Shown: positions 1-64,000 of the stretch, piece after piece
How the letters are laid out: every line of letters starts with the position of its first letter
Numbering within the stretch: the stretch's first letter is position 1
IMG/VR virus record: IMGVR_UViG_3300037477_000009
Coordinates: 1 to 64,000 of that record
Direction: 5' to 3' (one strand)
Length of the DNA stretch: 64,000 nucleotides
Source of the DNA: a virus
Taxonomy: Duplodnaviria > Caudoviricetes
Program-made: the position numbers and the translations under genes
Notes under the pieces: generated by a model
Databases searched by the model: none
What the model saw: only the letters and a program-made list of their open reading frames with translations
What the model was told of the DNA's origin: nothing

Positions 1-527
1 AACAGGTTTGTAAACCTGCCTCCCATGAATTCTGCTTCACCTGCTTCCCTCATAGTTTCTACCAGGCTGAAGTCATCTGTCATCTCACCATGCACAGTGA
101 CCATGCTGCTGCCTGTTTTCTTTACCTCATAAATCTTTGTTGATATTCCGATCTCATCTTCAAAAGTGATATAGACAATGTCCAGTGGTTTGGAATGCTC
201 CTTCATGTACCGGATCGCTTCACTGTTTTCTGACAGATCATCCAGCTTGGTCTTATCGACCTTCTTCAATATGTCAGATTCATTGGTATGCCATATCGTT
301 GCTTCTGAACTGAACGACAGGCACAGCAGTTCCTTGAACATTTTATCACACACCATTTTTAGTGCCTGGATCGGCAGACCTGGTTGTTCAACGAACACTG
401 GCACGACAATGATCCCGTAGTCACCACTGTCATCTACACTCCCGAACAAGTGGATCGCTGGATTCAGATGCCCTGTCGCTTTCATCATCGCTGGTATACC
501 ACCCAAGTGCGTTTCCTTAAACTGCAT
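1..527 (-). CDS. Hypothetical protein, partial (runs off the left edge)
   Basis: My translation of the minus strand from the ATG at 527 (MQFKETHLGGIPAMMKATGHLNPAIHLFG...) is open to base 1. The ORF track missed it because it has no stop. Confidence 0.55.
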   Translation of the reverse strand, partial: MQFKETHLGGIPAMMKATGHLNPAIHLFGSVDDSGDYGIIVVPVFVEQPGLPIQALKMVCDKMFKELLCLSFSSEATIWHTNESDILKKVDKTKLDDLSENSEAIRYMKEHSKPLDIVYITFEDEIGISTKIYEVKKTGSSMVTVHGEMTDDFSLVETMREAGEAEFMGGRFTNL

Positions 528-783
528 TATCGCTGCCCGATCCCTGATGTGCATTGATTGTAAATTTTTTCTTGTGATTAAATGTACCAGCTATGACCTT
601 CTCCATCTCCCACCACTGGATAACATAATATGCATATGCTCTGAGCCAGTCACGACCAAAAAACCTGAACTCTTTTTTATCTTCACTCACTGCTCTGTTA
701 TATTCAGCAATGAACTCTACCACCTGGTCGTGCGTGTAATGAACTTTTTCTTCGTGTTTCATAACGCATACCTCCTGTACCAC
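517..783 (-). CDS. Hypothetical protein (88 aa)
   Basis: ORF co-oriented with neighbours and overlapping the next gene; no motif recognised. Confidence 0.55.
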   Translation of the reverse strand: MVQEVCVMKHEEKVHYTHDQVVEFIAEYNRAVSEDKKEFRFFGRDWLRAYAYYVIQWWEMEKVIAGTFNHKKKFTINAHQGSGSDNAV

Positions 784-832
784 AAAATTAATTATTTTCT
801 ATAGCATAGAAAAATATACAATTCTATGGATA

Positions 833-1501
833 TTATTTCTCAGGTAGCGATCTTACTGTTCCATTTATCATCCTCTTGTCCAGCATGATCTCGGCCATCG
901 ATCCCATCTTCCTGGCCGCAGTGAGTATTGCGCTGGCAAGTATCTCTGTATTGGAATGGAAGTGAACTTTTGTGCTGTGGCTTGGGTATTTCTTTGCATT
1001 ACAAAACTTGGGATCGTTCAGCACCAGGTATTTTCTACAGTGCAGTGGCCGCACCTCATAAATATTGCAAGTATTCTGATTACTGAGGAATACGCACCTA
1101 CTGACATCACTTAATGGGAGCGTCTGTTCATTGTACTGAAGTTGCTCTTCCAGCTTCTTTTCATTGTACTTGATGCCATGCTCTTTCGCATAGTCCATGA
1201 TCAGGTCTTTCTCCAGGTCTGTTACCTGCACCTCCAGGTGGCAACAGAAGGCACACCCTTTTCTGCAACTGATCTTGCGCTTCTGATCTTCTTCTATCTC
1301 ATCCTGGAATTCGTCAATAATTGTGAACGCATCAAGGAGTGCTTGCCTTTTATCATCTGCATTCAATGTTTCTTCAGCGTATTTTTTTACATGAGATACC
1401 GCCTTGCGTATACCCTCATCTCCAAGTGCCTCACGTTCTTCATCCAGTATTCGTGCCAGTGCATGGGTAAGTAGTACCTCTTCTAACTTCACTTCAATCA
1501 T
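833..1501 (-). CDS. YkgJ/UPF0153-family Zn/Fe-chelating (CxxCxxCC) protein
   Basis: SCRKGCAFCCHLEV, then CVFL...CNIYEVRPLHCRKY, the family's cysteine pattern. Confidence 0.8.
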   Translation of the reverse strand: MIEVKLEEVLLTHALARILDEEREALGDEGIRKAVSHVKKYAEETLNADDKRQALLDAFTIIDEFQDEIEEDQKRKISCRKGCAFCCHLEVQVTDLEKDLIMDYAKEHGIKYNEKKLEEQLQYNEQTLPLSDVSRCVFLSNQNTCNIYEVRPLHCRKYLVLNDPKFCNAKKYPSHSTKVHFHSNTEILASAILTAARKMGSMAEIMLDKRMINGTVRSLPEK

Positions 1502-1510
1502 GGGTGCAAT

Positions 1511-2089
1511 TTACAAACCTGATTTAAACTTTTGATACGCTGCTGGTAGTTTGATGTGATAATTATTTTTCTTGTAGCCTTTGCCATTGTATCCGAGTGC
1601 AAACTTTTCCCAATCTTTATTACGAAGGTGTACTGTGAGATGATTGCTATTGACGAAGTCCACAAATGCAAGTAGATGCATATCCTCACTTTCAAACATA
1701 GCAGAAACGAATTTATCCAATGATTCAAATCCTGCTGCTGCCCAATTAAAACCCATCACCTGGAACTTTCCATATGATGCAGATGCCAGTGCTGCATCCC
1801 GATCTATATCCATTGCACGTCTCAACCTGTCATGCTGCTTTGAATTTATGCCATATGGTTTTGCTCCCCACTTCTCGTACAATATATCTTCAGCACCAGT
1901 GATCTTTGTCGGATCAATGCCACGCTTCTTGAGTTCCCTCCAGAATACATGAGGCTCAAATAAAATTTTTACATCACCATTGGGAAGGAATCCATCACCG
2001 GAACTTTCCACTTCGGCTACTGCTTTGATCACCTCTGGCTCTACATCAAGTAAGAGCGCAGCATCATTGAACGCTTTCTGTGTAATCAT
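1511..2089 (-). CDS. Endolysin, N-acetylmuramidase (DUF3380/muraidase type)
   Basis: IKAVAEVES, KILFEPHVF, ASYGKFQVMGFNW and FALGYNG motifs. Confidence 0.9.
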   Translation of the reverse strand: MITQKAFNDAALLLDVEPEVIKAVAEVESSGDGFLPNGDVKILFEPHVFWRELKKRGIDPTKITGAEDILYEKWGAKPYGINSKQHDRLRRAMDIDRDAALASASYGKFQVMGFNWAAAGFESLDKFVSAMFESEDMHLLAFVDFVNSNHLTVHLRNKDWEKFALGYNGKGYKKNNYHIKLPAAYQKFKSGL

Positions 2090-2109
2090 TTAAAACGTAG
2101 CAACTCGTT

Positions 2110-2346
2110 TTAAAGTTGAACATATTCACTTCCATCATTAAGGAACATACCGATCACTTCTGTAAGTATGATCACCAGGATAATTATAAAACCATACACC
2201 TGGCTACAAACTATCTCTGGCGCAAACAGTGTCAGTGCCATTAACGATACTGGAAATACCAGCAGGTAGATCACAGACCTGATCGTTCTATACCACAATG
2301 GCGATGGTTTACCAATATTGGCTTCAGAGAATGTTGTTTTTGCCAT
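2110..2346 (-). CDS. Putative holin (2 TM)
   Basis: Two hydrophobic helices; immediately upstream of the endolysin. Confidence 0.55.
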   Translation of the reverse strand: MAKTTFSEANIGKPSPLWYRTIRSVIYLLVFPVSLMALTLFAPEIVCSQVYGFIIILVIILTEVIGMFLNDGSEYVQL

Positions 2347-2347
2347 A

Positions 2348-2746
2348 TCATTTTCTCTTTAGGGTATCTCGTAAAAAATCTTTGTTGTAGTCTTGTAGCA
2401 GCAGTGATGTATCAAGGATGTACCACCTGATCACCTGCACCTGCTGCTTGTTACTATCAAGGATCGGTTTCCTTGTTATGGTATCGAACAGGTTAATGAA
2501 CAACGGTACTTCATACACCTGTACTCGCTGAATTATATTCTTACTTGGATTAGTTGAGTCAGGCATCAATGAATCATACACGATCCTTCGTGCAGATGAT
2601 AGCCGCAGGTCATTGCGATTCCAATCAAGTGCATAGGCAACAGCAGTAAGAGTTGTATCACGTTGTTGAAGTTTACCTGTTCGTTTGTCAGATGTGCCTG
2701 CACAGGCCGACAGCAATAGTGCTGCGATTACAAATAGATGTTTCAT
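2348..2746 (-). CDS. Lipoprotein, spanin candidate
   Basis: MKHLFVIAALLLSAC lipobox; inside the lysis cassette. Confidence 0.55.
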   Translation of the reverse strand: MKHLFVIAALLLSACAGTSDKRTGKLQQRDTTLTAVAYALDWNRNDLRLSSARRIVYDSLMPDSTNPSKNIIQRVQVYEVPLFINLFDTITRKPILDSNKQQVQVIRWYILDTSLLLQDYNKDFLRDTLKRK

Positions 2747-2775
2747 GTTTTTTTTGATTTGGGTTAGTGAATATC

Positions 2776-3018
2776 TTATGGTGTATTTTCTTTTGATCCG
2801 AACTTAGCTTGGATGATTGCACCAAGACTTGTACCTACGATACCGACCATGATGAATAGCAGGTCAATCATCTTTAGCCTTACCTGCATCTGTTCGGGAG
2901 TTACAGTTACACTTCCTTTCGTAACCATACCAACAACAGCAACCAATACTGCTGCACACACGCAGACAGTAAGCACAAGTAGTATCACTATCACTTCTGT
3001 TATTTTTATATTTTTCAT
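2776..3018 (-). CDS. Small 2-TM membrane protein (holin/antiholin/i-spanin candidate)
   Basis: Start reassigned to the ATG at 3018 (MKNIKITEV); two hydrophobic segments. Confidence 0.5.
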   Translation of the reverse strand: MKNIKITEVIVILLVLTVCVCAAVLVAVVGMVTKGSVTVTPEQMQVRLKMIDLLFIMVGIVGTSLGAIIQAKFGSKENTP

Positions 3019-3028
3019 ACTCGTAATT

Positions 3029-3499
3029 TTAATTATCAACAGCCATTCGTTTTCCCCTGTTGCGGAAATTGTCAAATGGTGTTACGCTGTTCGGTGAATT
3101 GAGTGGTGTGATGAATGGTATCAGTCTTGGCTTGCTTTGGAATTCATTTCTTATTGCGATGAATCTTGGCGCAACTTCATTGGCAGGTGCGGATACAACA
3201 AGGCTGTACATATTTGCTGCGATCCGTACACGAATAGAATCAATCGTGATTGGTGCTGCCCAATTCGGATTTGTTGGTGAAGGATTGGTCGCTTTTATTT
3301 TTGTTCTGATGCGCCTGTATTCATACGATGTTATACTATCAGGGAACACATCACCTGACTTACCCAAGATGTAGCACCAATCCTGTAACTGCAATTGAAT
3401 GTTGCGGATGAAGATCGTATCTATGTTCACAGGTGCAGGTAGCTGCGCCTTCACGCAGAATGGTAATGCTGTAATAAGTGCGATTAATATTTTTTTCAT
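3029..3499 (-). CDS. Hypothetical protein with Sec signal peptide
   Basis: Start at 3499: MKKILIALITALPFCVKA-Q. Confidence 0.6.
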   Translation of the reverse strand: MKKILIALITALPFCVKAQLPAPVNIDTIFIRNIQLQLQDWCYILGKSGDVFPDSITSYEYRRIRTKIKATNPSPTNPNWAAPITIDSIRVRIAANMYSLVVSAPANEVAPRFIAIRNEFQSKPRLIPFITPLNSPNSVTPFDNFRNRGKRMAVDN

Positions 3500-3510
3500 G
3501 CTTTTATAAT

Positions 3511-6500
3511 TTAATACCCTGTTACATACCAATAAGTTGCTCCTGCCCAAAACGTCAATGATTGACCGGCATTTACTGTCACGTTCGTTACTACACCTGT
3601 GTTATAAATGTTATCAGTTCCCGTTCTCTGAACAGTTAAAATTTGTGAACCACTTGCATTCTTGCACTCGTATCTTTTTCCTTGATTGGTTGCCAAGTCA
3701 GGCAAATTGAATACTCCTGTTCCTGTACCGTTGTTATAAACATATGCGCCACTCAAACTTAGTGTTGTAGGCGTTACGTTTATTTCAGCAACACTTCCTG
3801 CACCCACCCCACCACCAAGTGTTGATGACTCCCTGTACTCTACTGTTTTTGCGCTGCTGTTCCACACTAATACTTTTGTTTCAGCATCATCATGCGAGAC
3901 AGTTGCAATCCTTATTCCTGCTGCGCTGATTTCAAATTGTTGTGTGCCGCAATAGAACCGATGATAGCCATCTATGAATGTTATATAGTCAATTGAAGCA
4001 TCCACAGAGATACCAAGACCTACCTTATTTGCTCCGGTCTGATATAAGACCAATTTCGGATTTGCACCTGCTGTGCTTGAAAATGAACTACCCATGTTTA
4101 ATTCAACGGGTGTAGCTGTTGGCAGGTCTGTGACTGTTCCAAGTTGTATATTAATGCCTGTTGTTTTATTAAGCGTAATCGCACCTGATGCAAATGTGAA
4201 TTGAGATGATGCACCAAATGCGCTTGCGTTATTGTATTGAACTTCTGTATTACTTCCGGTAGGTGTGCCTGTTGCAGTCAGGTCATAATCTACACCCAAT
4301 TTATTTTTGAAGTGTAGTTTGCTATCACTACTACTTACATAATAAAATCCTCTGCCGCTTGGTGGAGTGGTTACAGAAGAAACTTCAGCAAGGTCACCAT
4401 AGAGTGCCGATACTGCACCTGATATCGTAAGCACACTACCTGACCAAAATAAATTTGCATCTCCTTTTACCGTATTGCTGTTTGTCCATATCGCAAGTTG
4501 ATTCGCAACAGGTGTGCCTGAAATATTTACACCACCTGTGCTTGCTACAGTTACCGTTACCTTATTGCTTGCTCTTGTAGCTATAACACCTGTACCAACA
4601 AAATCAATTTCATCTACAGCACCTGCTGCTCCGAGTGCTGAACCTTCATCTCTGAACAGTATTCCTGAATTTTTATTACTAAACATTGTCCAATCAGCAG
4701 ACGTTAGAAACCCCTTCAGTGTTCCGCTTGCTGCTTGTGCGCTTGCGTAAGCAATAGAAATAACACTGGCTGCTAAACTAAAATCAGTTGAATTAAAAGT
4801 ATTGAACTGAAGATTGACACCACTTTTTGTGTTGAAGTTTGCAAGACCGCCACCTACATTGGATGCAGTGTTCGCTTCACCTAATGTGCTTGGTGTAGTC
4901 CATGATGGATTGGCTGATGTACCATTGCTTGTGAGTAGCTGACCATTTGTGCCGTATGGTAGTTCCTGCACATCTCCATTCAGATCGCTAATGAATAATC
5001 TATATGGAGTCTGTGTTAAGAACTGAGTCATGTTTGTGTAACCACCGCTTCCACCACCTGTGAGTGATGAAGCAGATCGCCATTCAAAAAGTTTATCAGT
5101 TGAATTCCATGTAACGATTTTTGCTTCAGCATCATCCTGATTAAGTAGCTGCGCCTTTATTTCTCCCGTAGAAAGCACTCTGAATTTCTCAGCATATGCA
5201 GCACCATTCTGCATTAGTTTAATAACGTAATCACCATCTGCGCTCGCTGCTGATACATCGCTGTACTCCACACCTGTCATTCCTGCAAGTAGAAACGCAG
5301 CAGCATTTGTATTCCATAATTCATATTCTACTCCTGTTCCAAAACCTGCTGCGACAGCCTGAAATGTTTCATGCTGTAGTTTAAGAAGCGGAATGTATTG
5401 GTTTATCGAACCTGACCTTTCATATAACACCAATCTTCTTGTTGGTGTAAGTGTGCTATATGTCCATGCACCCATTTGCACATAACCATTTACTCCGTTT
5501 ACTACTATCATTGGAAGGCCACCTGCACCAACACCACCACCATGAATTAATGCATAGTCAGGTGTACCATCACCACCATTCCCGACTGCACCTGTGTAAT
5601 CACTTAATCCTGTTGCAAATTGCCTAACACCTCCGCTTGCGTAGGATAATAACTGAGGCTGCGTTCCATCAATTTGAACTACTGTACCGAGATAAAAATT
5701 ACCCAAGAAGGAAGCAGTAATGCCTGCATTCGCATTCACTTCAAACCTTCCATTCACTCTTAATAAATCGTTATCAAATTCCCCATACAAAATCGGAACA
5801 CCACCTGCATTGTCTACATATAAACGATTACTTCCTGTTTCGTTGTACCCCGTTTGATTGCCGATAAAAACATTATTACTGCCTGTGGCATACGATCCTG
5901 CACCTGCACCGACATAAACATTATTATTAATATTAACACCATTTAAACTTGATGTACTTGCAACAGAATAACCAATCATAATATTATTGCTCGCTTGTGT
6001 CATATATGTTCCTGCACCTGCACCAATCAAAATATTTCCTGCCGGAGAACCTGTGCTAAGTTGATACCCTGCATAACCACCAATCGCAATGTTGCTTGTT
6101 CCGTTACTAATGCTTGAAAGTGACAATGAACCAATGCCTATATTTGAATTATTAACTAAAGTTGAATTCTGCATTGATTGCACCCCAATAGCGATGTTAT
6201 CATCACCACTTCCCCCACCAAGTCCTCTGTTTGTGACAGAACCAATTGCAATGTTGTTATTGCCTGCAACATTGCCGTTAGCTAAGTATCCTATAGCAAC
6301 ATTGTTATTTTGAGTAGTAATATTATTAGCCGCTTGCTTACCGATAGCTATATTTTGTATCCCTGTGGTTATATTCGGCATTGCGCCATTACCTGCCCTG
6401 AAACTACTGTTATCACCACCTACTCCAGCTATACTCTCAAGTCCACCTGTAAATATTTTATTCCCTGCGAATGATTGTGCTGTAGTTGTTACCACACCAC

Positions 6501-7143
6501 CAAAAGAAGTGCTTGCAGGTTGAAGATTCAATACACCACCTGTGAGTGTCGCTGCATTTGCATTCGGAGTAGAACCGATTGGTGCAAGTGATATTGTTGG
6601 TGGTATATCCGACACCAACGCAATCGTTCCTGATTGATTCGGTAACCTGATATCTCTATATGCCGTTAAAGTGTTCGGTGATAGGTCTATCCAAAATGCA
6701 CCATTAGTTCTATTATATAAACTTAATGTTCCTTTACCTGAATTATCAAACAATGAACCATTGAAACTGCGAAGCTGAAATCCATCTGCTGTTATTGTAT
6801 GGTCAGTTATATCTCCAACATCAGTCACTATCTGAAGGCTTGGTGGAGTAGGTATGTCTGCGGTAGCAGCAATTTTTATCCACGCAGTAGCTGCATCATT
6901 GCGGATATACAATGCACTTTCATTCTTCACAAATATTATTGAACCGCCTCTTGTTCGGGCATACTGACCAGGTACATTAGCAGCAGCAAGTGTTGCATAT
7001 GGTGTAACGAACAATGCTGTGTCACTACCTAACGCACCAAGCACTTTTACTTCATTCGCCTTTGTACCGAGTGGTTGTATTGGTCGTTGCGAAAAGCAAA
7101 TCGTTGAGGCCAGTAATGATAGTATGGTTAATATTTTTTTCAT
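3511..7143 (-). CDS. Tail-fibre/adhesin-like protein with NxAIG (YadA-head-like) repeats and an N-terminal signal peptide
   Basis: G/A/S/T/N-rich sequence; tandem NIAIG/NVAIG/NIGIG repeats at about 5830-6400; start at 7143 MKKILTILSLLASTICFS-Q. Confidence 0.7.
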   Translation of the reverse strand: MKKILTILSLLASTICFSQRPIQPLGTKANEVKVLGALGSDTALFVTPYATLAAANVPGQYARTRGGSIIFVKNESALYIRNDAATAWIKIAATADIPTPPSLQIVTDVGDITDHTITADGFQLRSFNGSLFDNSGKGTLSLYNRTNGAFWIDLSPNTLTAYRDIRLPNQSGTIALVSDIPPTISLAPIGSTPNANAATLTGGVLNLQPASTSFGGVVTTTAQSFAGNKIFTGGLESIAGVGGDNSSFRAGNGAMPNITTGIQNIAIGKQAANNITTQNNNVAIGYLANGNVAGNNNIAIGSVTNRGLGGGSGDDNIAIGVQSMQNSTLVNNSNIGIGSLSLSSISNGTSNIAIGGYAGYQLSTGSPAGNILIGAGAGTYMTQASNNIMIGYSVASTSSLNGVNINNNVYVGAGAGSYATGSNNVFIGNQTGYNETGSNRLYVDNAGGVPILYGEFDNDLLRVNGRFEVNANAGITASFLGNFYLGTVVQIDGTQPQLLSYASGGVRQFATGLSDYTGAVGNGGDGTPDYALIHGGGVGAGGLPMIVVNGVNGYVQMGAWTYSTLTPTRRLVLYERSGSINQYIPLLKLQHETFQAVAAGFGTGVEYELWNTNAAAFLLAGMTGVEYSDVSAASADGDYVIKLMQNGAAYAEKFRVLSTGEIKAQLLNQDDAEAKIVTWNSTDKLFEWRSASSLTGGGSGGYTNMTQFLTQTPYRLFISDLNGDVQELPYGTNGQLLTSNGTSANPSWTTPSTLGEANTASNVGGGLANFNTKSGVNLQFNTFNSTDFSLAASVISIAYASAQAASGTLKGFLTSADWTMFSNKNSGILFRDEGSALGAAGAVDEIDFVGTGVIATRASNKVTVTVASTGGVNISGTPVANQLAIWTNSNTVKGDANLFWSGSVLTISGAVSALYGDLAEVSSVTTPPSGRGFYYVSSSDSKLHFKNKLGVDYDLTATGTPTGSNTEVQYNNASAFGASSQFTFASGAITLNKTTGINIQLGTVTDLPTATPVELNMGSSFSSTAGANPKLVLYQTGANKVGLGISVDASIDYITFIDGYHRFYCGTQQFEISAAGIRIATVSHDDAETKVLVWNSSAKTVEYRESSTLGGGVGAGSVAEINVTPTTLSLSGAYVYNNGTGTGVFNLPDLATNQGKRYECKNASGSQILTVQRTGTDNIYNTGVVTNVTVNAGQSLTFWAGATYWYVTGY

Positions 7144-8339
7144 AGTATCAATATTTGTACGAGCGATCCGTTTGTCCATGTCTGTCCAATGAGTGTGATT
7201 GTATCTGATGCAATCGGTTTAGAGAACATTACACCAAAACCATTATCCAGTTTGCTTTGAAGGATTGATCCAATAAATAATACGATGTTATGATCAACCA
7301 GTGCAGGTAATGTGAATGTGCTTTGTCCATCCACTGGTGCGCCACTGGTCACACCGACCATAAACTCTAACATCGTTGCAGATGCACCACCGCCACCGCC
7401 ACTGATGCCTCCGCAATCACCAGTTGCATATGGAAGGATCGGTACGTTCTTGTTCACATAGTCATTTACATATCCGTAGTAAATATTCAATAGCTGTTGA
7501 ATGAGATCGGTCAGCGCAGGTTCACCTGCTGTCTGATTTTTGCAGATGCGATCCCTGATATGTCGGTACAATGTAAATGCAAGTATGTAATCACATTGCT
7601 CATCACAGCAATCATCACCACATGGTTGCTTCTCATCTACTCTTACTTTTATCGCATCCACATACTTTAACAGATCGTCTGTAGATGGTGGAGTATTCGC
7701 CTGTGTATTGTGCGTGGTTGTGAAAGTATCCTTTACTGTGAGAAATAAATAACTTGAATGTGTATACAGCGCAATAGTGCTAAGACTGATTGAATATTTT
7801 GCATCGTAGTATACACCACCGATACCAAGATCAAATGATACGGCTGTACCTGTCTTTGTTTGAGGTGGCGCACCTATCTGTGCGATCCATGATCTCTGCA
7901 AATTTGGTAGACCAAATCCACCGACTGCATAGTCAGTGATGTCTGTTACCTGGAGTTGTGGAGTGAATACATCAAACTGTTCTTTGATGATATGCTCTGG
8001 CCTGGTATATGCTAATTGAAAAATTTGTGTTTTCTTGGAAATCTGAACACCATCAGATATTTCATACACTACAATATACTGGCCTTGCTGCGGTTTACCT
8101 TGTGCTGTTCTGCGTAATTCTTTTGCTGCTTTCGTTAGATCAGAGACTCCATCCCACACAATATCCGGAAATGCAAAATTTCCTTCAACAGTTATGCCAT
8201 CTGGCTGCGTGATCTTTACAATACCCTTAAGTGTTTGCTCTACACCAGGAGCATAACTGCCCGTATCAGTAAGGATGATTTTATCCTGCGTGAAATCGAG
8301 CAGCACATCGAAGTCCATATTACTTGTCAGGTCAGCCAT
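7140..8339 (-). CDS. Putative virion structural protein (399 aa)
   Basis: Long beta-rich ORF between the capsid genes and the fibre; 4-bp overlap with the fibre gene. Confidence 0.55.
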   Translation of the reverse strand: MADLTSNMDFDVLLDFTQDKIILTDTGSYAPGVEQTLKGIVKITQPDGITVEGNFAFPDIVWDGVSDLTKAAKELRRTAQGKPQQGQYIVVYEISDGVQISKKTQIFQLAYTRPEHIIKEQFDVFTPQLQVTDITDYAVGGFGLPNLQRSWIAQIGAPPQTKTGTAVSFDLGIGGVYYDAKYSISLSTIALYTHSSYLFLTVKDTFTTTHNTQANTPPSTDDLLKYVDAIKVRVDEKQPCGDDCCDEQCDYILAFTLYRHIRDRICKNQTAGEPALTDLIQQLLNIYYGYVNDYVNKNVPILPYATGDCGGISGGGGGASATMLEFMVGVTSGAPVDGQSTFTLPALVDHNIVLFIGSILQSKLDNGFGVMFSKPIASDTITLIGQTWTNGSLVQILIL

Positions 8340-8356
8340 TAAAATTTTTTAAAGAA

Positions 8357-8382
8357 AGCCTGAATCAAGATTGATCCAGGCT
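8357..8382 (-). terminator. Intrinsic terminator candidate
   Basis: Minus-strand hairpin AGCCTGGATCA-ATCT-TGATTCAGGCT followed by TTCTTT. Confidence 0.55.
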
Positions 8383-8423
8383 ACATATACCCTGATCAAA
8401 AAAAACTATGTTGTTCACCCGAA

Positions 8424-9314
8424 TTATTTTTTCACTTTCAGTTGCTCTGTCTCCAAAACTTCCGCACCATTTTCCTTTCCAGCAACTGATCGCTTGATTG
8501 CATCAAGCACCTTCTCACCATTCTTCGCTGTCTTGATCCAGTCTGCCATCTGTGTCAGCCAATTCATTCCTTCCACTCTGGCGAATGTTGCAACTGTTTC
8601 GCCATTCAGTATTACTTTATTTTGTCGCTGATCATACACGATTGCACCTGAGTCCTTCGCTCTCTTGATGTATGCTTTCAACTCAACATCTTTATTGCTG
8701 ATCATCTTGTTGAATGCAACCGGATCACGTCTGGCCAGGTCTTTGGCCATGTTGCGAAGAATGTCTGCATCTTCTTTTTCATTCCAGGACATTGAAGCAG
8801 CGAATGTTTTTAAATCCTGGCTGTTCATATCACGCACAAAATTCAATGCCTCCAATTCGATATCGAATTTCTTCAACTCCTTCTTCGCATCACCTGGTGC
8901 ATCCACCAATTCAAACAATGCTTCAATAGATGTATCTCTGTTTAGATTGGATCGATTGAAATTGCAAAGAGAGAAGTACCAGTGGTAATACTGATCCTTT
9001 ATACTGTCACCTGATAAAAGAAAGAATCCATCGTTTTCCATTCCACGCACCCAAAAAGTATCAATGGATGGATTGTTATCACGATCCACACTATTCACTA
9101 CACCGATACCAACGATGTCATTTGTTTTTGGATTGATGATTCTGTCAAGTGTAGGAATCTTAATTGCTTTTGGCCATACTTTTCTATTTGGTTTTGTGGG
9201 ATCAGTGTTATCGACAGAATAATTGATCAGGCGATAAAGAACAGTAGTACCTTTTTTGATTGGCTCTACCTTCATATCATCGGGTAGATTATTCCAAGTA
9301 CCTACTTTTTTCAT
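8424..9314 (-). CDS. Hypothetical protein directly downstream of the major capsid gene
   Basis: 296-aa ORF; its position matches head-associated genes of crAss-like layouts (inference). Confidence 0.6.
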   Translation of the reverse strand: MKKVGTWNNLPDDMKVEPIKKGTTVLYRLINYSVDNTDPTKPNRKVWPKAIKIPTLDRIINPKTNDIVGIGVVNSVDRDNNPSIDTFWVRGMENDGFFLLSGDSIKDQYYHWYFSLCNFNRSNLNRDTSIEALFELVDAPGDAKKELKKFDIELEALNFVRDMNSQDLKTFAASMSWNEKEDADILRNMAKDLARRDPVAFNKMISNKDVELKAYIKRAKDSGAIVYDQRQNKVILNGETVATFARVEGMNWLTQMADWIKTAKNGEKVLDAIKRSVAGKENGAEVLETEQLKVKK

Positions 9315-9344
9315 ATGTTGTTTTTTTTTGATTACAGAGTATAA

Positions 9345-9370
9345 ACAAGGGAGGCTTTCACCTCCCTTGT
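9345..9370 (-). terminator. Hairpin/terminator after the major capsid gene
   Basis: Minus strand ACAAGGGAGGT-GAAA-GCCTCCCTTGT, 11 bp with a GNRA loop, followed by a weak U tract. Confidence 0.65.
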
Positions 9371-9382
9371 GATAGGTATATA

Positions 9383-10714
9383 TTAAGCAGCGACAATTTG
9401 TTTCGCCATATGTTGCGCTCCTAAAATTTCTACTGCCTGATAACTCAGCCAGTCAGTAGTCCAGTTGGCATCTCTGCCAATTGGTATAGGTGCTAACAGT
9501 CCTTGATGCACTTCTTTATAGATCGCATCTCCAGTGCCACCTTCAAGTGGTTGCTGAACGTATCTCATACGGATGCGTGGAAGCACACCAGCAAGTTGTG
9601 TCTTGATATTATCAGTAGGCACAAAGTAGACGTGCTTGTATATTGTGCTTGCACCAACGAAGTTGAATAACTGAGGATGATCTATAATTGGTAAGCGTTT
9701 CTTTTGGAATGTGAATCCAGCATATACAAACTTCTCAACCATCATATCAATTTCCCGACCACCGATGTTCATTCTTACTGAAGTAACACCAGCACTTCCT
9801 AAATTTTTCAAGAAGTCATCGTAATGCGCTCCGGTCAATACACCATGCCACATCATGTAGTTATTAGGACATTTGTTCGCTGTGAACTGTGTTACCAGGT
9901 CTTTAAGATCAGCTATAACAACAGTACCAGGTGTCGTTACTTGGTCTTGAATTCCACCCTGATCTATAATATAGTTATGCAATCCCCTGCACGTTTGGAA
10001 TGTATGACCAGCAGCATTTGCAATTGCAGGTGCTGCATCACTGAATGATGTTGAACTCATCTGTCCTGCCAAACACTGCGCTGCAATCTGCGCTCTTAAT
10101 GATTGCATTTTTTGTGCGTGTTGAACGAGCATGACATAAGGCTGCCCTTTAAAATTCACCTCTACCTTACTTGCTTTTTGTACGTCTGTAATCTCATCAG
10201 ACTCTCTGAAAATTTGAATCTTGTTGAGATACTTTGTCCAACTGTACCTTCTTGATTCTTGCGCTCCACTTTTTTCAACTTGCGCATTTGAAATCACTGC
10301 AAGTTTATTTGTATCTGCGATGGTTAAGTTTGTGCCATCAACTGCTTTGATAGTAATATCATCTTGCGCACCAGGTGTAAGAGCGGTAACAATTGCTTGC
10401 TTACCCAAAGGAGTGATCACTGTATCCCATAGTCTCACATAGCCTGATGTACCAGTAGAAAGTGTGAATGATACTGTAGGTGTACCGCTACCAGTAACTG
10501 TAGCATCGTTTACCACAAGCACCAGGAAGAGTGCTTCATTTACAAAGTTGTGGAAATCGAACATACTCGTAGGCTCATACCTCTGAGTAGTTATGAAAAA
10601 GTCCAGGAAGTCATCCTCATTTTGGATGTCAACTACGGACTTCTCTATTTCACGCTGATCCATATATGCGATTGCGGAAATATATTTTTTATTCATCGCA
10701 CCGATTGTAGGCAT
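9383..10714 (-). CDS. Major capsid protein
   Basis: 443 aa; order terL-portal-scaffold-this gene; followed by a strong hairpin. Confidence 0.75.
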   Translation of the reverse strand: MPTIGAMNKKYISAIAYMDQREIEKSVVDIQNEDDFLDFFITTQRYEPTSMFDFHNFVNEALFLVLVVNDATVTGSGTPTVSFTLSTGTSGYVRLWDTVITPLGKQAIVTALTPGAQDDITIKAVDGTNLTIADTNKLAVISNAQVEKSGAQESRRYSWTKYLNKIQIFRESDEITDVQKASKVEVNFKGQPYVMLVQHAQKMQSLRAQIAAQCLAGQMSSTSFSDAAPAIANAAGHTFQTCRGLHNYIIDQGGIQDQVTTPGTVVIADLKDLVTQFTANKCPNNYMMWHGVLTGAHYDDFLKNLGSAGVTSVRMNIGGREIDMMVEKFVYAGFTFQKKRLPIIDHPQLFNFVGASTIYKHVYFVPTDNIKTQLAGVLPRIRMRYVQQPLEGGTGDAIYKEVHQGLLAPIPIGRDANWTTDWLSYQAVEILGAQHMAKQIVAA

Positions 10715-10745
10715 CGCTTTAAATTTTAATTGTTAAGAATCCAGT

Positions 10746-11816
10746 TTAAGAAACCTTTGCGTTCTTCATGGCTTGCCACAGTGTTGCTGGCTCACCAGTA
10801 CCGCCTTGTTTGTTTGTTTCTGGATGCTCGACTGAATCAATGATACCTTTCGCTCCAAGTGAGATTCCATGCGAGATTAACAGTTTATCGTATGTCGCAT
10901 CATCAAGTATGATGGCTGCGGCCTTCATCAATTTTTTATAGTTCACTACCGGATTGCCTTTTGTATCCAATACCGGATTGCCTTTTTCGTCTCTCAGCAT
11001 CAGGTGACGTTGATACACTTCTCCGCTTGTCATTACATCAAGCAGCACTTGCGGATTATTGATCTCGTAGTTGTATGTACGATCACCACTACCGAGAACT
11101 AATTTCTTATCAGACATGAATTGCTTTACCTCTGGCACAGCAGCCATGTACTGTTGCATTTCCTGCATTTGCATTAGCAGATCAGGCTGTTCCTGTTTTT
11201 GTATTTCAGGCGCAACGAACTTCTTTTGATTTTCGATATACTGCCTTCGCAACTTATCGGCTTCAAGTTTTAATTCCAGCTTACCTGCTTTTACTTCCTT
11301 CTCGGAAAAAGCATCGGCATCTGTCTTGAATCGATTGGTTACTCTGTTTTCATATAACATTTCCCAATCTTCAGGTGACAGATCAAGGTGCGCATACTCT
11401 TGTCTCAAGCCTCTGCGGATGATGTCATCATCAGATAATTTGTTATAGTCAACAGACTTCACTTCAGCGTACTCAGCAAGCGAACCAGTGCGATCATAAT
11501 AGTCGAGTGCATCGACCATAAAATCATTTACTCCGAATGCTTTTAATACATCCTTCCTTTTATCCTTGTACCTGGTGGCAAAGGACTCAGGAGTTACACC
11601 ACTCCAGGCATCAGCAGGTTGCTGCGCTGGTTGTTGTGTCGGTTGTTGAACTTCAGCAGGTTTTTCCACTTGTGCTGTCTCAGCCTGTTGTGGTTGTTGT
11701 GCTGGTTGTTCAGCATTTGGGGTTTCTGTTTGTGCTTGCTCAGTTGGCGTATCCTTACCAGCCGCTATCTCAGCAGCAGAAGCATAGCCTGATATCACTA
11801 CGTTTTCGTCTTGCAT
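10746..11816 (-). CDS. Capsid scaffolding protein (putative)
   Basis: Acidic, Q/P/A-rich N-terminus and helical body; lies between portal and MCP. Confidence 0.65.
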   Translation of the reverse strand: MQDENVVISGYASAAEIAAGKDTPTEQAQTETPNAEQPAQQPQQAETAQVEKPAEVQQPTQQPAQQPADAWSGVTPESFATRYKDKRKDVLKAFGVNDFMVDALDYYDRTGSLAEYAEVKSVDYNKLSDDDIIRRGLRQEYAHLDLSPEDWEMLYENRVTNRFKTDADAFSEKEVKAGKLELKLEADKLRRQYIENQKKFVAPEIQKQEQPDLLMQMQEMQQYMAAVPEVKQFMSDKKLVLGSGDRTYNYEINNPQVLLDVMTSGEVYQRHLMLRDEKGNPVLDTKGNPVVNYKKLMKAAAIILDDATYDKLLISHGISLGAKGIIDSVEHPETNKQGGTGEPATLWQAMKNAKVS

Positions 11817-11838
11817 AAAGAACTTGTTTTTTATTCAG

Positions 11839-11855
11839 GGATATAATCTATATCC
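11839..11855. promoter_or_regulatory. 17-bp palindromic operator, perfect copy
   Basis: GGATATA-ATC-TATATCC in the portal-scaffold gap. Confidence 0.75.
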
Positions 11856-11908
11856 CGAAGGTAAAATGCATTTATAATAAGTCGATCAAAAAACGGGGGC
11901 GAAAGTTT
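11856..11908 (-). promoter_or_regulatory. Candidate late promoter upstream of scaffold/MCP
   Basis: TACCTTCG (-7 like) at 11856-11863, TTTG 23 nt upstream, and a 24-bp block 22/24 identical to 40714-40737. Confidence 0.55.
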
Positions 11909-14220
11909 CAGGCCATCTGCATCTGCTGTTCTGGCGCAGCTTGTTGCTGCATCTCAGGCTGCTGCATTCCAGGCTGCATATCCCCAAGCTGTGGTGGCAA
12001 GCCTGGCTGCTGTTCACCCATCGGCATACCACTCTCTGCTCCTTTCATTTTCTCCTGGCTGGCTATTTGTTCTTGCGCCATTCCGTATTTTACTTGCAGT
12101 TCCATTTCTTTGATCTTCATCTCCATTTGTTTTTCTTGCAGCATATACTGTGTCTTTAACTGCCACTCCAGTTGTAGCGTTTGCTGCTTGGATTGTTCAG
12201 CAGCCTGCGCAGATTGCATCTGTACCTGTGCATTCTGCTGTTGCATCTGCATGGCCTCTTCCTGTTTGCGCTTCTTATTCTTTTCTATTTTCAGATTCAG
12301 TATTTGTTCTTGTTGTTTCAGGTTGCTCACGTTTTCTACAGTGATCGCATCAGTCACATCCAGGTCACCTCTCGCAATACTCTCCTGGATATGTTGCTGT
12401 AGCATTAACTTCTGCTCATCAGTTGGTTTATCATCGAGCATGATCCCGAAATGGTGAAGTGCAAAGTCAGGTGACATCTTAAAGAACTGAAGCGTGTTAG
12501 TACCGAGTGAGTGTACATAACCGGATACGTCTCCTTCCTTCACTGCACGTTGCAGTCTGCATACAACTGTTTTCGCCAGTGAGAGTAGCAATTGCTTTTC
12601 CGCAAATACGAATTGATATAATGAGTTGCTGGTGGCTTCATATGCCATCTTCGCTGGAGTCGTTAATGTTTTTGGATTTGGAGTTGATCCATCTGTCATC
12701 TCATTGAAGCCAGTGGCCTCTCTGATCATGTTGATGTTGTTGGTTAAATCTCCCCATGCCTCCCTGATCGCTTCACCATAATTGGTCTGCACATATTCGA
12801 TGGATTTATAATTCACGTTTGTTCCTGCTAGTTCCGCTCTCCTGGTTATCAGTATGCCTGTCTGAAACATCATCTCCACAAGCTGCTTGGGTGTCATAAC
12901 TGCTCCAGCTTTGCCATAGGCCACACCTTCCAATGCTGTTAAATCCATTTCGATCAGGAATGGCAGCAACTGATTTCTGATGTTCTGTAATTTCAACCAG
13001 GCTATTTGTGTTTGATCACCAATAGGAATGATATCCTGCATAATTCCTTTGGTTGTCATGTTATCGAAGTAAGTGGTCAGTACATGGAAATTCAGTTTTG
13101 ACTTTGAGAACGATTTGTAATCACGCAATTGATATTCCTCTAAACCCCAATTGTAAATTAAACCTGTATCGAGAATGTATTTTGCATGATACACCATCTC
13201 AAACTTTTTACGCTTATACTTTTCACCATTGGATTCATACGATGCCCTGCCCACTTTTACGTTTCCTCTTTTATCAGTACGCTCTTCAAATACAAATTCG
13301 TCAATAGAAATCCATTGCAGGTCAAGCACCTTTACCTTGAACAGATCGCCTTCTCTCTCTGATCCGTAACGTGGATTACCATATCTGCCCTGTGATGTGC
13401 TAATGATATTTTCGTATTCTTGCTTGGTGAATTGATCACCTGCTTCCATCTTGAGTTCATTTAATGTCATGTACTGCAACTCACCGAAGTAAAGTGCATC
13501 CCTGAAGTCTGGATACACACAAGCATTAGAAATTAAGTTGCGCAAGTCACAGTGGCGAAGCCTTATACGTTTGTTGGTATCAATGTAATCACGCACCACA
13601 GCAGTTCCATAATCGAATGAATCATCCCATACACGATCCCTGATCGCAGCAATGTCATTTTCTTCAAAGACCATCTTCACACCGAGTTCTGCTTCAAGAG
13701 CCATAGCGTGTTTGAAGCCATGTGACTCCATCATTTTTAATTCATCCAAGTCTTTTGGCTCATCATCGTTCATCTGTAGTGCTGGTGAATTGAGTAGTTC
13801 AGGATTTGTTTGCTCTGCTTCCTGGCGCAGCATCAGCTTCGCATAGATCATCGAAACCTTCATGTCGATCTGATCTCTTGCCAGTGCATCAACAGGTGTG
13901 GCGATGATGTTGTAATCTCTTTTCTTCAGCATACCAAGAGCGATGGCTCTGTGTTTCTTTATTACAGGGAGAATGTTGAAATCTATATTGAGGTATGAGG
14001 TATCAGTTAATTCATCAACACCCATTGTTCTCTTGTACTTGTGATTCGGTTGATTCGCCAGTGCATACTGCCTGATCCTATCGTACTCTTCAGTGTTGCG
14101 ATAGAACATCTGACCAGGTAAGGTATCATTGCTGTACCAGGCTGCTTCGCACCACTGCAAGTGCCACTCTTTATTCTTCAGCGAAGGATCGATGTCGTGC
14201 TTTGGGAATGCTCTTATCAT
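11908..14220 (-). CDS. Portal protein
   Basis: 770 aa directly after terL; helical, with a Q-rich coiled-coil C-terminus typical of podoviral portals. Confidence 0.85.
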   Translation of the reverse strand: MIRAFPKHDIDPSLKNKEWHLQWCEAAWYSNDTLPGQMFYRNTEEYDRIRQYALANQPNHKYKRTMGVDELTDTSYLNIDFNILPVIKKHRAIALGMLKKRDYNIIATPVDALARDQIDMKVSMIYAKLMLRQEAEQTNPELLNSPALQMNDDEPKDLDELKMMESHGFKHAMALEAELGVKMVFEENDIAAIRDRVWDDSFDYGTAVVRDYIDTNKRIRLRHCDLRNLISNACVYPDFRDALYFGELQYMTLNELKMEAGDQFTKQEYENIISTSQGRYGNPRYGSEREGDLFKVKVLDLQWISIDEFVFEERTDKRGNVKVGRASYESNGEKYKRKKFEMVYHAKYILDTGLIYNWGLEEYQLRDYKSFSKSKLNFHVLTTYFDNMTTKGIMQDIIPIGDQTQIAWLKLQNIRNQLLPFLIEMDLTALEGVAYGKAGAVMTPKQLVEMMFQTGILITRRAELAGTNVNYKSIEYVQTNYGEAIREAWGDLTNNINMIREATGFNEMTDGSTPNPKTLTTPAKMAYEATSNSLYQFVFAEKQLLLSLAKTVVCRLQRAVKEGDVSGYVHSLGTNTLQFFKMSPDFALHHFGIMLDDKPTDEQKLMLQQHIQESIARGDLDVTDAITVENVSNLKQQEQILNLKIEKNKKRKQEEAMQMQQQNAQVQMQSAQAAEQSKQQTLQLEWQLKTQYMLQEKQMEMKIKEMELQVKYGMAQEQIASQEKMKGAESGMPMGEQQPGLPPQLGDMQPGMQQPEMQQQAAPEQQMQMA

Positions 14221-14221
14221 T

Positions 14222-16240
14222 TTAACTTGCTTTATAGAGTTTGAAAATTGAGTTGATGTCCTTCACTTCATTCATGTTTCTCTTTGCCATCCTATGCATA
14301 TCAGCCATCAGTGTCCAGAGCGCAGCCATTGTCAGGTCATACTTCTGCGTGTCTTTAACATCGAAAGCGATCAGGTCATGTATGAGATCAGGGAAAAACA
14401 TTCTGTCGGAAAAATTGATAACATAGTCCTGCATAATTTCCAGGCCAGTGATCTTGTTCTCTTGTGTAGATGGAATACCAGGCTCTTTCTTGCCAGGTAT
14501 TCTTATCAGGAATCTGCTATAGCCACGATCTTTGAAGTAGCGAAGCAGACCAGGCTTGTTATCTTCTACCAACAATGGTGATCCGTAGAAGTGGCACTGC
14601 TTGATCATGTCCTCAAAAAATATGTTTGCTGTTTCAGGTCGTGCCAGGTACTTGCACACAAATGCTTTGTTGTATTCCTGATTCTCACCGAATGGATCAT
14701 TACGCTTCAGTACAAATGATGCAGCGTTACTCCTCCGGTAATCTTCTACAGTATCGTGATCAAATGGATCACACCCTGCTACGAACTGGTATGCATTACC
14801 AGGCTCAATGCTGCTGCCAAAGTGTGGCGAGTTATTTGTTTGCTCCGGTTTATCAAACATCCAGGCTATCTCCCATCTGCCTTTTGTGTTTCTCTGCCAC
14901 TTTACTTTAGTATCACGAATACCATTCTCCCAATAGAAATCACCACGCTCCTTATAATTCTCCATACCACTGAGTTCATCAAGGCGATCATTTAATCGAA
15001 CTACATTAAAGTGACATTGCTGGCTGCTGATCCTGAATGCTTCTTCTTCAGTGAGCGGCTCTTTTCTTATCAGATCATTTAATTCATCAGGCTCATTGAT
15101 AAAAGATTTTCTATCGGCCAGGATCGCAGCAAGTGTTTCCTTCTCTTCTGGATAACCATACACATCATAGTCACCACTGCGAGATGCTGGTATAAAAAAT
15201 TTATAAAGACCACTCTTGGTTGATCCACCTTTTTCTTTTTCAAATTGATTGCTTTGTTTCCATAAGTCTTTAAATCCAAACCGCACACCTATCTCTTCCA
15301 CTGTTGTGGTCACGATCATTTTACCGATCACTCTTCTACGCTGATCCATTAAACAATACTTCACCACCTTGTGCCTGTTAAGTATGTTCACTTCTGTCTT
15401 ACCACTTTCATCAAGCAGTAATCGCTTCAGTTTACGACCATCGTATGCTTTCGGTTTGGAATCTTTGAAACCAATAGTTGATCTGAGTTCTTTTATTTTT
15501 TCTCTCCTGGTTGCAAGTTTTCCTTTCTGTGCAGTGCGGAAAAAGGAAAGCAACTCTTTGGGAGCATCTCCCTTAGTTGTGTCATATGTTGGCTTGAAGA
15601 AAAATGGTAACGCTTGAAATGGCGGTATAAGTTTAATCTGGAATACCTCTTGGCTATCGTCTTTATTTTTGGACTGGATTCCTGCGTGAGAATCTGCACA
15701 GCGACTGATGCACTCTTCAAGTATGCACGTTGCACGATATGTTTTTCCATCACGTCTCTTCCTGATCTCGATCAGGCCAAAACATTTTGGATCGAATACA
15801 CAATACTGCCAAAAAATAAAATACTCCCAATCAATGATGCGAAAATCTGGAAGGCCGATGTCCAAATTCCAGTAGTTCAAATAGTAATAATGTAAACCGG
15901 ATAAATACCGCATTTCACTCTTACCATCCTTGCCACGATTGTGAAACCATACACCATAAAGTCTACGATGCCATTCACGTTGTTTTATTTTCAGTAAGTC
16001 CTGGTGTACATAAGTTGGATTATCTTTCTTCATCTCATCCTCTTCTGCTTTCCAATCCTCCAGTTCTATCGGTAGTTCAACCGCTTCCCAATATTGTTCG
16101 GCTGCTACATTGCTGCGCTTGATAATATCAACACGCTTGATCTCACCAGTCTCCACATGGATACCATATCCCACTGGAGGAATCCAGCAAGTCAGTCCTT
16201 GTATTACTACAGTTGATCCACCTTCGATCTTGTTGAACAT
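14222..16240 (-). CDS. terL: Terminase large subunit
   Basis: Walker A EIRKRRDGKT, Walker B LLLDESGK, and a nuclease domain AGCDPFD...VEDN...KYDLTMA. Confidence 0.9.
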   Translation of the reverse strand: MFNKIEGGSTVVIQGLTCWIPPVGYGIHVETGEIKRVDIIKRSNVAAEQYWEAVELPIELEDWKAEEDEMKKDNPTYVHQDLLKIKQREWHRRLYGVWFHNRGKDGKSEMRYLSGLHYYYLNYWNLDIGLPDFRIIDWEYFIFWQYCVFDPKCFGLIEIRKRRDGKTYRATCILEECISRCADSHAGIQSKNKDDSQEVFQIKLIPPFQALPFFFKPTYDTTKGDAPKELLSFFRTAQKGKLATRREKIKELRSTIGFKDSKPKAYDGRKLKRLLLDESGKTEVNILNRHKVVKYCLMDQRRRVIGKMIVTTTVEEIGVRFGFKDLWKQSNQFEKEKGGSTKSGLYKFFIPASRSGDYDVYGYPEEKETLAAILADRKSFINEPDELNDLIRKEPLTEEEAFRISSQQCHFNVVRLNDRLDELSGMENYKERGDFYWENGIRDTKVKWQRNTKGRWEIAWMFDKPEQTNNSPHFGSSIEPGNAYQFVAGCDPFDHDTVEDYRRSNAASFVLKRNDPFGENQEYNKAFVCKYLARPETANIFFEDMIKQCHFYGSPLLVEDNKPGLLRYFKDRGYSRFLIRIPGKKEPGIPSTQENKITGLEIMQDYVINFSDRMFFPDLIHDLIAFDVKDTQKYDLTMAALWTLMADMHRMAKRNMNEVKDINSIFKLYKAS

Positions 16241-16266
16241 CTAAAACGATAGCAACTCGCTTTACT

Positions 16267-16869
16267 CTATACACCAGCATAACCTTCAGGTGAAAAATCA
16301 CTTGTCTCCATTTTCTTTACCAACTGTTGATCATCGCCAACGAAGCGACTCCAGTTGCGATCAATCCTTTCATTGATATTTTCTTTATCCTCTGACAACT
16401 TTGTTTTCACAGATACAGCAGCTACCAGGTCTTTATCCTTATCACCTCTTGTGATCGGTAGTAATAGTCGGATCACAAACTCCCAAAAAACTTGTTCATC
16501 AGCCTGGATCGCTGCCCACACTCTTGACTTCACCACTTCTTTCAAAAAGTTTTTGATCAGTAGTACCAGGAACTCACTGTCACATGAGAACAATTGCTCC
16601 ATCAATCTTTCTTCTTCCTTGTTCGCTATATCAAAACCAGCAATTGTTGCTGCTGATAACTTGCGAGTATTAAGATCAGGGTAGTCTCTTACCAGTGGAC
16701 TCTTGGGATCGTACATTGCAAACACAAACCGGATCACCCTGTCATCATCAACCAGTTCATCGTTGATCTGTGTCTGTGCAGGGATCAATGCTTGCACTCT
16801 GTCGTTCTCCATCAAATCCTCATCCAATGGATTGAAGAAACATTTTTTAAAATCATTCTTCGTGTACAT
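16267..16869 (-). CDS. Hypothetical protein, small terminase candidate
   Basis: Helical ~200-aa ORF immediately upstream of terL; ATG at 16869. Function inferred from position only. Confidence 0.45.
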   Translation of the reverse strand: MYTKNDFKKCFFNPLDEDLMENDRVQALIPAQTQINDELVDDDRVIRFVFAMYDPKSPLVRDYPDLNTRKLSAATIAGFDIANKEEERLMEQLFSCDSEFLVLLIKNFLKEVVKSRVWAAIQADEQVFWEFVIRLLLPITRGDKDKDLVAAVSVKTKLSEDKENINERIDRNWSRFVGDDQQLVKKMETSDFSPEGYAGV

Positions 16870-16871
16870 CA

Positions 16872-16888
16872 GGATATATTTTATATCC
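16872..16888. promoter_or_regulatory. 17-bp palindromic operator, perfect copy
   Basis: GGATATA-TTT-TATATCC, 2 nt before the ATG at 16869. Confidence 0.75.
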
Positions 16889-16892
16889 AAAG

Positions 16893-19800
16893 TTAACGCT
16901 CTGCTTTGGTTGTTATCGTGAACTCATCACCGCCATGCTTTTTCAAATCCTTCTCATGCGCAATTATCTTCAGTTTATTATTGAACTGGTTGATATATGA
17001 ATCACCTACACCAAACCACCCAAGTGTATCGATCCAGAATATCAGTTGATGCATATGCTTCTCTTCATCGGTTAACTCCACTCTTTCGGTTTCTGGATGA
17101 AGGCCACCTTTCGTAACCTCATCTATCTTGCCAGTTGTTATCATCCTGCCATTACTCAGAACATCCACTATCTTATTTGGCAGGATCGCATAGAGGCCAG
17201 CATCATCCCATACATCCTTATCAGATAGTTTCGGAGAGAAGTACAAGTTTGGAAACTCTTTGATCGTACCACTGGCATACTGCTCTGTTGCTATCAGTCC
17301 GTATATCGCATTCATTCCTTCCTGGAAACCTGTCTGCGTTAATGTACCCATACCACCAAAGAAGAAGTCACTGAATGTACTGGACATCCACTTCTTCATC
17401 TTCTTAGTGGTCTTGACTTCCTTGCCAGCGATAGTGATCGTTACTTCATCATCATCGTCATCTTCATCCTTGTAACCAAGCATCTTTGCAACAGCGTTTG
17501 CTGCCAGCGTAGATAACCAGCCAGTCACAAATATTTTTATACCATTAAAAGTAAGCTGCTCTGCTACTGTTGCAGCCAGTGAGAGCGCAGCCTCTTTCGG
17601 ATGTTCCCAATGAAGTATCTTCTGCATATCATTTGTCATCCGCACTCTCATGTTCACGTTGAAGGATGAGAACGGCAACATAATATTGGTCATAATTTTT
17701 TTCCATCCATTACCGGAATCTCTGAGTATGCTACCCAAGTTGCTTGAATCATTCACGTTCTGTGATCTTGATACCATTTGTTCTGCATATGCTGCTGCTT
17801 CCTGGTTTGCATTAAGGTGTTCGGTTTGCCAGTTGACTGTGTCCAGGTTAACACCCTGCTTCTTCAGGCTCTGCATATAATATGCAAGCCAGGATGTGCG
17901 AGCAATACTTACGTCTGCTTTTACAAGTGACTTCATTGTAGCATCATGCATTTTTTCTCCGAGACGTATTGCTGCTTTGTAAACCGACATTGCGTTACCA
18001 GCAAGCACTGATCTGTCGATCTCTCCGGTATCAACCTTCCGTTTGTATCCAGCCTCTGTGCCACCACGAAGGCCAATGCCAAACTGATCAAAGAGTTCCA
18101 GCTTGTTGCTCATCAAAAGTGCCTTATAGAATAATCCAACATCAGTACCCATATTAAATTGAGTACCTGCTCCTACACTCACATACTGCCATATCCACTG
18201 GAGAACAGAGCCAAGTGACATACGAGTCGCTTTTGCTTGCGCAGCATTAAGTGTTTTAGCAATGCTACTTCCTTGCTCATCCACCATTGGCATACGGCCT
18301 CTCTGCAACTGCACCATCTTCTTCACCCCATCAAGCACAACATTCCGGTTGTATCTTCCACCAAACAGATCAGCTACTTCAGGATTGGCAATAAATTTTT
18401 TGAAGTGAACAATCGCTTTGGAAGTTTCTACATCGTAGTTCGTTTCGTAAAATAATTTTGATTGCACGTTATCGAAATCAAGATTCAGCACATTACCCTT
18501 TGGCAGATTCTGTAACCTGACCTTTGCGATCTTCGTGCCAGCAGGTTGACTGCGCACACCTTTACTCATGTACGCTGCTGCAAAATCATCACGATCACGA
18601 TTCTCTTCAACACCTTTCTCACCATTGTAACCTTTGAGTGATGTTGCAGTATAGTTCTCTACGTTTTCCCAAATCCTGTTGTTATAAAGTTCAGTGTTCT
18701 CTTGCACCAGGTGCTTGCGTTTCATAAATGCATTCTGCCAGAACTCAACCAACTTGATGTTATGCGGCTCGATGCGCTTCATGTTCGCTGTTACATCAGC
18801 AGGAGTCTTTGCATCTTTGAATAGTGTATCAACTACTCGCTGCAATACTATCCCTTCCAGTATATCTTTCTTGAACTGTGGCTCTGATTCACGCAAACGC
18901 TTTGCACTTTCTTCGATCCATCCTTTCCTGCGTTCAAACTCAGCAAGCACTTCTTCTTCTGTACCACCGAAGTTATTCATAACGTCTGCATACACTCCCC
19001 TCCGGTATCTGTTCATTGCAGAGTCAGCGTTCTTCATTCCCTTCTTCAGTTTCTCATACTCCTTGACAGTGTTTATCGTAAGCACTTTTGATTTTGCATG
19101 ACCACTGTTGATATCAAACACACCACTCATGCGCTGGAAGAACGCAGCAGCCTTTGAACTCCTGGTGATAAACTCATGTATCAACTGAGTGCTTGCAAAG
19201 TGTTTTACGTTTCTTAAAAATCTACCACTCAGATCACCGAATGAAACTTTATTATCCTTCCAGTGCTTCTGTGTTTCTTTTATTGCATCATTCACACTTG
19301 ATATGATGGACAACTCACCTGATCCAACAAAGTTTTCATTCACTGCAATATTGTTCATTGCATCAATCACCTTCGCCAGTTCAGTAGCACTTAGTTTTTC
19401 CAAGTCCATCCTCAAGTACCTGTTCATAATTTCCTGCTCTTCTTTTGTAAGATCAGGATTACTGTTACTATACTCCTGTACACCCATCTGTGCATATTCT
19501 GCTACAGACCTGAGTGCATTCATCTTATTAAACCAATCATCTTCCAAGTCCTCTTGTGCTTGCTTGATCTCAGCATCAGTACCTTTCTCCAATGAGTCGA
19601 TCACCTTCTGCATTTCTGCTGCACTCATCAGTGTTGGATTGATCTTACCTGCTGTTACCAGGTCAGCATACATATCAGCAAGCCTTGCAGCAGCAGCTTT
19701 GTCTGCTATCTTCAGTTGCTCGTTAGTATAATTGGTGATCTCAGCCAGGCTGATATTTAAGAACGGATTCTTCACACCACTGCGAGAAACCTTTACACCT

Positions 19801-22800
19801 TCAGCTACACCAAGTATTCTTGCAGCAAGATCATTGTACTGATAGATGTCCTCAACATTGGATGGACTGATGCGCAAGAAATCCTGGATCACCTGGTTAG
19901 TTGTTGCGCTATTGCGATCCTTCCTGTTCTTGATCGTGCTTCTTATTTTTTTCTTGTATGCATTTGCGCCTTGCAAATGTTTATCGTACTCCACATCATC
20001 AAGCACCTTCTCCAGATAGTCAGTATACTTCAGCATACTGTACGGACTTCTTACGTCATTGAGTTTACTCACTACTGTTTTCAGCAGGTTTGCCTTTACA
20101 ACACCAGTAAATACTTTGCGATCCTCCGCATCCTTCAGCATTGCAGTGATCTCTTTGTGTATCTCTTCTTTTACTGCATCAACTTTTTTCGCATTGCTTG
20201 CACCTGTTCCTTGCAGTTGACCTTTTACTTTTGCTCTGATGTCATTAAGTTTCTGCTGGAGAACTGCATCACGAACACCACCACCTTTACTGAATTTAGC
20301 CTGGCCGCTTTGTACCTGTGCTATTACATCAGCAGTTATATTTATTGAATGCTGCCTTGAGTTGTTGTTGTACACAGTTCGCATAGCATCCATAGCCTCT
20401 GCCTTACTTTTAAATCTTCCTTGCACCTGCCCATTCATTTTTGCTATCACCCAATTCCTACCATACCCATCAGGCGCAGTTTCGTAAACATTAAGTTTCC
20501 CTCCCAACTGAATTTCAGTTGTTCCTGTTTCCTGACCAACAAGTTTACTTGCTGCACCACCAAGCATACCTGGCTTGCCTTCTGCTGGCACTCCATAGAA
20601 ACCTTCCATTCCTTCTTTGCGTGGCAGTGATGTGCCTTCATCTTCAGTCTGCATTCTTTTCCAAATGCGATCAGTGAGTTTATTTAATTCATCCGTATTA
20701 TGACTCCTGGATAGATTACGATCCACTGCTTCAAACAACTCATCTCTTGTCGTTATACGGATACCCTCTTCTTCCAGTCTGTTTGTTCTTAACGCATCTT
20801 CATTACCTTCAAACGCATCAGCATCTGTCTGTTCATTTATAGCAACTGTCCACTCACCAGGTGCTGGCGATACTTCTATATCTTCTGGCTTTATTTTCCA
20901 TTCGGCAGCGATACGCTTGATATCAGACTCTGTAACTTCACGATCATACCATCCCAAATCTCTGTGCCTTGTGCCTCTTGCAGAGCGTGGTGCTTCCACA
21001 CCTTCTTTCACCTTGATCTTATATCCTTTTGGCTTCATCCTGGTATTCCAATGAATTTCTTCTGATCCCCATCTATTGAATTGTTGCGTACCAGTTGTCC
21101 ATGCAAGTTTATCTACTCCTTGCTTCACTGCTTCCTTCAGTGCTATCTTTAATGCAAGTTTCACCCAATGAGATGTCTCGGTTACATATGGCGCAGGAAC
21201 AATTTGCGATGTAGGCTTTTCATCTTCCCGAAGTTGATTCACAAAGGCAAGCCTTCGATCCCTTGTTTGGTACATCTTATCATGCGCTACCTGCAATTCT
21301 TTATTACCAGCCTTTAGTTCACTGGCAATATTCGTAACCTTGCCTGTTTCTCTTATCTCACGCATCATCTTATTCACTACACCTTCAGCCTTGCGCTCTG
21401 CTTTCCACAACTCTTCAATTTTTTCATTTATCGCTGCTTTCTCTTCGGCTGTCTTTTTTACTTTCGGTTTCAAGAAACCTTCCTTCCTACCTGATTGCGC
21501 CCAATCACTTTGCACCTCTTCCAGAAACAGAATCTTTTTACCATTGGCATCAGTGCGTGTACTCATGCGCAGGTGAAGCACCAGGTTTGGCTCACCTCTA
21601 AAGTGTGGTGGCCTGTATTGTAATTTATCTCCTTCCTCTTCTTTTTCCATTAGTGCTTTCAACTCTTTGTCCTCTGCCACTGTTCGCCTTGTAGTAGGTA
21701 TGTTCAATAAATCCTGCATCCTTGTGCCTTCTTCATTGGTCAGTGATGGCTTCACTGGCAGCGTTACCAGTATCTCCTTATAATCCTCCTTCTCTCCTGG
21801 TAATTGATATTGCGAATAATGTGTATTAGTATCGGTATCATTGATGCTTGCTGGATAGTTAATAGCACCAGTTTCTATTTGCAGTCTTGAATTAATAGCA
21901 TCTCCATCATCATCTATCAATGTAAACCCTGCATCAAACGCAGCAAGTGCTTCTCGTTCATTTTGCACAGATGGCATTTCCAGATCACTCAACTCTTTTT
22001 CCTTTATTGTGATTGGATTCTCTTTAAGAAATTTTCTTATCTCATCCCTTGTCACACTTCCTTGTTGTGCAGATAACCAGGCAGTGAGTCCAGTCCATTT
22101 TGCTTCTTCCTTGTTGCCAAGTTTTTCCATCCAGTGTTTCACTGGCTGCTTATCAACTTTCGATTCCAGTAATGTTTGTTCAAGTGGTGAATAGAAACCA
22201 TTCACCACATCAGCCATGATTGATTTACCTGGTGCTGCTTCACCTTTGCTGAACTTCGCTTGTGACACTGGCTCTCGATACATACTTTCCTTCGTAGAAA
22301 AATCTTTATTCTTTCCTTTGTTCTCTACGAAACCAAACCGCTTATAGAATTCAGTAAGCCTTGCAACAGATGTTCCACCGAAGTCGGTTGATGGAGTTGC
22401 AACAATGCGCTTATTATTTTCATCAGCATACTCAGTAATATCTTGCATGGCCGCAGTACCAACACCAGTGCCTCTGTCTGATTTAGGAACTTCTATTCTG
22501 GACAACGTAAGATCGCCTTTATCCAAACTTCCTATTAGATCAACTATGATACCATGCTCTGCTTCCAATGACTTTGAAAACTCAGATGGTGATTCGCCTT
22601 TACTATACTTTCCTTTTGATTCAACCAATGGCTTCCATCCTTCACTTGTTTTTATTTCAATTTTTGCAGGGTTTATAGTTTCTCTGATAAAGTCATCAAC
22701 ATCGGCCTCTGTGCCAGATACCTCCGATGAAGGAAATCTCAAAAGAACATCACCATATTTTGAACTTTTAGGTTCTTCACTCATCACATATGTTCTTCCA

Positions 22801-25800
22801 CTGACATCCTCTATAGGTATGCCGAGTTCGTTTAACTCATCCTCAGACAACTCAGTCACATCAACATACTCACCATCTCTTCCTATCACCATTGACGATA
22901 TCATTCCCTCATCATCCACTAAGGATTGTCCTAATGAAGTTGGCTGTAACCCTGTTTCGGTTATTGATCCAATATGTTCTTTTTGAGTTTCGTGATACAG
23001 GTAGTCTCCTGCTTTTTCCATAGCAGCCTGATCTCCCTTACTGAACTTCGGTTTTGCTTGTTGAGTAGAAGAAAATAATTCAGCAGCAAGTTTTGCAGCG
23101 TTCTCAATTATTGGTTTTGATTTATCATACTCAACACCACTTTCTTTTTGTTTTGAAAGCCAGCCGAACATTGCATTAAAGAGATCACGCATCAGGTCAA
23201 CGAAACTGGTTGCCTTTGAATCACGAATCGCTTTACTTGTTTTGCGGATGTCATCCAGGTTATCAGCAAATACATCACTGGCATACTCACGAAACTTTGG
23301 ATTGATATTCAGTTCTGCCATGAACTCACTGAAATTATCCAAGCCTTGATTAAGGTCTGATCTATGCAGGAAGCCTGGCTTACCTTTCTTCGCAGCGATG
23401 TACTCATACATATCTTGCAGTGCATTGTATGCAGTAGTTCCTTTTGCTTTCTCTGCTGCTGCACTATCAATGGTAAGGAAGTGCCTGAACTCATGCATCC
23501 CATTGTAGTACGAATCACCAATGTCCTGCACTTGCAGCAGACCACCTTTCTTACCACCGAGTGGATGATATAGTCCACCATACTCACCGCCTGGTACTTT
23601 CTCCAGATCGGCATACGCATCAAGTCTTATGATATTAAAGTTCGGATCAGCCTTGATCATCTTCAGCATATCGGTATACTCACCATCGTGCGCTATAAGT
23701 TTATCGATGAAGTCTGTTGCAGTATCACCTTCCTTAACACCAAGTTGTTTCAGTGTTGCTGGCTTACTACTTAAACTGAACTTTGCCTTTGCCTCTTTTT
23801 CTTTCTTCGTCATTTTCGCTTCCTTCTTTGCATCATCTTCTTCCTGGCCTTCATACTTTGCATCTGAATCGATGTGATCTGCAAACCGGATCACCTTAGA
23901 ATTACTAATGGTCGGGAACACTTTCATAAAGTCCTTGCGCTTCACGATCTCATTTGTTTCCAGATCAACTGTGTGTGCCTTCCAGTTCAATCTGTCTTGC
24001 AGTATATGTAACCTAACCTTCGCATTCTTATCAGTGCCACGAATTACCCATTCGTATGAATCATGCTGGCCAGGTATCTTGATGTGTTCAACAGGTGAGT
24101 CAAGTTCAAGCACTGCGTACACTTGCTGCGATTCTGTATTGCGTAGCAGTGGCTCATTGAGTACAGCAGCAAAACCTTCCCGTAATTTTGTTGCTGACAA
24201 TCCGCCGCTTTTTAATTTGGTATCACCAACCTCTTCAAAGAAGGCAACCATTTGGAGTGCCGCCTCTTCATCAGTTACGGCTTCGGCTATTTGATCAAAT
24301 ATGTAATCATTCACTTCTGTGCGCTCCGGAAACGTGCTTACATTCAGATCATACCAACTTTCCATAATAGTATGCATCTCTTCCAATGGTGTGCTGGCAG
24401 GTATCACTGGTAAGTTCTTTGGCTCTTTAATGGCTTTCACCAATCCTTCATCACTCGTTCTGCCATCATATTTTTTATCTCCAGCCTCCGCAAGTCTTTT
24501 TCCAGCAGCCTTGCGATCATCTCTCAATTGATTTAATGCTCTGCTTATCGATGTCACTACTTGCTTTTCTGACAAGTGCATCTTCTCATCAAATGCTTTT
24601 GATGTTAAGATGCGAAGCATACCTGTTGATCCTGCCGAAGAGTTTAATACTTTATGCGTAGTTGCTGATACCAGTGCCATCCTTACTGTACCATTTTCGC
24701 TTTCGCCTCTCTTCTTACTCAACTTCATTTGTGCATTAAGAAGATTTGCAAATTGCGCTGCTGCTGATTCAGTTGTTGCTGCCCAAAAATTTCCTTCAGG
24801 ATGGAACTTGATCACATAAAATATTCCACCACTTCCTTCCATCAACACTTCACCATTCTTAAGCAACCTTCCAGTGAATGCATGATCAGGCATTGTAAGC
24901 ACTGCTGTCTTGCTTGCAAAATTTGACAGTGTTTTATCTTCAGTTACAAATCCATCCTTTTTTAACTGAGCAAATTCTTCAGAGTCCTTCGCCAACTCAT
25001 ATGTCAATCCATGTGCAGGATCATGCACATTATCAATTGAGAATTTACCTCTTGGCTTTCCGTTTGATCCAAGTAGCGCAGGTGCAAATGCGATCTGCCT
25101 TCCATTGTGAATAGCATCAGAAAACTTTTGTGCTATTTCATAGATGCCATCATTTTCGCTGAACTCAATATTCGTAGGCAACCTGAACTTCAAGCCTGTC
25201 ATCCCAATGATCCTGTTGATCAGGTCTTTTATTTTATTAACAGTAGACTTTGATAGTTTGTCGAGATTGATCTCACGATTTCCAACAAGTGCCAGGAACT
25301 GAACAACAGTTTCTTCATGCACCTTTGCTTCACCCTGATCTTCATATTTCAATCCATGCCTTATCGCTTCTTCAATGCCTGGTACATCATCAAGCATCTT
25401 AACTACATCCTCATACATTCCCTTGATAATCTCAGGTGAATCTTTTGTGAGTGCAGTGAGAAGCGGATGTGCGCCTTCATGGAATATTGTTTCACTGGTT
25501 GCTTTTGTTAGATTGATGTGTATTTGATTCGTGCCATCTTTACTAATGTAAAATCCCTGAGACAGTGATTCTTCTTTTGTACCATCGGCCTGATTCACTA
25601 CACCATCCGTATACGATGCCTGGCTGTAGTGTGCAGTCACAGTAAGATTAGGCATTCTCTTGCTCCATGCTTTTATAATACTTGCTACACCATCAAGGAA
25701 TCCACCGAATACACCACCATGCTTCTCAGCAGCCTTCCTTAGTTTGGCAATATCTTTTCCAGAGAACGTAACTGATGGCTGTGTTTTATTTGTGCCTGGA

Positions 25801-28800
25801 GGTTTCAACCATTCATCACCTGCCATTGGTGCAGATTCTTTTTCGGTTTCGGTTTCAGGCTTTTGCCATTTTTCCCTAATCTCTTTCTCTGCTTCTTCAA
25901 TAGTCATCTTTCCAGAAGGATCGGTATCCGCATATGTTTCTGCTTCCGCTAATGCTTCTTTTAATGTTGGCTTCTGTAATATCTCGCTGCGAATTTGTGC
26001 AGGTGAAATCTCTTTTACTTTGCCAGATTCAGATTCTTTTTCAGTCTCCTTATCTTTTTCCTTTTGTGGCTCAGGTTTTTTTTCAGTTTCCTTCTCAGTT
26101 TCTTTTTCTGTTTCAGGTGCTTTCTCCTTCTCGGTTTCTTTCTCAGACTCCTTTTCTTTTTCAGTTTCTGTTGCAGGTGCTGGCTTTTCAACAATTGGAT
26201 TTGGTACTTCCATCTCCACTTCTCTTTCTACTTCATCATACACTTCATTGAATGCACCATCAGCAATTTCACCCATTGCATCAACGTGCATCTTTATCGC
26301 CAGGTCAAGTGCTAACTCAGGATTTTCTATAGTGATCAGCTTACCATCTCTTGTTTGTACAGTAACAGATTTCACATTTCCATTTTCATCCAGTGTAACA
26401 GGACTCTCATCGCCATCAGGTAATTTCAGATCACGATCATTGATCGCCTTCTCACCAACAGCAGCAACTTTATTTCCCTTGCCATCAATAACAAAGTAAT
26501 GGCCATCCTCAACCTTCAGGACTCCTGTTGCTTTTGTTCCATTGGGGAGAGTGACTGTGACTCTTGATCCTGTTGCTTGTTGGAGCGCAGGTTCGACTTT
26601 GATCTTAGTTTTGTTAGTACGGCCAGTTGGTACTTTTTCGGTAACCTTGCCAGTTTTAGTTGTTGTCGTAAATTCATAATTCTGTATTTTTTCTATTAGC
26701 GGTTCTATCAAGTGTGCCGCATTTGGATTTTTTTCTAACGCATCGTACAGTTCATTCTCTGCTGCTTTTAACTCATGCTCGTTTATATATTCAGCATTGT
26801 TCACTCTGTCAACCACACCTTGTGTTGTATCGCTGACCTTGTGAGTAGGATCATACCATACCTGCCCTACTTTTGTTTTCGCACCAGGTGCTGTTGCCTG
26901 TTGTGCAGGTGCTGCTTGCGTTTTAGGTGCAGGATATTTTGAATTAATCTCATTCCACTTTTCCAACTTCGCTTCGCTATTTGCCAGTGCTTGCTTCGCC
27001 ATTTCGTTACCAGGATCATGCAGCAAGGTTTCCTTCGCAAACTTTACATTGTTCTCAAAGAATTTTTTTGGATTGGCAAGAAACTCTTGCGCCTGTTTGA
27101 CCTTCCACTTGGAATCGCTATTCAAATCTTCATAATAACTATCAAAGTCAAACGCATCTTGCAGTTCTTTATCTCTTTTAGCTGCAAGCATCTCAGGTGT
27201 AACACCCTGTTCTTTTTCATCTTTGTTCGGTATTGGCATTGGTAAACGAGTGATCACTTCAGAACCTTTTTCTCTTGCTGCCTTTCTTGCTGCCCTTGCT
27301 TCCTTCAATTCTTTATCGGTCTGCTCAAGTATTTCCTGAGACTTCCCTCTCTTACCGAATGTGTGTAATTGAAAATTTCCTTTCTTATACTCATCAAGGA
27401 ACTTCGGATTCTGCAATGCTGCTTCTGATTCACTCACTGATAAAACATATTGTTCGCCACTCGGATAAGTAAGAACAACATAATCACCTTTACCTTCTTT
27501 AACGAACTTCACCATGTTGTCACCGATCTCTTTCGCTTTTTCTTCTGCTGCTTGTTTTAATCCAGGATCAGTTTGTGCTGCTGCCTGGCGAAGTGCATCT
27601 TGTTTTTGGAATGCCATTGAAGCATAGACTTTTTGCTGACCAGGTGTAAGTCCATATTTTTTCCCATTGGTTATTAATTGCTCTGAATGCTTCAGTGTGG
27701 CGGCCATTGATTCTGCTTCCTCCTGATTGATCACGCCACCACCAAACAGATGTGCAACGTATGCCTCTGCAAATGATTTTCCTCTGCGCTGCATGATGTC
27801 GAATACGAATTGATCTCTCTGACCAGGCGCAACATTTTTGAAATCATTCTTCAGCATAAATGTTTTCACCTGCTTCTCAGTTTCCGCTTCCTCTCTCATG
27901 TGAGTCATCAAGTGACCACCACTTCCCATTAAAAACATTGGTGCAATATTCATCAGTGTGTGTTCTGCCCGATCCCAAGTCATAAGTTTGTAACCTTCCT
28001 GATATGGCTGGTCATTTCTTATTGCTTGTTCAAATACATCCTGATGAAACTCTTGCGGAAACTCACCGACTAGTTCTTCTATACCACCCCAAAACAATCT
28101 CTTTCCAAGTGATCCGGTAGTTAATCTGGCTGCTCTTGCTGATATATTTGCAATCTGTTCTGCTTTTAAAAATGGTGCGCCTTCAAGCATATATGCCCAC
28201 ATCAAATTAACCTGGCTATCGAATGTTCGCTTACCTGCTCTGTTTGCTTTTAATGCATCACCGCCACTCTCAGCGAAAATATCATCACGCATTCTTACTG
28301 CCATGTCACCTGTCTCCACCATCCATGCTGTAAGACCACCAGCTACTGCTGTCAACGCTGCTGGCGCACCCATACCACCAGTAGCGAATGTTACTGCTGC
28401 CGTTGCTGCCATACTTGGTAGCATAAAGCCTGCGATATTACCTGTTGCCTTTGCGAGTTTATTCAGATCAAGATAATCTCTCCAGGAATTCAATTCAGTC
28501 CTACCAGTCTGAATTGAATTCGCAAAATAATCTGCTGCCACTACACCAGTATCAAAATTTAAATTTGATGACCATGATCTTACAACACCAGCCATTGACT
28601 TGGCTGTTTGCCTGAATAAGTTTAGTGAAGGATTATAGGCAACACTATCCAATGCGTCTCTGAAATCCTTACCACCTGTATCAACATCTTTTAATGCCTG
28701 GCCATACACCTTCTGTATTTTTGCTTGCAGTTCAGGACTCGGCTGGAACTTATATTTTTTTTGCGCCTCTGCTAATTCTGCCCTTCCCACCTTTTCGATC

Positions 28801-30161
28801 TGTGCTGCTTGCAATCTATACTTCGCATTATACTTTGTATTGATCTCATTTTGTTTGTGCAAGAGTTGATTGTTCAGTGCATCGAGTTGAGCATTTGTAT
28901 TTTTATACAACGCTTCCGCTTGCTCTTTACTCGTTACAAGTTTTGCCGCTTGCTGGTAATCTGATTTTATTTTACTGGCCGTATCGGTTAATGTTTGATG
29001 AAATGCTGTGCCTTCCGCATTCGCTTGCTTGGCGAGTTCAGTAGATACAACATTGGCTTTTATTACCGCCTTCTGTCTTATTTCCTCACCTTCTTTAAAT
29101 CCTGCATTGTACTCCGCATCACGCTCTTCTTCCATCGTCTTTCCATAGGTCTTAGTGTATATCTCATCAAATTTTTTATTAACCTCTGGCTGAATAATTT
29201 TAAACGCAACTGTTGCCATTGCTTCATTATACAGAAGTGTCTTATATGTTCCTTCATCACTCAGTCCATATTTCTTGGCTTGCGCTTTTGCGTATTCACT
29301 TATCTTGAATTCATCAGGCACTCTATGAACTCCTTCTGCGATCCTTGTATACGCATTGAAATATTCTCCAATCGGCTCAAGGTCTTTTTTCACTGTTTCG
29401 TGAACAGCCTCTCTTGCATCATCTGCCTTCTTTACTTTCGCAGCATCCTTCGCTACTCGTTCAGCCTTACGTCTCTGCTGCTCCTGTATGTATGCGTTCC
29501 TGTCAACCTTGATTGAACTTCCAAAACCTGCGCCTCCATCCGGAGGTAAATTTGTCTCTCCTTTGGAAACAGAAATATATTTATCAGTTTGTTTCTGCGC
29601 CCATTTTATATTGCGATCATAATCGATCACACCCTGTTCACCGCTAGTTATATTTCCATCTACATCACGCTCCGGTGTGAGTCCTTCCATCTGCGCTTTC
29701 TCATACTGCGCTGGCTTAAGATCAATTTCTTCTTTTGGTTGCACTACTGGTTTGGTAGGCATACTCACCATCTTACCTGATGGAGATGGTTGCTGCTTAC
29801 CCGAAAGAATAGTAGTCATATAATCATGCTCAAACGGATCAGTTGTTGTTGCCAACTGTGGTTGCGCAACTTGTGCAGGTGCTTTTGTTTTTTGCGCTGG
29901 CACTACTGCTGGTGTTGCTATTGGTGGCTGTGTCTCGGCAGGTGGTTTTGGTGTGACATTGTTATTCATCCAATCCTTCCCCATCTTTCTTTCAACAGCA
30001 CGATCAAGAGTATATCCCTGATCGCTCACCAGTGCATTCACAACTTTCAATCGCTTCAATGCTTCGCCATCGCCTTTGAGTTGTGTATACTTTTTTAGCA
30101 GCACACCATCATCTGCGCCTTTATTCATCTCTGCCAACAATTTTTCTAACCAGTCATTCAT
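16893..30161 (-). CDS. Large polyvalent virion/ejected protein (4422 aa) with two zincin peptidases, ART-like, GNAT and ExQSDW modules
   Basis: HEGAH at 25467-25481, HEFRH at 23481-23495, YHET...GLQP at 22941-22997, RGTGVG/FYKRFGF at 22330-22475, EEVQSDW at 21501-21521. Located after two ejection-type genes. Confidence 0.85.
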   Translation of the reverse strand: MNDWLEKLLAEMNKGADDGVLLKKYTQLKGDGEALKRLKVVNALVSDQGYTLDRAVERKMGKDWMNNNVTPKPPAETQPPIATPAVVPAQKTKAPAQVAQPQLATTTDPFEHDYMTTILSGKQQPSPSGKMVSMPTKPVVQPKEEIDLKPAQYEKAQMEGLTPERDVDGNITSGEQGVIDYDRNIKWAQKQTDKYISVSKGETNLPPDGGAGFGSSIKVDRNAYIQEQQRRKAERVAKDAAKVKKADDAREAVHETVKKDLEPIGEYFNAYTRIAEGVHRVPDEFKISEYAKAQAKKYGLSDEGTYKTLLYNEAMATVAFKIIQPEVNKKFDEIYTKTYGKTMEEERDAEYNAGFKEGEEIRQKAVIKANVVSTELAKQANAEGTAFHQTLTDTASKIKSDYQQAAKLVTSKEQAEALYKNTNAQLDALNNQLLHKQNEINTKYNAKYRLQAAQIEKVGRAELAEAQKKYKFQPSPELQAKIQKVYGQALKDVDTGGKDFRDALDSVAYNPSLNLFRQTAKSMAGVVRSWSSNLNFDTGVVAADYFANSIQTGRTELNSWRDYLDLNKLAKATGNIAGFMLPSMAATAAVTFATGGMGAPAALTAVAGGLTAWMVETGDMAVRMRDDIFAESGGDALKANRAGKRTFDSQVNLMWAYMLEGAPFLKAEQIANISARAARLTTGSLGKRLFWGGIEELVGEFPQEFHQDVFEQAIRNDQPYQEGYKLMTWDRAEHTLMNIAPMFLMGSGGHLMTHMREEAETEKQVKTFMLKNDFKNVAPGQRDQFVFDIMQRRGKSFAEAYVAHLFGGGVINQEEAESMAATLKHSEQLITNGKKYGLTPGQQKVYASMAFQKQDALRQAAAQTDPGLKQAAEEKAKEIGDNMVKFVKEGKGDYVVLTYPSGEQYVLSVSESEAALQNPKFLDEYKKGNFQLHTFGKRGKSQEILEQTDKELKEARAARKAAREKGSEVITRLPMPIPNKDEKEQGVTPEMLAAKRDKELQDAFDFDSYYEDLNSDSKWKVKQAQEFLANPKKFFENNVKFAKETLLHDPGNEMAKQALANSEAKLEKWNEINSKYPAPKTQAAPAQQATAPGAKTKVGQVWYDPTHKVSDTTQGVVDRVNNAEYINEHELKAAENELYDALEKNPNAAHLIEPLIEKIQNYEFTTTTKTGKVTEKVPTGRTNKTKIKVEPALQQATGSRVTVTLPNGTKATGVLKVEDGHYFVIDGKGNKVAAVGEKAINDRDLKLPDGDESPVTLDENGNVKSVTVQTRDGKLITIENPELALDLAIKMHVDAMGEIADGAFNEVYDEVEREVEMEVPNPIVEKPAPATETEKEKESEKETEKEKAPETEKETEKETEKKPEPQKEKDKETEKESESGKVKEISPAQIRSEILQKPTLKEALAEAETYADTDPSGKMTIEEAEKEIREKWQKPETETEKESAPMAGDEWLKPPGTNKTQPSVTFSGKDIAKLRKAAEKHGGVFGGFLDGVASIIKAWSKRMPNLTVTAHYSQASYTDGVVNQADGTKEESLSQGFYISKDGTNQIHINLTKATSETIFHEGAHPLLTALTKDSPEIIKGMYEDVVKMLDDVPGIEEAIRHGLKYEDQGEAKVHEETVVQFLALVGNREINLDKLSKSTVNKIKDLINRIIGMTGLKFRLPTNIEFSENDGIYEIAQKFSDAIHNGRQIAFAPALLGSNGKPRGKFSIDNVHDPAHGLTYELAKDSEEFAQLKKDGFVTEDKTLSNFASKTAVLTMPDHAFTGRLLKNGEVLMEGSGGIFYVIKFHPEGNFWAATTESAAAQFANLLNAQMKLSKKRGESENGTVRMALVSATTHKVLNSSAGSTGMLRILTSKAFDEKMHLSEKQVVTSISRALNQLRDDRKAAGKRLAEAGDKKYDGRTSDEGLVKAIKEPKNLPVIPASTPLEEMHTIMESWYDLNVSTFPERTEVNDYIFDQIAEAVTDEEAALQMVAFFEEVGDTKLKSGGLSATKLREGFAAVLNEPLLRNTESQQVYAVLELDSPVEHIKIPGQHDSYEWVIRGTDKNAKVRLHILQDRLNWKAHTVDLETNEIVKRKDFMKVFPTISNSKVIRFADHIDSDAKYEGQEEDDAKKEAKMTKKEKEAKAKFSLSSKPATLKQLGVKEGDTATDFIDKLIAHDGEYTDMLKMIKADPNFNIIRLDAYADLEKVPGGEYGGLYHPLGGKKGGLLQVQDIGDSYYNGMHEFRHFLTIDSAAAEKAKGTTAYNALQDMYEYIAAKKGKPGFLHRSDLNQGLDNFSEFMAELNINPKFREYASDVFADNLDDIRKTSKAIRDSKATSFVDLMRDLFNAMFGWLSKQKESGVEYDKSKPIIENAAKLAAELFSSTQQAKPKFSKGDQAAMEKAGDYLYHETQKEHIGSITETGLQPTSLGQSLVDDEGMISSMVIGRDGEYVDVTELSEDELNELGIPIEDVSGRTYVMSEEPKSSKYGDVLLRFPSSEVSGTEADVDDFIRETINPAKIEIKTSEGWKPLVESKGKYSKGESPSEFSKSLEAEHGIIVDLIGSLDKGDLTLSRIEVPKSDRGTGVGTAAMQDITEYADENNKRIVATPSTDFGGTSVARLTEFYKRFGFVENKGKNKDFSTKESMYREPVSQAKFSKGEAAPGKSIMADVVNGFYSPLEQTLLESKVDKQPVKHWMEKLGNKEEAKWTGLTAWLSAQQGSVTRDEIRKFLKENPITIKEKELSDLEMPSVQNEREALAAFDAGFTLIDDDGDAINSRLQIETGAINYPASINDTDTNTHYSQYQLPGEKEDYKEILVTLPVKPSLTNEEGTRMQDLLNIPTTRRTVAEDKELKALMEKEEEGDKLQYRPPHFRGEPNLVLHLRMSTRTDANGKKILFLEEVQSDWAQSGRKEGFLKPKVKKTAEEKAAINEKIEELWKAERKAEGVVNKMMREIRETGKVTNIASELKAGNKELQVAHDKMYQTRDRRLAFVNQLREDEKPTSQIVPAPYVTETSHWVKLALKIALKEAVKQGVDKLAWTTGTQQFNRWGSEEIHWNTRMKPKGYKIKVKEGVEAPRSARGTRHRDLGWYDREVTESDIKRIAAEWKIKPEDIEVSPAPGEWTVAINEQTDADAFEGNEDALRTNRLEEEGIRITTRDELFEAVDRNLSRSHNTDELNKLTDRIWKRMQTEDEGTSLPRKEGMEGFYGVPAEGKPGMLGGAASKLVGQETGTTEIQLGGKLNVYETAPDGYGRNWVIAKMNGQVQGRFKSKAEAMDAMRTVYNNNSRQHSINITADVIAQVQSGQAKFSKGGGVRDAVLQQKLNDIRAKVKGQLQGTGASNAKKVDAVKEEIHKEITAMLKDAEDRKVFTGVVKANLLKTVVSKLNDVRSPYSMLKYTDYLEKVLDDVEYDKHLQGANAYKKKIRSTIKNRKDRNSATTNQVIQDFLRISPSNVEDIYQYNDLAARILGVAEGVKVSRSGVKNPFLNISLAEITNYTNEQLKIADKAAAARLADMYADLVTAGKINPTLMSAAEMQKVIDSLEKGTDAEIKQAQEDLEDDWFNKMNALRSVAEYAQMGVQEYSNSNPDLTKEEQEIMNRYLRMDLEKLSATELAKVIDAMNNIAVNENFVGSGELSIISSVNDAIKETQKHWKDNKVSFGDLSGRFLRNVKHFASTQLIHEFITRSSKAAAFFQRMSGVFDINSGHAKSKVLTINTVKEYEKLKKGMKNADSAMNRYRRGVYADVMNNFGGTEEEVLAEFERRKGWIEESAKRLRESEPQFKKDILEGIVLQRVVDTLFKDAKTPADVTANMKRIEPHNIKLVEFWQNAFMKRKHLVQENTELYNNRIWENVENYTATSLKGYNGEKGVEENRDRDDFAAAYMSKGVRSQPAGTKIAKVRLQNLPKGNVLNLDFDNVQSKLFYETNYDVETSKAIVHFKKFIANPEVADLFGGRYNRNVVLDGVKKMVQLQRGRMPMVDEQGSSIAKTLNAAQAKATRMSLGSVLQWIWQYVSVGAGTQFNMGTDVGLFYKALLMSNKLELFDQFGIGLRGGTEAGYKRKVDTGEIDRSVLAGNAMSVYKAAIRLGEKMHDATMKSLVKADVSIARTSWLAYYMQSLKKQGVNLDTVNWQTEHLNANQEAAAYAEQMVSRSQNVNDSSNLGSILRDSGNGWKKIMTNIMLPFSSFNVNMRVRMTNDMQKILHWEHPKEAALSLAATVAEQLTFNGIKIFVTGWLSTLAANAVAKMLGYKDEDDDDDEVTITIAGKEVKTTKKMKKWMSSTFSDFFFGGMGTLTQTGFQEGMNAIYGLIATEQYASGTIKEFPNLYFSPKLSDKDVWDDAGLYAILPNKIVDVLSNGRMITTGKIDEVTKGGLHPETERVELTDEEKHMHQLIFWIDTLGWFGVGDSYINQFNNKLKIIAHEKDLKKHGGDEFTITTKAER

Positions 30162-30172
30162 GTGATCCGTTT

Positions 30173-31924
30173 TTAATCTTCATAATGATTTTGAAGCATT
30201 GTGTCAAACTGCTCCTGGCTTATTACGAAATCATCTTTGCGTTTTCCTTCCGATGTATAATGAACTTTATATTTTCCGTTTTTCAAATGCTCGACAAGAT
30301 TCACTTGCACCTTCGTCATCTTCGGACTCTTTTCTGTTCCTATGTTCAATCCGAAATAATCATCCATGTATGGTTGCAGTTGCGCTACCTTACCTGTCTT
30401 TTTAAAATCGTCATACGCATCTTCATATGCGATCCGGTAACCTTCAGACTTCGCCTCTGGATTCTCACCAGGAAACATCTCCTGGTATAATTCATTAAAC
30501 ACTTCCATTGGCATACCATTGGCCGTTACTCTTTTTGCAAGCCAGTCATAACGCTTCTCTGGCTTGATCATAACTTTTTTATCTCCGGCATTCTCCTGGT
30601 AATACATCTGTTTATTGTTTTTATTTATGTATACTCCATGAAGTGCCTGTGTGGATGCGCCACCTTTCTCACCCTGCTCTTTCATTGACATCATATTACC
30701 ACCAGGAAAATATTGATCAATCTTCGCAAACCCATCTTTGTCGTATGCAGAAGCAGGTGGCTCTAATTTTCCTGATCCGTATTGCATGAATGCATAACCA
30801 GCAGTGGCTTTTGCTTTTTTCAACATCGATGCTTTCTCTTTTTCTTCAGGCGAGTTTACAGTTACATGAATACCTGGTGTGGCTTGCAGACTTGTATCAA
30901 CTACTCTCGCAACTTTACTACCAACTGCTTTTTTCTCCAGCAGATCGAGTGCCACAGCCTTCATCTTCTGTTGACCTTCTGCTGTGGATTCATCAATTGG
31001 CTTTCCACCATTCCTTATTCTTGTTTCAACGATCAGTGCGGCTTTGGTGCGTGGATCAGAGAAGTATTGATTGTACGCTTCATCACTAACTGTTTTAACT
31101 GTTTTGGTCTTATCAGTTAAATCTTCTTCCTCCTGAAACTTGAATCGCAACTTCGGTGACATATTACCACGATCATCTTTATCAAAATAAGTTTCCTGCC
31201 CAAGCAACATATCTACCGAATACTGCTCCTTCCTTCTCTTCATTTGCTTTCCCTTCACATCGTAATCCGCATATGAATCGACAACCTTGTTTGTTAATTT
31301 TTGTTTCGCCATGTAATCCTCCAGGTCTTTATGAACTACCTGTAAATCCTTACCCATCTTCACAAAGCGTTCAGGATTTTTGGCGATCACCTCATACACA
31401 CTCATTGGTTTTATATCATCAGGATTTCTCATTGAATGAGTTCCTTTCTCTTCATCGTAATTCTCAAATGATCCACGATACATTGCCCTCTTCACCTTAT
31501 CCATGTCCAGGCTCTCTGATCCACCGAATGCTTTCAAATCTTCATCAATCACTTTCACTGCATTCTTTGTTATGTTTGAATACTTACCGATCTCCATCAT
31601 ACCAGGTCTTACCCTGCTTTGTATTTCTGCTGTTGAGTATCCTGCTTTTTTCATTGCAGCAGCAGACTGAACAATTCCCTGCAAACCCAAATCGATTTGC
31701 TGATCCTGTCCTGCTATACCTGTATACAGTTTACTTGGATCACTTATCTTATCCATGAAGTCCTCATACTGCGCACGATCCTTACGTTGCAGATCAGCTT
31801 GCTCTAATGCCATCTGTCTTGCCATCAGTTCTTTCTTCTCATTCTTTGCAGCACCTTGTTGCCATATCTGCAATGAAGTAGTATCCTGCGGAAGTACACC
31901 TGGTGCTGTTGATTGTCCTGGCAT
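30173..31924 (-). CDS. Putative internal virion (ejection) protein
   Basis: 583-aa charged helical ORF between the pilot-like gene and the giant protein. Confidence 0.55.
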   Translation of the reverse strand: MPGQSTAPGVLPQDTTSLQIWQQGAAKNEKKELMARQMALEQADLQRKDRAQYEDFMDKISDPSKLYTGIAGQDQQIDLGLQGIVQSAAAMKKAGYSTAEIQSRVRPGMMEIGKYSNITKNAVKVIDEDLKAFGGSESLDMDKVKRAMYRGSFENYDEEKGTHSMRNPDDIKPMSVYEVIAKNPERFVKMGKDLQVVHKDLEDYMAKQKLTNKVVDSYADYDVKGKQMKRRKEQYSVDMLLGQETYFDKDDRGNMSPKLRFKFQEEEDLTDKTKTVKTVSDEAYNQYFSDPRTKAALIVETRIRNGGKPIDESTAEGQQKMKAVALDLLEKKAVGSKVARVVDTSLQATPGIHVTVNSPEEKEKASMLKKAKATAGYAFMQYGSGKLEPPASAYDKDGFAKIDQYFPGGNMMSMKEQGEKGGASTQALHGVYINKNNKQMYYQENAGDKKVMIKPEKRYDWLAKRVTANGMPMEVFNELYQEMFPGENPEAKSEGYRIAYEDAYDDFKKTGKVAQLQPYMDDYFGLNIGTEKSPKMTKVQVNLVEHLKNGKYKVHYTSEGKRKDDFVISQEQFDTMLQNHYED

Positions 31925-31933
31925 TTTATCTTA

Positions 31934-32746
31934 TTAGTTTATTGGAGGTATTTGGAAAAAATTTTGATATGGATTTATCGGTCTTACACCACCGAAATTG
32001 AATCCACTTGTGTTTGGCCTGTTGCCCATTCCTGGTTGCACACCTGTAAATGGTTGTTGTCCTCCATTCCAAAAAGTAGGTCGTGTCCAATTACCCTGCG
32101 CTGTTTCTACAGGATTTCTATCAACAATATCAGATGGTAATCCTTTAGGCTTTCCCTTCATCATATCACCCATATCACCGAATGCACCAGTGCCAATCAT
32201 TGCACCAATGTTTGAGATTGTATTAAAACCCATCTGCTTGTTCTGCATCGCTGATTGAAGTAGTGCTTGCTTTGCAGCGTTCTCCCTCTCATGCACATAC
32301 CTCTTATCAGCAAACACTTTATTTTCTTCACCTGTCATTCTACCAAGTGCATTGCTGAGTCCACTGAGCATTCCTGTTTTCTGTTGACCAAACTGCCCCA
32401 TCAGGTTTAAGTAGGATTGGCTTTCCTGGCCTTGTATCAAACCACCCATCTTCATTCTGGCAGATGCACTTGTTGTATTCATCGAAGCATTGCGCCTCAT
32501 AGTGTCTGCTTGATTTTGCAAGCCTTGCATTGCAATTGCCTGGCCAGGCATCATACCTGTGTTGTATGCATTGCGCATCTCCTGCAAGTTTTGTTGCTCG
32601 TATGGAGATACAGTAGCATTAACATCTTCCGGTACAAAATATTTTTCTCCTTCTTTTTTTTGTTGCTTGGCAACCTTAAACTGATTCCACAATGCAGGTA
32701 CTTGCATTGCTAAACCAACTCCTGCACTCACTGGATCAAATGGCAT
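31934..32746 (-). CDS. Putative pilot/ejection protein
   Basis: Q/M/N/G/A-rich; hydrophobic N-terminus MPFDPVSAGVGLAMQV, like P22 gp7-type proteins. Confidence 0.55.
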   Translation of the reverse strand: MPFDPVSAGVGLAMQVPALWNQFKVAKQQKKEGEKYFVPEDVNATVSPYEQQNLQEMRNAYNTGMMPGQAIAMQGLQNQADTMRRNASMNTTSASARMKMGGLIQGQESQSYLNLMGQFGQQKTGMLSGLSNALGRMTGEENKVFADKRYVHERENAAKQALLQSAMQNKQMGFNTISNIGAMIGTGAFGDMGDMMKGKPKGLPSDIVDRNPVETAQGNWTRPTFWNGGQQPFTGVQPGMGNRPNTSGFNFGGVRPINPYQNFFQIPPIN

Positions 32747-32751
32747 AGTAT

Positions 32752-33366
32752 TTAATTTAAATGTCCTGAACTAATATTATAAGTCACATTGGCAAACCTT
32801 ACATATGTAAGAGTCTGCCTTCTGAATTCCATCATTACCCTTAATGCTGCTGTACGCATACGATCACCTTTGATCATCTTCTCATCTGCTGATCCCGTTA
32901 CGTTTGGTGAAAGGCGATCTCTGAGGAAGCCAGCGTAATACTGTCCTTCACGACTAACATAATCACCTGTTACAAGATCACTGCTCTGCTCATAAGGAAC
33001 TTCTGATCTCAGGTGCGTGAACACTGGTGAATCGCTTCCTTCAATCGATGCTGATAAATAAATTTTCACCTTACTTGGATTTGCATTTGATGCAAACATT
33101 ATTCTTGCAGGATAAGGCACTCCATAGAAAGTTGAGAATACTGTATTGCTATTATGCTGAAATATTCCACCTGCTCTCAGGCTGAATAATTCAGTACCGC
33201 TTCCAATAAGATAATCAGGTGTGAAAGTGTATGAGCCTACCCATCTCTCTGCGCTGATCTTGTATACAAGCACCTTCCCCGTATTATCCAGTATGTCGTA
33301 TGGATAGACGTAAGTGTAATTAGTCTTACCTCCTGTGAACTGCGTTACTGTTGCGGTCATTGACAT
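32752..33366 (-). CDS. Probable C-terminal part of the tail nozzle/stabilisation protein
   Basis: RWVGSYTFTPD...GGIFQHNS...FYGV...NPSKVKIY...SREGQYYA...GDRMR resembles the nozzle C-terminal region as I recall it; needs HMM confirmation. Confidence 0.55.
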   Translation of the reverse strand: MSMTATVTQFTGGKTNYTYVYPYDILDNTGKVLVYKISAERWVGSYTFTPDYLIGSGTELFSLRAGGIFQHNSNTVFSTFYGVPYPARIMFASNANPSKVKIYLSASIEGSDSPVFTHLRSEVPYEQSSDLVTGDYVSREGQYYAGFLRDRLSPNVTGSADEKMIKGDRMRTAALRVMMEFRRQTLTYVRFANVTYNISSGHLN

Positions 33367-33848
33367 TATGGATAAATTAAGATGTTTAGAAAATAAAAGT
33401 TTGGCAGACTTGCAAACACATTACTGTTAGGATTAACACACAACACATTTATTTGATCTGAGGCGGTAATTCTCGTATGGACTATATAGTATGAACCTAC
33501 TCCTGAGATGATCGATTGCGAAAGAAAATTGGCCTTTCCTGCAACGAATATGTTTGTAGACACTCGTATATTAAGTCCTGTATCTACTCCAGATGACAAC
33601 ATCGAAACTATAGTAAGACCAGGAAAATCGTTTTCCATGATCGTACCTGAATAAGTGACGAGGTTGTTGTCAACCCTGATCACCAATCTTTTTGCAGTGC
33701 TGATGGGAAGTCCTAAGAGTATCAAGTCTTTTAATGTTTGCAATGTATTCTTCCCCTGCTCCGAAGCACCAACATTATCCTGACTGCCGAACACATCAGT
33801 CAGTCCAAGCGTTCTTGTTGTTAATTGAAAAAGTTGTCTATCTGCCAT
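33366..33848 (-). CDS. Hypothetical tail-associated protein (160 aa)
   Basis: Translationally coupled (1-bp overlaps) between the two nozzle parts. Confidence 0.6.
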   Translation of the reverse strand: MADRQLFQLTTRTLGLTDVFGSQDNVGASEQGKNTLQTLKDLILLGLPISTAKRLVIRVDNNLVTYSGTIMENDFPGLTIVSMLSSGVDTGLNIRVSTNIFVAGKANFLSQSIISGVGSYYIVHTRITASDQINVLCVNPNSNVFASLPNFYFLNILIYP

Positions 33849-36800
33849 TATATTTTTATTTTATCAACACTATTAACTAATACTTTTTCGGTTGTATTGA
33901 TCAGTAAAAAGTTTGTTGCTGCTGGTGGCGGTAATGGACAAAGAGTGGTATCAGGTGCATTCGGCACAAAATCACTTCCAGGAGTATTGAGTTCTGTATA
34001 GCCACTTGGTACACTATCCAATACTCTTTCCCTGCTGACATATCGTTTCATTCCTGTGTTGTCACCACTGCCATCTTTCACGCACACTGGATTGACACCT
34101 CTCCAGGTTACTACAACAACACTGATAGGAGTTATCTGCACACTTAACCTGCTGCCGATATTCATTATCTCACCAAGATTTGGTCTTGCTTTTATTGATA
34201 TCACTCCAGCAGTGTTTGTAACTACATACCCGTAGTTGTTCAGTGCTAAAACATTTTTTACTGATGTGGCGAGTATTGTTACATCAGTGTCGGTTGCTTG
34301 CTTTACATAATAACCAAGAGAAAGTTTTCCGTATAAAGGATCAACAACAAAGACTTCTATCTTATCACCATTATCACCAACATTGGTGATTGTTACTTGT
34401 CCAATTGCATCAACATAAGAAAGCGGATAATCGTTGAGATATCCCTTTGGTGGCACTCCGAGTTTTGGTATTGCCCACAATACTTCGTTGTGATGCGGAT
34501 CAACACCACCAAATATGAATGGCCTGTTACCGAGCGTTTCAATGTCTGCTTGTGTGAGTGACATATAGGTTTCGCCAATCAACTTCGCAACTCTTTTCAT
34601 TTTGTAATCACTGATCGGGAATAATCCGTTTACATCGTAGCGAACAAAACATCCATTGGCTGCATCAAACCAATAAGCCTGGCCACGATGCAGCACAACA
34701 CTCTCTGCGTTCTGTGTACCATATGATCCACGCAGTGCATTTATAGAGCCGATGACTCCTTCGCTCTTCACAAAGAATGCGGTTGATGCGGCATCTGATA
34801 TCTGCGCCTCACCGAGATACATCGTCATCGTCTCTGCCCAACATATAACAAGCATTACAGTTCCATCATCCTGCACTTTGCTTGTTAATAATAATTTTTG
34901 TATTGCACCACTCTCCGGTGACACATCTTCTGTGTCGAGTATTTCAAAACTTGAAAGACCATTGGTCTGTGTGCCGATCACAAACACATTACTGAATGCA
35001 ATCGAATATGGTTTGCGTATTTCTTTCCCTTGTATGTTTGGAAAAACCTTTCCCGTATCATCATGCCATCTCTGCCAGAACTTATCATTGGTACTCATCG
35101 ATTCAGCAAAATAGGTAGCAGGAATAGTAGCACCACTGGCACGTTCCAGTAAATGTGTGTCACCTTGTATAGTTCCGGTAAGTGTATTGTATGATCTTGT
35201 TGCAGTGCCTGGTGTATTCACCTTGTACATCTCACCGATCTCAAAGAAATCTTCCTGATCGCTTCGCTTATACGGAATAAATAACTCAACGATCATCTTG
35301 CTTGTCGGTGCAAATGTTCCGAAGTCATACCACTCGCATAGTATGTGTTTTCCCTGCATACCTACTACGGAAAGATTGACTGGTGGATAGTTCACCATGT
35401 CGCTGTAGTAAACTCTTGCAATATCACCTGGTGAAATCTCCCATCCCATCCCATCCTTTAATAACGATCCAAGATCAATTGCAACATATGTTTTACCTGA
35501 TGCTGATAAAGATGTGTTGTCAATGGTTACTGTGCCATCCTGTGGATTCTTTGTGGCATACCTGCAATCATCAACATATGTCTGTACAAAATATCTTGTT
35601 CGTAAATTTTTTGTCATCACCAGGCCGTAGTAATATGCTTCTGCTGGTATCTCTGCTGGTACTGCACCACCTATTAAATTCCACCTGATCGCACTCTGGA
35701 ATACAGTGCCAGTGAATTTGCGATCCGGTATGATCATTACACCGCCATTAGGTTGTGCCAGTGTGTTTGTCCTGTTGTCTGTGAACATTCCGATCCTTCT
35801 GCGCAGTCGGTCATAGAATCCAATACCAAGTTGTATGCTGCTATTTGTCTTGAATAGTTTTGCATGATCACCGATAACAAGATCAGTTACTGTAGCAGTC
35901 GATGTAGTATCTGTATAGTTATAAAAACTATAACCATCATAACCTGCTGGTATATTGAAACCTGCTGCTGCCGCTTCTGTTGTTCCTGCAAACTGCAATG
36001 CAGAATATGATATGGTAGTCGGCACTGCACCAAGCACTGGCCATTGAGAAGAGCCAACTACTGCACCTGGCAATTGATACCATCCAACATTTGCAACCGT
36101 ATCAAGGTATACCATGTAAGAGGAAGAGAACTTGTCTGCTGCTGCTGGAAAGTTAACATACGAACAATGCCATAAAAATACTTTTACACCAGTGATGGTT
36201 GATGTAAGGTTTGCATCAATGAGTGTAAGCGTAAGCGATGATTTAGTTGGAGTATTAAATCCTTCCAGGTAGTTGGCAAGGAATAATCTTTTTCTTGCAG
36301 TATCAAGTGTCTTACACTTTCTTGGAATATTTTCTTCTGGCTTTGAAAATTCTTCTGACGATACACTGATGCCAGTCTTGTCATTGAAGAACCAGGTGAC
36401 AAGTGGAATGGCTGCTGTATTATGGTTAGTGATTAAAGCCTCCTGATCAGGATCGCTCTTATCCCAAACTTGTATCGCTTGCACTGCCAGCGTATCCATG
36501 TTCTTTACAAGTAGTTCAACCCTGTGTACGGTTTGTGGTATCTTCTCATCCAGGCTCATTGTTACCTTAATCTTTTTAAGATCATCAGGAGTTGTAGGAG
36601 TCAAGTCCTTTGCATTGTAGTTTTCCAGCTTGCTGTATATCCCAAGCACTGAATACTGGTAGTCACGATAAAAATATCTCCATGCAAATTGAAATGCTTG
36701 CTCCTTGATCCCGTTGATCGGATAAGTAGTGTCCAGTTCTTTTACTGTTAGTGGTGCATAGATCGGAGGTCTGCGCAGCAGTGTTATGTCCTCATGTGCA

Positions 36801-37324
36801 AGTCTTGGATTAGTTGGAGTGATACCTGTCGGAATGATATACGGCAGCACATCGGTAACGTATGACGGGTGATTTGCTTTGATACCTGCTTCGATGTTAA
36901 TGATCTTGATCTCCTGGTTGTCATCTGTGTAAATGAGAAGATCACCATAGACCTTCGCTTGTATCAAAGAGTTCTTGCTGAAATTAAGATCGGCCTGAGT
37001 TTGATCAAGCACCTGGTATACGAGTCCATCTCTGCGGTCATAGCATTTGATCAGGTTGCCATTACCATCTTCGTAAAACAGAAAATAAATAATGCGCCTT
37101 CGTTCTTCATCTTCCACAGCGCACAGTGGTACATGGTTGCGGCCAGGCGCAGAAGGAAGCGATTCTATTGGAGTCGTTCCACCAACGGACTCTAATCGCA
37201 AAGCACTTCCAACATCGGTTGTACCGATGCGAAAGTTTTCCGCATTGATATAGTCAGTCTCTGCCAGGAGATTAACATCATCATCGGCATTCAATCCTTG
37301 AAAATATTTTTTTTCAAGTTGCAT
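33848..37324 (-). CDS. Tail nozzle/stabilisation protein (P22 gp10/crAss muzzle-like), N-terminal part
   Basis: MQLEKKYFQGLNADDD...YINAENFRI start, beta-propeller-like repeats, YGTQNAESV and YWFDAANG motifs; follows the ring genes. Confidence 0.75.
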   Translation of the reverse strand: MQLEKKYFQGLNADDDVNLLAETDYINAENFRIGTTDVGSALRLESVGGTTPIESLPSAPGRNHVPLCAVEDEERRRIIYFLFYEDGNGNLIKCYDRRDGLVYQVLDQTQADLNFSKNSLIQAKVYGDLLIYTDDNQEIKIINIEAGIKANHPSYVTDVLPYIIPTGITPTNPRLAHEDITLLRRPPIYAPLTVKELDTTYPINGIKEQAFQFAWRYFYRDYQYSVLGIYSKLENYNAKDLTPTTPDDLKKIKVTMSLDEKIPQTVHRVELLVKNMDTLAVQAIQVWDKSDPDQEALITNHNTAAIPLVTWFFNDKTGISVSSEEFSKPEENIPRKCKTLDTARKRLFLANYLEGFNTPTKSSLTLTLIDANLTSTITGVKVFLWHCSYVNFPAAADKFSSSYMVYLDTVANVGWYQLPGAVVGSSQWPVLGAVPTTISYSALQFAGTTEAAAAGFNIPAGYDGYSFYNYTDTTSTATVTDLVIGDHAKLFKTNSSIQLGIGFYDRLRRRIGMFTDNRTNTLAQPNGGVMIIPDRKFTGTVFQSAIRWNLIGGAVPAEIPAEAYYYGLVMTKNLRTRYFVQTYVDDCRYATKNPQDGTVTIDNTSLSASGKTYVAIDLGSLLKDGMGWEISPGDIARVYYSDMVNYPPVNLSVVGMQGKHILCEWYDFGTFAPTSKMIVELFIPYKRSDQEDFFEIGEMYKVNTPGTATRSYNTLTGTIQGDTHLLERASGATIPATYFAESMSTNDKFWQRWHDDTGKVFPNIQGKEIRKPYSIAFSNVFVIGTQTNGLSSFEILDTEDVSPESGAIQKLLLTSKVQDDGTVMLVICWAETMTMYLGEAQISDAASTAFFVKSEGVIGSINALRGSYGTQNAESVVLHRGQAYWFDAANGCFVRYDVNGLFPISDYKMKRVAKLIGETYMSLTQADIETLGNRPFIFGGVDPHHNEVLWAIPKLGVPPKGYLNDYPLSYVDAIGQVTITNVGDNGDKIEVFVVDPLYGKLSLGYYVKQATDTDVTILATSVKNVLALNNYGYVVTNTAGVISIKARPNLGEIMNIGSRLSVQITPISVVVVTWRGVNPVCVKDGSGDNTGMKRYVSRERVLDSVPSGYTELNTPGSDFVPNAPDTTLCPLPPPAATNFLLINTTEKVLVNSVDKIKI

Positions 37325-37626
37325 TACTCTCGTTTAGGAATTGCTTCAATGTCATCAATCGGTAGCGGTTCTTTTCCAAAAACATCTATCAATCTTTGAA
37401 ATAACTCATTCGGATTCGGAATAGGTGACCATCCATCAACAAGACCGATCTCCTGTGCAGGTATTTCAAGTCGAATGATATAGGATGAAACCTGGCGAAT
37501 TATCAGCCTGTTTTTTGAATCGCCTGTCATATGCAGACTGACTTCATCATGCGGAAACATCCATTGCGCACCTGAATCATGCATGACCTTAGTGCCATAC
37601 TTTACCTTGTAAAAATCATAAGGCAT
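37324..37626 (-). CDS. Hypothetical protein (about 100 aa)
   Basis: Start reassigned to MPYDFYK at 37626, which removes the overlap with the upstream ORF. Confidence 0.55.
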   Translation of the reverse strand: MPYDFYKVKYGTKVMHDSGAQWMFPHDEVSLHMTGDSKNRLIIRQVSSYIIRLEIPAQEIGLVDGWSPIPNPNELFQRLIDVFGKEPLPIDDIEAIPKRE

Positions 37627-37636
37627 ATGATCTCGT

Positions 37637-37924
37637 TTAATCAAGTGTGAATGCTGCGCCCACTGCTTCCATTGCTGCAAGTACATCACCTGCTGGTGGT
37701 ACTTCTTCTTCGATCTCCAGTTCTGCAAGAGGAATTTCTATTTGCATCCACCCTGCTTTTATCAAAAGCACATCACCAACAGAACTTCCATCTGCTGATA
37801 TAGAAAGTCCGACATGATCGTTGAATGCCCATGCTTGTTTAACGACTTCTGTTACTCCATCTTCGGCCATTTCAACTTTTGTGAGTAATGCACCATAGTC
37901 TTTTTTTGCAAGTTTGTAGCCCAT
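37637..37924 (-). CDS. Hypothetical protein (95 aa)
   Basis: ORF in the tail operon. Confidence 0.6.
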   Translation of the reverse strand: MGYKLAKKDYGALLTKVEMAEDGVTEVVKQAWAFNDHVGLSISADGSSVGDVLLIKAGWMQIEIPLAELEIEEEVPPAGDVLAAMEAVGAAFTLD

Positions 37925-37951
37925 TTGATTTAAGTTTTATATTGTTAATGA

Positions 37952-38707
37952 TTAAAAACCTTTGTATGTACCACTGTAACCTTTTCTGGCTGCATGAACA
38001 ACATCTTCACAAGTCATCTTATTCATTCTTGCTTTCAATACTCTCAACTGCTTGTCGTATTGATCCGCTTCGTATGCGACCTCTCCTGGTTGATATCCCC
38101 TGTTGTTCGCTTTCATCTGCCAGATGATATAAGCCTCTACTGCTGCTTGTGCATACGGATTAATATTTGTTGCTGCATCGCATCCTTGTCCACCATCCAT
38201 GTAGTCGATGATAATATCCGGATAAGGGAAGCCAGGATCGAGTTGTATTTCATTGCGCTCCGGTATCTCCAAATAATTCAATCCTGCTTTGCCAGGATTG
38301 TGATTAAATATTCCACCATCATGTTCTCCCCAAATATTTTCATCCCATATGCTTGCTTCAAAACTTGAAATAATATTACCATCAGGCCATACATCTTCGT
38401 ATGGAATTTTCTCTCCCTTGCTGTTGTAGTTATTCAGCCGATTCATATTATCCTCTGATGCCATTGGGTGCAGGTACTGGCCAGCAGCTACACCTACACG
38501 AATAAGATCAACATAGTCGCAGGGAAGCGTGACTGCTTTGTAAGAGTTCACTGGCAACTTCACTGACTTCACATTCTTCAGTATATCAAAATGCATTTCA
38601 CGCAGACCATCTGATCCGTACTTCAGGAAGTCGATGTACCAATGAACAGGATACTTCCTTCTTAGAAGGACACTGTTGACGATTGTATCGAGTGTAACAA
38701 ATTGCAT
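37952..38707 (-). CDS. Tail ring/adaptor protein (P22 gp4-like)
   Basis: MQFVTLDTIVNSVLL...IIIDYMDGG...INPYAQAAVEAYIIW; lies upstream of the nozzle. Confidence 0.65.
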   Translation of the reverse strand: MQFVTLDTIVNSVLLRRKYPVHWYIDFLKYGSDGLREMHFDILKNVKSVKLPVNSYKAVTLPCDYVDLIRVGVAAGQYLHPMASEDNMNRLNNYNSKGEKIPYEDVWPDGNIISSFEASIWDENIWGEHDGGIFNHNPGKAGLNYLEIPERNEIQLDPGFPYPDIIIDYMDGGQGCDAATNINPYAQAAVEAYIIWQMKANNRGYQPGEVAYEADQYDKQLRVLKARMNKMTCEDVVHAARKGYSGTYKGF

Positions 38708-38709
38708 TG

Positions 38710-39357
38710 TTATTGTTTGAGTAACCTGTTATCAGTAACACTTGTTGCGATCTCAGGAGTCGGTTGTTCTACTGAGAATAATTTCAATACATCCATTACC
38801 ACTTGTTGTTCCATCTCTGCATCGATTGGCAGCAGATCATAATCTGTATATAAACTCAAGTCCATTACTACCAGTTGTATCATCACTGCTGTGATCGGTG
38901 TAGACAATGCAGTTAAGTCTTTGTCATACCATATTTCTTTCCCCGCCACTTCGTATCCATGCTGACCAAGCAGATCACTCATTATCTTCTGCGTTTTCAC
39001 TTGAGCGATCTCGCCTCTGCGCATTGGAATAAACCGACAAAAAACATTGGTGGTAATTCCGATATGGAACACACCAATGTTTCTTGGTAGTTTAATTGGT
39101 ATGGCAGGTAGTATTGATTTAGAAATTCCGTTCCAGGCTGTAACAGGAACTGATGCATACGTTGCAAGCACACAACCTTCCGGTACAGTTTCACCGCCTG
39201 GTAATGTCTCTTTGAAGTATTGCGTGTGCAGCAGCGCATTGATCGATTGCCTGATCGCATCTTCCACTTCCTTCGCATGGATAGATGAGCCAACAGCACG
39301 ATCACCTGCGTTTATATGTCGCAGCACTCTTTCAGACAAGACTTTTATCGTAGGCAT
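38710..39357 (-). CDS. Tail ring/adaptor protein
   Basis: 215 aa; C-terminal LLPIDAEMEQQVVMDVL; tandem with two similar-sized genes. Confidence 0.6.
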   Translation of the reverse strand: MPTIKVLSERVLRHINAGDRAVGSSIHAKEVEDAIRQSINALLHTQYFKETLPGGETVPEGCVLATYASVPVTAWNGISKSILPAIPIKLPRNIGVFHIGITTNVFCRFIPMRRGEIAQVKTQKIMSDLLGQHGYEVAGKEIWYDKDLTALSTPITAVMIQLVVMDLSLYTDYDLLPIDAEMEQQVVMDVLKLFSVEQPTPEIATSVTDNRLLKQ

Positions 39358-40010
39358 TATGCAACTGATTTATCTTTCGCATCACCCACTTGTATCGCTT
39401 CACCATCTTTGAGGTTGATACCAAGTAGGCTCAGTGTTTTATAAATTATTTTTTCTATTGATGGATCATCCCATTCAAGCTGTGTTGATGCATTTTGATT
39501 GTATACAAGCTGCCTCCCATTTGGAGTATAAACAAACACTGGTGCTGCTGGCTTGCGCAGATAATAAACTGTTCCTGCTGATGGTACTGCTGGATACAGT
39601 TGCACTTTCTTTCCTTTCTTCAGCAAGCACACTGGAGTCTTTACACTGAGCGGTATCAACTGAGATGATCTGCGTGTTGATATCTGTGATTCATTCAGCA
39701 GTTCTGCTGCCAGGTACAGCGTAGTCGTGCCATCAAGTATTTGTGTTTCTACTGCAAGCAGGTGTTGGTAGTTGGCAGGTAGTGTGATCAGTCCACCTGG
39801 TGATGCTGCATTGGAAAAACCATACTCTTCTTTGAACGGCAGCAGTGAGTCATGCACCTTTTGTGTTGCGCCATACTGTGGTGCGAGTTGTGTGAAGAGT
39901 TCCAGTTGCGCATCATCAAGCGTGTTATCCAGTTCGCCTGGTGGATACCAGTCGTTCTTAGATTTATCAATGTAGAAGCGCAGACGATTATGAACAATCT
40001 GTAAATCCAT
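39357..40010 (-). CDS. Tail ring/adaptor protein
   Basis: PGELDNTLDDAQLELF...VYYLRKP...LEWDDP...IIYKTL ring-protein pattern. Confidence 0.65.
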   Translation of the reverse strand: MDLQIVHNRLRFYIDKSKNDWYPPGELDNTLDDAQLELFTQLAPQYGATQKVHDSLLPFKEEYGFSNAASPGGLITLPANYQHLLAVETQILDGTTTLYLAAELLNESQISTRRSSQLIPLSVKTPVCLLKKGKKVQLYPAVPSAGTVYYLRKPAAPVFVYTPNGRQLVYNQNASTQLEWDDPSIEKIIYKTLSLLGINLKDGEAIQVGDAKDKSVA

Positions 40011-40663
40011 TAAGCGATTTTTTTAGCGATGATGCGATCTTGTTCAAGCACTAACCACTTCCTTCCTTTGATGTCATAGTGTTGCACGAAGCGTGGATCG
40101 TATATGACTATGTCACCCTCACTCACATCAACAGGCTCTTGATTCTTTAGCGGATGGCCAATGTGAATGACCTTCGACATTCCTTTTGTTTCCAGTTCCT
40201 GCATATTGTCCGGTATAACAATTCCACCACTGGTTTTTTCTTGCTTCGTTTCATTCAGTGGATTCATGTATACATAACCAGCAGCAGGAATTATCGTTCC
40301 ATCGATCTGAGAAATAAATCCAAGCACCCATCTTGCGTGAACCTTCCAATATGATTTGCCATTGATCGTTACTTCGTTATTGTGTTCTGCGCTGCGATCC
40401 GTATGGCGATTCCAATCTGTGATCACCAGGTAAGAGAAGATCACCTGGTCACCAGGCTTTCCTTCTATTACCAAATGTTTTGTATCGATGGCAGGTGCGA
40501 TCCTTGCTGGCACTGAAACAATTCTGCCTGTTATTGTCGCATACTCTTCAGGATGATAAGTGGTATCACGATAAAGTAACACGCCACTTTGCGTTTCAAC
40601 TTTGTCCTGAAATTTTTCTTCGATCTCCACCAAAAAATAATCAACCGGACATATTGGCTTCAT
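40010..40663 (-). CDS. Tandem two-domain GroES-like co-chaperonin
   Basis: Two Cpn10-like units: KPICPVDYFLV...ETQSGVLL...PGDQVIF and PAAGYVYM...KTSGGIVIPD...EGDIVIY...DRIIAK. Confidence 0.75.
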   Translation of the reverse strand: MKPICPVDYFLVEIEEKFQDKVETQSGVLLYRDTTYHPEEYATITGRIVSVPARIAPAIDTKHLVIEGKPGDQVIFSYLVITDWNRHTDRSAEHNNEVTINGKSYWKVHARWVLGFISQIDGTIIPAAGYVYMNPLNETKQEKTSGGIVIPDNMQELETKGMSKVIHIGHPLKNQEPVDVSEGDIVIYDPRFVQHYDIKGRKWLVLEQDRIIAKKIA

Positions 40664-40684
40664 GTGTAACGGCTTTACTCACTT

Positions 40685-40762
40685 CAAAGATATAATTTGT
40701 ATCCACCACAAATATCAAAAATCGAGGGCGAAAGTTTTGGAGGGATACATTTTATATCTTTG
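40685..40762. promoter_or_regulatory. Divergent promoter pair at the strand switch
   Basis: TATCTTTG on the minus strand (40685-40692) and the plus strand (40755-40762), each overlapped by a 17-bp palindrome (40688-40704, 40743-40759). Confidence 0.7.
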
Positions 40763-40876
40763 AGCCAGCAACTCGATCTCAAATCATACATTAATCTTCT
40801 TCGATGTATAGTTTTGTGCCGCAGATAGAAGGTGGTTTCAACCACCTTCACCATCGGCACTTTAAAAAAAAAGAGT

Positions 40877-41146
40877 ATGGTTACAATACACCCTGTAGGC
40901 TCAATGATACTGGTCGAACCGGAGACAAAACCGGAAACAACAAAGAGTGGACTCATCATTCCTGACTCAGCGAAAGAGCGGCCAGCCAGAGCAAAAGTTT
41001 TAGAAGTACCTACCAAACTGGAAACAGTTGTCAAGCCAGGCGATACAATTTTCTTCCCACCTAATGCACTCAAACAATTTGTGGTAGACGATCAGCTACA
41101 CTCTGCTGTGGCTGAAGAAAATATTTATTGCTATGAAACTACTTGA
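40877..41146 (+). CDS. groES: GroES (Cpn10) co-chaperonin
   Basis: Start at 40877: IHPVGSMILV...ETTKSGLIIPDSAKERP...VKPGDTIFF. Confidence 0.85.
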   Translation: MVTIHPVGSMILVEPETKPETTKSGLIIPDSAKERPARAKVLEVPTKLETVVKPGDTIFFPPNALKQFVVDDQLHSAVAEENIYCYETT

Positions 41147-41381
41147 TACCATAACTGCCAATTACGAAGATGAAGAGATACTCAAGGCCGATGGCTTTGA
41201 TGCAGCGATCATCGGTATTGAACTACCATCCATGCGGCTGATCTACTCAGTAAAAAAATGCATCAAGATTCTGATGAAGGATATGAGTTACGAAGATGCG
41301 GTTGAGCATTTTGAATTCAATGTGTCGGGTGCATATGTTGGTGAACAAACTCCGATTTGGTGTCACGATGATTTTCTATAA
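41133..41381 (+). CDS. Hypothetical protein (82 aa)
   Basis: ORF overlapping the end of groES; DGFDAAIIG...YEDAVEHFEFNV. Confidence 0.65.
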   Translation: MKLLDTITANYEDEEILKADGFDAAIIGIELPSMRLIYSVKKCIKILMKDMSYEDAVEHFEFNVSGAYVGEQTPIWCHDDFL

Positions 41382-41404
41382 TTTTACATAGAAAACTATA
41401 CAAT

Positions 41405-41674
41405 ATGCATTCCGATGACATACCTCCACTGGAGGAACTTGAAGAAGTGGAACTTGAACTCGATGATAAGATCACTGTTAAAATCTTCACCAATCTTGGC
41501 GGCTTCCTTGATCCAGCAGTAATGAACTGGCTTGCCAGGACTACCGACTACACAGCAGAATCATTTGCCTCATATGTCAAGAGCAAGCGTGACAAAGGTT
41601 ACACCGACCATTGGGTGCTTACTGAACAGCAGTATGCACAAGTATTATCTGATCATCAAAAAAAACAACAATGA
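41405..41674 (+). CDS. Hypothetical protein
   Basis: AAACTATAC start motif upstream. Confidence 0.6.
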   Translation: MHSDDIPPLEELEEVELELDDKITVKIFTNLGGFLDPAVMNWLARTTDYTAESFASYVKSKRDKGYTDHWVLTEQQYAQVLSDHQKKQQ

Positions 41675-42003
41675 GAAAGAGATCATTCACACCCACCCTG
41701 CTTATATACACAGGGTTATTCTTCCTGGCTGTTGGTGTTATTGAAATAATCATGGGTATCAAAAATACCAACAGCACTGTACTCGGTACGATCTACATTA
41801 CGACAGCCATTATCGTTTCAGCAATTGAAGCATATTCGCTGCCGCTCCAAATCACCAACAACATCAAACCGGAAGTTATTGACCTGCTTGAATGGTCGAA
41901 CAACAATATTCCCAACAGTGATCACCCTGATTTGTGTGCTGAGTTCGTAAAAGAGTTCAGAAAGCGATATAACACTGCTATACAAACAGATAACCAAAAA
42001 TGA
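41671..42003 (+). CDS. Small 2-TM membrane protein
   Basis: Two hydrophobic helices; 4-bp overlap with the previous gene. Confidence 0.55.
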   Translation: MRKRSFTPTLLIYTGLFFLAVGVIEIIMGIKNTNSTVLGTIYITTAIIVSAIEAYSLPLQITNNIKPEVIDLLEWSNNNIPNSDHPDLCAEFVKEFRKRYNTAIQTDNQK

Positions 42004-42187
42004 TACAGTATGCATAGACTATACATAGTCTTTATATAGTATATGGATGGTCTATGGATATAGTAATACTAATACTAAGAGTAAGACTAATACTAAAAGA
42101 ATATATATACATCAGGCACAAATAAAAATTCAAAACCCTGTGCTTGTTTCTACAGAATTCTATAACTTGGATGTAAACTATACATGA

Positions 42188-42682
42188 ATGCCCGACTTCA
42201 TAATTCCAAAAGAACTGGCACATCTCAAGATCGATGAACGTGGTTATCCAGTTCCCTTCTTTGTTCCGTATGTCAACGGCAAGCCAAACTTCAGATTCAC
42301 TGATCACGAAAAAATATGGGAAAGCGTAGAAAGCAATCGCTGTGGTGTATGCGGTAAGAAACTTTACAAAGACTATTCCTACATCATCACTGGTGTGATC
42401 GGCATGGGTAATCGTGTATCCAGTGATGCAGCCATGCACAGGGTGTGCGCTGAGTTCGCACTGGTATCATGTCCACATATGTTTTACGAGAAGGCAACAC
42501 GCAAAGAAGATGCACCAAGTGAACAGCAGTCATACCTGCTTACGCACAAGGTCGATGAAGTAATGCTGGTAAGGTGCAAGACAAAGTTCAAATGGATAGA
42601 AAGAAATCGCTGTATTTTTGGATACACTTATGTCTCGCATGAAGTGTATCATTACATCAATGGTAAACTTGAAAAAAAATGA
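42188..42682 (+). CDS. Cys/His-rich phage hypothetical protein
   Basis: GYPVPFFV...CGVCG...MHRVCAEFALVSCP, a probable Zn-binding pattern. Confidence 0.7.
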   Translation: MPDFIIPKELAHLKIDERGYPVPFFVPYVNGKPNFRFTDHEKIWESVESNRCGVCGKKLYKDYSYIITGVIGMGNRVSSDAAMHRVCAEFALVSCPHMFYEKATRKEDAPSEQQSYLLTHKVDEVMLVRCKTKFKWIERNRCIFGYTYVSHEVYHYINGKLEKK

Positions 42683-43089
42683 GAGCCTTGTTGATCGATG
42701 AAATTACAAGAAAGAAGATTGCTGATGTGATCCGGTATGCAGAAGAAAATGTATACTCGATGGATGATCTGCTGGATATGATCAATGGACAACTACGGCC
42801 ACCAGGTGATGATGTATTTCGTGTGATCGTTATCCCTATTGGTTATCGCACTGTGTACTCACTGGAAGATCAAGCATCTGGAATGTGTAGGCATATCTCT
42901 ATCTCTGTACCGAATTCAGGTAAGCTGCCATCAATACCTGCTGTGCAGATGATCATAAAAGAATTTGGTTTCAAAAACGACCTGGTGATCCCAAGTGATA
43001 TCAACGTACCGATCAAGATCGATGTGGAAGAACTTGGCGATAATCACCAGGCTATTTCAATCATTGAAAAAATTAATGATCATGGATGA
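42679..43089 (+). CDS. Hypothetical protein
   Basis: Coupled ORF containing CRHISISV. Confidence 0.65.
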   Translation: MRALLIDEITRKKIADVIRYAEENVYSMDDLLDMINGQLRPPGDDVFRVIVIPIGYRTVYSLEDQASGMCRHISISVPNSGKLPSIPAVQMIIKEFGFKNDLVIPSDINVPIKIDVEELGDNHQAISIIEKINDHG

Positions 43090-43405
43090 GGAATTTGTAA
43101 AGAAAGTTTTAGGCCAGGCAATGCAAGGTGGTGAACCTGCGCCTGACAATGCAAATGCACTATGGGAATGCTATAAGCGATTTCTAAAAGAACATCAACC
43201 TGATGTATACTCACTCGTTGAACAGAACGAGATCGTAATGAAGAAACATTTTTTCTTTGGAATAGATATATTCACTTCTGTTGGGAAGTACCTGTACAAT
43301 ACAGGTACTCCAAGAGCAATTGCCGCAGGTGCGATGTATAGGCTTGAACAGGATGTGAAGATTGAGATACAGCGAATGGTTGATGAAGAAAAAAAGAAAA
43401 TATGA
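43082..43405 (+). CDS. Hypothetical protein
   Basis: Start reassigned to MDEEFVKK (43076 also possible). Confidence 0.6.
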   Translation: MDEEFVKKVLGQAMQGGEPAPDNANALWECYKRFLKEHQPDVYSLVEQNEIVMKKHFFFGIDIFTSVGKYLYNTGTPRAIAAGAMYRLEQDVKIEIQRMVDEEKKKI

Positions 43406-43692
43406 AACCACAACAAGGCTTGTTACCAGGTAATGCAAAGTGTCCACGCTGTGGTGGTGGCGCAGATGGTTATACTAAGACACAGATGTCAACACCACCA
43501 CGCACTGGCGATATCACACTCTGCGCCTACTGCGCACACATTGGTGTGTATGAAGTGAAGGATGGCATCTACAGCGTAAGAAGTCCAACGAAGCAAGAGA
43601 TAGAAATATTCTATAAGGAGATACCCGATCTGCATATCAAGGTGCAAAAAATAAAACAATTCGTTCTTAATGAGCAAATGAAAAAGAACTGA
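43402..43692 (+). CDS. Zn-ribbon protein
   Basis: CPRC...CAYC. Confidence 0.65.
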   Translation: MKPQQGLLPGNAKCPRCGGGADGYTKTQMSTPPRTGDITLCAYCAHIGVYEVKDGIYSVRSPTKQEIEIFYKEIPDLHIKVQKIKQFVLNEQMKKN

Positions 43693-44036
43693 TGGCAAGA
43701 AGAAGTTCATACTATAAACTGGTTGATAAAAAGCCTGTGCCATGCACACTACGGGAATATGCAGCGCAGTATAGTGGAGATAGGGATGAAGAACGCATTG
43801 TTAAAAAAACTGAACTACCTGATGGCAGCGAAGTATCAACAGTATTCTTAGGACTTGATCACAACTGGACAGGCAGTTATCCTGTTCTCTTTGAGACGAT
43901 GGTATTTGGTGGTGAGTATCATCACTACACCGAAAGATATCGCACATATGTAGGAGCGGAAGCAGGACATGAACGTACAGTGAAGATGGTGCTTAAAGGA
44001 GTAAAAACTAAAACCGATAACAATGATGAACATTAA
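43692..44036 (+). CDS. Phage hypothetical protein
   Basis: VSTVFLGLDHNW...LFETMVFGG...ERY; 1-bp coupling with the previous gene. Confidence 0.7.
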   Translation: MARRSSYYKLVDKKPVPCTLREYAAQYSGDRDEERIVKKTELPDGSEVSTVFLGLDHNWTGSYPVLFETMVFGGEYHHYTERYRTYVGAEAGHERTVKMVLKGVKTKTDNNDEH

Positions 44037-44289
44037 TGTAAATGATTTTGTAGGAATAGATCATGGCAATGCCAAGATGGATTTATCAAGTCTATCAGAA
44101 AAGAAAGTGGTTGCTGAGATGAGGCCAGTGCAACTGCATCACAAGCGTGATGGCGCACTCGGTGATAAGCCATCCTTCGCTATCGTGTTCGTGTATCCTG
44201 CAATGGACATGGTTGTGTATGGCCAGGTATCACTGGCGATGATGACCAAAGCACTGGATGAGTGTGGTTATAAGCTAACTAAAAAATGA
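44023..44289 (+). CDS. Hypothetical protein
   Basis: Coupled ORF. Confidence 0.6.
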   Translation: MMNINVNDFVGIDHGNAKMDLSSLSEKKVVAEMRPVQLHHKRDGALGDKPSFAIVFVYPAMDMVVYGQVSLAMMTKALDECGYKLTKK

Positions 44290-44531
44290 TTGAGATGAAA
44301 CACATAAACGAGCATAAGCTGTCAAAGAATGTAAGCACTCACATTCGTGAAGGCTTTGATGGATGGCAAGCTGGCTTCACTGTGCAGCAACAGACATTCT
44401 ACCTGCAACCAGTGTCAGCAGAGAAAGGTGATGAAGAAGATACAAGAGCAAAGGCGAAGTGGTATCAGAAGAATCTTGATCTTGCGCTGAATAAAATTTT
44501 GAATAACAAGTACGAAAAATTATTACCATAA
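44286..44531 (+). CDS. Hypothetical protein
   Basis: Coupled ORF. Confidence 0.6.
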   Translation: MIEMKHINEHKLSKNVSTHIREGFDGWQAGFTVQQQTFYLQPVSAEKGDEEDTRAKAKWYQKNLDLALNKILNNKYEKLLP

Positions 44532-44872
44532 TGGAAAAGAAGAAACGATTCGCAGCATACGTTAATAAGTTAGTTGGAATGAATGATGCTGAGATCATAA
44601 AGGAGCAAGCCAAAGTGAAAGCCAGGCTCGATAAACATCGCATCAATCATCTTGGTCAACTGCTTACACAAATAGAATTTTGGTCACAGCGATATGAATT
44701 CTCTTTTCAGTTTTGGGGAGACATTAACAATGTTTACATCAACAAGGATGATGTTGAGATCATGTCAACAGGTGGTCACGTTAGCATCATGGAGTTGCTT
44801 ATAGAGGTAATTGTGTGGTGTGAGAAAGCAAATCCGAGAATTAAATTTCCAAGTGATGAATCCAAACATTAA
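44531..44872 (+). CDS. Hypothetical protein
   Basis: Coupled ORF. Confidence 0.6.
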   Translation: MEKKKRFAAYVNKLVGMNDAEIIKEQAKVKARLDKHRINHLGQLLTQIEFWSQRYEFSFQFWGDINNVYINKDDVEIMSTGGHVSIMELLIEVIVWCEKANPRIKFPSDESKH

Positions 44873-45269
44873 ATGCACTTGTCCATTTGGTAAGCCTGAA
44901 GTTGCTATTGCAGAAGATTGTCCTATACATGGATCGGCAGCTATAATAAAAAAGCGGTTTGAGGACTTGAATCATAAAATCGATTACAGCAACTACGAGC
45001 AGCTTGCAAAAGATGTATGGTTGTTCCTGACCGATGATTCTATGCCTGACAAAGCGAAGATTAAAAAAGCGGCAGCGATCCATGAGATAAAAGTAATGAT
45101 CGAATCAGCAGTATTGTTTCAGCAGGGTGCAGCAGATATAGAAATAAAAAGATTGACAGGATTATTAAGAAAGGTTGTTACAAGGGAGCAATCGGAAGTG
45201 CATCCACGATACCAAACCGAAGCATGGGAAAAGTTTAAAAAAGAATACAACATACATGAATATACCTAA
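44856..45269 (+). CDS. Hypothetical protein with N-terminal CxC...CPIHG motif
   Basis: Start reassigned to MNPNIKCTC. Confidence 0.6.
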   Translation: MNPNIKCTCPFGKPEVAIAEDCPIHGSAAIIKKRFEDLNHKIDYSNYEQLAKDVWLFLTDDSMPDKAKIKKAAAIHEIKVMIESAVLFQQGAADIEIKRLTGLLRKVVTREQSEVHPRYQTEAWEKFKKEYNIHEYT

Positions 45270-45594
45270 AGATGTGCAGGATGCACTTAAAAACGATTAC
45301 AAGCTGATCCCGATGGCTGATATCACTGAAGAAGCAAGAGTGATTGCTGTCAGGTGGATGGAGTGTGGTGATCGTGACTTCATCAGGGAGAAGCATAAAC
45401 TTGCATCTGACATTATGAACTATGCGAGAAGGCACAATGTGAAGCTGCTGCTTGAGCATTTACAGGTGTTGGGTACACTGAATACAAAGTTTTTAGAGGT
45501 CACCCAGAAGTATACTGATGAAGTGATGATGCTTCGTGCAAAGAACATTGCACTCACACAGGAGAATGAACTATTAAAAAACAAGCCAGCATGA
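45256..45594 (+). CDS. Hypothetical coiled-coil protein
   Basis: Start reassigned to MNIPKD. Confidence 0.6.
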   Translation: MNIPKDVQDALKNDYKLIPMADITEEARVIAVRWMECGDRDFIREKHKLASDIMNYARRHNVKLLLEHLQVLGTLNTKFLEVTQKYTDEVMMLRAKNIALTQENELLKNKPA

Positions 45595-45878
45595 GTGAGA
45601 TACTGATTGAATCAATGACACGCTTTACATTCAGGCTATCACCTGGTAAGTTTTATAACATCCGAATGTGGCGGCAGGAAAAAGCGTATAGTGACAGCAG
45701 TTCAGTTGAAGTATATGATATAGCAAGGAAGCTGTTAGAGAATCAAAAGCATTGGTTTAAAGACAAGACAAGTAAGTCCGAAGTTGCACAGGCCTTGCTT
45801 CAGGTGGATCGCATGAATGCAGTGGAAGTGTTGGATGAGATGGGTGATGGTGTGGTGATGTACAAGGATTGGCCTTAG
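45591..45878 (+). CDS. Hypothetical protein
   Basis: Coupled ORF. Confidence 0.6.
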   Translation: MSEILIESMTRFTFRLSPGKFYNIRMWRQEKAYSDSSSVEVYDIARKLLENQKHWFKDKTSKSEVAQALLQVDRMNAVEVLDEMGDGVVMYKDWP

Positions 45879-45893
45879 ATATAAACTATATCC
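45877..45893. promoter_or_regulatory. 17-bp palindromic operator (1 mismatch)
   Basis: AGATATA-AAC-TATATCC, intergenic. Confidence 0.65.
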
Positions 45894-45911
45894 AAATATA
45901 AAACCAAAACA

Positions 45912-46148
45912 ATGACTACTTTAAATTTTTTGAAAGTTCAGTTCGGCAAGGATCAGGAAGTGGGTGCTGACAACCTGCTTGAAGAAATGTCAGGTGAAGG
46001 AAAGGTACTTAAGATCAAAAAGACACCGATCAAGGAAGGTGATAAAATTCTGTATGAGATATCATTCGGTAAGGCATATGATTGCTATGAATTCGGACAC
46101 CGTTCAGCAGACCTGTGGAAGTATGCGATGAAAGATAGATATAAATAA
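45912..46148 (+). CDS. Hypothetical protein
   Basis: A-rich start context. Confidence 0.6.
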   Translation: MTTLNFLKVQFGKDQEVGADNLLEEMSGEGKVLKIKKTPIKEGDKILYEISFGKAYDCYEFGHRSADLWKYAMKDRYK

Positions 46149-46153
46149 TATCC

Positions 46154-46357
46154 ATGACACCTGATGAACGATTGAAAATACTAAAGGAGTTGCGCCTTGA
46201 GAATCTCAGGTGGTCGAAGTTCTATCAGAAACTTTCAGTGAGTGAGGAACATTGGCATACACCAAGACGGGAAGCGTATCAGGATAGTGCTATATCGTGC
46301 AGGAAAAGAGCAACAGCGTTGTGGTGGGCAATACAATTTTTAAAACAACAACCATGA
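46154..46357 (+). CDS. Hypothetical protein
   Basis: A 2-mismatch palindrome at 46137-46153 abuts the ATG. Confidence 0.55.
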   Translation: MTPDERLKILKELRLENLRWSKFYQKLSVSEEHWHTPRREAYQDSAISCRKRATALWWAIQFLKQQP

Positions 46358-46593
46358 GTGATTTTAAGATTCAAACAGTAACAGCATTCGTAGCAATCGA
46401 TGAGAAGGATGGTGATGAAGGTGTGATCGCATTCTTTGATGGCGCAGGATGGATGCCACTCATCTGTGCAGATGAAGCAAGGATACAATCGATGCTACCA
46501 CTCGCAAAGGATGTGTGCCGTAGGAGCAGGAAGAAGTTTAGGATCATTCAGTTCACAACAAGAGAAGATGTCACTGAAAAATACATACCATGA
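46354..46593 (+). CDS. Hypothetical protein
   Basis: Start reassigned to MSDFKIQ; GDEGVIAF...WMPL. Confidence 0.6.
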   Translation: MSDFKIQTVTAFVAIDEKDGDEGVIAFFDGAGWMPLICADEARIQSMLPLAKDVCRRSRKKFRIIQFTTREDVTEKYIP

Positions 46594-46958
46594 ACTTCAC
46601 CAGGCACATCACACCAGTTGACTTCAGGGAGCATGATCAGTATCGGGAAGAGAAAGCACTGGCTGCACTCGTATCTTGTGCAAGAGAGATACAATCAGAT
46701 TATACTATAAGCGGAAGGTTTAAACTCTATCGGCAGAATATGGAATCAGTTACTGTGATCATCGGCCACAAGCATTTTACCACAAGAGGAAAGGATTCAC
46801 TGTACGAATCATGCACTCACGCAATCTATCATGTGCTTGACAGTTATGTGCAGTTCAGTGATTTGAAAAAAGAAAAAGACCGGATGCTTGCAGAGAGGAA
46901 TAAGTTGTGTAAAACAAAAAAGGTGAGTATGCTGATACCTGTGAAGGGATATAATTGA
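46590..46958 (+). CDS. Hypothetical protein
   Basis: Coupled ORF. Confidence 0.55.
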
Positions 46959-46963
46959 TATCC
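46947..46963. promoter_or_regulatory. 17-bp palindromic operator (1 mismatch)
   Basis: GGATATA-ATT-GATATCC. Confidence 0.65.
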
Positions 46964-47017
46964 AATAAAATTATTAACTTGCGTGTACACAAGTTAATAA
47001 TCCAAAATCTTACAACT

Positions 47018-47182
47018 ATGCCTCTTAAAAAAGGATCATCTCAGAAAACGATCAGTGAGAACATTCGCAGAGAAGTTCACGCTGGTGTACCGCAGAAGCA
47101 AGCCATTGCAATTGCAATGAGTAAAGCAGGTAAATCAAACCAGTCGCATTCAGGCAGCAGAGGTGGTGGGAGGAAGAAGTGA
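47018..47182 (+). CDS. Small basic phage protein (MPLKKG...QAIAIA type)
   Basis: [39 protein letters not shown]; start at 47018. Confidence 0.7.
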
Positions 47183-47407
47183 TATCTTCACTTCCCTGTC
47201 AGCGATTAAATCCTTGAAGCACTTCATATCCTCATCGTACATGATCGGCATCATGCCCATGTAGATGCCACCCTGAACACCGCCTAACGCACCATCGAAT
47301 GCGACCATGAGTGATACACCATTGGGTGATGCGATCATAACAGTTGCATTGATGCTCTTACCCTGCATCTCAATTTTAACGTGCTGACCTTTTTTATATA
47401 CTTCCAT
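47150..47407 (-). CDS. Hypothetical protein
   Basis: Last gene of the leftward cluster; convergent overlap with the 47018 gene. Confidence 0.6.
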
Positions 47408-47706
47408 TATTGCAATCCGTTTTTATATTCGATCTCAAGCATCTTATCAGCAAGTTCCTGCGCTTCATTCATCGTCTTTACGATCATCTGTTCAAGTTCC
47501 TTGATCGCACTTTGTCTTGCAGCGATCTCAACACAGTTACGGGTGATATCCAATTTAAGGAAGTTGATGTAGCGATGCTTATCATCTCTTGCTTGCCTTA
47601 GACGCTTTATATTGTTTATCCATAGATATAATTTATATCCAAGTACCAAGTATGCATGGATCATCATCTTTTGATCGTTGCAACCAATACAAGTTCGGGT
47701 TTGCAT
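47407..47706 (-). CDS. Hypothetical coiled-coil protein (true start uncertain, probably downstream)
   Basis: The C-terminal half reads like a coiled coil; the 5' part overlaps the upstream gene and a palindrome (47624-47640). Confidence 0.4.
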   Translation of the reverse strand: MQTRTCIGCNDQKMMIHAYLVLGYKLYLWINNIKRLRQARDDKHRYINFLKLDITRNCVEIAARQSAIKELEQMIVKTMNEAQELADKMLEIEYKNGLQ

Positions 47707-47911
47707 CCATCAGTTTTTGAATTGAATCAACATTATCTTCGATCATCACAGGCTTGTCTACAGGCACAGGATTTGGATTACCATGCACAATGTGCCATTC
47801 ACGCAGCACGAACTTACCAGGATAGTCTGATGGATTCTTGTACAACACATATTGTTTCATTACTTCACGACTCATCTTCTGCTGGTTTATAGTTTGGATC
47901 ATAGCGTTCAT
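47633..47911 (-). CDS. Hypothetical protein
   Basis: YKNPSDYPGKFVLREW...RSKDDDPCILGTWI. Confidence 0.65.
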   Translation of the reverse strand: MNAMIQTINQQKMSREVMKQYVLYKNPSDYPGKFVLREWHIVHGNPNPVPVDKPVMIEDNVDSIQKLMDANPNLYWLQRSKDDDPCILGTWI

Positions 47912-48452
47912 TATTTGCCCACTTTTCGCAGTAGATGCAAATTTTCATCATCATATCAGGTGCATCGTTCCAAATATGGACACACTCTTTCGCATATGGC
48001 CTGAATGCACCAAAGCCACCAGTCACTGCACCACAGATCATGCAGGTTTCACCTTCAGAATTACCAGTACGATGAGAATGTGTGCAACCTTTGCGCCTGT
48101 TGGTCATCTTTATCAAATCTTCTTCAGTGAGCCAGGTCACAACTTCTTTCACCTGGTCAAGTGTAAGTGTAGCACTCACTTCTTTTGGCATATCACTCTT
48201 CATCAGGATCGCTGTTCCTCTGATCGCACTGTGTGATCCAGTGATAAAGAAGAATGGCTTCTCTTTTCTGTACAATCCTTCCTCATCAATGTATAAAAAG
48301 TGATTTGTACCGAGTAGGAATGGTGAGAAGTTGAACATCTCGATGTGTTGGCAGCCGATGATCCAGTAGAACTCGGAGAGTTTAGGAATGATCATCGCTT
48401 CAGTGATCGTTCTCTCCTGTGGATTGATAATTATCGCTCTTATCTTTTCCAT
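47865..48452 (-). CDS. DUF3846-like N-terminal domain plus Cys/His motifs
   Basis: RAIIINP...IIGCQHIE...LYIDEEGL; CMIC and CIYC near the C-terminus. Confidence 0.6.
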   Translation of the reverse strand: MEKIRAIIINPQERTITEAMIIPKLSEFYWIIGCQHIEMFNFSPFLLGTNHFLYIDEEGLYRKEKPFFFITGSHSAIRGTAILMKSDMPKEVSATLTLDQVKEVVTWLTEEDLIKMTNRRKGCTHSHRTGNSEGETCMICGAVTGGFGAFRPYAKECVHIWNDAPDMMMKICIYCEKWANNERYDPNYKPAEDES

Positions 48453-48771
48453 TGGTTTTTGTTTTCTTATTCCGCAATTTGGTTAAAAGTTCGACTTCCT
48501 GCTTTCCTTTGATCTTCGCCAGGTCGATCAGATAATTTACCTGGAATGCGATCCATACCAGCGCATCGATACCAAGTGCCTTCTCCAGCTTGAGTGCAAC
48601 TGGTGCAGTGATGAACTGGTGGTCATTCAAAACAAGTTTGACGAAGGTTTCATCAGAACCCATCTTTTTTGCCAGGCTCTTCTTGCTCATCTTCCTGGCC
48701 TTGAGTTCATCTTTTAAAATTTCACCTGGTGAAGTAGCAAAGGCAGGGGTTAGTTCATTGATATTTGTCAT
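48400..48771 (-). CDS. higA: HigA-family XRE HTH protein (orphan antitoxin-like regulator)
   Basis: SPGEILKDELKARKMSKKSLAKKMG...ITAPVALKLEKALGIDALVWIAFQVNY. Confidence 0.8.
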   Translation of the reverse strand: MTNINELTPAFATSPGEILKDELKARKMSKKSLAKKMGSDETFVKLVLNDHQFITAPVALKLEKALGIDALVWIAFQVNYLIDLAKIKGKQEVELLTKLRNKKTKTNGKDKSDNYQSTGENDH

Positions 48772-48773
48772 AT

Positions 48774-48790
48774 GGATATAATTTATATCT
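48774..48790. promoter_or_regulatory. 17-bp palindromic operator (1 mismatch)
   Basis: GGATATA-ATT-TATATCT, 2 nt before the higA-like ATG. Confidence 0.7.
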
Positions 48791-49025
48791 TTTTGTATTT
48801 ATACTCGTCAGGCACTTGGAGTACCGCATCAACACCTGCGAGATACTTTGTTGATAAGGTATCCTTTCTTTGGGCAATTGCGAAATGCACCCTCATTAAC
48901 AATGGCAATAAATGAAAGTCCTCATTACAGCACATGAATAATGCATTTAGATTCGCATGAAAATTGATAAGTTCTACGGAAGTATATTCCGCTAAACAAC
49001 TTTCAAGACTTTGCTTCCTTGCCAT
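48783..49025 (-). CDS. Hypothetical protein
   Basis: Coupled ORF. Confidence 0.55.
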   Translation of the reverse strand: MARKQSLESCLAEYTSVELINFHANLNALFMCCNEDFHLLPLLMRVHFAIAQRKDTLSTKYLAGVDAVLQVPDEYKYKKI

Positions 49026-49420
49026 TACTGTATTGGTTTTTTAAGTACATCAGATGCGATCTCGCAGAGTGCCATACCTGCAAGCTGATTATCAGGTGGA
49101 TTCCAATTGGCATCATCCATCCACTCTGCCCATGTAGCCATCGCCAGCAATCGCCAGGAATACTTTTGCACGACATAGTAATCATATACTTTCTCTGCTC
49201 TGCGCACAGTCATCTTGTTACGGATGTTGGTCTTGAACTTTGCAAAAGTTTCCTGTGCTTGTTTGGCCAGTTCTATAAACTTCTCAGGTGTATCAATGGG
49301 GATCGTGCCTTCCGGTTTTGGATTCCTGGCAGATTCAAGCAATGCTTTGTCAGTTGGGGATAACCTTCGGTTATTGTAATCTTCGTTTGATGCAATGATC
49401 GTTTTATCGTCAGCCATCAT
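49025..49420 (-). CDS. Hypothetical protein
   Basis: AAACTATAC start motif upstream. Confidence 0.65.
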   Translation of the reverse strand: MMADDKTIIASNEDYNNRRLSPTDKALLESARNPKPEGTIPIDTPEKFIELAKQAQETFAKFKTNIRNKMTVRRAEKVYDYYVVQKYSWRLLAMATWAEWMDDANWNPPDNQLAGMALCEIASDVLKKPIQ

Positions 49421-49429
49421 GTATAGTTT

Positions 49430-49603
49430 TTATTCGTCAGATAAAGACCAGGCTATTGCAGCCAGGCCACATACAATGAAATACCCAAGCGATGCAATAT
49501 ATTCCTTTGCACCAAACAGCACCATCATCGCACCGAGCGCACCCATGCACACAAATAATCTAAAGATGAATTCTAAAATGAACGTGAGGATTGATCTTGC
49601 CAC
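49430..49603 (-). CDS. 57-aa 2-TM membrane protein (GTG start, not in the ORF track)
   Basis: AAACTATAC-AAA-GTG start; translation MARSILTFILEFIFRLFVCMGALGAMMVLFGAKEYIASLGYFIVCGLAAIAWSLSDE. Confidence 0.55.
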   Translation of the reverse strand: MARSILTFILEFIFRLFVCMGALGAMMVLFGAKEYIASLGYFIVCGLAAIAWSLSDE

Positions 49604-49626
49604 TTTGTATAGTTTTTATTTTTGAG

Positions 49627-49643
49627 GGATATAATTTATATCC
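49627..49643. promoter_or_regulatory. 17-bp palindromic operator, perfect copy
   Basis: GGATATA-ATT-TATATCC, abutting a DnaA box. Confidence 0.75.
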
Positions 49644-49674
49644 TTATCCACATTTGATTCACAGGTTATTCACA
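49644..49674 (+). promoter_or_regulatory. DnaA-box cluster
   Basis: TTATCCACA at 49644, TGATTCACA at 49656, TTATTCACA at 49666. Confidence 0.55.
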
Positions 49675-49675
49675 A

Positions 49676-50149
49676 AAAGGGGTGCATAGTGTAGAAACAG
49701 TACGCACCCACCATTAACCATTAAACCTTATCAATAAAAAGAGTTGATTTAAAACTCTTTACCTGGCTCAAAGGTAAAAGAGAATCACATAGAATTCCAA
49801 AAAAAAATCAGAGGCGATGTGGAAACACTGCCTCTGAAACCATTAAACAAAAATTGAAAAATCATCAATTTTCATTCATCTTAAAAGTGTATTCTAGGCT
49901 GACAAATGTGGAGACATTTCCCTGATCCTAAAACCTTATCTTATGAGGCTGTGAAGGTAAGGTGGATTTCTATGGAATTCCAAAAAAAACCTGATGTGGA
50001 AACACCAGGTTTAAAACATATATAAAATGTAAACAAGATTGGTGGTGAAGGTACGACCAGGTTACATGGAATTCCAAATAAAAAAGACCAGGTGTAGAAA
50101 CACCCGATCTTTCAGCTTTTGAGGCCTGATTAGTAGCGGTGCAAAAGTA
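49676..50149 (-). ncRNA. Array of four promoter-terminator small RNA units
   Basis: -7 boxes at 49769, 49952, 50046, 50142; three have TTTG exactly 21 nt upstream. Each unit ends in a hairpin with a UGU-UUCY-ACA apex plus a U tract. Confidence 0.6.
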
Positions 50150-50251
50150 GGTGGCCAGGCTATACGGCAATTATATAGAATTCCACAAAAAAGTAACATC
50201 CAAGTAACAGGTAAGTAGCACTTTTCGTAACTTCAGGACAAACTATACAAT

Positions 50252-50518
50252 ATGCGAGCAAATATGCGATCAGCAGTCCTGCTGCTGACAAAAGACACCA
50301 AGACAGGTAAGCGTAAAGGATATGTTTACTACACCGGAGAGAAAGGCGCAGTACAGTGCGATGTGATCTTGGGATCAGATCAGAAGATAATCATCGCCAC
50401 TGGTGTAAAAGCAATCGGTAAGGTCTTAAACTACTATCTCAAGGAAGGATACGAGATCACCTCCAGTGAGCCACACAAGGATGCGCTGCCTCAAAACAAA
50501 GAGGCCAGTGTTACCTGA
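50252..50518 (+). CDS. Hypothetical protein
   Basis: AAACTATAC start motif upstream. Confidence 0.6.
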   Translation: MRANMRSAVLLLTKDTKTGKRKGYVYYTGEKGAVQCDVILGSDQKIIIATGVKAIGKVLNYYLKEGYEITSSEPHKDALPQNKEASVT

Positions 50519-50563
50519 CCTCAACGGAAAGAATCCATAGCCAAGAGCCTGGTTATACCAAGA

Positions 50564-50670
50564 AGGACTGCGATTGTCGGAATGCCCGTTGCGCTTGGCC
50601 AGCACAGTTGGTTAGAAATGCAGGAAAATCACCAACACTTCCGATGCGCACGATCTGCATTGACTGTCCT
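50564..50670 (+). ncRNA. Candidate pseudoknotted ncRNA
   Basis: Four nested helices plus a 7-bp loop-to-3' pairing AATGCAG/CTGCATT. Confidence 0.45.
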
Positions 50671-50750
50671 CCTGGTAAAAGATGAGGCCAGTGGAGAACC
50701 ACCAGCCTGTAATACCCGTTTGCTTGTTAATTGCTACCTGAAGTTACGAA

Positions 50751-50787
50751 GGATACAAATTATATCCTCAAGAACAAGTTATCCACA
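50751..50787. promoter_or_regulatory. 17-bp palindrome plus perfect DnaA box
   Basis: GGATACA-AAT-TATATCC at 50751-50767; TTATCCACA at 50779-50787. Confidence 0.6.
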
Positions 50788-50979
50788 TCGCTCACTTTAT
50801 CAATCTTGCTCAAATCCGCACAATCTATAAGAAAAGCACTAACATCGGCATAACAAATAGTAACAAAAAGTAGCAAATCGCACAACTTAGAACAACCTGG
50901 TAATCAGTTTAGAATGTGGATATAATTTATGTCTATCGCTCACTCCGGTCAGTAACTTGCTGACTTAACCTGGAGTGCT

Positions 50980-51288
50980 ATGGAAAAACTTTTGCACCTC
51001 ACCTTGTCCTCACCAATGCCATTTGGCAAGTTCAAGAACCAGGCGATCAGAAATGTTCCATTATCCTACTGGACATGGCTCTACGACAACCCTGAAGCTG
51101 TAGATAACTGGTGGAACAGATCACTCAGGAAGTTCATCGAGAACAATATTGACCTGTTCCTGATCGAATGTGGTGGTGAGGTCACCGATGAGATCATCCT
51201 GGTGGTGCAAAGAATACAACTCAACCTGATAAAAAGAAAGAAGCGATCTAAAAAACGCAATCACGTTGCAATGCCTGAGTTGTTCTAA
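50980..51288 (+). CDS. DUF3820/QSregVF_b-like small domain protein
   Basis: MPFGKFKNQAIRNVPLSYWTWL. Confidence 0.7.
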   Translation: MEKLLHLTLSSPMPFGKFKNQAIRNVPLSYWTWLYDNPEAVDNWWNRSLRKFIENNIDLFLIECGGEVTDEIILVVQRIQLNLIKRKKRSKKRNHVAMPELF

Positions 51289-51460
51289 TCAAAACCGCAG
51301 AAAACCGCCATGCGGCTGTCTCCATCCGGTGATGAAACCTGCCTTCCTGGTTCAATCACGCAAATAACCGCAATATAATCCGCAAAAAAAGAGGCCACTA
51401 TAGAGAATAGCGGCCTGATTCTACTTTAAAATTAAAAAAATGGATGGAAATATGCCAGTG

Positions 51461-51480
51461 CAAAGATATAGGTTATATCC
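51461..51480 (-). promoter_or_regulatory. Promoter -7 box overlapped by the palindrome
   Basis: TATCTTTG on the minus strand at 51461-51468; AGATATA-GGT-TATATCC at 51464-51480. Confidence 0.55.
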
Positions 51481-52042
51481 TACAGGTGATACAGGCGATA
51501 TGTAAAGAAAAAGCCTGATCTCAGGCCGTAAAGTAGCACCTGGTTTACTTTCGGCACTTTCGGCTGACTTTCGGGAAAGTAGTGTTATAGGCTGGATATC
51601 AATTATATCCTTACTTAACTTGAAAACAGCCAATGAGGATAGGGAGAAGGGGTATTACCTGGTAACGTGGGGGCGGCGATCTCAAGCGGAATTCAAAAGC
51701 GCAGACCGAGTGGCATCCGGTTTCCAGCGATTCAAAAGTAAACCGAGATTTGTAACTTAATTCTCCAAGAACTAAATAGAATGTGAGTAAAAAGCTGATA
51801 TTCAGCAAGGTATTAAGGTAACATGGATCGTAGGTCACATCATAGGTAACTTCAGGTGGGGGAATAGTGCATCACTGCGCTCTGATCACCAGCAATACAC
51901 ATCATGGATCGCACACTGGCTACTCGCATCATGGTTGCATCTGTATGCGGCTTCGCCTTTATCCCATCACCACTCACATCAGTGTATCACCATGCACCAC
52001 TTGCATCATGGTTGCACACCACGTTCCACATGGAATTCCATG

Positions 52043-52336
52043 TCACTGGTCAAGGTCATCCCAATCTGTGCATCGCATTACTTGTGCTTGTTGTGTTGTG
52101 AGGATAGTGATGTCTGTATCTCTGCCTCCGCATGGCTTGGCGAATACATGATCACTCTTGCATAACCACACAATGGTTGATGCTTCACCTTCTGGAGTGA
52201 TAAGCACATCATGTAATCGCACTGGTTGTGTGATCTGTGCTTGGATATGATTTATATCTTGAGGTAAAACACTGGCTGGAATCGCTTGTAATGCGATCAC
52301 AGCAGCCAGTGATTGAATGAAGTGTTTGCGATGCAT
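52043..52336 (-). CDS. Hypothetical protein with Tat-like N-terminus
   Basis: MHRKHFIQSLAAVIALQA. Confidence 0.5.
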   Translation of the reverse strand: MHRKHFIQSLAAVIALQAIPASVLPQDINHIQAQITQPVRLHDVLITPEGEASTIVWLCKSDHVFAKPCGGRDTDITILTTQQAQVMRCTDWDDLDQ

Positions 52337-52337
52337 T

Positions 52338-52496
52338 TTATATTTTGATCAAGCCACTTCCGTTGACTAAGATCAGGATGATGATCAGCAGTATGATAAT
52401 GTTCAATGCCTTTTGGTTGACCACTGTTGGCGCAACCAGTATAAGCACAAGCAATATCACTGTAACCACCAGTAGAATGATGAGAAGTATTGACAT
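52338..52496 (-). CDS. 52-aa hydrophobic 2-TM protein
   Basis: Start reassigned to MSILLIILL. Confidence 0.5.
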   Translation of the reverse strand: MSILLIILLVVTVILLVLILVAPTVVNQKALNIIILLIIILILVNGSGLIKI

Positions 52497-52506
52497 GATG
52501 ATTGGT

Positions 52507-53049
52507 TTACACTGGTTGTTTGAACACTGCACCAGCAAGCCATGCTGACCATGCAATGCCATCGCCACTATCAATCGTATCTGCCTTGTAACTATCACCA
52601 GCTTTCTGTGCAGTCAGATGAGCGACACGCACATCCCATGTGCCATCAGGTATCTCACCATTGCATTGCTTACCATTGTTGATGAAGCGAGTGATCAATG
52701 GCACTCTGCTAAACTGCTTGATCTCTACACCACCACTTGGCTCAGTCTGGCCACCACCAGTCCACTGTACCACTGTGATCACAACAATCCGGTCATCTGT
52801 TGCATCATCTGGAGTTAATGCACCAAGATCATCTGGAGTTGGTAATGTCCACTCAAGTTCATTCTCTGCTGGATGAGTTACCACTGGCGCAGCAATGAGC
52901 AATGCACCGACTGATGCACCACTCTTGGTTGATTTTTTACTCTTTGGTTTGCTTGCTTCTGCCACTGGTATACCACTGACGTTAGACAAGTCTTTTGCAT
53001 AGTCCTCAACATTTTCTTTTGCCATTAGTTTGTGTTTTTTCATTGACAA
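52507..53049 (-). CDS. Hypothetical protein (beta-rich C-terminal domain)
   Basis: 180-aa ORF with a low-complexity K/S linker. Confidence 0.6.
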   Translation of the reverse strand: MSMKKHKLMAKENVEDYAKDLSNVSGIPVAEASKPKSKKSTKSGASVGALLIAAPVVTHPAENELEWTLPTPDDLGALTPDDATDDRIVVITVVQWTGGGQTEPSGGVEIKQFSRVPLITRFINNGKQCNGEIPDGTWDVRVAHLTAQKAGDSYKADTIDSGDGIAWSAWLAGAVFKQPV

Positions 53050-53160
53050 ATCAATTTACAAATTACGATCCAATATTGTTTGCACTGGTTATGCACAATG
53101 CAACCAGTGTTCATTTTTCTTTTGCACAGGATATAAACAATATCCATTGTAAATTTGATC

Positions 53161-53589
53161 ATGTACATACCAGTGCAAGACTTCAGATATCTTAAACGAT
53201 TTTGTTACTTCGATACTACACTGGAGAAGTATAATCGCAAAGCCATGATGCGTCTCAATCGCACTCAGGTATTACTGCTGTATACACTCTATGATCTCAC
53301 TCGTAAGAAACCAACAGCAACAGCACCTTTCATTGGTAAATACTTTCTTGTATCAAAGAGCAAACGCAGTGCAAGATTTCATACAGTCAAACAATTGCAC
53401 ATACTGGAAGTAGCAGAACTTGTGTTGCATATCACTGATAAAAATGGATTCTATCATTGGTCATTAACACTGCTTGGTCACAATACACTCAAAGCAATTG
53501 AACGCATGATTCGCAAACAAGAAAATGTTTCAAAGATCAGTTCTCGATCCTCTGTCTTAACTCAATTATTCTCCTCTCAAAACAAGTGA
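53161..53589 (+). CDS. Winged-helix DNA-binding protein (putative regulator)
   Basis: LNRTQVLLLYTL...LHILEVAELV...WSLTLLG pattern; palindrome at 53129-53145 just upstream. Confidence 0.55.
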   Translation: MYIPVQDFRYLKRFCYFDTTLEKYNRKAMMRLNRTQVLLLYTLYDLTRKKPTATAPFIGKYFLVSKSKRSARFHTVKQLHILEVAELVLHITDKNGFYHWSLTLLGHNTLKAIERMIRKQENVSKISSRSSVLTQLFSSQNK

Positions 53590-53941
53590 TAATACCTGGC
53601 TTTGTGTGTATTTGATTGTGACATTGCCAACACAGTATTGCGATGTTATCTGGATCATATCTTAGCAATGGAAATTTTGATTTCTCCAATAGATGATGGA
53701 AGTTGAATAACTGTGGCTCATGGATAATATTCTCACATCCTACTGCCTGACATTTGTTGCTCGTTCTATTGAGCCAGACATCCATGTAAAAATCAATATC
53801 ATCTTGCTTCCTCTCACGAAACATATGTTGCTTCACTCTTACAGATGCTGATGTTGCACATCGTTTGCATCTCCCATGAGAGAAGATCAGTCTCATCTTG
53901 TGACATTCAATGCACTCTTTTGGTTTCTGTCTGATAGCCAT
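53537..53941 (-). CDS. HNH endonuclease with N-terminal Zn finger
   Basis: CIEC...CKRC; FHHLLEKS...YDPDNIAILCWQCHNQIH. Confidence 0.8.
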   Translation of the reverse strand: MAIRQKPKECIECHKMRLIFSHGRCKRCATSASVRVKQHMFRERKQDDIDFYMDVWLNRTSNKCQAVGCENIIHEPQLFNFHHLLEKSKFPLLRYDPDNIAILCWQCHNQIHTKPGIITCFERRIIELRQRIEN

Positions 53942-54160
53942 TTTACCAATGAGAATTGATTGTTATAGCAAGATATAATTTATATCCATTCATTGATCAA
54001 AACGTGAGGTCGATAGTTTTTTCCATAGAATTATGTGGATAACTTTTTGGATCTTTTTTTTGCTACGTTAAAGAATTGGATATCAAATATATCTGAGGCA
54101 TACAGTCCACAGTAAAAACTTACACTGGCGGTTGATGCTATGTGGTATACAGTCCACAGC

Positions 54161-54168
54161 TATCTTTG
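54161..54168 (+). promoter_or_regulatory. Bacteroidota sigma-A -7 box for the rightward operon
   Basis: TATCTTTG; no clear -33 box, but 13-bp direct repeats lie upstream. Confidence 0.55.
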
Positions 54169-54532
54169 TGGGAGTTCTTTGATAGGCCAGTTGGAAGCCA
54201 GATACCACGACAAAACGGTCAAACTCGCTCTGAGACTACGTTTCAGACGATCCTCACTCCGAAAATTGTCAGGTAGATCACACTTGATCACTGGTTGTAC
54301 AACGGAAACAGCGCAAGACAGACTTGAAGAATACTCTAACGGAGATTCGCACAGACAGCAGCCACCACGTTTCATTTCTCATAGGAGAAAGTAAGCAAAC
54401 GGATTCTGCAAAGACTAAATGTTCACGATGTAATATCGTTCACTGTGTACGAAAATTTTTCACTGACACTGCGCCCTTCATTCACCAGCTTTCGATTTAT
54501 CACTGCTGTGTGTGGTCTTGAGGCCAGATGAT

Positions 54533-54586
54533 TGTATCGTACAATGGTAATCGCCATTGCTGATGAGACTATACAAGTCGAAACGG
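54533..54586 (+). ncRNA. Type III hammerhead ribozyme
   Basis: GUA site at 54539-54541; stem I CAAUGG/CCAUUG; CUGAUGA at 54560-54566; stem II GACU/AGUC; GAAAC at 54580-54584; stem III CGU/ACG. Confidence 0.85.
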
Positions 54587-54608
54587 AAAAAAAATAAACT
54601 ATACAGAT

Positions 54609-55601
54609 ATGTCAATGGAATTAATCAACATCGCAATTGCAAATGATGCAGATTTTTGGGTGAGTATGTCAGGTGGAAAAGATAGTGAAGCAACAGCACT
54701 CACACTGAGAGCAAATAACATCAGGATCGCTGGTGGAGTTCATGCTGATCTCGGTAGACTGGAGCATAAAGAATCAGGTGATCAATGTCAGCAGTTAGCT
54801 GCTGAGTTAGGCATTCCACTGGTAGTAGTGAGAAGAACAGATGGTGCAGATATGTTAACTCACTGGAGAAACAGAATGCTGAAGTTGAAATCACAGGGTA
54901 AGATCAACGTAGGTGGTAAGACTACCCCATTCTGGAGTTCATCTGGCGCACGTTATTGCACCAGTGATATGAAGCGTGAGCCGATCAACAAACACTTCCG
55001 TAGTGTAAAAAATAATCTCATCGTTTCGTGTGAGGGTATCAGAGCGGATGAAGGGGATGCGAGAAAATTCAAATCACCAATAGCAGTTAGATGGGCAATC
55101 ACATCTGAGTATTACATGAAGTTCGCTGGAGTTGCAGTAAGAGTGAAGCAGATAAAAAAATTGAATGATTCAGCAAAAGCAATGAAGTCATCCAATCCAC
55201 TCAAAGCAAAAAAATATAGCCAGATCGCAGTGTTGGAAAGAGAAGTGCTGGAGATTGTTCTACCAGTATACAATCCAAAAAAGCGTTTGGCTATTACATG
55301 GTTTCCAATTTTCAATTTCACTACTGATGAAGTGTGGGCAACAAGAGGACACACCAGTGCAGATTTGCAAGCAGCAAGAATTGAATTCAAGCAGACTGGT
55401 AAAGCAAATGACTGGAGATTTCATCCAGCATATGCGAAGGGAAACAACAGGGTATCATGTGTGTTCTGTGTGATGGGTTGCAGTAATGATCTCGCAGTAG
55501 GCGCAAAACATTATCCTGAGTTACTCAAGGAAATGATTGCACTGGAGAAAGAAGGTAACGCAACATTCAAGGATGGTGAATCACTGGAGAGATATTTATA
55601 A
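54609..55601 (+). CDS. PAPS-reductase-family (PP-loop) protein
   Basis: SMSGGKDS, CTSDMKREPI, EGIRADE, RVSCVFC. Confidence 0.85.
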   Translation: MSMELINIAIANDADFWVSMSGGKDSEATALTLRANNIRIAGGVHADLGRLEHKESGDQCQQLAAELGIPLVVVRRTDGADMLTHWRNRMLKLKSQGKINVGGKTTPFWSSSGARYCTSDMKREPINKHFRSVKNNLIVSCEGIRADEGDARKFKSPIAVRWAITSEYYMKFAGVAVRVKQIKKLNDSAKAMKSSNPLKAKKYSQIAVLEREVLEIVLPVYNPKKRLAITWFPIFNFTTDEVWATRGHTSADLQAARIEFKQTGKANDWRFHPAYAKGNNRVSCVFCVMGCSNDLAVGAKHYPELLKEMIALEKEGNATFKDGESLERYL

Positions 55602-55608
55602 GTTCAAT

Positions 55609-55652
55609 GGGTAGCAGTGTATGCTGTGAGATTCAAATCTAACTACCCACTA
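55609..55652 (+). ncRNA. tRNA-like element E1
   Basis: GGGTAG-[CAGT gtat GCTG]-TG-[AGA ttcaaa TCT]-AA-CTACCC-ACTA. Confidence 0.75.
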
Positions 55653-55680
55653 ATATTTAATCAACAAAAAAAACAGACAA

Positions 55681-56160
55681 ATGAACACAAAAATTGAATG
55701 CCCAAAATGTGGCCGCACAAATTGTACAACAATTGATAACGAGCCATTGAGCCATGACAAAGAGTGGTTAACCAAAAATGGTATGCAGTTCGATAACCAG
55801 TTGTATGTATTCTTCCGGTGCAATGACTGCGACAATAGGTTTCGTGGTACACTGGAGATAATCACACAGAGTGAACACAAGGCACTCACTGGTCTACAGA
55901 GCAAGTTTCCAAATGGCTTTGCTTCATGGATAGAAACGCATCACGAAGTTGTGGCCATTATAACCAACGAACTTAGAAAAAATGAAAGAGAAGGATCGGT
56001 TATCTGGAAGAGACAAATCGAACAAGGCACTGGTGGTATGTTTGAGTTAGCAGAAGAGTGGACAGATGAATTTGAAAAGAAGAACATAGATAGAGAATGG
56101 GATGGTGAATTCTTTGAAGAGGTTGAAGATTTCTGTATCGCAAAAGACAAAGCAAATTAA
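55681..56160 (+). CDS. Hypothetical protein with N-terminal Zn ribbon
   Basis: CPKC...CNDC. Confidence 0.7.
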   Translation: MNTKIECPKCGRTNCTTIDNEPLSHDKEWLTKNGMQFDNQLYVFFRCNDCDNRFRGTLEIITQSEHKALTGLQSKFPNGFASWIETHHEVVAIITNELRKNEREGSVIWKRQIEQGTGGMFELAEEWTDEFEKKNIDREWDGEFFEEVEDFCIAKDKAN

Positions 56161-56167
56161 TCACACT

Positions 56168-56213
56168 GGCTGCATCGCTATAGGCACACCATCGAATGGT
56201 AATGCAGCCACTA
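56168..56213 (+). ncRNA. tRNA-like element E2
   Basis: GGCTGCAT...[ACCA tcgaa TGGT]-A-ATGCAGCC-ACTA. Confidence 0.7.
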
Positions 56214-56243
56214 ACAAATTTCAAAAACAAAAAAGCAAACACA

Positions 56244-56483
56244 ATGAAAAGTTTAATCGCAATCGCAGCAGTAATCATGTTATCATCATTCACCAATGGT
56301 GATCATTGCAAGGGTAAAAAGAAAGATGGCACACCATGTCAATCTACAATCGTAAGCAAAGCCACTGGCTATTGCAATGCACACAATCCAAACGCAAAGA
56401 AGTGTGTGTTCATCAAGAAAGATGGAGAGCGTTGTAAGATGACTGTAAAGGCCACAGAGACACTTTGCAGATTCCACAAGTAA
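56244..56483 (+). CDS. Signal-peptide protein with two C-C-C-H Zn-finger-like repeats
   Basis: MKSLIAIAAVIMLSSFT; CKGKKKDGTPC...C..H and CVFIKKDGERC...C..H. Confidence 0.7.
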   Translation: MKSLIAIAAVIMLSSFTNGDHCKGKKKDGTPCQSTIVSKATGYCNAHNPNAKKCVFIKKDGERCKMTVKATETLCRFHK

Positions 56484-56490
56484 ATGGTAA

Positions 56491-56555
56491 GGGTAGCAGA
56501 ATAGGATCGCCAGTGCGATCTTATTGCTGTGAGATTCGATTCTAACTACCCACTA
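56491..56555 (+). ncRNA. tRNA-like element E3 (long P2)
   Basis: GGGTAG-[CAG AATAGGATCGC cagt GCGATCTTATT g CTG]-TG-[AGA ttcgat TCT]-AA-CTACCC-ACTA. Confidence 0.8.
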
Positions 56556-56585
56556 ACAATTATTCAATCTTAAAATTTAATCGAC

Positions 56586-57323
56586 ATGACAACAGATCAG
56601 TTATTGCAAGCAGCATTTTATGCACTCAATGAAATTCCAAACAAAGAGATCAGTGGTGAATTCAAAAACAGTTATGCACTGGCAGCAGCACTTGGTAATC
56701 ATCTTAGGAAAGAAGATGATGCATCGTATCTCCTGACGTTCACATTGCGTACCACATACAAGGATGGAGTGAAGGACAATGATTACACTGAAATATTCTG
56801 TGATGAATCAGAAGGTCGCACACCAAAGCAACAGGCACATGAAAGGATGGAAATGTTACGCAGCCAGTATGATTCCATGTATAGCAAGACAGAGATGTAC
56901 ACTTGGAACATCGCTAAGATCACAAGCACCAGCGAACATTACAACTTAGGTAATGAGCCAGCACCAGTGCAACCAGCAGATGATCTCGTTACACTGGAGA
57001 GAGGCGCAGAGATAAAGCAAGAGCAACCATCACTTACGTTTGAAGTAAGATCATCACATGGCACACTCACTGCTGCTAAATCAAATGGTGCAGTTGTGAA
57101 TTGTGTGCTGAATGATAACGAAGATGAAGATGGACACTCACTACTTGATATCACCAAGTTCGATGTGAAAGAGTTTCGCACCTATCATAACATCGGCATC
57201 GATGCAATGCCTGATAGTATCGACATACTCGATCTTGGTTACTGGTATGATAACGGAATTGGATTATACGAATCACCGGATGGTGACTGGAGAGAGATGA
57301 TGATCAACATCGCAGATGACTAA
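56586..57323 (+). CDS. Hypothetical protein (245 aa)
   Basis: ORF between E3 and E4. Confidence 0.7.
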   Translation: MTTDQLLQAAFYALNEIPNKEISGEFKNSYALAAALGNHLRKEDDASYLLTFTLRTTYKDGVKDNDYTEIFCDESEGRTPKQQAHERMEMLRSQYDSMYSKTEMYTWNIAKITSTSEHYNLGNEPAPVQPADDLVTLERGAEIKQEQPSLTFEVRSSHGTLTAAKSNGAVVNCVLNDNEDEDGHSLLDITKFDVKEFRTYHNIGIDAMPDSIDILDLGYWYDNGIGLYESPDGDWREMMINIADD

Positions 57324-57332
57324 ATGATCTCA

Positions 57333-57379
57333 GGGTAGCAGAACGAAAGTTGCTGTGGATCGAATCCAACTACCCACTA
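57333..57379 (+). ncRNA. tRNA-like element E4
   Basis: GGGTAG-[CAG AAC gaaa GTT g CTG]-[TGGA tcgaa TCCA]-A-CTACCC-ACTA. Confidence 0.8.
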
Positions 57380-57408
57380 AATATTTAATCAACAAAAACA
57401 AACGACAA

Positions 57409-57948
57409 ATGACAGTTAATCCAAGTCTCACTCCAGAGACTTTAAAAGCAACAGATGAAATGATAGATGCAGCCAATGCGCTGATCTTAGCAACAGCCTA
57501 TGCCAGTGTAGTAACTCCAGTGGTAGAAAAAATCCACCAAGATGTGCTAAACGAAAATCGTTATGCATGGGATATGAAAATTGTATTCTGTGGCCGTAGA
57601 TCGGAGAGTGACAAAGTAAACTTCCTGAAAGAGAATGGTGAGTATTGCAGCAAGCCATCACTTGTCCAACTTACAGGCAGCAAGAACTTCAATGACTACT
57701 TCGTTCAGGTAGCAAAAAAACTTGCACTGGCTGGCTTTGAAGTGAATGATGATGTATGCCCAATGCTGGAAGCAATAGATTTAGAATGGAAGGCGAAGAA
57801 GGTGCTTATCGATACCATGCAACCAACTACTGGTTTCAAGTACGATGACTTCTTCAAGACAACGAAGTGGAAAGAACATATCGAGAGGTATGTTGATCTA
57901 CTCTTGAGGTGGCTTGCACCACATCTCAGGAACACACTGGTAAAATAA
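57409..57948 (+). CDS. Hypothetical protein
   Basis: Start reassigned to the ATG at 57409. Confidence 0.7.
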   Translation: MTVNPSLTPETLKATDEMIDAANALILATAYASVVTPVVEKIHQDVLNENRYAWDMKIVFCGRRSESDKVNFLKENGEYCSKPSLVQLTGSKNFNDYFVQVAKKLALAGFEVNDDVCPMLEAIDLEWKAKKVLIDTMQPTTGFKYDDFFKTTKWKEHIERYVDLLLRWLAPHLRNTLVK

Positions 57949-57975
57949 TTTAATCAATCTTAAAATTTAATCGAC

Positions 57976-58278
57976 ATGAACAAAGTAGCATTTAAAGAAA
58001 CAGACATTTTTTGGCAACCGGAAATCACCGAAGATGGTGATGGGGTAATCGGCCATGAAGATGAAGAGTATTTATTTTCATTTGAAGTATGGAGTACGTT
58101 AAGAAATCTTTTAAAGGATTATCCTAACTGTGAACCAGTGGAACACGAAAGAAGTGAGTTTGATATAGAGTATCCAAATTTTGTAGATGAGGTCGCATTC
58201 AATTCGCCTCCAGACAGATCAACAGAAGATGAGTTGATCATCTTGGAGTTGTTATGGAAGTGCGAGATGGAATCATAA
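57976..58278 (+). CDS. Acidic hypothetical protein
   Basis: Shares the TTAAAATTTAATCGAC-ATG leader with 56586 and 58365. Confidence 0.65.
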   Translation: MNKVAFKETDIFWQPEITEDGDGVIGHEDEEYLFSFEVWSTLRNLLKDYPNCEPVEHERSEFDIEYPNFVDEVAFNSPPDRSTEDELIILELLWKCEMES

Positions 58279-58285
58279 GATCACT

Positions 58286-58334
58286 GGACTGGCTGGTTAA
58301 TTCGCAGTAGCATTTCAATTGCACCAGTCCACTA
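58286..58334 (+). ncRNA. tRNA-like element E5
   Basis: GGACTGG-[CTG gttaattcg CAG]-TA-[GCA tttcaat TGC]-A-CCAGTCC-ACTA. Confidence 0.8.
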
Positions 58335-58364
58335 AACAATTCAATCATTTAAAATTTAATCGAC

Positions 58365-58733
58365 ATGACAACAAAGCAGACAATCGACATCACCCCAAGA
58401 TGGGCAGAGTTATTACCAGCAATGCTTCAATTGCACAGGCAGTACAATAAGAAGCGTAAGCCTACACTGGAAGATGCAAAGTGGTATGAAACATTGCTTG
58501 CAGAATTCAAGACGATGGCATTCGCTGCTGACAAGTGGAATGCACATGAGAAACTCAACACTGGTGAGGTAAAGACAGATCATTACAACACACTGGTGAA
58601 GATCACTGGTGGTAGTTATGATAGCATCGGCAGATACTTCTATGCGCACATCGACCAATTGAATCGTGCATGGATCAACATACCAGCAGGAGTGTATGAT
58701 GCAAACAAATTTGAGATCGTAGCAGGTCAATAA
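58365..58733 (+). CDS. Hypothetical protein
   Basis: ORF between E5 and E6. Confidence 0.7.
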   Translation: MTTKQTIDITPRWAELLPAMLQLHRQYNKKRKPTLEDAKWYETLLAEFKTMAFAADKWNAHEKLNTGEVKTDHYNTLVKITGGSYDSIGRYFYAHIDQLNRAWINIPAGVYDANKFEIVAGQ

Positions 58734-58742
58734 GATCACACT

Positions 58743-58791
58743 GGACTGTTCAGGTTAACTCGCTGTGGCACTCGATGCAAGCAGTCCACGA
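58743..58791 (+). ncRNA. tRNA-like element E6
   Basis: GGACTGTT-[CAG gttaactcg CTG]-TG-[GCA ctcga TGC]-A-AGCAGTCC-ACGA. Confidence 0.8.
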
Positions 58792-58820
58792 AATATTTAA
58801 TCACAAAAATTAAATGACAA

Positions 58821-59549
58821 ATGCCGACACAAAAAGAAATGGAAACTTATCCAGACACTTGCGATAAGTTAATCGTATCGCTTTACGATTCATCAGAAGC
58901 ATGGCCACAGCCATATGCTGATGCAGGGTATCCTGTAATGTTTTGGGATATGAATCACGAAGGTGATATCATTCACCACTGGTCAACATTCATGGACAAC
59001 ATTGAAGAAGCAATCGAAGAAGGTTATTATCCGTATGGCCTACTGGCAGCACCACCATGCGATCATTTCGCTTCCAGTGGTGCAAGGTGGTGGAAAGAGA
59101 AAGATGCCAGTACAGAGCGTGTAGGCCACAAGGACATTGCCGAAAACAATGTTGACTTGGGAGTGCTGCTTGCTGAGATACCGATGCTGATATTGGATCA
59201 GGTAGAACAACACTTCGGTTATGAATTCAAGTGGTGGGCATTAGAGAATCCTGTTGGCCGTATTGAGAAAATGTGTCCAGACTTAAAGCCATACAGAAAG
59301 ATGATGTTCGATCCATGTGACTATGGCGATCCATATACCAAGAAAACTATTCTATGGGGAACATTCAATCCCGATCTTCCCAAGACACCAGTAGAGCCAG
59401 AGTACGTTACCTATGTGAAGAAGGATGGATCGCTCACAAGGTTTGCACCACAGTTTGGTCGCACTGGTGGTAAGTCTGCAAAGACAAAAGCGATCAGGAG
59501 TAAAACACCAAGCGGATTTGCCAAAGCGTTTTTCCAAGCAAATCAATAG
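58821..59549 (+). CDS. C5-cytosine DNA methyltransferase-like protein (short form)
   Basis: AAPPCDHF (motif IV), ALENPVG (motif VI), YTKKT (motif VIII-like); motif I degenerate (SLYDSS). Confidence 0.75.
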   Translation: MPTQKEMETYPDTCDKLIVSLYDSSEAWPQPYADAGYPVMFWDMNHEGDIIHHWSTFMDNIEEAIEEGYYPYGLLAAPPCDHFASSGARWWKEKDASTERVGHKDIAENNVDLGVLLAEIPMLILDQVEQHFGYEFKWWALENPVGRIEKMCPDLKPYRKMMFDPCDYGDPYTKKTILWGTFNPDLPKTPVEPEYVTYVKKDGSLTRFAPQFGRTGGKSAKTKAIRSKTPSGFAKAFFQANQ

Positions 59550-59566
59550 GCCAGGTAGATGATGAT

Positions 59567-59609
59567 GGACTGCGATCAGGTCGTGGAGTTCAAACTCGAC
59601 AGTCCACTA
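59567..59609 (+). ncRNA. tRNA-like element E7
   Basis: GGACTG-[CGAT cag GTCG]-TG-[GAG ttcaaa CTC]-GA-CAGTCC-ACTA. Confidence 0.8.
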
Positions 59610-59636
59610 AATATTTAATCAACAAACGACAAGACA

Positions 59637-60506
59637 ATGGACTTAACTATTTTTTCATTTGGCGCAGGGCAAGAATCAACTTACCTGTTGCATAAGCTGG
59701 TCAGCGATCCAGCGTTCAGAGCCAAGCACATCAAAGGCCACTTGCTGGTTGTAGGATCAGACACTGGCGATGAGCATCCGCATACTTATCAGAATGTGGA
59801 GAAGCTAAAGTTGTTCTGCAAGTACAACGATGTTGAATTCTATTGGGTAACTCCTGACATGGGATATCACACGAACACATGGCAGAGTCTCACTGGTCAG
59901 TACAAACGCAACAGTTCAATTGGCTCTGCTGCATTCAAACAGACTTGCACTGATAACCTGAAGGTGAAAGTGGTTGACAACTTTGTTGAAGGCTGGTTGA
60001 AGAAACAACTTGGCAAGCCTGATGCAAAGCGTAAGACGATCTTCAAAGGGATCACTGACATCAGGCTCATACTTGGATTTGCGAAAGGTGAGGAATCAAG
60101 GACAACCAGTGGCAACAAATTTGATGCAGTGTGGAAGAAGAAGTCAATGGTGCGTTACTTCCCACTCATTGAAGATGGGATCACTCGTCAGGATTGTATT
60201 GACTACAATACGATCAACATCCCATACACTGTGTGGCCATCCAATTGTATGCGCTGTTTCTATCAGGCAGATCAGGAAGTGTTGTGGTTGCACAGAAACT
60301 TTCCTGAGAAGTTCCTTGAGTGGTACACGATGGAGCAAGCGAAGCTGACCAAGTACGCTGGTGCTGATAAGAACTATGGAGTGTATGGCAAGGTCTTACT
60401 GATGCAGAAGCTGGAGAAGGCCACTGATCTGTATGGTCACTGGAGTGATGAGCAACTTGATGAATACAAGTTCTCACATGGCCACTGTATAAAGTCAAAA
60501 TATTGA
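59637..60506 (+). CDS. Second PAPS-reductase-like (adenine-nucleotide alpha hydrolase) protein
   Basis: SFGAGQES variant PP-loop, SDTGDEHPHTY, CTDNLK, PSNCMRCFY. Confidence 0.75.
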   Translation: MDLTIFSFGAGQESTYLLHKLVSDPAFRAKHIKGHLLVVGSDTGDEHPHTYQNVEKLKLFCKYNDVEFYWVTPDMGYHTNTWQSLTGQYKRNSSIGSAAFKQTCTDNLKVKVVDNFVEGWLKKQLGKPDAKRKTIFKGITDIRLILGFAKGEESRTTSGNKFDAVWKKKSMVRYFPLIEDGITRQDCIDYNTINIPYTVWPSNCMRCFYQADQEVLWLHRNFPEKFLEWYTMEQAKLTKYAGADKNYGVYGKVLLMQKLEKATDLYGHWSDEQLDEYKFSHGHCIKSKY

Positions 60507-60529
60507 TCACTATAAAAACTAAAAGACAA

Positions 60530-60814
60530 ATGACAAAGCGAATTCCCATCCCAAGAGTTGATCTTAAAAGAAAGCTGGTCTGCGTATACTCTACGCAGCT
60601 TTCCATGTTTGAGGTTTGCCAGATGACAAACAAAGGCACAGTCTCAAAGATGTTCAAGCCACAGGTTGCATTCACTGATGACGTACACAAAGCCTTCAAG
60701 CGATTCACTGTGCCATTCGCACGTTTCAGAATCGTGGCTGGAGTGAAGCGTGATCAGTGTAAGACATGGAATGAATGGATCGAAAGAGTATGGCAAAAAG
60801 CAAATCAGAAATAG
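60530..60814 (+). CDS. Hypothetical protein
   Basis: Start reassigned to MTKRIP. Confidence 0.6.
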   Translation: MTKRIPIPRVDLKRKLVCVYSTQLSMFEVCQMTNKGTVSKMFKPQVAFTDDVHKAFKRFTVPFARFRIVAGVKRDQCKTWNEWIERVWQKANQK

Positions 60815-60840
60815 TATTTTTAAATTTTAAAACTATACAA

Positions 60841-61113
60841 ATGGCAGCGAAACATTATCAGCTTCTTTCACTTCCACAGATCACTTCAGCTAATATCGAT
60901 AAGAGGGTTGCAGACAAGCAAGAAGAAATCAGGTTGAAGTTACCGGACATCTTCACCCATTTACCATACGCTGAAGAAGTAGGCAAGGATTTGCTTTACT
61001 TAGTGGCATTAGAAAATGCAAGGACACTAATGAACACAATTGATTACAGAAATTATGAGAAGGCAGGTAAGCCAGTGGATTACGAAACCTGGCTACAACA
61101 GAATGCTGAATGA
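60841..61113 (+). CDS. Hypothetical protein
   Basis: AAACTATAC-AA-ATG start at 60841. Confidence 0.65.
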   Translation: MAAKHYQLLSLPQITSANIDKRVADKQEEIRLKLPDIFTHLPYAEEVGKDLLYLVALENARTLMNTIDYRNYEKAGKPVDYETWLQQNAE

Positions 61114-61122
61114 TCACAGGAG

Positions 61123-61169
61123 TGGCTGCGAATTAACTTGTCGTGGGTTTCGATACCGACAGCCGTCTA
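61123..61169 (+). ncRNA. tRNA-like element E8
   Basis: TGGCTG-[CGA attaacttg TCG]-TG-[GGT ttcgat ACC]-GA-CAGCCG-TCTA. Confidence 0.75.
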
Positions 61170-61200
61170 AATATTTAATCACAAAAAAACAAATGACAAA

Positions 61201-61425
61201 ATGGAAAAAGAAAAGAAAGTCTCAGTAGGGCAACAGTTGGTTATTAACCACACTGACAAAGCGATCCTTGCGTATGAAGCATGGAGAAGAGCCACACAGA
61301 TAGAGTGGTCGCATAAGTACCAGTGCTATAAAAGATTTTTCGGTAAAGCGTTTACCAAAAATCCAAAGACACCACAACAATTGTATAACATCTACAAAAA
61401 AGAAAGCAATGGCAAAATCAGTTAA
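61201..61425 (+). CDS. Hypothetical protein
   Basis: ORF after E8. Confidence 0.6.
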   Translation: MEKEKKVSVGQQLVINHTDKAILAYEAWRRATQIEWSHKYQCYKRFFGKAFTKNPKTPQQLYNIYKKESNGKIS

Positions 61426-61708
61426 AGGTCTTGAGGACTATGGAATAAAAAATCTTGAAGATTTTCTTGACAGGCTGGAGTTATTTATGTTTCATGGCGG
61501 CACTGATATCTTAAACGCTATGAGTAAAACGCACCTAACAGAATATATGTGCAGGAAGTATTTGAATGAAGCTGTTGAAAAAGGATTCTATAAAAAGTCA
61601 TGGCTGCGTGGTGATGCAAATAAAAAGAACACTCCAATGTCAATGCGGTATCTACACAAATATTATTACACTAAAATTAAAGACCATGCAACCGATCAGG
61701 GAACTTAA
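61409..61708 (+). CDS. Hypothetical protein (possible wHTH)
   Basis: Coupled ORF. Confidence 0.55.
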   Translation: MAKSVKGLEDYGIKNLEDFLDRLELFMFHGGTDILNAMSKTHLTEYMCRKYLNEAVEKGFYKKSWLRGDANKKNTPMSMRYLHKYYYTKIKDHATDQGT

Positions 61709-61952
61709 TGAAAGAGAAAACATCGTTCTTGAATACTGTCAGGAACACGCACAGGATATCATCTGGATATACAAGGTTGTTGAGTATGCAACCGAGCAAG
61801 GGATCGCATTAAAAGAAAGCAAGGCTGGTGCGATCCTGTTGCAGTTCTCCAGATGTGGATGGCTTAACAGGTTACCACGATCATCCAGAGGATGGGGATT
61901 AGGATGGGATGTGCAAGCGTACACTGTCAAGCCTATTGTAATTCCGAAATGA
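61686..61952 (+). CDS. Hypothetical protein (possible wHTH)
   Basis: Start reassigned to MQPIRE. Confidence 0.55.
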   Translation: MQPIRELNERENIVLEYCQEHAQDIIWIYKVVEYATEQGIALKESKAGAILLQFSRCGWLNRLPRSSRGWGLGWDVQAYTVKPIVIPK

Positions 61953-61958
61953 TTCACA

Positions 61959-62004
61959 GGACTGGTTGCTTCAGGCAAGGCATCGAATGCCAGCCAGTCC
62001 ACTA
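61959..62004 (+). ncRNA. tRNA-like element E9
   Basis: GGACTGGT-[TGC ttcag GCA]-A-[GGCA tcgaa TGCC]-A-GCCAGTCC-ACTA. Confidence 0.8.
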
Positions 62005-62032
62005 ATATTTAATCACAAAAACTAAAAGACAA

Positions 62033-62548
62033 ATGAACAAAGAAACAAGGGATCGAGTTGCTAAACTGCAAAGCGATCTCAATGTAGCGCACAGGAATCT
62101 TGGTAACCTTCAAGAAGAACTCTTCCTTATCATAGAGGTAGAACGGGAAGCGGAAGCTAGTGACCAAATTTTTGAGATACTACAAAGCGCATCAAAATTA
62201 GTTATGAACGCTGGCACTGACCTTGAGGTATCGGTCAGTGTTCTTGGTGGCATCGTTAATCACCAAGAGCAACCGAAAGTTCTCAAGACATCGTTCAACG
62301 ATCAAGAGAAGAAGGAATTGCATGGAGGCTTTCATGGTAATATTCGTTTTGATTTACTCAACGACCAAAACGAAAGAGTGCTATCATGTTACAGAGCAAC
62401 GATACCAGGTGGCCTTGATTTTATGAATGCGAAGATGGAAGAACACAAAAGCACATGGTTTACTGTTCATATAATGAAAAAGACTGGCGGTAAGTTCAGG
62501 TCTGTTGCTCATTTAGAAACAGAAGCAGGTACAATATTCCAACATTAA
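62033..62548 (+). CDS. Hypothetical protein, coiled-coil N-terminus
   Basis: ORF after E9. Confidence 0.65.
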   Translation: MNKETRDRVAKLQSDLNVAHRNLGNLQEELFLIIEVEREAEASDQIFEILQSASKLVMNAGTDLEVSVSVLGGIVNHQEQPKVLKTSFNDQEKKELHGGFHGNIRFDLLNDQNERVLSCYRATIPGGLDFMNAKMEEHKSTWFTVHIMKKTGGKFRSVAHLETEAGTIFQH

Positions 62549-62559
62549 AAAAACATACA

Positions 62560-62907
62560 ATGAAAAAAGAATTCAAGTATGAGGCCATCATGTATTTCAC
62601 TGGCAAGCGGAAGTCCTTCACTGATTATATCGACATCTTTGCAGCCAATGATTCAGTAGCACTCGCAACGGCTACTGAATACCTGTTAGAGACAGAAGGT
62701 GCAAGTGCTATTCACTTCCGTAAGGTCGGCAACAAGAAATGGAGAGCCGTTAACCAAAGTGAAGTGATGTCGCATGACTTCAGAGACATGAAGTATTACA
62801 TCGATTACGTTACCGAATGCATCGAAAACAGGAGAAAGCCAATGACGTTTGAGAAGTACAATGGATTACTCGATGGTGAGAATTGCATAATGGGTACTAT
62901 CATGTAA
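62560..62907 (+). CDS. Hypothetical protein
   Basis: A-rich start context. Confidence 0.6.
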   Translation: MKKEFKYEAIMYFTGKRKSFTDYIDIFAANDSVALATATEYLLETEGASAIHFRKVGNKKWRAVNQSEVMSHDFRDMKYYIDYVTECIENRRKPMTFEKYNGLLDGENCIMGTIM

Positions 62908-62915
62908 CCGGAAGT

Positions 62916-62953
62916 GAAGTGGTGCGCTGAGTTCGATTCTCAGCCACTTCCCA
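62916..62953 (+). ncRNA. tRNA minihelix E10
   Basis: GAAGTGG-tgcg-CTGAG-TTCGATT-CTCAG-CCACTTC-CCA. Confidence 0.7.
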
Positions 62954-62976
62954 AGAATTCTATATCTTAGTGACTA

Positions 62977-63885
62977 ATGAGATCGAAGTCACTTAACCTA
63001 CCAAAGCGAATTGCAATCGCAAGAAAATTCCTTAAAGGATCGTCAGTCAGAGAACTTGCAAAAGAATACAGCCTGGCTGAACAAACCATTGCTGGCTACT
63101 TGCGCAATCACATTGATAAAAACGGAAGAGTGATCTCTGCGCCACCAGCGATGTCGAAGGAATTGCAGCTACCAGGTGAAAAGTGGAAGGTAGTACCAGT
63201 GCCATCCAAGAACAAGATAGAAGCCAGTAATCTTGGCCGTATCAAGAGCCACGCATATGGTAGGGAGAGGATACTTGATGGCAATATAAAGTTCGGTTAC
63301 AGATCGATCTGCTACCGAGTAAAGAATAATAAACGAAGAGATGAACTAAGCCATATGCTTGTTGCAAAAGCCTGGCTTGAGCCAAGACCATCAACAAGGC
63401 ACGTTATCGTTCATCTGGATCACAACAGGTGGGATAACAGTCCAGCGAATCTGAAGTGGATGATCAAGCGTGATGCACAACGTCACGCACGACATTCGCC
63501 TTACATGGAGATACTACGCAAACGTGCAAGAGCGATGCCTACCGAACAGGCGAACAAAGCCAGGTATGGTAAGCTGTCTCGTAAGGAGGTCATCAGCATC
63601 AAGCAGAAGATACACAATGGCAGAAGGATAATTGATATCGCAAAGGAATACGGGATCGCAGAGATGACTGTATCACGCATTCATCGGGGTATCATATGGG
63701 CAGATGTTCTTCCGCAATTAACCAGGAAGAAAAAGGAGTTGAAAATAGTGCCAGTGGAAACAAGGATCAAGATCATCAATGCACTTCGTGCTGGTATGCA
63801 GGGAAAGGTAGCTGCTGCACTGTATGGCTTCGATCCTACCACCATCTCCCGTATTAAAAAATCGTTACAACATGGAAACGATTAA
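62977..63885 (+). CDS. NUMOD4-HNH homing-endonuclease-like protein with HTH repeats
   Basis: EKWKVVP...EASNLGRIKS (NUMOD4); HMLVAKAW...HLDHNRWDNSPANLKW (HNH); three helix-turn-helix-like segments. Confidence 0.85.
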   Translation: MRSKSLNLPKRIAIARKFLKGSSVRELAKEYSLAEQTIAGYLRNHIDKNGRVISAPPAMSKELQLPGEKWKVVPVPSKNKIEASNLGRIKSHAYGRERILDGNIKFGYRSICYRVKNNKRRDELSHMLVAKAWLEPRPSTRHVIVHLDHNRWDNSPANLKWMIKRDAQRHARHSPYMEILRKRARAMPTEQANKARYGKLSRKEVISIKQKIHNGRRIIDIAKEYGIAEMTVSRIHRGIIWADVLPQLTRKKKELKIVPVETRIKIINALRAGMQGKVAAALYGFDPTTISRIKKSLQHGND

Positions 63886-64000
63886 GCTGCCAGAATTCAT
63901 CAGTACCTTTGTTGCTGGCAGACAACTATTGATACGCACCACCAATCCGCATTTAATCGGTGAGGTGGTGCAGTATCAAAGCACAGATCAGATGTTACAG
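63872..64000 (+). CDS. Hypothetical protein, partial (runs off the right edge)
   Basis: METIKLPEFISTF..., open to the end of the window. Confidence 0.5.
   Translation, partial: METIKLPEFISTFVAGRQLLIRTTNPHLIGEVVQYQSTDQMLQ

Follow-up and report, generated by a model that had tools for sequence, protein, structure and literature searches.

The 64,000-nt window analysed here belongs to an uncultured phage's genome of 75.5 kb (CheckV completeness 100%) and carries a giant open reading frame, P0001 (Table 1). Terminase and portal genes lie on one side of P0001 and other structural genes on the other. Along the protein at least eight separate homology blocks were found, with different relatives for each. 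P0001 itself matches no Pfam family above threshold. Homologues of its cassettes carry PF18760 (ART-PolyVal), PF18838 (LPD23) and PF18812, together with PF18857, PF18834 and PF18814, which we take to be polyvalent-protein-associated families. Judged by its sequence, P0001 is a polyvalent protein: it is very large, phage-encoded, and combines several unrelated domains that are common to recognised polyvalent proteins. It is probably packaged in the virion. A homologue in Flavobacterium phage elemo is annotated as 'structural protein', and the polyvalent protein gp47 of phi24B has been found in virions by mass spectrometry.

Table 1. Features of the giant ORF P0001 and neighbouring packaging genes (window coordinates).
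Feature	Residues (aa)	Coordinates	Strand	Remarks
Portal		11908-14220		near giant ORF, beside terminase
Large terminase		14222-16240		adjoins giant ORF
Giant ORF P0001	4422 aa	16893..30161	-	polyvalent, probably virion-packaged
N-terminal third	1-1440	25842..30161	-	no junction motif
Peptidase-like module 1	1441-1704	25050..25841	-	HEGAH at 25467-25481 (aa 1561-1565)
Seventh K-F-S	1679-1681	25119..25127	-	inside conserved helix of peptidase-like module 1
Junction motif 1, GKFSID	1705-1710	25032..25049	-	closes 21-residue stretch with pLDDT below 50
~415-aa module		23787..25031	-	no function assigned; homology to elemo giant and others
Junction motif 2, AKFSLS	2126-2131	23769..23786	-	preceded by Lys/Glu-rich low-complexity stretch
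Peptidase-like module 2	2132-2370	23052..23768	-	HEFRH at 23481-23495 (aa 2223)
Junction motif 3, PKFSKG	2371-2376	23034..23051	-	
~140-aa cassette		22614..23033	-	ART-like in the initial annotation
Junction motif 4, GKYSKG	2517-2522	22596..22613	-	
GNAT-like acetyltransferase cassette	2523-2634	22260..22595	-	
Junction motif 5, AKFSKG	2635-2640	22242..22259	-	within 29-residue stretch with pLDDT 30-39
ExQSDW module	2641-3287	20301..22241	-	two homology blocks
Junction motif 6, AKFSKG	3288-3293	20283..20300	-	
C-terminal 1129 aa	3294-4422	16896..20282	-	no junction motif

The N-terminal third of P0001 has a coiled-coil-like part, hydrophobic segments and a Glu/Lys/Thr-rich low-complexity spacer, and is common to P0112, P0109, P0033 and P0044. 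The C-terminal 1129 aa, with hydrophobic segments and an Asp run, share parts with P0118 and P0174 and are probably a structural or ejection part. Between these ends, homology of the ~415-aa module extends to parts of P0002, P0038 and P0015 and of the giant 'structural protein' of phage elemo. The ExQSDW module consists of two blocks (~aa 2648-3031 and ~3097-3288), ends in a conserved tail, ITxxxxxxVxxGxxxF[SQ], and is very widespread, with 8690 matches; only one cultured-phage record carries it. Some of the labels in the initial annotation hold better than others. Both HExxH motifs are real. The GNAT label is supported by four GNAT Pfam families, matching at E = 1e-4 to 3e-3 and all under their gathering scores, and by 60% identity to the matching part of P0002, whose GNAT Pfam annotations are PF13673, PF13508, PF14542 and PF00583. 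No sequence homologue was found for the ART-like cassette when one was looked for, and the sole support for this label is a weak language-model lead, an ESM Atlas score of 0.90 to Tox-ART-HYD1.

The two HExxH modules are putative zincin-type peptidases. In module 1, HExxH and a Glu downstream of it show no variation across seven aligned sequences (P0001 and six relatives); the invariant Glu 12 and 52 residues past the second His are candidates for a third metal ligand. In module 2, HExxH is found at the matching place in four homologues (P0173-P0176), whose alignments stop at aa 2365-2376, and the module resembles several clusters, one with LPD23 in 18% of its members. Among curated profiles neither module matches Pfam at E <= 5, and neither gave a PDB sequence match. 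Foldseek returned no zincin fold match for module 1 at E <= 0.001 (pLDDT of the model core 74-89). In a structural comparison of this module (VIA) the best Z was 4.8, and the weak rows included collagenase, IrrE and the anthrax lethal factor N-domain.

Six K-[FY]-S peptides occur between the modules of P0001. Their sequences and positions are exactly those reported in the initial annotation, as are the lengths of the intervening modules (421, 245, 146, 118 and 653 aa). This junction motif is real and non-random. The pattern [AGP]K[FY]S was observed six times in P0001 against 0.29 expected (maximum of 4 in 2000 shuffles), and K[FY]SKG four times against 0.01 expected (shuffle maximum 2). Outside P0001, with its six copies, only two ORFs of the whole genome have the pattern, each a single time, as expected by chance; it was not found in the capsid, portal or other virion proteins of the genome. 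A seventh K-F-S was rejected as a linker motif as it sits within peptidase-like module 1, in a helix that is conserved. Relatives have NP[IL][KQ]FS[KR], QFQG or QFSKD in place of motif 1, and P0175 has QLSKG at the place aligned with motif 3. A conserved EFSK lies nine residues past motif 4, where the GNAT cassette begins. Ser is encoded across the six motifs by TCA, AGT and AGC, Lys by AAA and AAG, and Gly by GGA, GGC and GGT. As these codons differ synonymously, the motif is selected at the protein level and is no DNA repeat.

The junction motifs lie at module boundaries, in line with the domain-boundary role first proposed for them. The homology blocks that P0001 has in common with other giant proteins have their edges a few residues at most from sites 2-6, and none spans these sites. 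In AlphaFold2 models, sites 1 and 5 are in linkers with pLDDT below 50, the closest ordered residue being 5-12 positions away, and at site 6 confidence falls from ~85 to below 50 directly past a confidently modelled helix. Homologues have gained, lost and reordered cassettes at the motif, a pattern that the initial annotation had suggested looking for. In P0002, for example, the ~420-aa module is joined straight to the GNAT cassette without the peptidase-2 and ART-like cassettes, and ~165 aa are inserted between the GNAT cassette and the ExQSDW module. Such differences in cassette order and content, with breakpoints that coincide with the motif, would fit its other proposed role, as a recombination joint for cassette exchange between polyvalent genes. 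The six copies, however, have just 9-15 nt in common, with synonymous differences that include both serine codon families (TCA against AGT/AGC), and this shared identity is too short for homologous recombination. Variants also differ between proteins, so donor and recipient would rarely match. Coinciding breakpoints are equally expected if only junctions that retain a working linker survive. We therefore regard a recombination joint as very improbable.

The KFS motif is a local form of an x-F-[S/Q] junction signal that occurs more widely among polyvalent proteins. Other giants have their own repeated variants: QFSLA in P0002 (five copies), LFQPG in P0004 (seven), DVRF[RS] in P0010 (nine), PQFSKD in P0101 (four to six) and NPDIRF in P0026 (four). 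An unbiased scan of tripeptides ranked those of P0002, P0004 and P0010 as the most over-represented. Among 159 representatives, F[SQ] was found within 30 residues upstream of the ExQSDW module in 35%, compared with 11% of random windows, and [KRQL]F[SQ] in 22% compared with 3%. The upstream controls F[AT], F[DE] and [LIV][SQ] were flat in the same set. On the downstream side of peptidase module 1 the enrichment was weaker (11/26, compared with 22% in controls), and the motif was not enriched at GNAT flanks.

The junction signal is also associated with HExxH in the same protein. The upstream motif was present in 48 of 104 proteins with HExxH and 7 of 55 without (p = 2e-5, kinship ignored), and the odds ratio was 7-10 in every length stratum, kinship again ignored. 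P-x-F-[SQ] had an observed/expected ratio of 2.85 in HExxH-bearing proteins against 1.14 in the rest, whilst the controls P.F[DE] and P.F[TN] stayed at ~1. Overall, the number of motifs downstream of the first HExxH was close to expectation (89 of 150, compared with 84.8 expected). The Ser or Gln state of the two motifs flanking the ExQSDW module matched within proteins, with 18 S-S, 17 Q-Q and 5 mixed (p = 3e-6). On the module tree each state changes 10-11 times, with a joint switch in several sister pairs. These association tests ignore phylogeny, and an independent-pairs test had just three pairs on well-supported branches.

We propose that the six K-[FY]-S peptides are the form taken in P0001 by a general x-F-[S/Q] signal, which polyvalent proteins of phages and mobile elements have in the exposed linkers that separate effector cassettes. 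The signal would be the recognition site, and probably the cleavage site, of zincin-type HExxH domains in the same polypeptide. Packaged P0001, ~490 kDa in full, would then be cut into an N-terminal part of ~188 kDa, five released cassettes of ~46, 27, 16, 13 and 72 kDa, and a C-terminal part of ~125 kDa. In thermolysin-like zincins Phe is expected in the S1' pocket; the scissile bond would accordingly be that between x and F, with Phe in the S1' pocket of the zincin. Binding of the motif by the peptidase is a candidate interaction; in the AlphaFold2 model, motif 1 was not docked into the adjoining peptidase-like domain.

Alternatively, the motif may be an uncut structural or docking element that caps or tethers domains, or a handle for the capsid interior, the portal/tail channel (threading) or a chaperone. 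The Phe past the ExQSDW module, which is that of motif 6, is at least 90% conserved (27-sequence alignment) and directly follows a confidently modelled helix. Since it is conserved in stand-alone ExQSDW proteins of ~700 aa too, it may be partly structural; in these forms the residue past the Phe is relaxed. A uniform variant within a protein would suit any single reader, protease or other, and according to Iyer et al. 2017 (PMC5512222) some proteins that have such peptidase domains are delivered without being cut. Against this, the upstream copy is absent where the module stands alone (0/15, compared with 14/36; p = 0.0045), and the motif tends to be found in proteins that also have HExxH. Sites 1 and 5, moreover, lie in the low-confidence stretches described above, away from ordered residues. 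The motif is also found beside six unrelated modules and so belongs to no single fold. Taken together, we consider an uncut element unlikely, albeit not negligible.

The motif could also be cut by another protease, either a host enzyme acting after ejection or an unrecognised phage protease, with the HExxH domains being host-directed effectors, a role that Iyer et al. 2017 (PMC5512222) list as possible for the peptidase domains. Co-variation with the S/Q state was seen for no column of the peptidase alignment (7.5% of permutations reached the best column's score), which leaves room for a separate enzyme, as does the unconfirmed zincin assignment. Yet the 75.5-kb genome, which is complete, has no recognisable prohead protease of HK97 type (S78) or ClpP type, and a maturation protease would usually cut the capsid, portal and other virion proteins as well, all of which are without the motif. 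The variants KFSKG, QFSLA, LFQPG and DVRFR are protein-specific, pointing to a reader that travels with each protein rather than a shared host enzyme, and the association with HExxH likewise argues against an outside protease. This explanation thus appears improbable.

Self-processing by the HExxH domains of P0001 at the junction motifs is the best reading of these results, and we hold it to be evenly balanced between right and wrong. Cutting by these domains, as put forward in the initial annotation, gains from the tie between motif and HExxH and from the homogenised variant within each protein; no zincin fold match was obtained. A broader proposal, that x-F-[S/Q], often with Pro at -2, is a general processing code of polyvalent proteins, is tentative and in our view somewhat more likely to fail than to hold. 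Zincin domains would cut at this code and free the effectors, and sites would be matched in each protein to its own enzyme, with Ser and Gln specificities switching in concert.

The proposed arrangement has parallels in known systems. In MARTX toxins an internal cysteine protease domain cuts past Leu in inter-domain linkers, freeing effectors. P0001 resembles them as a long chain of unrelated cassettes with a putative internal protease, a minimal repeated linker signal and variable cassette content. MARTX toxins differ in that their cysteine protease is activated by inositol hexakisphosphate and in being secreted bacterial toxins with eukaryotic target cells, and there is no sequence relationship. 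Prohead-protease sites of T4-like and phiKZ/SPN3US-like phages have the consensus L/I-x-E or S/A/G-x-E. These are likewise short consensus peptides at cut sites, with products ejected with the DNA, but a dedicated prohead protease of the serine class cuts them in trans, and they occur in capsid and scaffold proteins too. The junction signal differs in its chemistry, with Ser or Gln after an aromatic residue. In the genome of P0001 the motif is restricted to this one protein, and no prohead protease of this kind was recognised. For SPN3US, processing of internal and ejection proteins in head maturation is described in PMC10052503.

Close to P0001 are also the polyvalent proteins described by Iyer, Burroughs, Anand, de Souza and Aravind (Iyer et al. 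2017, PMC5512222), giant multi-cassette proteins beside packaging genes with HExxH domains and enzyme cassettes, for which autoprocessing by zincin-like MPTase domains was independently predicted. In the same work, phage N4 virion RNA polymerase, ArdC and TraC1, with such peptidase domains, are transferred unprocessed, whilst phage P1 DdrB, with a C-terminal MPTase, is proteolytically processed before packaging. DdrB is comparable as a virion-associated protein of antirestriction type that has an MPTase domain and is known to be cut; it differs in undergoing a single processing event, and no cleavage-site motif is given for it in PMC5512222. As 'KFS', 'RFS' and 'linker' are absent from that text, it names no junction or cleavage motif. 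The present analysis differs in defining a concrete x-F-[S/Q] signal that recurs, is enriched where modules meet and is statistically tied to HExxH.

Few proteins of phages and plasmids are as large or as widespread as the polyvalent proteins, and the ExQSDW module alone has 8690 relatives. Cutting by their internal peptidases has been predicted since 2017 but the site was never named, and the junction signal makes that prediction testable. It also provides a rule for delimiting effector cassettes in metagenomic giants, and opens the question of whether injected anti-defence enzymes are freed in the capsid or in the host. If the general processing code is true, effector boundaries would be predictable from sequence in thousands of giant proteins of phages and conjugative elements.

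The initial annotation placed six K-[FY]-S motifs at the domain boundaries of the giant protein, as candidate self-processing sites or as a recombination joint. All six were confirmed at the coordinates claimed (see table). For [AGP]K[FY]S the count is six where chance predicts 0.29 (2000 shuffles gave four at most), and for K[FY]SKG it is four where 0.01 is expected. The protein has one more K-F-S, at aa 1679; it is not a linker and belongs to a conserved helix in peptidase-like module 1, the HEGAH cassette (aa 1561). Genome-wide, the pattern is confined to the giant protein except for two chance-level matches in the phage genome. The motif codons vary at synonymous positions and both serine codon families are used, indicating that the conserved object is the peptide and not the DNA. 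On this codon evidence a DNA repeat or recombination site was rejected, and the suggestion that the motif is a joint for swapping cassettes at the DNA level is not supported.

Features of the giant protein and its neighbourhood in the window
Feature	Nucleotides	Residues	Strand	Remark
443-aa virion protein	9383-10714			matches SU10 major capsid protein family (PF17236, E = 1.3e-7)
Portal gene	11908-14220			same virion-gene block as giant ORF
Large terminase	14222-16240			directly beside giant ORF, within virion-gene block
Giant ORF	16893-30161	4422 residues	minus	
C-terminal part	16896-18761	3801-4422		several hydrophobic stretches and an Asp run
Site 6, AKFSKG	20283-20300			
ExQSDW module	20301-22241	2641-3287		between motifs 5 and 6
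Site 5, AKFSKG	22242-22259			
E-F-S-K	22569-22583	2527-2531		opens GNAT cassette
Site 4, GKYSKG	22596-22613			
Site 3, PKFSKG	23034-23051			
Site 2, AKFSLS	23769-23786			
Site 1, GKFSID	25032-25049			
TEKE-like repeated units	26007-26189	about 1325-1385		upstream of peptidase-like module 1

The virus record is a 75.5-kb genome, complete per CheckV. Sequence homologues of the giant protein are other proteins of 2,400-6,800 residues, several of which carry Pfam families made for 'polyvalent proteins', including ART-PolyVal (PF18760) and LPD23 (PF18838). The 'structural protein' of Flavobacterium phage elemo (3694 aa) aligns to the giant protein over aa 1496-2084; no virion proteomics of elemo phages was found in the literature searched. 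The TEKE-like units form a Glu/Lys/Thr-rich low-complexity spacer. The C-terminal part is common to the related giant protein P0118 (E = 5.5e-38), and aa 3324-4293 are common to another, P0174. The C-terminal part may be the end of the ejected protein that acts on membranes or has a structural role.

We then compared the motif positions with module borders, aligning the protein locally and matching it by phmmer to about 175 other giant proteins. Peptidase-like module 1, the 420-aa module, peptidase-like module 2 (the HEFRH cassette, aa 2223), the GNAT and two ExQSDW blocks formed separate homology blocks. No block crossed sites 2-6, and block ends lay only a few residues from the motifs. Site 1 alone was spanned, by relatives that inherited both adjoining modules. 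The elemo residues aligned there are SRFQAN, and aligned relatives after peptidase-like module 1 mostly read NP[IL][KQ]FS[KR], QFQG or QFSKD. AlphaFold2 models were of moderate overall quality (mean pLDDT 68 for both). That of aa 1470-1770, from a 7-sequence alignment, had pLDDT 74-89 in its core, after which came residues below 50 that end in GKFS. In that of aa 2620-3310, from 27 sequences, the first 29 residues, with AKFSKG number 5, scored 30-39, and motif 6 came straight after a confident helix, where confidence fell from about 85 to below 50. Because block ends fall at the motifs and model confidence is low or drops at motifs 1, 5 and 6, the motifs mark module borders, as the initial annotation had proposed. 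The E-F-S-K string, nine residues past GKYSKG, is conserved in the related protein P0002 too and may be the ancestral junction motif of the GNAT cassette.

Other polyvalent proteins repeat variants of their own: QFSLA five times in P0002, LFQPG seven times in P0004, DVRF[RS] nine times in P0010, PQFSKD four to six times in P0101 and NPDIRF four times in P0026. When all tripeptides were scanned without bias, the one with the greatest excess in each of P0002, P0004 and P0010 was part of the protein's own variant, and related tripeptides ranked near the top across 172 proteins. A scan for isolated hydrophobic residues in hydrophilic context was uninformative as an unbiased finder of linker motifs, since Leu, Met or Ile directly precedes the Phe in many variants. 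In P0026 a longer signature, Q-I-K-S-A-x-G-N-x-G-x-Y-x3-N-P-D-I-R-F, closes four modules (aa 1284, 1835, 2165 and 2909), and similar strings (QIKSAxxNxGxF...DIRFS) were seen in the related proteins P0028, P0057, P0071, P0095 and P0121 and the IMG/VR loci L036, L061 and L083.

No description of such a junction motif was found in the literature searched, and the strings KFS, RFS and 'linker' are absent from the text of the paper defining polyvalent proteins (Iyer et al. 2017, PMC5512222).

The motif accompanies HExxH, chance matches to which should by composition be rare (an estimated 0.05 or so per 3000 residues). Among cluster representatives at ≤50% identity, with statistics that ignore shared ancestry, an F[SQ] motif before the ExQSDW module was present in 48/104 HExxH-containing proteins and 7/55 without HExxH (p = 2e-5); the odds ratio stayed at 7-10 within length strata. 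Across whole proteins, P-x-F-[SQ] was enriched 2.85-fold in HExxH-bearing proteins (150 observed, 52.7 expected) and 1.14-fold in those lacking it (20 observed, 17.5 expected), whilst the controls P-x-F-[DE] and P-x-F-[TN] stayed near 1 in both groups. The motifs had no general positional bias towards lying downstream of the first HExxH, although in the giant protein (P0001) itself they do lie downstream of it.

By sequence, neither HExxH module matched any Pfam peptidase family or, in PDB searches, any solved structure. The best Z from fold searches with the module 1 model was 4.8; collagenase, IrrE and the lethal factor N-domain appeared as weak rows, and no structural neighbour was convincing. 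The zincin label for both modules thus rests on the conserved HExxH and a downstream Glu. Close relatives of module 1 in IMG/VR numbered none by single sequence and three by alignment query. Some proteins with such peptidase domains are reported to be delivered uncut (Iyer et al. 2017, PMC5512222).

No Pfam family covers the ExQSDW module. Its relatives number 8690 in a library of 1.84 billion proteins (E ≤ 0.001), nearly all of them in giant proteins, and more than 560 in IMG/VR; among cultured phages it occurs in a single record. E-E-x-Q-S-D-W, W-T-T-G-x-Q and G-M-x-x-F-Y are among its invariant residues. A Foldseek search with its AlphaFold2 model gave nothing better than a weak GNAT-like row: SSAT at probability 0.95 and E 0.04, with high rmsd. 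Of 159 representatives, 35% had F[SQ] in the 30-residue stretch ahead of the module, compared with 11% of random windows, and 22% had [KRQL]F[SQ], compared with 3%. Counts were highest 5-20 residues ahead of the module; F[AT], F[DE] and [LIV][SQ], taken as controls, were not enriched. Elsewhere enrichment was not universal: the motif followed peptidase-like module 1 in 42% vs 22% (26 relatives), and the GNAT flanks of 11 homologues had none.

After the ExQSDW module comes a conserved tail, I-T-P-E-L-x3-V-x2-G-x-P-x-F-[SQ], of which the giant protein's copy is ITADVIAQVQSGQAKFSKG. In 54 proteins picked by a regular expression permitting F, Y, L or M at the Phe position, the residue there was Phe in 54/54 and the next one Ser or Gln in 50/54. 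The module also stands alone: in 15 of 80 fetched IMG/VR loci it occupies an open frame about 650-790 aa long. Upstream F[SQ] was found in none of these 15 and in 14/36 long frames (p = 0.0045), with an effective sample below 15 given the kinship among the short forms. The stand-alone tails retain Pro-Leu-Phe, often followed by Thr or Ala. That this Phe is kept in stand-alone proteins too is the chief reason why the main rival to self-processing is a docking or capping element that stays uncut. In nine of the stand-alone loci (L030, L039, L044, L046, L062, L063, L065, L079 and L086), a common G-L-P-V-G-M-S stretch lies upstream, and some 30 Gly/Ala/Pro-rich residues follow the conserved Pro-Leu-Phe as a tail.

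The Ser/Gln states of the motifs before and after the ExQSDW module agreed in 35/40 readable proteins (p = 3e-6). On the module tree, at least 10-11 changes are counted for each state, and in sister pairs such as P0098/P0130 and P0002/P0149 the two sites have switched in step. An independent-pairs test of this concerted switching had only three pairs on well-supported branches and hence no power. No column in peptidase-like module 1 tracked the Ser/Gln type beyond chance, the top score being reached in 7.5% of permutations.

Cutting of the motif in trans by a phage protease is a weakened explanation, because searches of the whole 75.5-kb genome revealed no S78 or ClpP-type prohead or maturation protease. 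A Peptidase_S77 search was uninformative (control genomes gave no match). Self-processing by the HExxH domains is the best-supported reading; such processing is putative, and we judge it about equally likely to be right or wrong. Taken together, our results indicate that the motif is real and falls where modules join, and that it represents the local version of a widespread x-F-[S/Q] junction signal accompanying internal HExxH.

Follow-up and report, generated by a model that had tools for sequence, protein, structure and literature searches.

The DNA analysed here, referred to as the window, comprises bases 1–64000 of a soil-metagenome virus record 75,513 bp in length. Its genes include a portal (11908–14220), the large terminase (14222–16240) and tail proteins, and amid the virion genes lies an ORF of 4422 aa on the minus strand (16893–30161) with no Pfam match at E ≤ 0.001. 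Further along, a 667-nt gap separates a minus-strand HNH gene from the first gene of a plus-strand cluster. This first gene encodes a PAPS-reductase-like protein and is followed by co-directional genes for zinc-ribbon and primase-zinc-finger proteins. A hammerhead ribozyme motif lies inside the gap, on the same strand as the PAPS-reductase-like gene and immediately upstream of it (ATG at 54609). The features of the region are:

53537–53941, minus strand: HNH endonuclease gene, divergent, bounding the non-coding stretch (PF01844, E 2.2e-6)
53942–54536, plus strand: non-coding stretch upstream of the ribozyme, with no credible ORF or Pfam match
54513–54526, plus strand: small hairpin TGGTC-TTGA-GGCCA, 10 nt 5′ of the ribozyme (−7.5 kcal/mol)
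54533–54537, plus strand: 5′ tail TGTAT, proposed partner of loop II; pairing judged chance or non-functional from shuffles and class contexts
54537–54586, plus strand: type III hammerhead ribozyme, whole motif (R1 54.7 bits; RF00008 30.2 bits)
54537–54541, plus strand: 5′ strand of stem III, UCGU, and cleavage nucleotide A17 at 54541 (sequence; RF00008 and R1 alignments)
54542–54559, plus strand: stem I hairpin, 6 bp and a U.G, loop AAUC (as a 6-nt loop, UAAUCG)
54560–54566, plus strand: core strand C3-U4-G5-A6-U7-G8-A9, CUGAUGA (sequence; RF00008 alignment; core pattern)
54567–54579, plus strand: stem II GACU/AGUC (G10.1-C11.1) with loop II AUACA at 54571–54575 (sequence)
54580–54586, plus strand: core G12-A13-A14, then 3′ strand of stem III, ACGG, with A15.1 at 54583 (sequence; RF00008 and R1 alignments)
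54587–54608, plus strand: A-rich leader of 22 nt from the ribozyme to the start codon, no Shine-Dalgarno (class spacing 10–59 nt, median 20.5)
54609–55601, plus strand: PAPS-reductase-like protein, 330 aa, first gene of the plus-strand cluster (PF01507, E 4e-7; 1296 homologues)

The ribozyme had been predicted to end about 23 nt before the first ATG, and we measured 22 nt. Its placement at the head of an early operon is plausible from the sequence. A sigma-70-like promoter overlapping the ribozyme (TTGAGG-N16-TACAAT) was rejected, as such sites occur at chance level (7 against 4.2 expected), and the Bacteroidota-type promoter TTTG-N17-23-TAnnTTTG was not found upstream of the ribozyme. The upstream stretch also holds the palindrome GGATATCAAATATATC (54078–54096), which is among the GATATA-N3-TATATC sites found genome-wide.

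Anatomy of the hammerhead

The invariant hammerhead core is complete: CUGAUGA, GAA (54580–54582), the A54583-U54540 pair, A54541 (H17, non-G) and the G54567-C54579 pair are all in place. The cleavage triplet is GUA and the cut is predicted between 54541 and 54542. The original prediction had called the core nucleotides, the triplet and the cleavage position; the sequence and the RF00008 and R1 alignments agree on all of them, and re-reading the sequence showed every one of its coordinates to be correct. Stems I and II are loop-closed and stem III is open, which is the type III topology. As stem I is closed in cis, the idea of a trans-acting hammerhead was rejected. Stem I is formed by 54542–54547 with 54554–54559 (6 bp), and U54548.G54553 closes the loop AAUC, giving CAAUGG(U)-AAUC-(G)CCAUUG. 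Stem II pairs GACU (54567–54570) with AGUC (54576–54579). For stem III we read the pairs U54537.G54586, C54538-G54585, G54539-C54584 and U54540-A54583 from the sequence. It thus has three Watson-Crick pairs and one G.U, in agreement with the 3–4 bp first reported, while the 20 members of the R1 model described below have 5 to 6 pairs. Since its stem III is shorter than in any of these, the window ribozyme may cleave more slowly or need help.

A tertiary contact between loops I and II is needed for hammerhead speed at physiological Mg2+. Watson-Crick pairing between the two loops of the window ribozyme amounts to ≤2 nt. Stem I is 2 bp longer than stem II, a difference that has been tied to loop contacts (Perreault et al., 2011, PMC3088659). 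The element GACU-AUACA-AGUC is identical in the window ribozyme and in three metagenomic hammerheads (L048, L092 and L098), whose loop I sequences are UAUUCG, UUUUCG and UUUUG; with UAAUCG in the window, all are U-rich. That the AUACA loop II recurs together with a similar loop I suggests, at the level of sequence, that the loops are conserved jointly for a tertiary contact. The 7-mer CTATACA occurs twice at the locus, at the stem II/loop II junction (54569–54575) and in the leader (54599–54605), 4 nt before the ATG.

Statistical support and related phage hammerheads

The core pattern CTGATGAG-N3-30-CGAAAC has a single match where 0.01 would be expected, and a lax three-stem descriptor has one match in the genome, against 0.017 per dinucleotide shuffle (5 of 300 shuffles held a match). 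We trained a covariance model, R1, on 20 further type III hammerheads of phage and metagenome origin, the window genome contributing none. It scored the window ribozyme at 54.7 bits (E 1.8e-11), the sole match both in the window and in the 75.5-kb genome. Among the Rfam hammerhead models, which had been named as a check, Hammerhead_3 (RF00008, clan CL00010) aligned end to end (model positions 1–54) at 30.2 bits, with E 9.6e-5 on 301 nt and 5.7e-6 per genome; this is below its gathering score of 48.5, and the type I and type II models found nothing in the whole genome. At gathering thresholds, Rfam gave no match in the whole window or in 15 related loci. All other scanned phage type III hammerheads (L006–L017) likewise miss the RF00008 gathering score. 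As these are perfect and still below threshold, the shortfall reflects the model and not the window sequence. RF00008 has the same topology and core as the window ribozyme, whose loops and short stems depart from the consensus of the model; its gathering score is a curation cut-off, not a structural feature. At this score, the Rfam type III model misses the compact phage class described below. Judged from its sequence, the motif at 54537–54586 is a genuine type III hammerhead, beyond chance.

The phage class was retrieved with a pattern that held the core and stem II, left stem I unconstrained and fixed only the inner part of stem III. This pattern returned 12 phage contigs, and each of the 12 carried a complete type III hammerhead. 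The class list comprises L006–L017, L044, L048, L062, L063, L072, L086, L092, L098 and L112. Across 20 class members, 12 of the 16 base pairs vary on both sides; as this final set was picked with a pairing descriptor (stem III minimum 3), its pairing percentage is circular. All 20 members have the same stem I design of 6 bp, a conserved U and a 4-nt loop, together with a 4-bp stem II carrying a 4–5-nt loop and an open stem III. An ORF starts 10–59 nt (median 20.5) after the ribozyme in 30 of the 31 distinct class contexts, so the 22 nt of the window is a typical distance. The window ribozyme shares with this class the stem I design, the 4-bp stem II and the spacing of ∼20 nt to the ATG. It differs in its stem III (3 bp and a G.U, against 5–6 bp) and in its triplet (GUA, usually GUC in the class). 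In most class members a strong hairpin (median −14.1 kcal/mol) lies directly against the 5′ end of the ribozyme; the window hairpin at 54513–54526 is a weak counterpart of it. Several class contigs hold 2–3 hammerhead copies ∼0.3–1.5 kb apart, whereas the window has a single copy. The phages carrying class members have almost no genes in common with the window phage, and the ribozyme class has therefore spread across unrelated phages.

The modules of L006–L017 (viral contigs of ∼40–61 kb) consist of a strong 10–13-bp hairpin, the type III hammerhead, a ∼20-nt A/T-rich leader and an ATG, and up to three per locus stand ahead of small genes. Two further loci, L020 (820–890) and L093 (reverse strand), have type III hammerheads with a 9-nt loop I. 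In both, the hammerhead is preceded by the hairpin TAGTC-TTGA-GGCTA, which differs from TGGTC-TTGA-GGCCA of the window by one compensatory pair, and both share a conserved upstream non-coding stretch of ∼130 nt.

Hammerheads of the other topologies were also found close to start codons. For the 98 unique type I hammerheads in this metagenome scan, the median distance from the cleavage site to a following ATG is 24.5 nt. Arrays of type II hammerheads in L162, L163 and L205 (viral contigs, GC ∼55–65%) lie between stop codons and Shine-Dalgarno sequences, and one of these arrays directly precedes a 30%-identical homologue of the PAPS reductase. The type II copies start a few nucleotides from the stop codon (TAA-GGTCGAAAC...), end just ahead of AGGAG and an ATG, and recur at successive gene junctions; some seem to be without the standard downstream GAAAC core segment.

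We found no orthologue of the window ribozyme: the phages collection gave no match, and a single-protein search of viral_contigs gave no close relative. The nearest PAPS-reductase loci (L003–L005, ∼50% identity) have terminators and promoters or tight junctions and no ribozyme, and a 97%-identical fragment (L002) begins inside the PAPS-reductase-like gene. A pattern for the ATACA loop had no match in viral_contigs; its one match in genome_contigs, from Pseudoalteromonas, has no clear stem I or stem III and was rejected. A second soil metagenome (run X2) contains a relative with ∼90% identity across the PAPS-reductase gene and a portion of the leader (window 53900–56200); small indels occur in the leader, and a segment of ∼240 nt is replaced at 55920–56158. 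Its contigs lack coverage of 54369–54608 and are hence uninformative on the ribozyme.

Proposed mechanism and its alternatives

Hammerhead cleavage yields a 2′,3′-cyclic phosphate and a 5′-OH end. We consider it probable that the hammerhead cuts its own plus-strand transcript and trims off the non-coding leader, so that the mRNA of the PAPS-reductase-like gene and its downstream neighbours starts with a 5′-OH and a ribozyme cap. The plus-strand transcript would fold the ribozyme during synthesis, forming stem I, stem II and the short stem III, and the backbone would be cut between A54541 and C54542. This would detach an upstream leader of up to ∼600 nt ending in the 2′,3′-cyclic phosphate, and the shortness of stem III would allow this 5′ product to leave. 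That the downstream product is a 5′-OH RNA starting with the stem I hairpin, as originally predicted, follows from the established chemistry. The 45-nt ribozyme body would remain on the mRNA, with the 5′-OH directly on stem I, and would be followed by the 22-nt A-rich leader and the ATG, so that the ribosome landing zone would stay unstructured. Such an mRNA would probably profit from having a defined 5′ end, independent of context and poorly recognised by 5′-monophosphate-dependent decay; by analogy, the 5′-OH may slow such decay and standardise the 5′ UTR. We infer that the site is transcribed, that cleavage takes place in vivo and that stability or translation benefits.

The original prediction also held that the 5′ tail TGTAT (54533–54537) forms a pseudoknot with loop II. 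The exact complementarity of the tail to AUACA is indeed present in the sequence, but the pseudoknot itself finds no support: such pairing is matched by shuffles, is absent as a class feature and would clash sterically with stem III. When the 30-nt 5′ flank is paired with stem-loop II by RNAduplex, 29% of shuffled flanks form a duplex as good as the best one of the real flank. In one of 31 class contexts, against 1.88 expected, the 5′ flank contains a sequence complementary to loop II. The AUACA loop II of the three other hammerheads comes with different 5′ flanks; the nearest look-alikes in L092 and L098, TGTCT and TGTGT, lie inside strong upstream hairpins. Since stems II and III of a hammerhead form a roughly coaxial stack, the 5′ tail exits at the far end of stem III, some ten stacked layers from loop II. 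With no linker present, U54537 would have to pair with A54571 even though its neighbour C54538 is paired in stem III. For the same reasons we think it very unlikely that the ribozyme is switchable, with UUGUAU (54532–54537) pairing either with loop II or with CUAUACA of the leader, so that cleavage and translation would be coupled or regulated. In the leader state, a helix of 54528–54540 with 54598–54610 would cover the AUG as well, and the minimum-free-energy fold of 54460–54612 does contain this helix (11/13) around the ribozyme. The single context with a loop II complement, L048, is moreover another AUACA-loop hammerhead with TGTAT in its 5′ flank. The duplexes are nevertheless ordinary, the one with the leader being equalled by 33% of shuffled flanks, and the fold z-scores are not significant.

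Three other readings leave the tail aside. The main job of the ribozyme could be to form the 3′ end of a functional upstream non-coding RNA, with a leader of ∼350–450 nt being released and the trimming of the mRNA a by-product. In its favour, the ∼600 nt upstream have neither a credible ORF nor a Pfam match, and class members have a stable hairpin right against the cleavage site, where it might guard the 3′ end of the upstream product. We regard this as unlikely, however, as the fold of the upstream stretch equals that of shuffles (z −0.53, no extra stability), the stretch has no Rfam match and shares nothing with other ribozyme loci except the ribozyme, and the upstream partner of class ribozymes is usually a coding gene and not a non-coding RNA. 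Alternatively, the motif could be an inactive relic or a chance look-alike, either untranscribed or with a stem III too short to cleave. Chance is expected to produce only 0.01–0.02 such motifs even with lax patterns, and the intact core, the perfect stems I and II, the loop pair common to other hammerheads, and an orientation and gene spacing that fit the class all make this most improbable, in spite of the 3-bp-and-G.U stem III, the single copy in the genome, the score under the Rfam gathering threshold and the failure to find an orthologue showing purifying selection in the phages collection and viral_contigs. Hardly credible, finally, is a mobile cassette that is not an operon device and travels, for example, with the neighbouring HNH homing endonuclease. 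An HNH gene does lie ∼600 nt upstream on the opposite strand, the same ribozyme class is found in unrelated phages, and the PAPS-reductase genes of the nearest relatives have no ribozyme; yet there are no repeats or shared flanks beyond the ribozyme itself, and an unsystematic look at class loci showed no HNH gene beside their members.

tRNA-like elements and known systems

Returning to the reading of the hammerhead as a trimming device, its position at the first junction was said to be equivalent to that of tRNA-like elements at later ones, and both do lie just before an ATG. The tRNA-like elements stand between consecutive plus-strand genes over 55609–62990 (plus strand), for example at 55609–55653, 56491–56560 and 58286–58330. 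Each of them combines a closing stem rich in GG with a variable hairpin and an arm resembling a T-loop (GTTCAAATC, GATTCGATTC, GGATCGAATCC, GAGTTCAAACTC and others). Downstream of every element comes a conserved box like AAATATTTAATCA (close to CTAAATATTTAATCA) with an A-rich leader, 25–35 nt before the ATG. ARAGORN found no tRNA in the window, and an Rfam E-value scan of 55580–63000 gave no tRNA-family match for these elements. The 75.5-kb genome has a single hammerhead and no multiple ribozymes flanking genes or short gene blocks. Tentatively, and with more doubt than confidence, we suggest that the hammerhead and the ∼10 tRNA-like elements could be interchangeable parts of one transcript-punctuation system. 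The long plus-strand transcript would then be cut ahead of each gene: at the first junction the hammerhead would cleave itself, and at the later ones the host tRNA-processing enzymes RNase P or RNase Z would do the cutting. Such a system, if real, would parallel in a bacterial virus the tRNA punctuation of mitochondria, with two solutions side by side in one genome. The co-occurrence of the hammerhead with the tRNA-like elements supports a reading of the latter as processing signals too.

Hammerheads ahead of phage genes are already known, and the window copy adds a further member. In prophages they flank single genes, and a role in processing long phage transcripts has been proposed (Perreault et al., 2011, PMC3088659). 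In the haloviruses HF1 and HF2, a hammerhead (HHphage) lies 13 nt before the first early ORF, and a transcript 5′ end maps within 3 nt of the cut (PMC3088659). Like the window ribozyme, HHphage is a self-cleaving hammerhead shortly before a start codon, in its case at the head of an early polycistronic transcript. HHphage belongs to archaeal viruses, has a variant core and lies 13 nt from the ATG, whereas the window ribozyme has a canonical core and type III topology, is the sole hammerhead of its genome and is followed by genes that carry tRNA-like elements.

The window hammerhead may, by analogy, be a natural counterpart of the engineered insulator RiboJ, which in Escherichia coli approximately doubles transcript abundance and increases protein levels two- to tenfold (Clifton et al., 2018, PMC6206723). 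RiboJ, consisting of the sTRSV hammerhead and a hairpin, likewise stands between a promoter or leader and a coding sequence; it removes upstream RNA, leaves a structured 5′ end and gives higher expression. It is engineered, however, and has an added 23-nt hairpin after the ribozyme where the window has an unstructured A-rich leader and a function that we infer. In RNA viruses, self-cleaving ribozymes in the 5′ UTR enable translation initiation (Lopez-Galiano et al., 2026, PMC13725137). These resemble what is proposed for the window ribozyme in that a hammerhead in a viral 5′ UTR links its self-cleavage with translation of the ORF that follows, but they are type I ribozymes of eukaryotic RNA viruses and serve cap-independent translation, whereas the window comes from a DNA phage of a bacterium.

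Taken together, the type I, II and III hammerheads of environmental phages all cluster ∼20–25 nt upstream of start codons. Because the type I hammerheads leave an unstructured 5′-OH leader of ∼25 nt, the common denominator across topologies would be a cut just outside the ribosome landing zone, and not the hairpin cap. The function of bacterial and phage hammerheads was still called unproven in a 2019 review (PMC6765202). The window copy is of particular interest because it is the only ribozyme in its cluster, the other junctions of which are punctuated by tRNA-like elements. It also offers a clean case, a single and fully canonical ribozyme placed where a long non-coding leader meets the first gene of the cluster.

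Follow-up and report, generated by a model that had tools for sequence, protein, structure and literature searches.

What purpose is served by the nine short repeated sequences, E1 to E9, that separate the genes of an operon in an uncultured soil phage? They lie in the 64,000-nucleotide stretch of DNA analysed here (the window), part of a whole genome of 75.5 kb, and the initial annotation had described them as tRNA-like three-way junctions punctuating a polycistron. The elements are real and begin at exactly the positions given there, the fold and a covariance model (R1) being in agreement, and nine copies within 6.4 kb constitute the densest array of the element found. Their coordinates, the parts of the three helices (P1, P2 and P3) and R1 scores are as follows.

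E1, 55609..55653, plus strand: P1 GGGTAG/CTACCC, P2 CAG/CTG, P3 AGA/TCT, P3 loop TTCAAA, tail ACTAA; 55.4 bits; separates a PAPS-reductase-like gene from a 159-aa Zn-ribbon gene.
E2, 56168..56214, plus strand: 8-bp P1 GGCTGCAT/ATGCAGCC, weak 2-bp P2, P3 CCA/TGG, P3 loop TCGAA, tail ACTAA; 32.4 bits; a small zinc-finger gene comes next.
E3, 56491..56556, plus strand: P1 and P3 as in E1, long P2 of 14 pairs with one G-U and one bulged G, P3 loop TTCGAT, tail ACTAA; 56.2 bits; preceded by the zinc-finger gene.
E4, 57333..57380, plus strand: P1 GGGTAG/CTACCC, P2 with a GAAA loop, P3 GGA/TCC, P3 loop TCGAA, tail ACTAA; 47.5 bits.
E5, 58286..58335, plus strand: P1 GGACTGG/CCAGTCC, P2 CTG/CAG, P2 loop GTTAATTCG, P3 GCA/TGC, P3 loop TTTCAAT, tail ACTAA; 54.8 bits.
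E6, 58743..58792, plus strand: P1 GGACTG/CAGTCC, P2 CAG/CTG, P3 GCA/TGC, P3 loop CTCGA, tail ACGAA; 49.8 bits.
E7, 59567..59610, plus strand: P1 GGACTG/CAGTCC, P2 CGA/TCG, P3 GAG/CTC, P3 loop TTCAAA, tail ACTAA; 44.9 bits; separates a 242-aa gene from a 289-aa gene.
E8, 61123..61170, plus strand: P1 (T)GGCTG/CAGCC(G), P2 CGA/TCG, P3 GGT/ACC, P3 loop TTCGAT, tail TCTAA; 57.9 bits.
E9, 61959..62005, plus strand: P1 GGACTGG/CCAGTCC, P2 TTGC/GCAA, P3 GCA/TGC, P3 loop TCGAA, tail ACTAA; 36.6 bits.

A coordinate-based parse places all nine elements in one common three-way junction in which every core pair is canonical (112/112), while minimum-free-energy folding alone yields the junction in seven, with E2 and E8 taking other folds. 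In the coordinate-only parse, P1 has 6–8 bp (up to 9 bp if a flanking U-A pair is counted), P2 2–4 bp (E3 adding a further 11 bp) and P3 3 bp, joined by junction strands of 0, 1–3 and 1–3 nt. Five variants of P1, five of P2 and six of P3 occur among the nine copies, and combining the 5' arm of one copy with the 3' arm of another leaves P3 fully paired in 14% and P1 in 25% of cases. Across 11 sequences, 92.8% of cells are paired compared with 71% after shuffling, a level reached in 0/500 shuffles, and slid controls give 29–42%; for 16 sequences from six sources the corresponding values are 93.9% and 63.3%, with a covariation score of 0.745 versus 0.212 and both sides changed in 11 of 12 pairs. 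RNAalifold recovers the identical three helices. The claim that sequence varies while pairing is kept is borne out by both the canonical pairs and the compensatory changes, and E1–E9 are confirmed as a conserved, covarying structured RNA. G-U pairs had also been taken to mark the plus strand, an argument that holds weakly, as the 112 core pairs include a single G-U, at the outer end of P1 in E8, and the P2 extension of E3 has one more, so few that pairing by itself barely separates the two strands.

Conservation extends to unpaired positions. TCRA is contained in the P3 loop of every copy, a single-stranded 3' tail follows the closing stem, of the ~7-bp type, in all nine copies and in copies elsewhere, and about a dozen unpaired positions (UG, UUCGAU, RA and NCUAA) are kept across phages. 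Within the window the tail reads ACTAA in seven copies. Reading of the sequences revealed no conserved tertiary pairing of tail or loops.

No known family accounts for the element. R1 detects the nine copies at 32–58 bits (E 1e-6 to 1e-13) and, in the whole 75.5-kb genome, only these nine, with nothing further below E = 2. When the window was searched at gathering score, Rfam, including its self-cleaving classes, gave no match to E1–E9, and none appeared when positions 53000–64000 and the E1 slice were searched at E = 10; the twister, twister-sister, pistol, hatchet, HDV-like, hairpin and RAGATH models and the tmRNA models likewise do not match the elements. Relaxed to E = 10, the tRNA model RF00005 still finds nothing, whether across 11 kb or in slices of 76–81 nt, and ARAGORN reports 0 genes in the window; with the anticodon arm absent from the parse, as the initial annotation had stated, E1–E9 were rejected as tRNAs. 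They were also rejected as hammerheads, the core being absent and no hammerhead family matching. The annotation's statement that no described family fits agrees with the Rfam result, and a published description of the element was not found in the literature.

Placement of the element is regular. E1–E9 occur one per gene junction, all on the gene strand and 5–15 nt past the stop codon, and all copies, here and elsewhere, are in gene orientation, 5–17 nt after the stop and 11–35 nt before the next ATG. Three further features of the operon belong to this arrangement.

Type III hammerhead-like ribozyme, 54534..54589, plus strand: 20 nt upstream of the operon's first gene, whose ATG is at 54609.
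A-rich unstructured leader (example), 55654..55680, plus strand: (A)TATTTAATCA, an A-run, then GACAAATG; a leader of this type trails every element.
E10, 62916..62950, plus strand: tRNA top-half minihelix in the next gene junction but one, from a descriptor scan and folding.

The hammerhead scores 30.2 bits against RF00008 (gathering score 48.5; E 0.0035), contains CUGAUGAG and CGAAAC, and has a weak stem III. By eye, a Bacteroidota-type -7 box, TATCTTTG, precedes the operon start. Description of the operon as early was assumption only, no virion RNA polymerase motif having been found. Six of the nine copies are followed by the 10-nt block TATTTAATCA, which is not kept in other phages, where NCTAA and the fold are retained. 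Similar leaders are present at 57949–57975 and 60507–60529 but without an element, and ACTAA-like words occur in element-free leaders also. In E10, which lies beyond the range given initially, a 4-nt linker connects an acceptor-like stem of 7 bp to a T stem of 5 bp that has the loop TTCGATT and runs straight into the 3' strand; E10 is not matched by R1, ARAGORN or the Rfam tRNA model.

Comparison with related operons indicates what else occupies these positions. Six other contigs of uncultured phages (L272, L291, L292/L293, L302, L344 and L372) carry further copies at gene junctions; the 9-nt P2 loop of E5 recurs unchanged in L291:1113–1160 and the P3 hairpin of E8 is identical in L272:198–247. 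The junction after the common small zinc-finger gene carries the element in the window (E3), L272, L291 and L292, but in L290, L294 and L297 its occupant is a type I hammerhead; the junction between the 159-aa and zinc-finger genes carries E2 in the window and a hammerhead in L290. A hammerhead core is found at 54534–54589 here and in L290, L294, L297 and L292, and at the head of the L291 operon a type III core (CTGATGA...GAAAC) takes the same position as the ribozyme in the window. The junctions of the L292 operon mix two hammerheads, two elements and one true tRNA (46 bits), which is wedged between two ORFs and has no encoded CCA, fitting RNase Z-type maturation. In L078, homologues of the gene pair around E7 (70% and 61% identity) overlap by 4 nt with no spacer, indicating that the module is an add-on and part of neither gene. 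No protein common only to the element-bearing contigs was found among the short contigs compared.

The likeness to tRNA holds in part. Of the T-loop-like TTCRA/TCGAA loop described initially, TCRA is invariant in P3, while TTCRA (UUCRA in RNA) is restricted to E1, E3, E5, E7, E8 and most copies elsewhere. Five copies have UCGAA, the reverse complement of UUCGA and odd for a strict T-loop. The proposed acceptor/T stack of ~12 bp is reached only through a non-canonical extension, in which the U of J2/3 and the A of J3/1, together with a G.A or G.G pair, could bring P3 to five layers in most copies and give a stack of 11–12 layers with P1. Without this extension, P3 and the 3' strand of P1 have 1–3 unpaired bases between them and P1 directly abuts P2, so that the usual junction rules would stack P1 on P2 rather than on P3. 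A full 5-bp T arm continuous with the acceptor 3' strand is observed in E10 only. The GG start applies to the window copies but not to other phages, in which P1 starts ACC or CCC. Similarly, the tail likened to tRNA ACCA is indeed single-stranded but reads CUAA, not CCA, and, as noted above, is shared with element-free leaders. The base following P1 is mostly A, and the -1 base is U in six of nine copies.

From the observed structure, conservation, placement and exchange with hammerheads and tRNA, we infer cutting, together with its enzyme and its site. The module is probably an RNA cleavage or processing signal, and the sites at which a long phage message is divided into single-gene pieces are most likely those marked by the folds. 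With type I hammerheads or a tRNA at the corresponding junctions of sister operons, the elements would do for genes 2–10 what the hammerhead does for gene 1. For the punctuation idea put forward originally, comparative support is strong as regards this role shared with the hammerhead, and stops short of the action of specific enzymes; the alternative also offered, released decoys, is supported by nothing in the data. E1–E9 would act as processing signals inside one long plus-strand message by mimicking the top half of tRNA, P1 serving as acceptor stem, P2 standing in place of the D and anticodon arms, and P3, lengthened by the U-A and purine-purine pairs and capped by the UCRA loop, serving as the T arm. 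That the host tRNA enzymes RNase Z and/or RNase P cut this mimic is the favoured but tentative proposal, with slightly less than an even chance of being correct. The likeliest cut would be of RNase Z type, immediately before CUAA, with a possible second cut by RNase P at the first base of P1. One mRNA per gene would result, the upstream mRNA ending in a folded, tRNA-like 3' end, possibly CCA-tagged, and the downstream mRNA beginning with a short A-rich leader that is unstructured. In sister phages, type I hammerheads would achieve the same outcome, their downstream RNA beginning UUAACCAAAA. Against the tRNA enzymes stand the P3 loop, mostly of 5–6 nt as opposed to 7 in a T-loop, the five UCGAA copies, the silence of the tRNA models and ARAGORN, the GG start that is not kept, and CUAA instead of CCA. 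No RNA run was found to contain the phage.

It is unlikely that the element represents a small self-cleaving ribozyme of a new class, cutting for example at J3/1 or before CUAA. Phages would then, with equally low probability, use the three-way junction (UG/UUCGAU/RA/NCUAA) as a ribozyme interchangeably with hammerheads on polycistrons, and the element does occupy the junctions that hammerheads occupy in sister operons, the two co-occurring in single contigs. Twister-sister, pistol and hatchet were discovered by searching near known ribozymes and associated genes, and the enrichment of other self-cleaving classes in intergenic regions near ribozymes favours this account (PMC5737381); the dozen or so conserved unpaired positions also resemble the 10 highly conserved nucleotides of pistol in number (PMC4604425). 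However, DUF3800-I, FuFi-1 as well as skipping-rope, conserved motifs from like hunts, failed to self-cleave on testing (PMC5737381). Junction strands of only 0–3 nt, absence of the hammerhead core, the lack of any match to Rfam ribozyme families even at E = 10, and the lack of conserved tertiary pairing of tail or loops in the sequences also argue against a ribozyme, as do the tRNA shapes that occupy such slots (E10 and the true tRNA in L292). We consider it similarly improbable that the element is left uncut and acts as a 3' stabiliser, insulator or protein-binding site (for a T-arm-binding enzyme or translational regulator, for example), shielding each cistron or setting translation while host RNase E/G/Y perhaps cuts the adjoining AU-rich leader. 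A stable fold does lie right behind each stop codon, with AU-rich single-stranded RNA next in line, and protein recognition is compatible with the conservation of loop and tail; 3' structures that stabilise RNA have precedents in T7 RNase III sites and bacterial REP hairpins. That the element changes places with self-cleaving hammerheads and tRNA nevertheless points to cutting at the element itself; a plain hairpin would be enough to protect, yet the three-way junction and loop are kept in distant phages, and among the short contigs no protein is exclusive to those bearing the element.

Far less probable is a transcription or DNA signal, that is, a terminator-plus-promoter cassette, a virion RNA polymerase hairpin promoter or a single-stranded DNA recombination site, modelled on T4 PeSL, N4 promoter hairpins and integron attC, respectively. 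Nearly all pairs are Watson-Crick, so that either strand or DNA could fold; the 10-nt block is conserved after six of nine copies; and the virion module is crAss-like (muzzle protein), early promoters being unknown in crAss-like phi14:2. Terminator-like and sigma-70-like sites are, however, absent at every element, their counts equalling those in shuffles. That the elements act only as terminators, the outcome named initially as refuting processing, was checked by a scan: 6 intrinsic terminator sites occur in 9 kb versus 5.7 expected, none at an element, and the tails, which read ACUAAAUAUUUAAUC, have no U-tract. The DFDxD RNA polymerase motif is present in none of the six frames of the genome, and the giant 4422-aa protein matches no N4/phi14:2 polymerase structure and no Pfam polymerase family. 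Other phages keep the fold and not the block, the attC R'/R'' motifs are missing on reading of the sequence, element orientation is always that of the genes, and hammerheads in the same slots function only in RNA.

Cutting of the message at the elements has parallels in known systems. Hammerheads that flank prophage genes in clusters are active in cleavage in vitro, and cutting of polycistrons was proposed as their role (Perreault et al. 2011, PMC3088659); like them, E1–E9 place one small structured RNA at each junction, lie on the coding strand and leave the next gene a short leader, and sister operons carry hammerheads at the very junctions that elements use. Unlike hammerheads, E1–E9 lack the CUGAUGA and GAAA core, and self-cleavage is only putative. 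For tRNA-like signals at mRNA ends, plant mitochondrial t-elements offer a precedent; there, as in tRNA punctuation, mRNA ends are set by RNase P and RNase Z and an acceptor-like stem plus T-arm-like hairpin is recognised (PMC1920247). The resemblance lies in non-decoding tRNA-like folds within long transcripts. E1–E9 differ in belonging to a bacteriophage operon, in their 40–50 nt fold with a 3-bp T stem plus non-canonical extension and a 5–7 nt loop, in the added hairpin that runs straight on from the 5' strand, and in that processing is putative. Acceptor/T-arm minihelices and the tRNA-like domain of tmRNA are minimal substrates for RNase P and CCA enzyme; the elements share with minihelices a ~7-bp closing stem, which may stack on a T-like arm, and a single-stranded 3' tail, E10 being a close fit, but have CUAA for CCA, a shorter T stem and the added P2. 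T7 early-operon RNase III sites, which are long imperfect duplexes, yield stable single-gene mRNAs, T4 PeSL is a hairpin with a sigma-70 promoter, and the SAS/ESAS of Cluster K mycobacteriophages are sequence repeats. All are repeated structured intergenic modules between phage genes, as are E1–E9, but a three-way junction with a T-loop-like arm is seen in none of them, and we know of none that swaps with ribozymes.

The element would be a second, uncatalogued module for operon cutting beside the hammerheads, for which cutting was proposed in 2011, and the element, hammerheads and a real tRNA replace one another naturally at the same gene junctions. Should the element cut itself, it would be a new ribozyme class. 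Should host tRNA enzymes cut it, it would be the bacterial-virus counterpart of mitochondrial tRNA punctuation and a compact, ~45-nt natural part for splitting operons in Bacteroidota, in which translation is not Shine-Dalgarno-led.

Nine candidate three-way-junction RNA elements, E1-E9, occupy gene junctions of the plus-strand operon (window 55609-62005), and the positions assigned to them in the initial annotation were exact in all nine cases. Single-sequence folding yields the three-way junction for seven of the nine, and a coordinate-based parse fits every copy, with a closing stem (P1) of 6-8 bp, a variable hairpin (P2) of 2-4 bp, longer in E3, and a hairpin of 3 bp (P3) capped by a T-loop-like loop. 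All 112 core pairs are canonical, while five P1, five P2 and six P3 variants occur among the copies, and arms swapped between copies seldom form a full helix. TCRA is present in the P3 loop of every element, and P1 is followed by one base and then CTAA, replaced by CGAA in E6. Each element starts 5-15 nt past a stop codon, and an A-rich leader comes after it. R1, a covariance model of the element, scores E1-E9 at 32-58 bits and detects nothing below E = 2 in the rest of the whole genome. The initial annotation also took G-U pairs as indicating plus-strand RNA, an argument that is weak because a single core pair is G-U; strand assignment rests instead on orientation and context. Its statement that no described family matches still stands, as neither Rfam nor ARAGORN gave a match to the elements and no description of the motif was found in the literature searched. 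All eight occurrences of the word CAGTCCAC lie on the plus strand, and four of them are the 3' arm and tail of E5, E6, E7 and E9.

The IMG/VR record, 75,513 bp and rated complete, of which the window is the initial 64 kb, encodes on its minus strand a primase and a crAss-like virion module (window 16893-30161; portal, large terminase, a muzzle-protein homologue and a 4422-aa giant protein), and a Bacteroidota-type tyrosine integrase lies at 73640-74887 of the genome (73.6-74.9 kb). The DFDxD polymerase motif is absent from every frame of the genome and structure comparison matched the giant protein to no polymerase. Combined, the virion module and integrase suggest that the phage is crAss-like and temperate, with no obvious virion RNA polymerase. 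The operon starts at ∼54.17 kb, after a TAnnTTTG-type box read by eye, and has a leader of ∼430 nt. At its start (window 54098-54163) a direct repeat, (T)ATACAGTCCACAG, is present in two copies 47 nt apart, adjoined by a GGATATC-N3-type palindrome and a TATCTTTG box. Two features of the operon lie outside the array of nine:

54534-54589, plus strand: type III hammerhead-like motif at the leader end, 20 nt upstream of the operon's first gene (sub-threshold in Rfam, with 30.2 bits against a gathering score of 48.5)
62910-62951: E10, a separate minihelix with a 7-bp acceptor-like stem and a 5-bp T arm, loop TTCGATT, at the junction before the HNH/HTH gene

The hammerhead-like motif has a complete core and a weak stem III, and a similar motif is found at the operon head of L291, a contig of another uncultured phage (about L291:480-530). 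E10 lacks both a D arm and an anticodon arm; it may serve as a processing signal or be a tRNA gene with an internal deletion, and at 11 kb from the integrase it is unlikely to be attP. Operon cargo consists of small accessory genes, including two PP-loop/PAPS-reductase-like proteins, zinc-ribbon proteins and an HNH/HTH protein. The genes for a 242-aa protein and a 289-aa PP-loop-like protein are a conserved pair (window 58821-60506; L078:431-2001, on another phage contig) which occurs in many unrelated phages, often adjoining N6/N4 methyltransferases, and is probably a DNA-modification or anti-restriction pair.

Close relatives of the phage are scarce. Exact 16-17-nt tail-plus-leader words searched against IMG/VR, JGI metagenomes and GTDB genomes gave single chance matches only, five of which represent one conserved Aquirufa locus, and a structure-shaped pattern with a GGGTWG stem likewise returned only chance matches. 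TerL relatives are ∼33% identical and the element is absent from five of their records; a portal search of 401 sampled Bacteroidota genomes revealed no prophage relative; the 242-aa and 289-aa genes have relatives in unrelated, tightly packed phages without elements; and protein-pattern scans of IMG/VR with zinc-finger and 245-aa alignments gave no matches. The phage is present in soil samples of sequencing runs X1 and X2, and contigs from X2 represent a strain diverging 0-10% from it; no RNA dataset is listed as containing the stretch. The entry point was provided by two operon proteins, the 245-aa protein having a partial homologue on a JGI contig, L272, where the small zinc-finger protein also has a homologue, adjoining it. 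This contig has two elements, scoring 44 and 38 bits, and at its end the beginning of a third, bringing new P1 and P3 variants. A zinc-finger profile search led to L291, with two elements (43 and 28 bits), one sharing the 9-nt P2 loop of E5, and to L290, L294, L297 and L292/L293.

Across phages the positions kept are P2-UG-[3 bp]-UUCGAU-[3 bp]-RA-P1-NCUAA; the GG with which the closing stem was said usually to begin is not kept. In 16 sequences from six sources, 93.9% of cells are paired vs 63.3% in shuffles, a level reached by none of 500 shuffles, both-side changes are observed at 11 of 12 pairs, and RNAalifold recovers the same helices. The 9-nt P2 loop GTTAATTCG is identical in E5 (window 58301-58309) and L291:1122-1130, with close variants in E6 and E8 (GTTAACTCG and ATTAACTTG, respectively). 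It includes GGTTAA, a word of hammerhead stem I; pairing of the P2 loop with leader or tail was dropped, as it fits E5, E6 and E8 only. The constant part of the P3 loop is the palindrome TCGA, or TCAA in E1, E5 and E7, and TCGAA, the reverse complement of the TTCGA of other copies, forms the loop in E2, E4, E9, L291:1734-1778 and L292:6686-6738.

The element is absent from L290, L294 and L297, whose gene junctions carry type I hammerheads, arrayed at consecutive junctions (L294:743-4800, L297:386-1240 and L290:627-1750); an A-rich leader separates each hammerhead from the next ATG. A strict descriptor accepts six of these hammerheads, the remainder being read by eye; Rfam leaves most of the type I hammerheads unreported, and one matches the Rfam RAGATH-1-hammerhead below threshold. 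Their open stem, GGTTAA/TTAACC, is invariant, so that every downstream RNA would start UUAACCAAAA, suggesting that the sequence of the 5' end is itself important. With shared genes confirmed by tblastn, the junction after the zinc-finger gene carries E3 in the window, and an element likewise in L272, L291 and L292, vs a hammerhead in each of L290, L294 and L297; between the 159-aa homologue and the zinc-finger gene, E2 of the window corresponds to a hammerhead in L290. L292, which belongs to a 42-kb contig, has two each of hammerheads and variant elements (P1 CCCTTTG/CAAAGGG), together with a tRNA:

L292:3185-3255: true tRNA scoring 46 bits with Rfam and lacking an encoded CCA, set between two ORFs, 3 nt past the first and 8 nt ahead of the second

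In L078 the genes of the 242-aa/289-aa pair overlap by 4 nt with no spacer, where E7 stands in this phage. Thus, the module is an exchangeable add-on at gene junctions. More than 120 IMG/VR contigs among the matches listed carry this type I hammerhead. Element matches in 96 hammerhead-bearing loci were confined to L302, L372 and L344 (two copies in L344, one of them at L344:3541-3584), all at gene junctions and in the same orientation as the hammerhead; the element is thus far less common than the hammerhead. R2, another covariance model of the element, missed the L292 variants and, over 0.9 Mb of hammerhead-bearing loci, gained a single copy. The largest array seen is that of this phage.

Readings at the level of transcription or DNA were rejected. 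The missing DFDxD motif and the giant protein's lack of a polymerase match argue against N4- or crAss-type virion RNA polymerase promoters; an early motif is not reported in the phi14:2 paper. A terminator-promoter cassette gave a signal no higher than shuffles, and the R'/R'' words of integron attC sites are missing from the elements.

A tRNA within a transcript is excised by RNase P and RNase Z. Hammerheads work only in RNA, and cleavage has been demonstrated for hammerheads of prophage polycistrons (PMC3088659). Because it is exchanged with both, the element would most simply be another RNA cutting signal, the cut being made either by host tRNA enzymes or by the element itself. Recognition of a predicted tRNA-like element by host tRNA enzymes is favoured by P1 length, by the T-loop-like arm adjoining the 3' strand, by a P3 that could reach five layers through a U-A and a purine-purine pair, by the A after P1 and the U before it in six of nine copies, by the presence at another junction of E10, which is almost a perfect acceptor/T-arm minihelix, and by the precedent of plant mitochondrial t-elements (PMC1920247). 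However, bases are free in J3/1, the strand joining P3 to P1, P1 continues directly into P2, the P3 loop is short, tRNA models give no score, and the five UCGAA loops are unexplained by a strict T-loop reading. Self-cleavage would make the element a candidate new ribozyme class, which we regard as unlikely although ribozymes are enriched in the neighbourhood of other ribozymes (PMC5737381) and conservation extends to about a dozen unpaired positions; the junction is tiny, and DUF3800-I and FuFi-1 as well as skipping-rope, conserved motifs from such hunts, failed to cleave on testing.

As a cutting signal, the element may be cut just before CUAA, which would give a product that starts CUAA. Hammerhead products, starting UUAACC, and the element product would then both begin Y-U-A-A, which would fit a cut at this position. 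We class the element under the RNA punctuation of phage or organelle polycistrons, in which it may split the polycistronic message into single-gene mRNAs.
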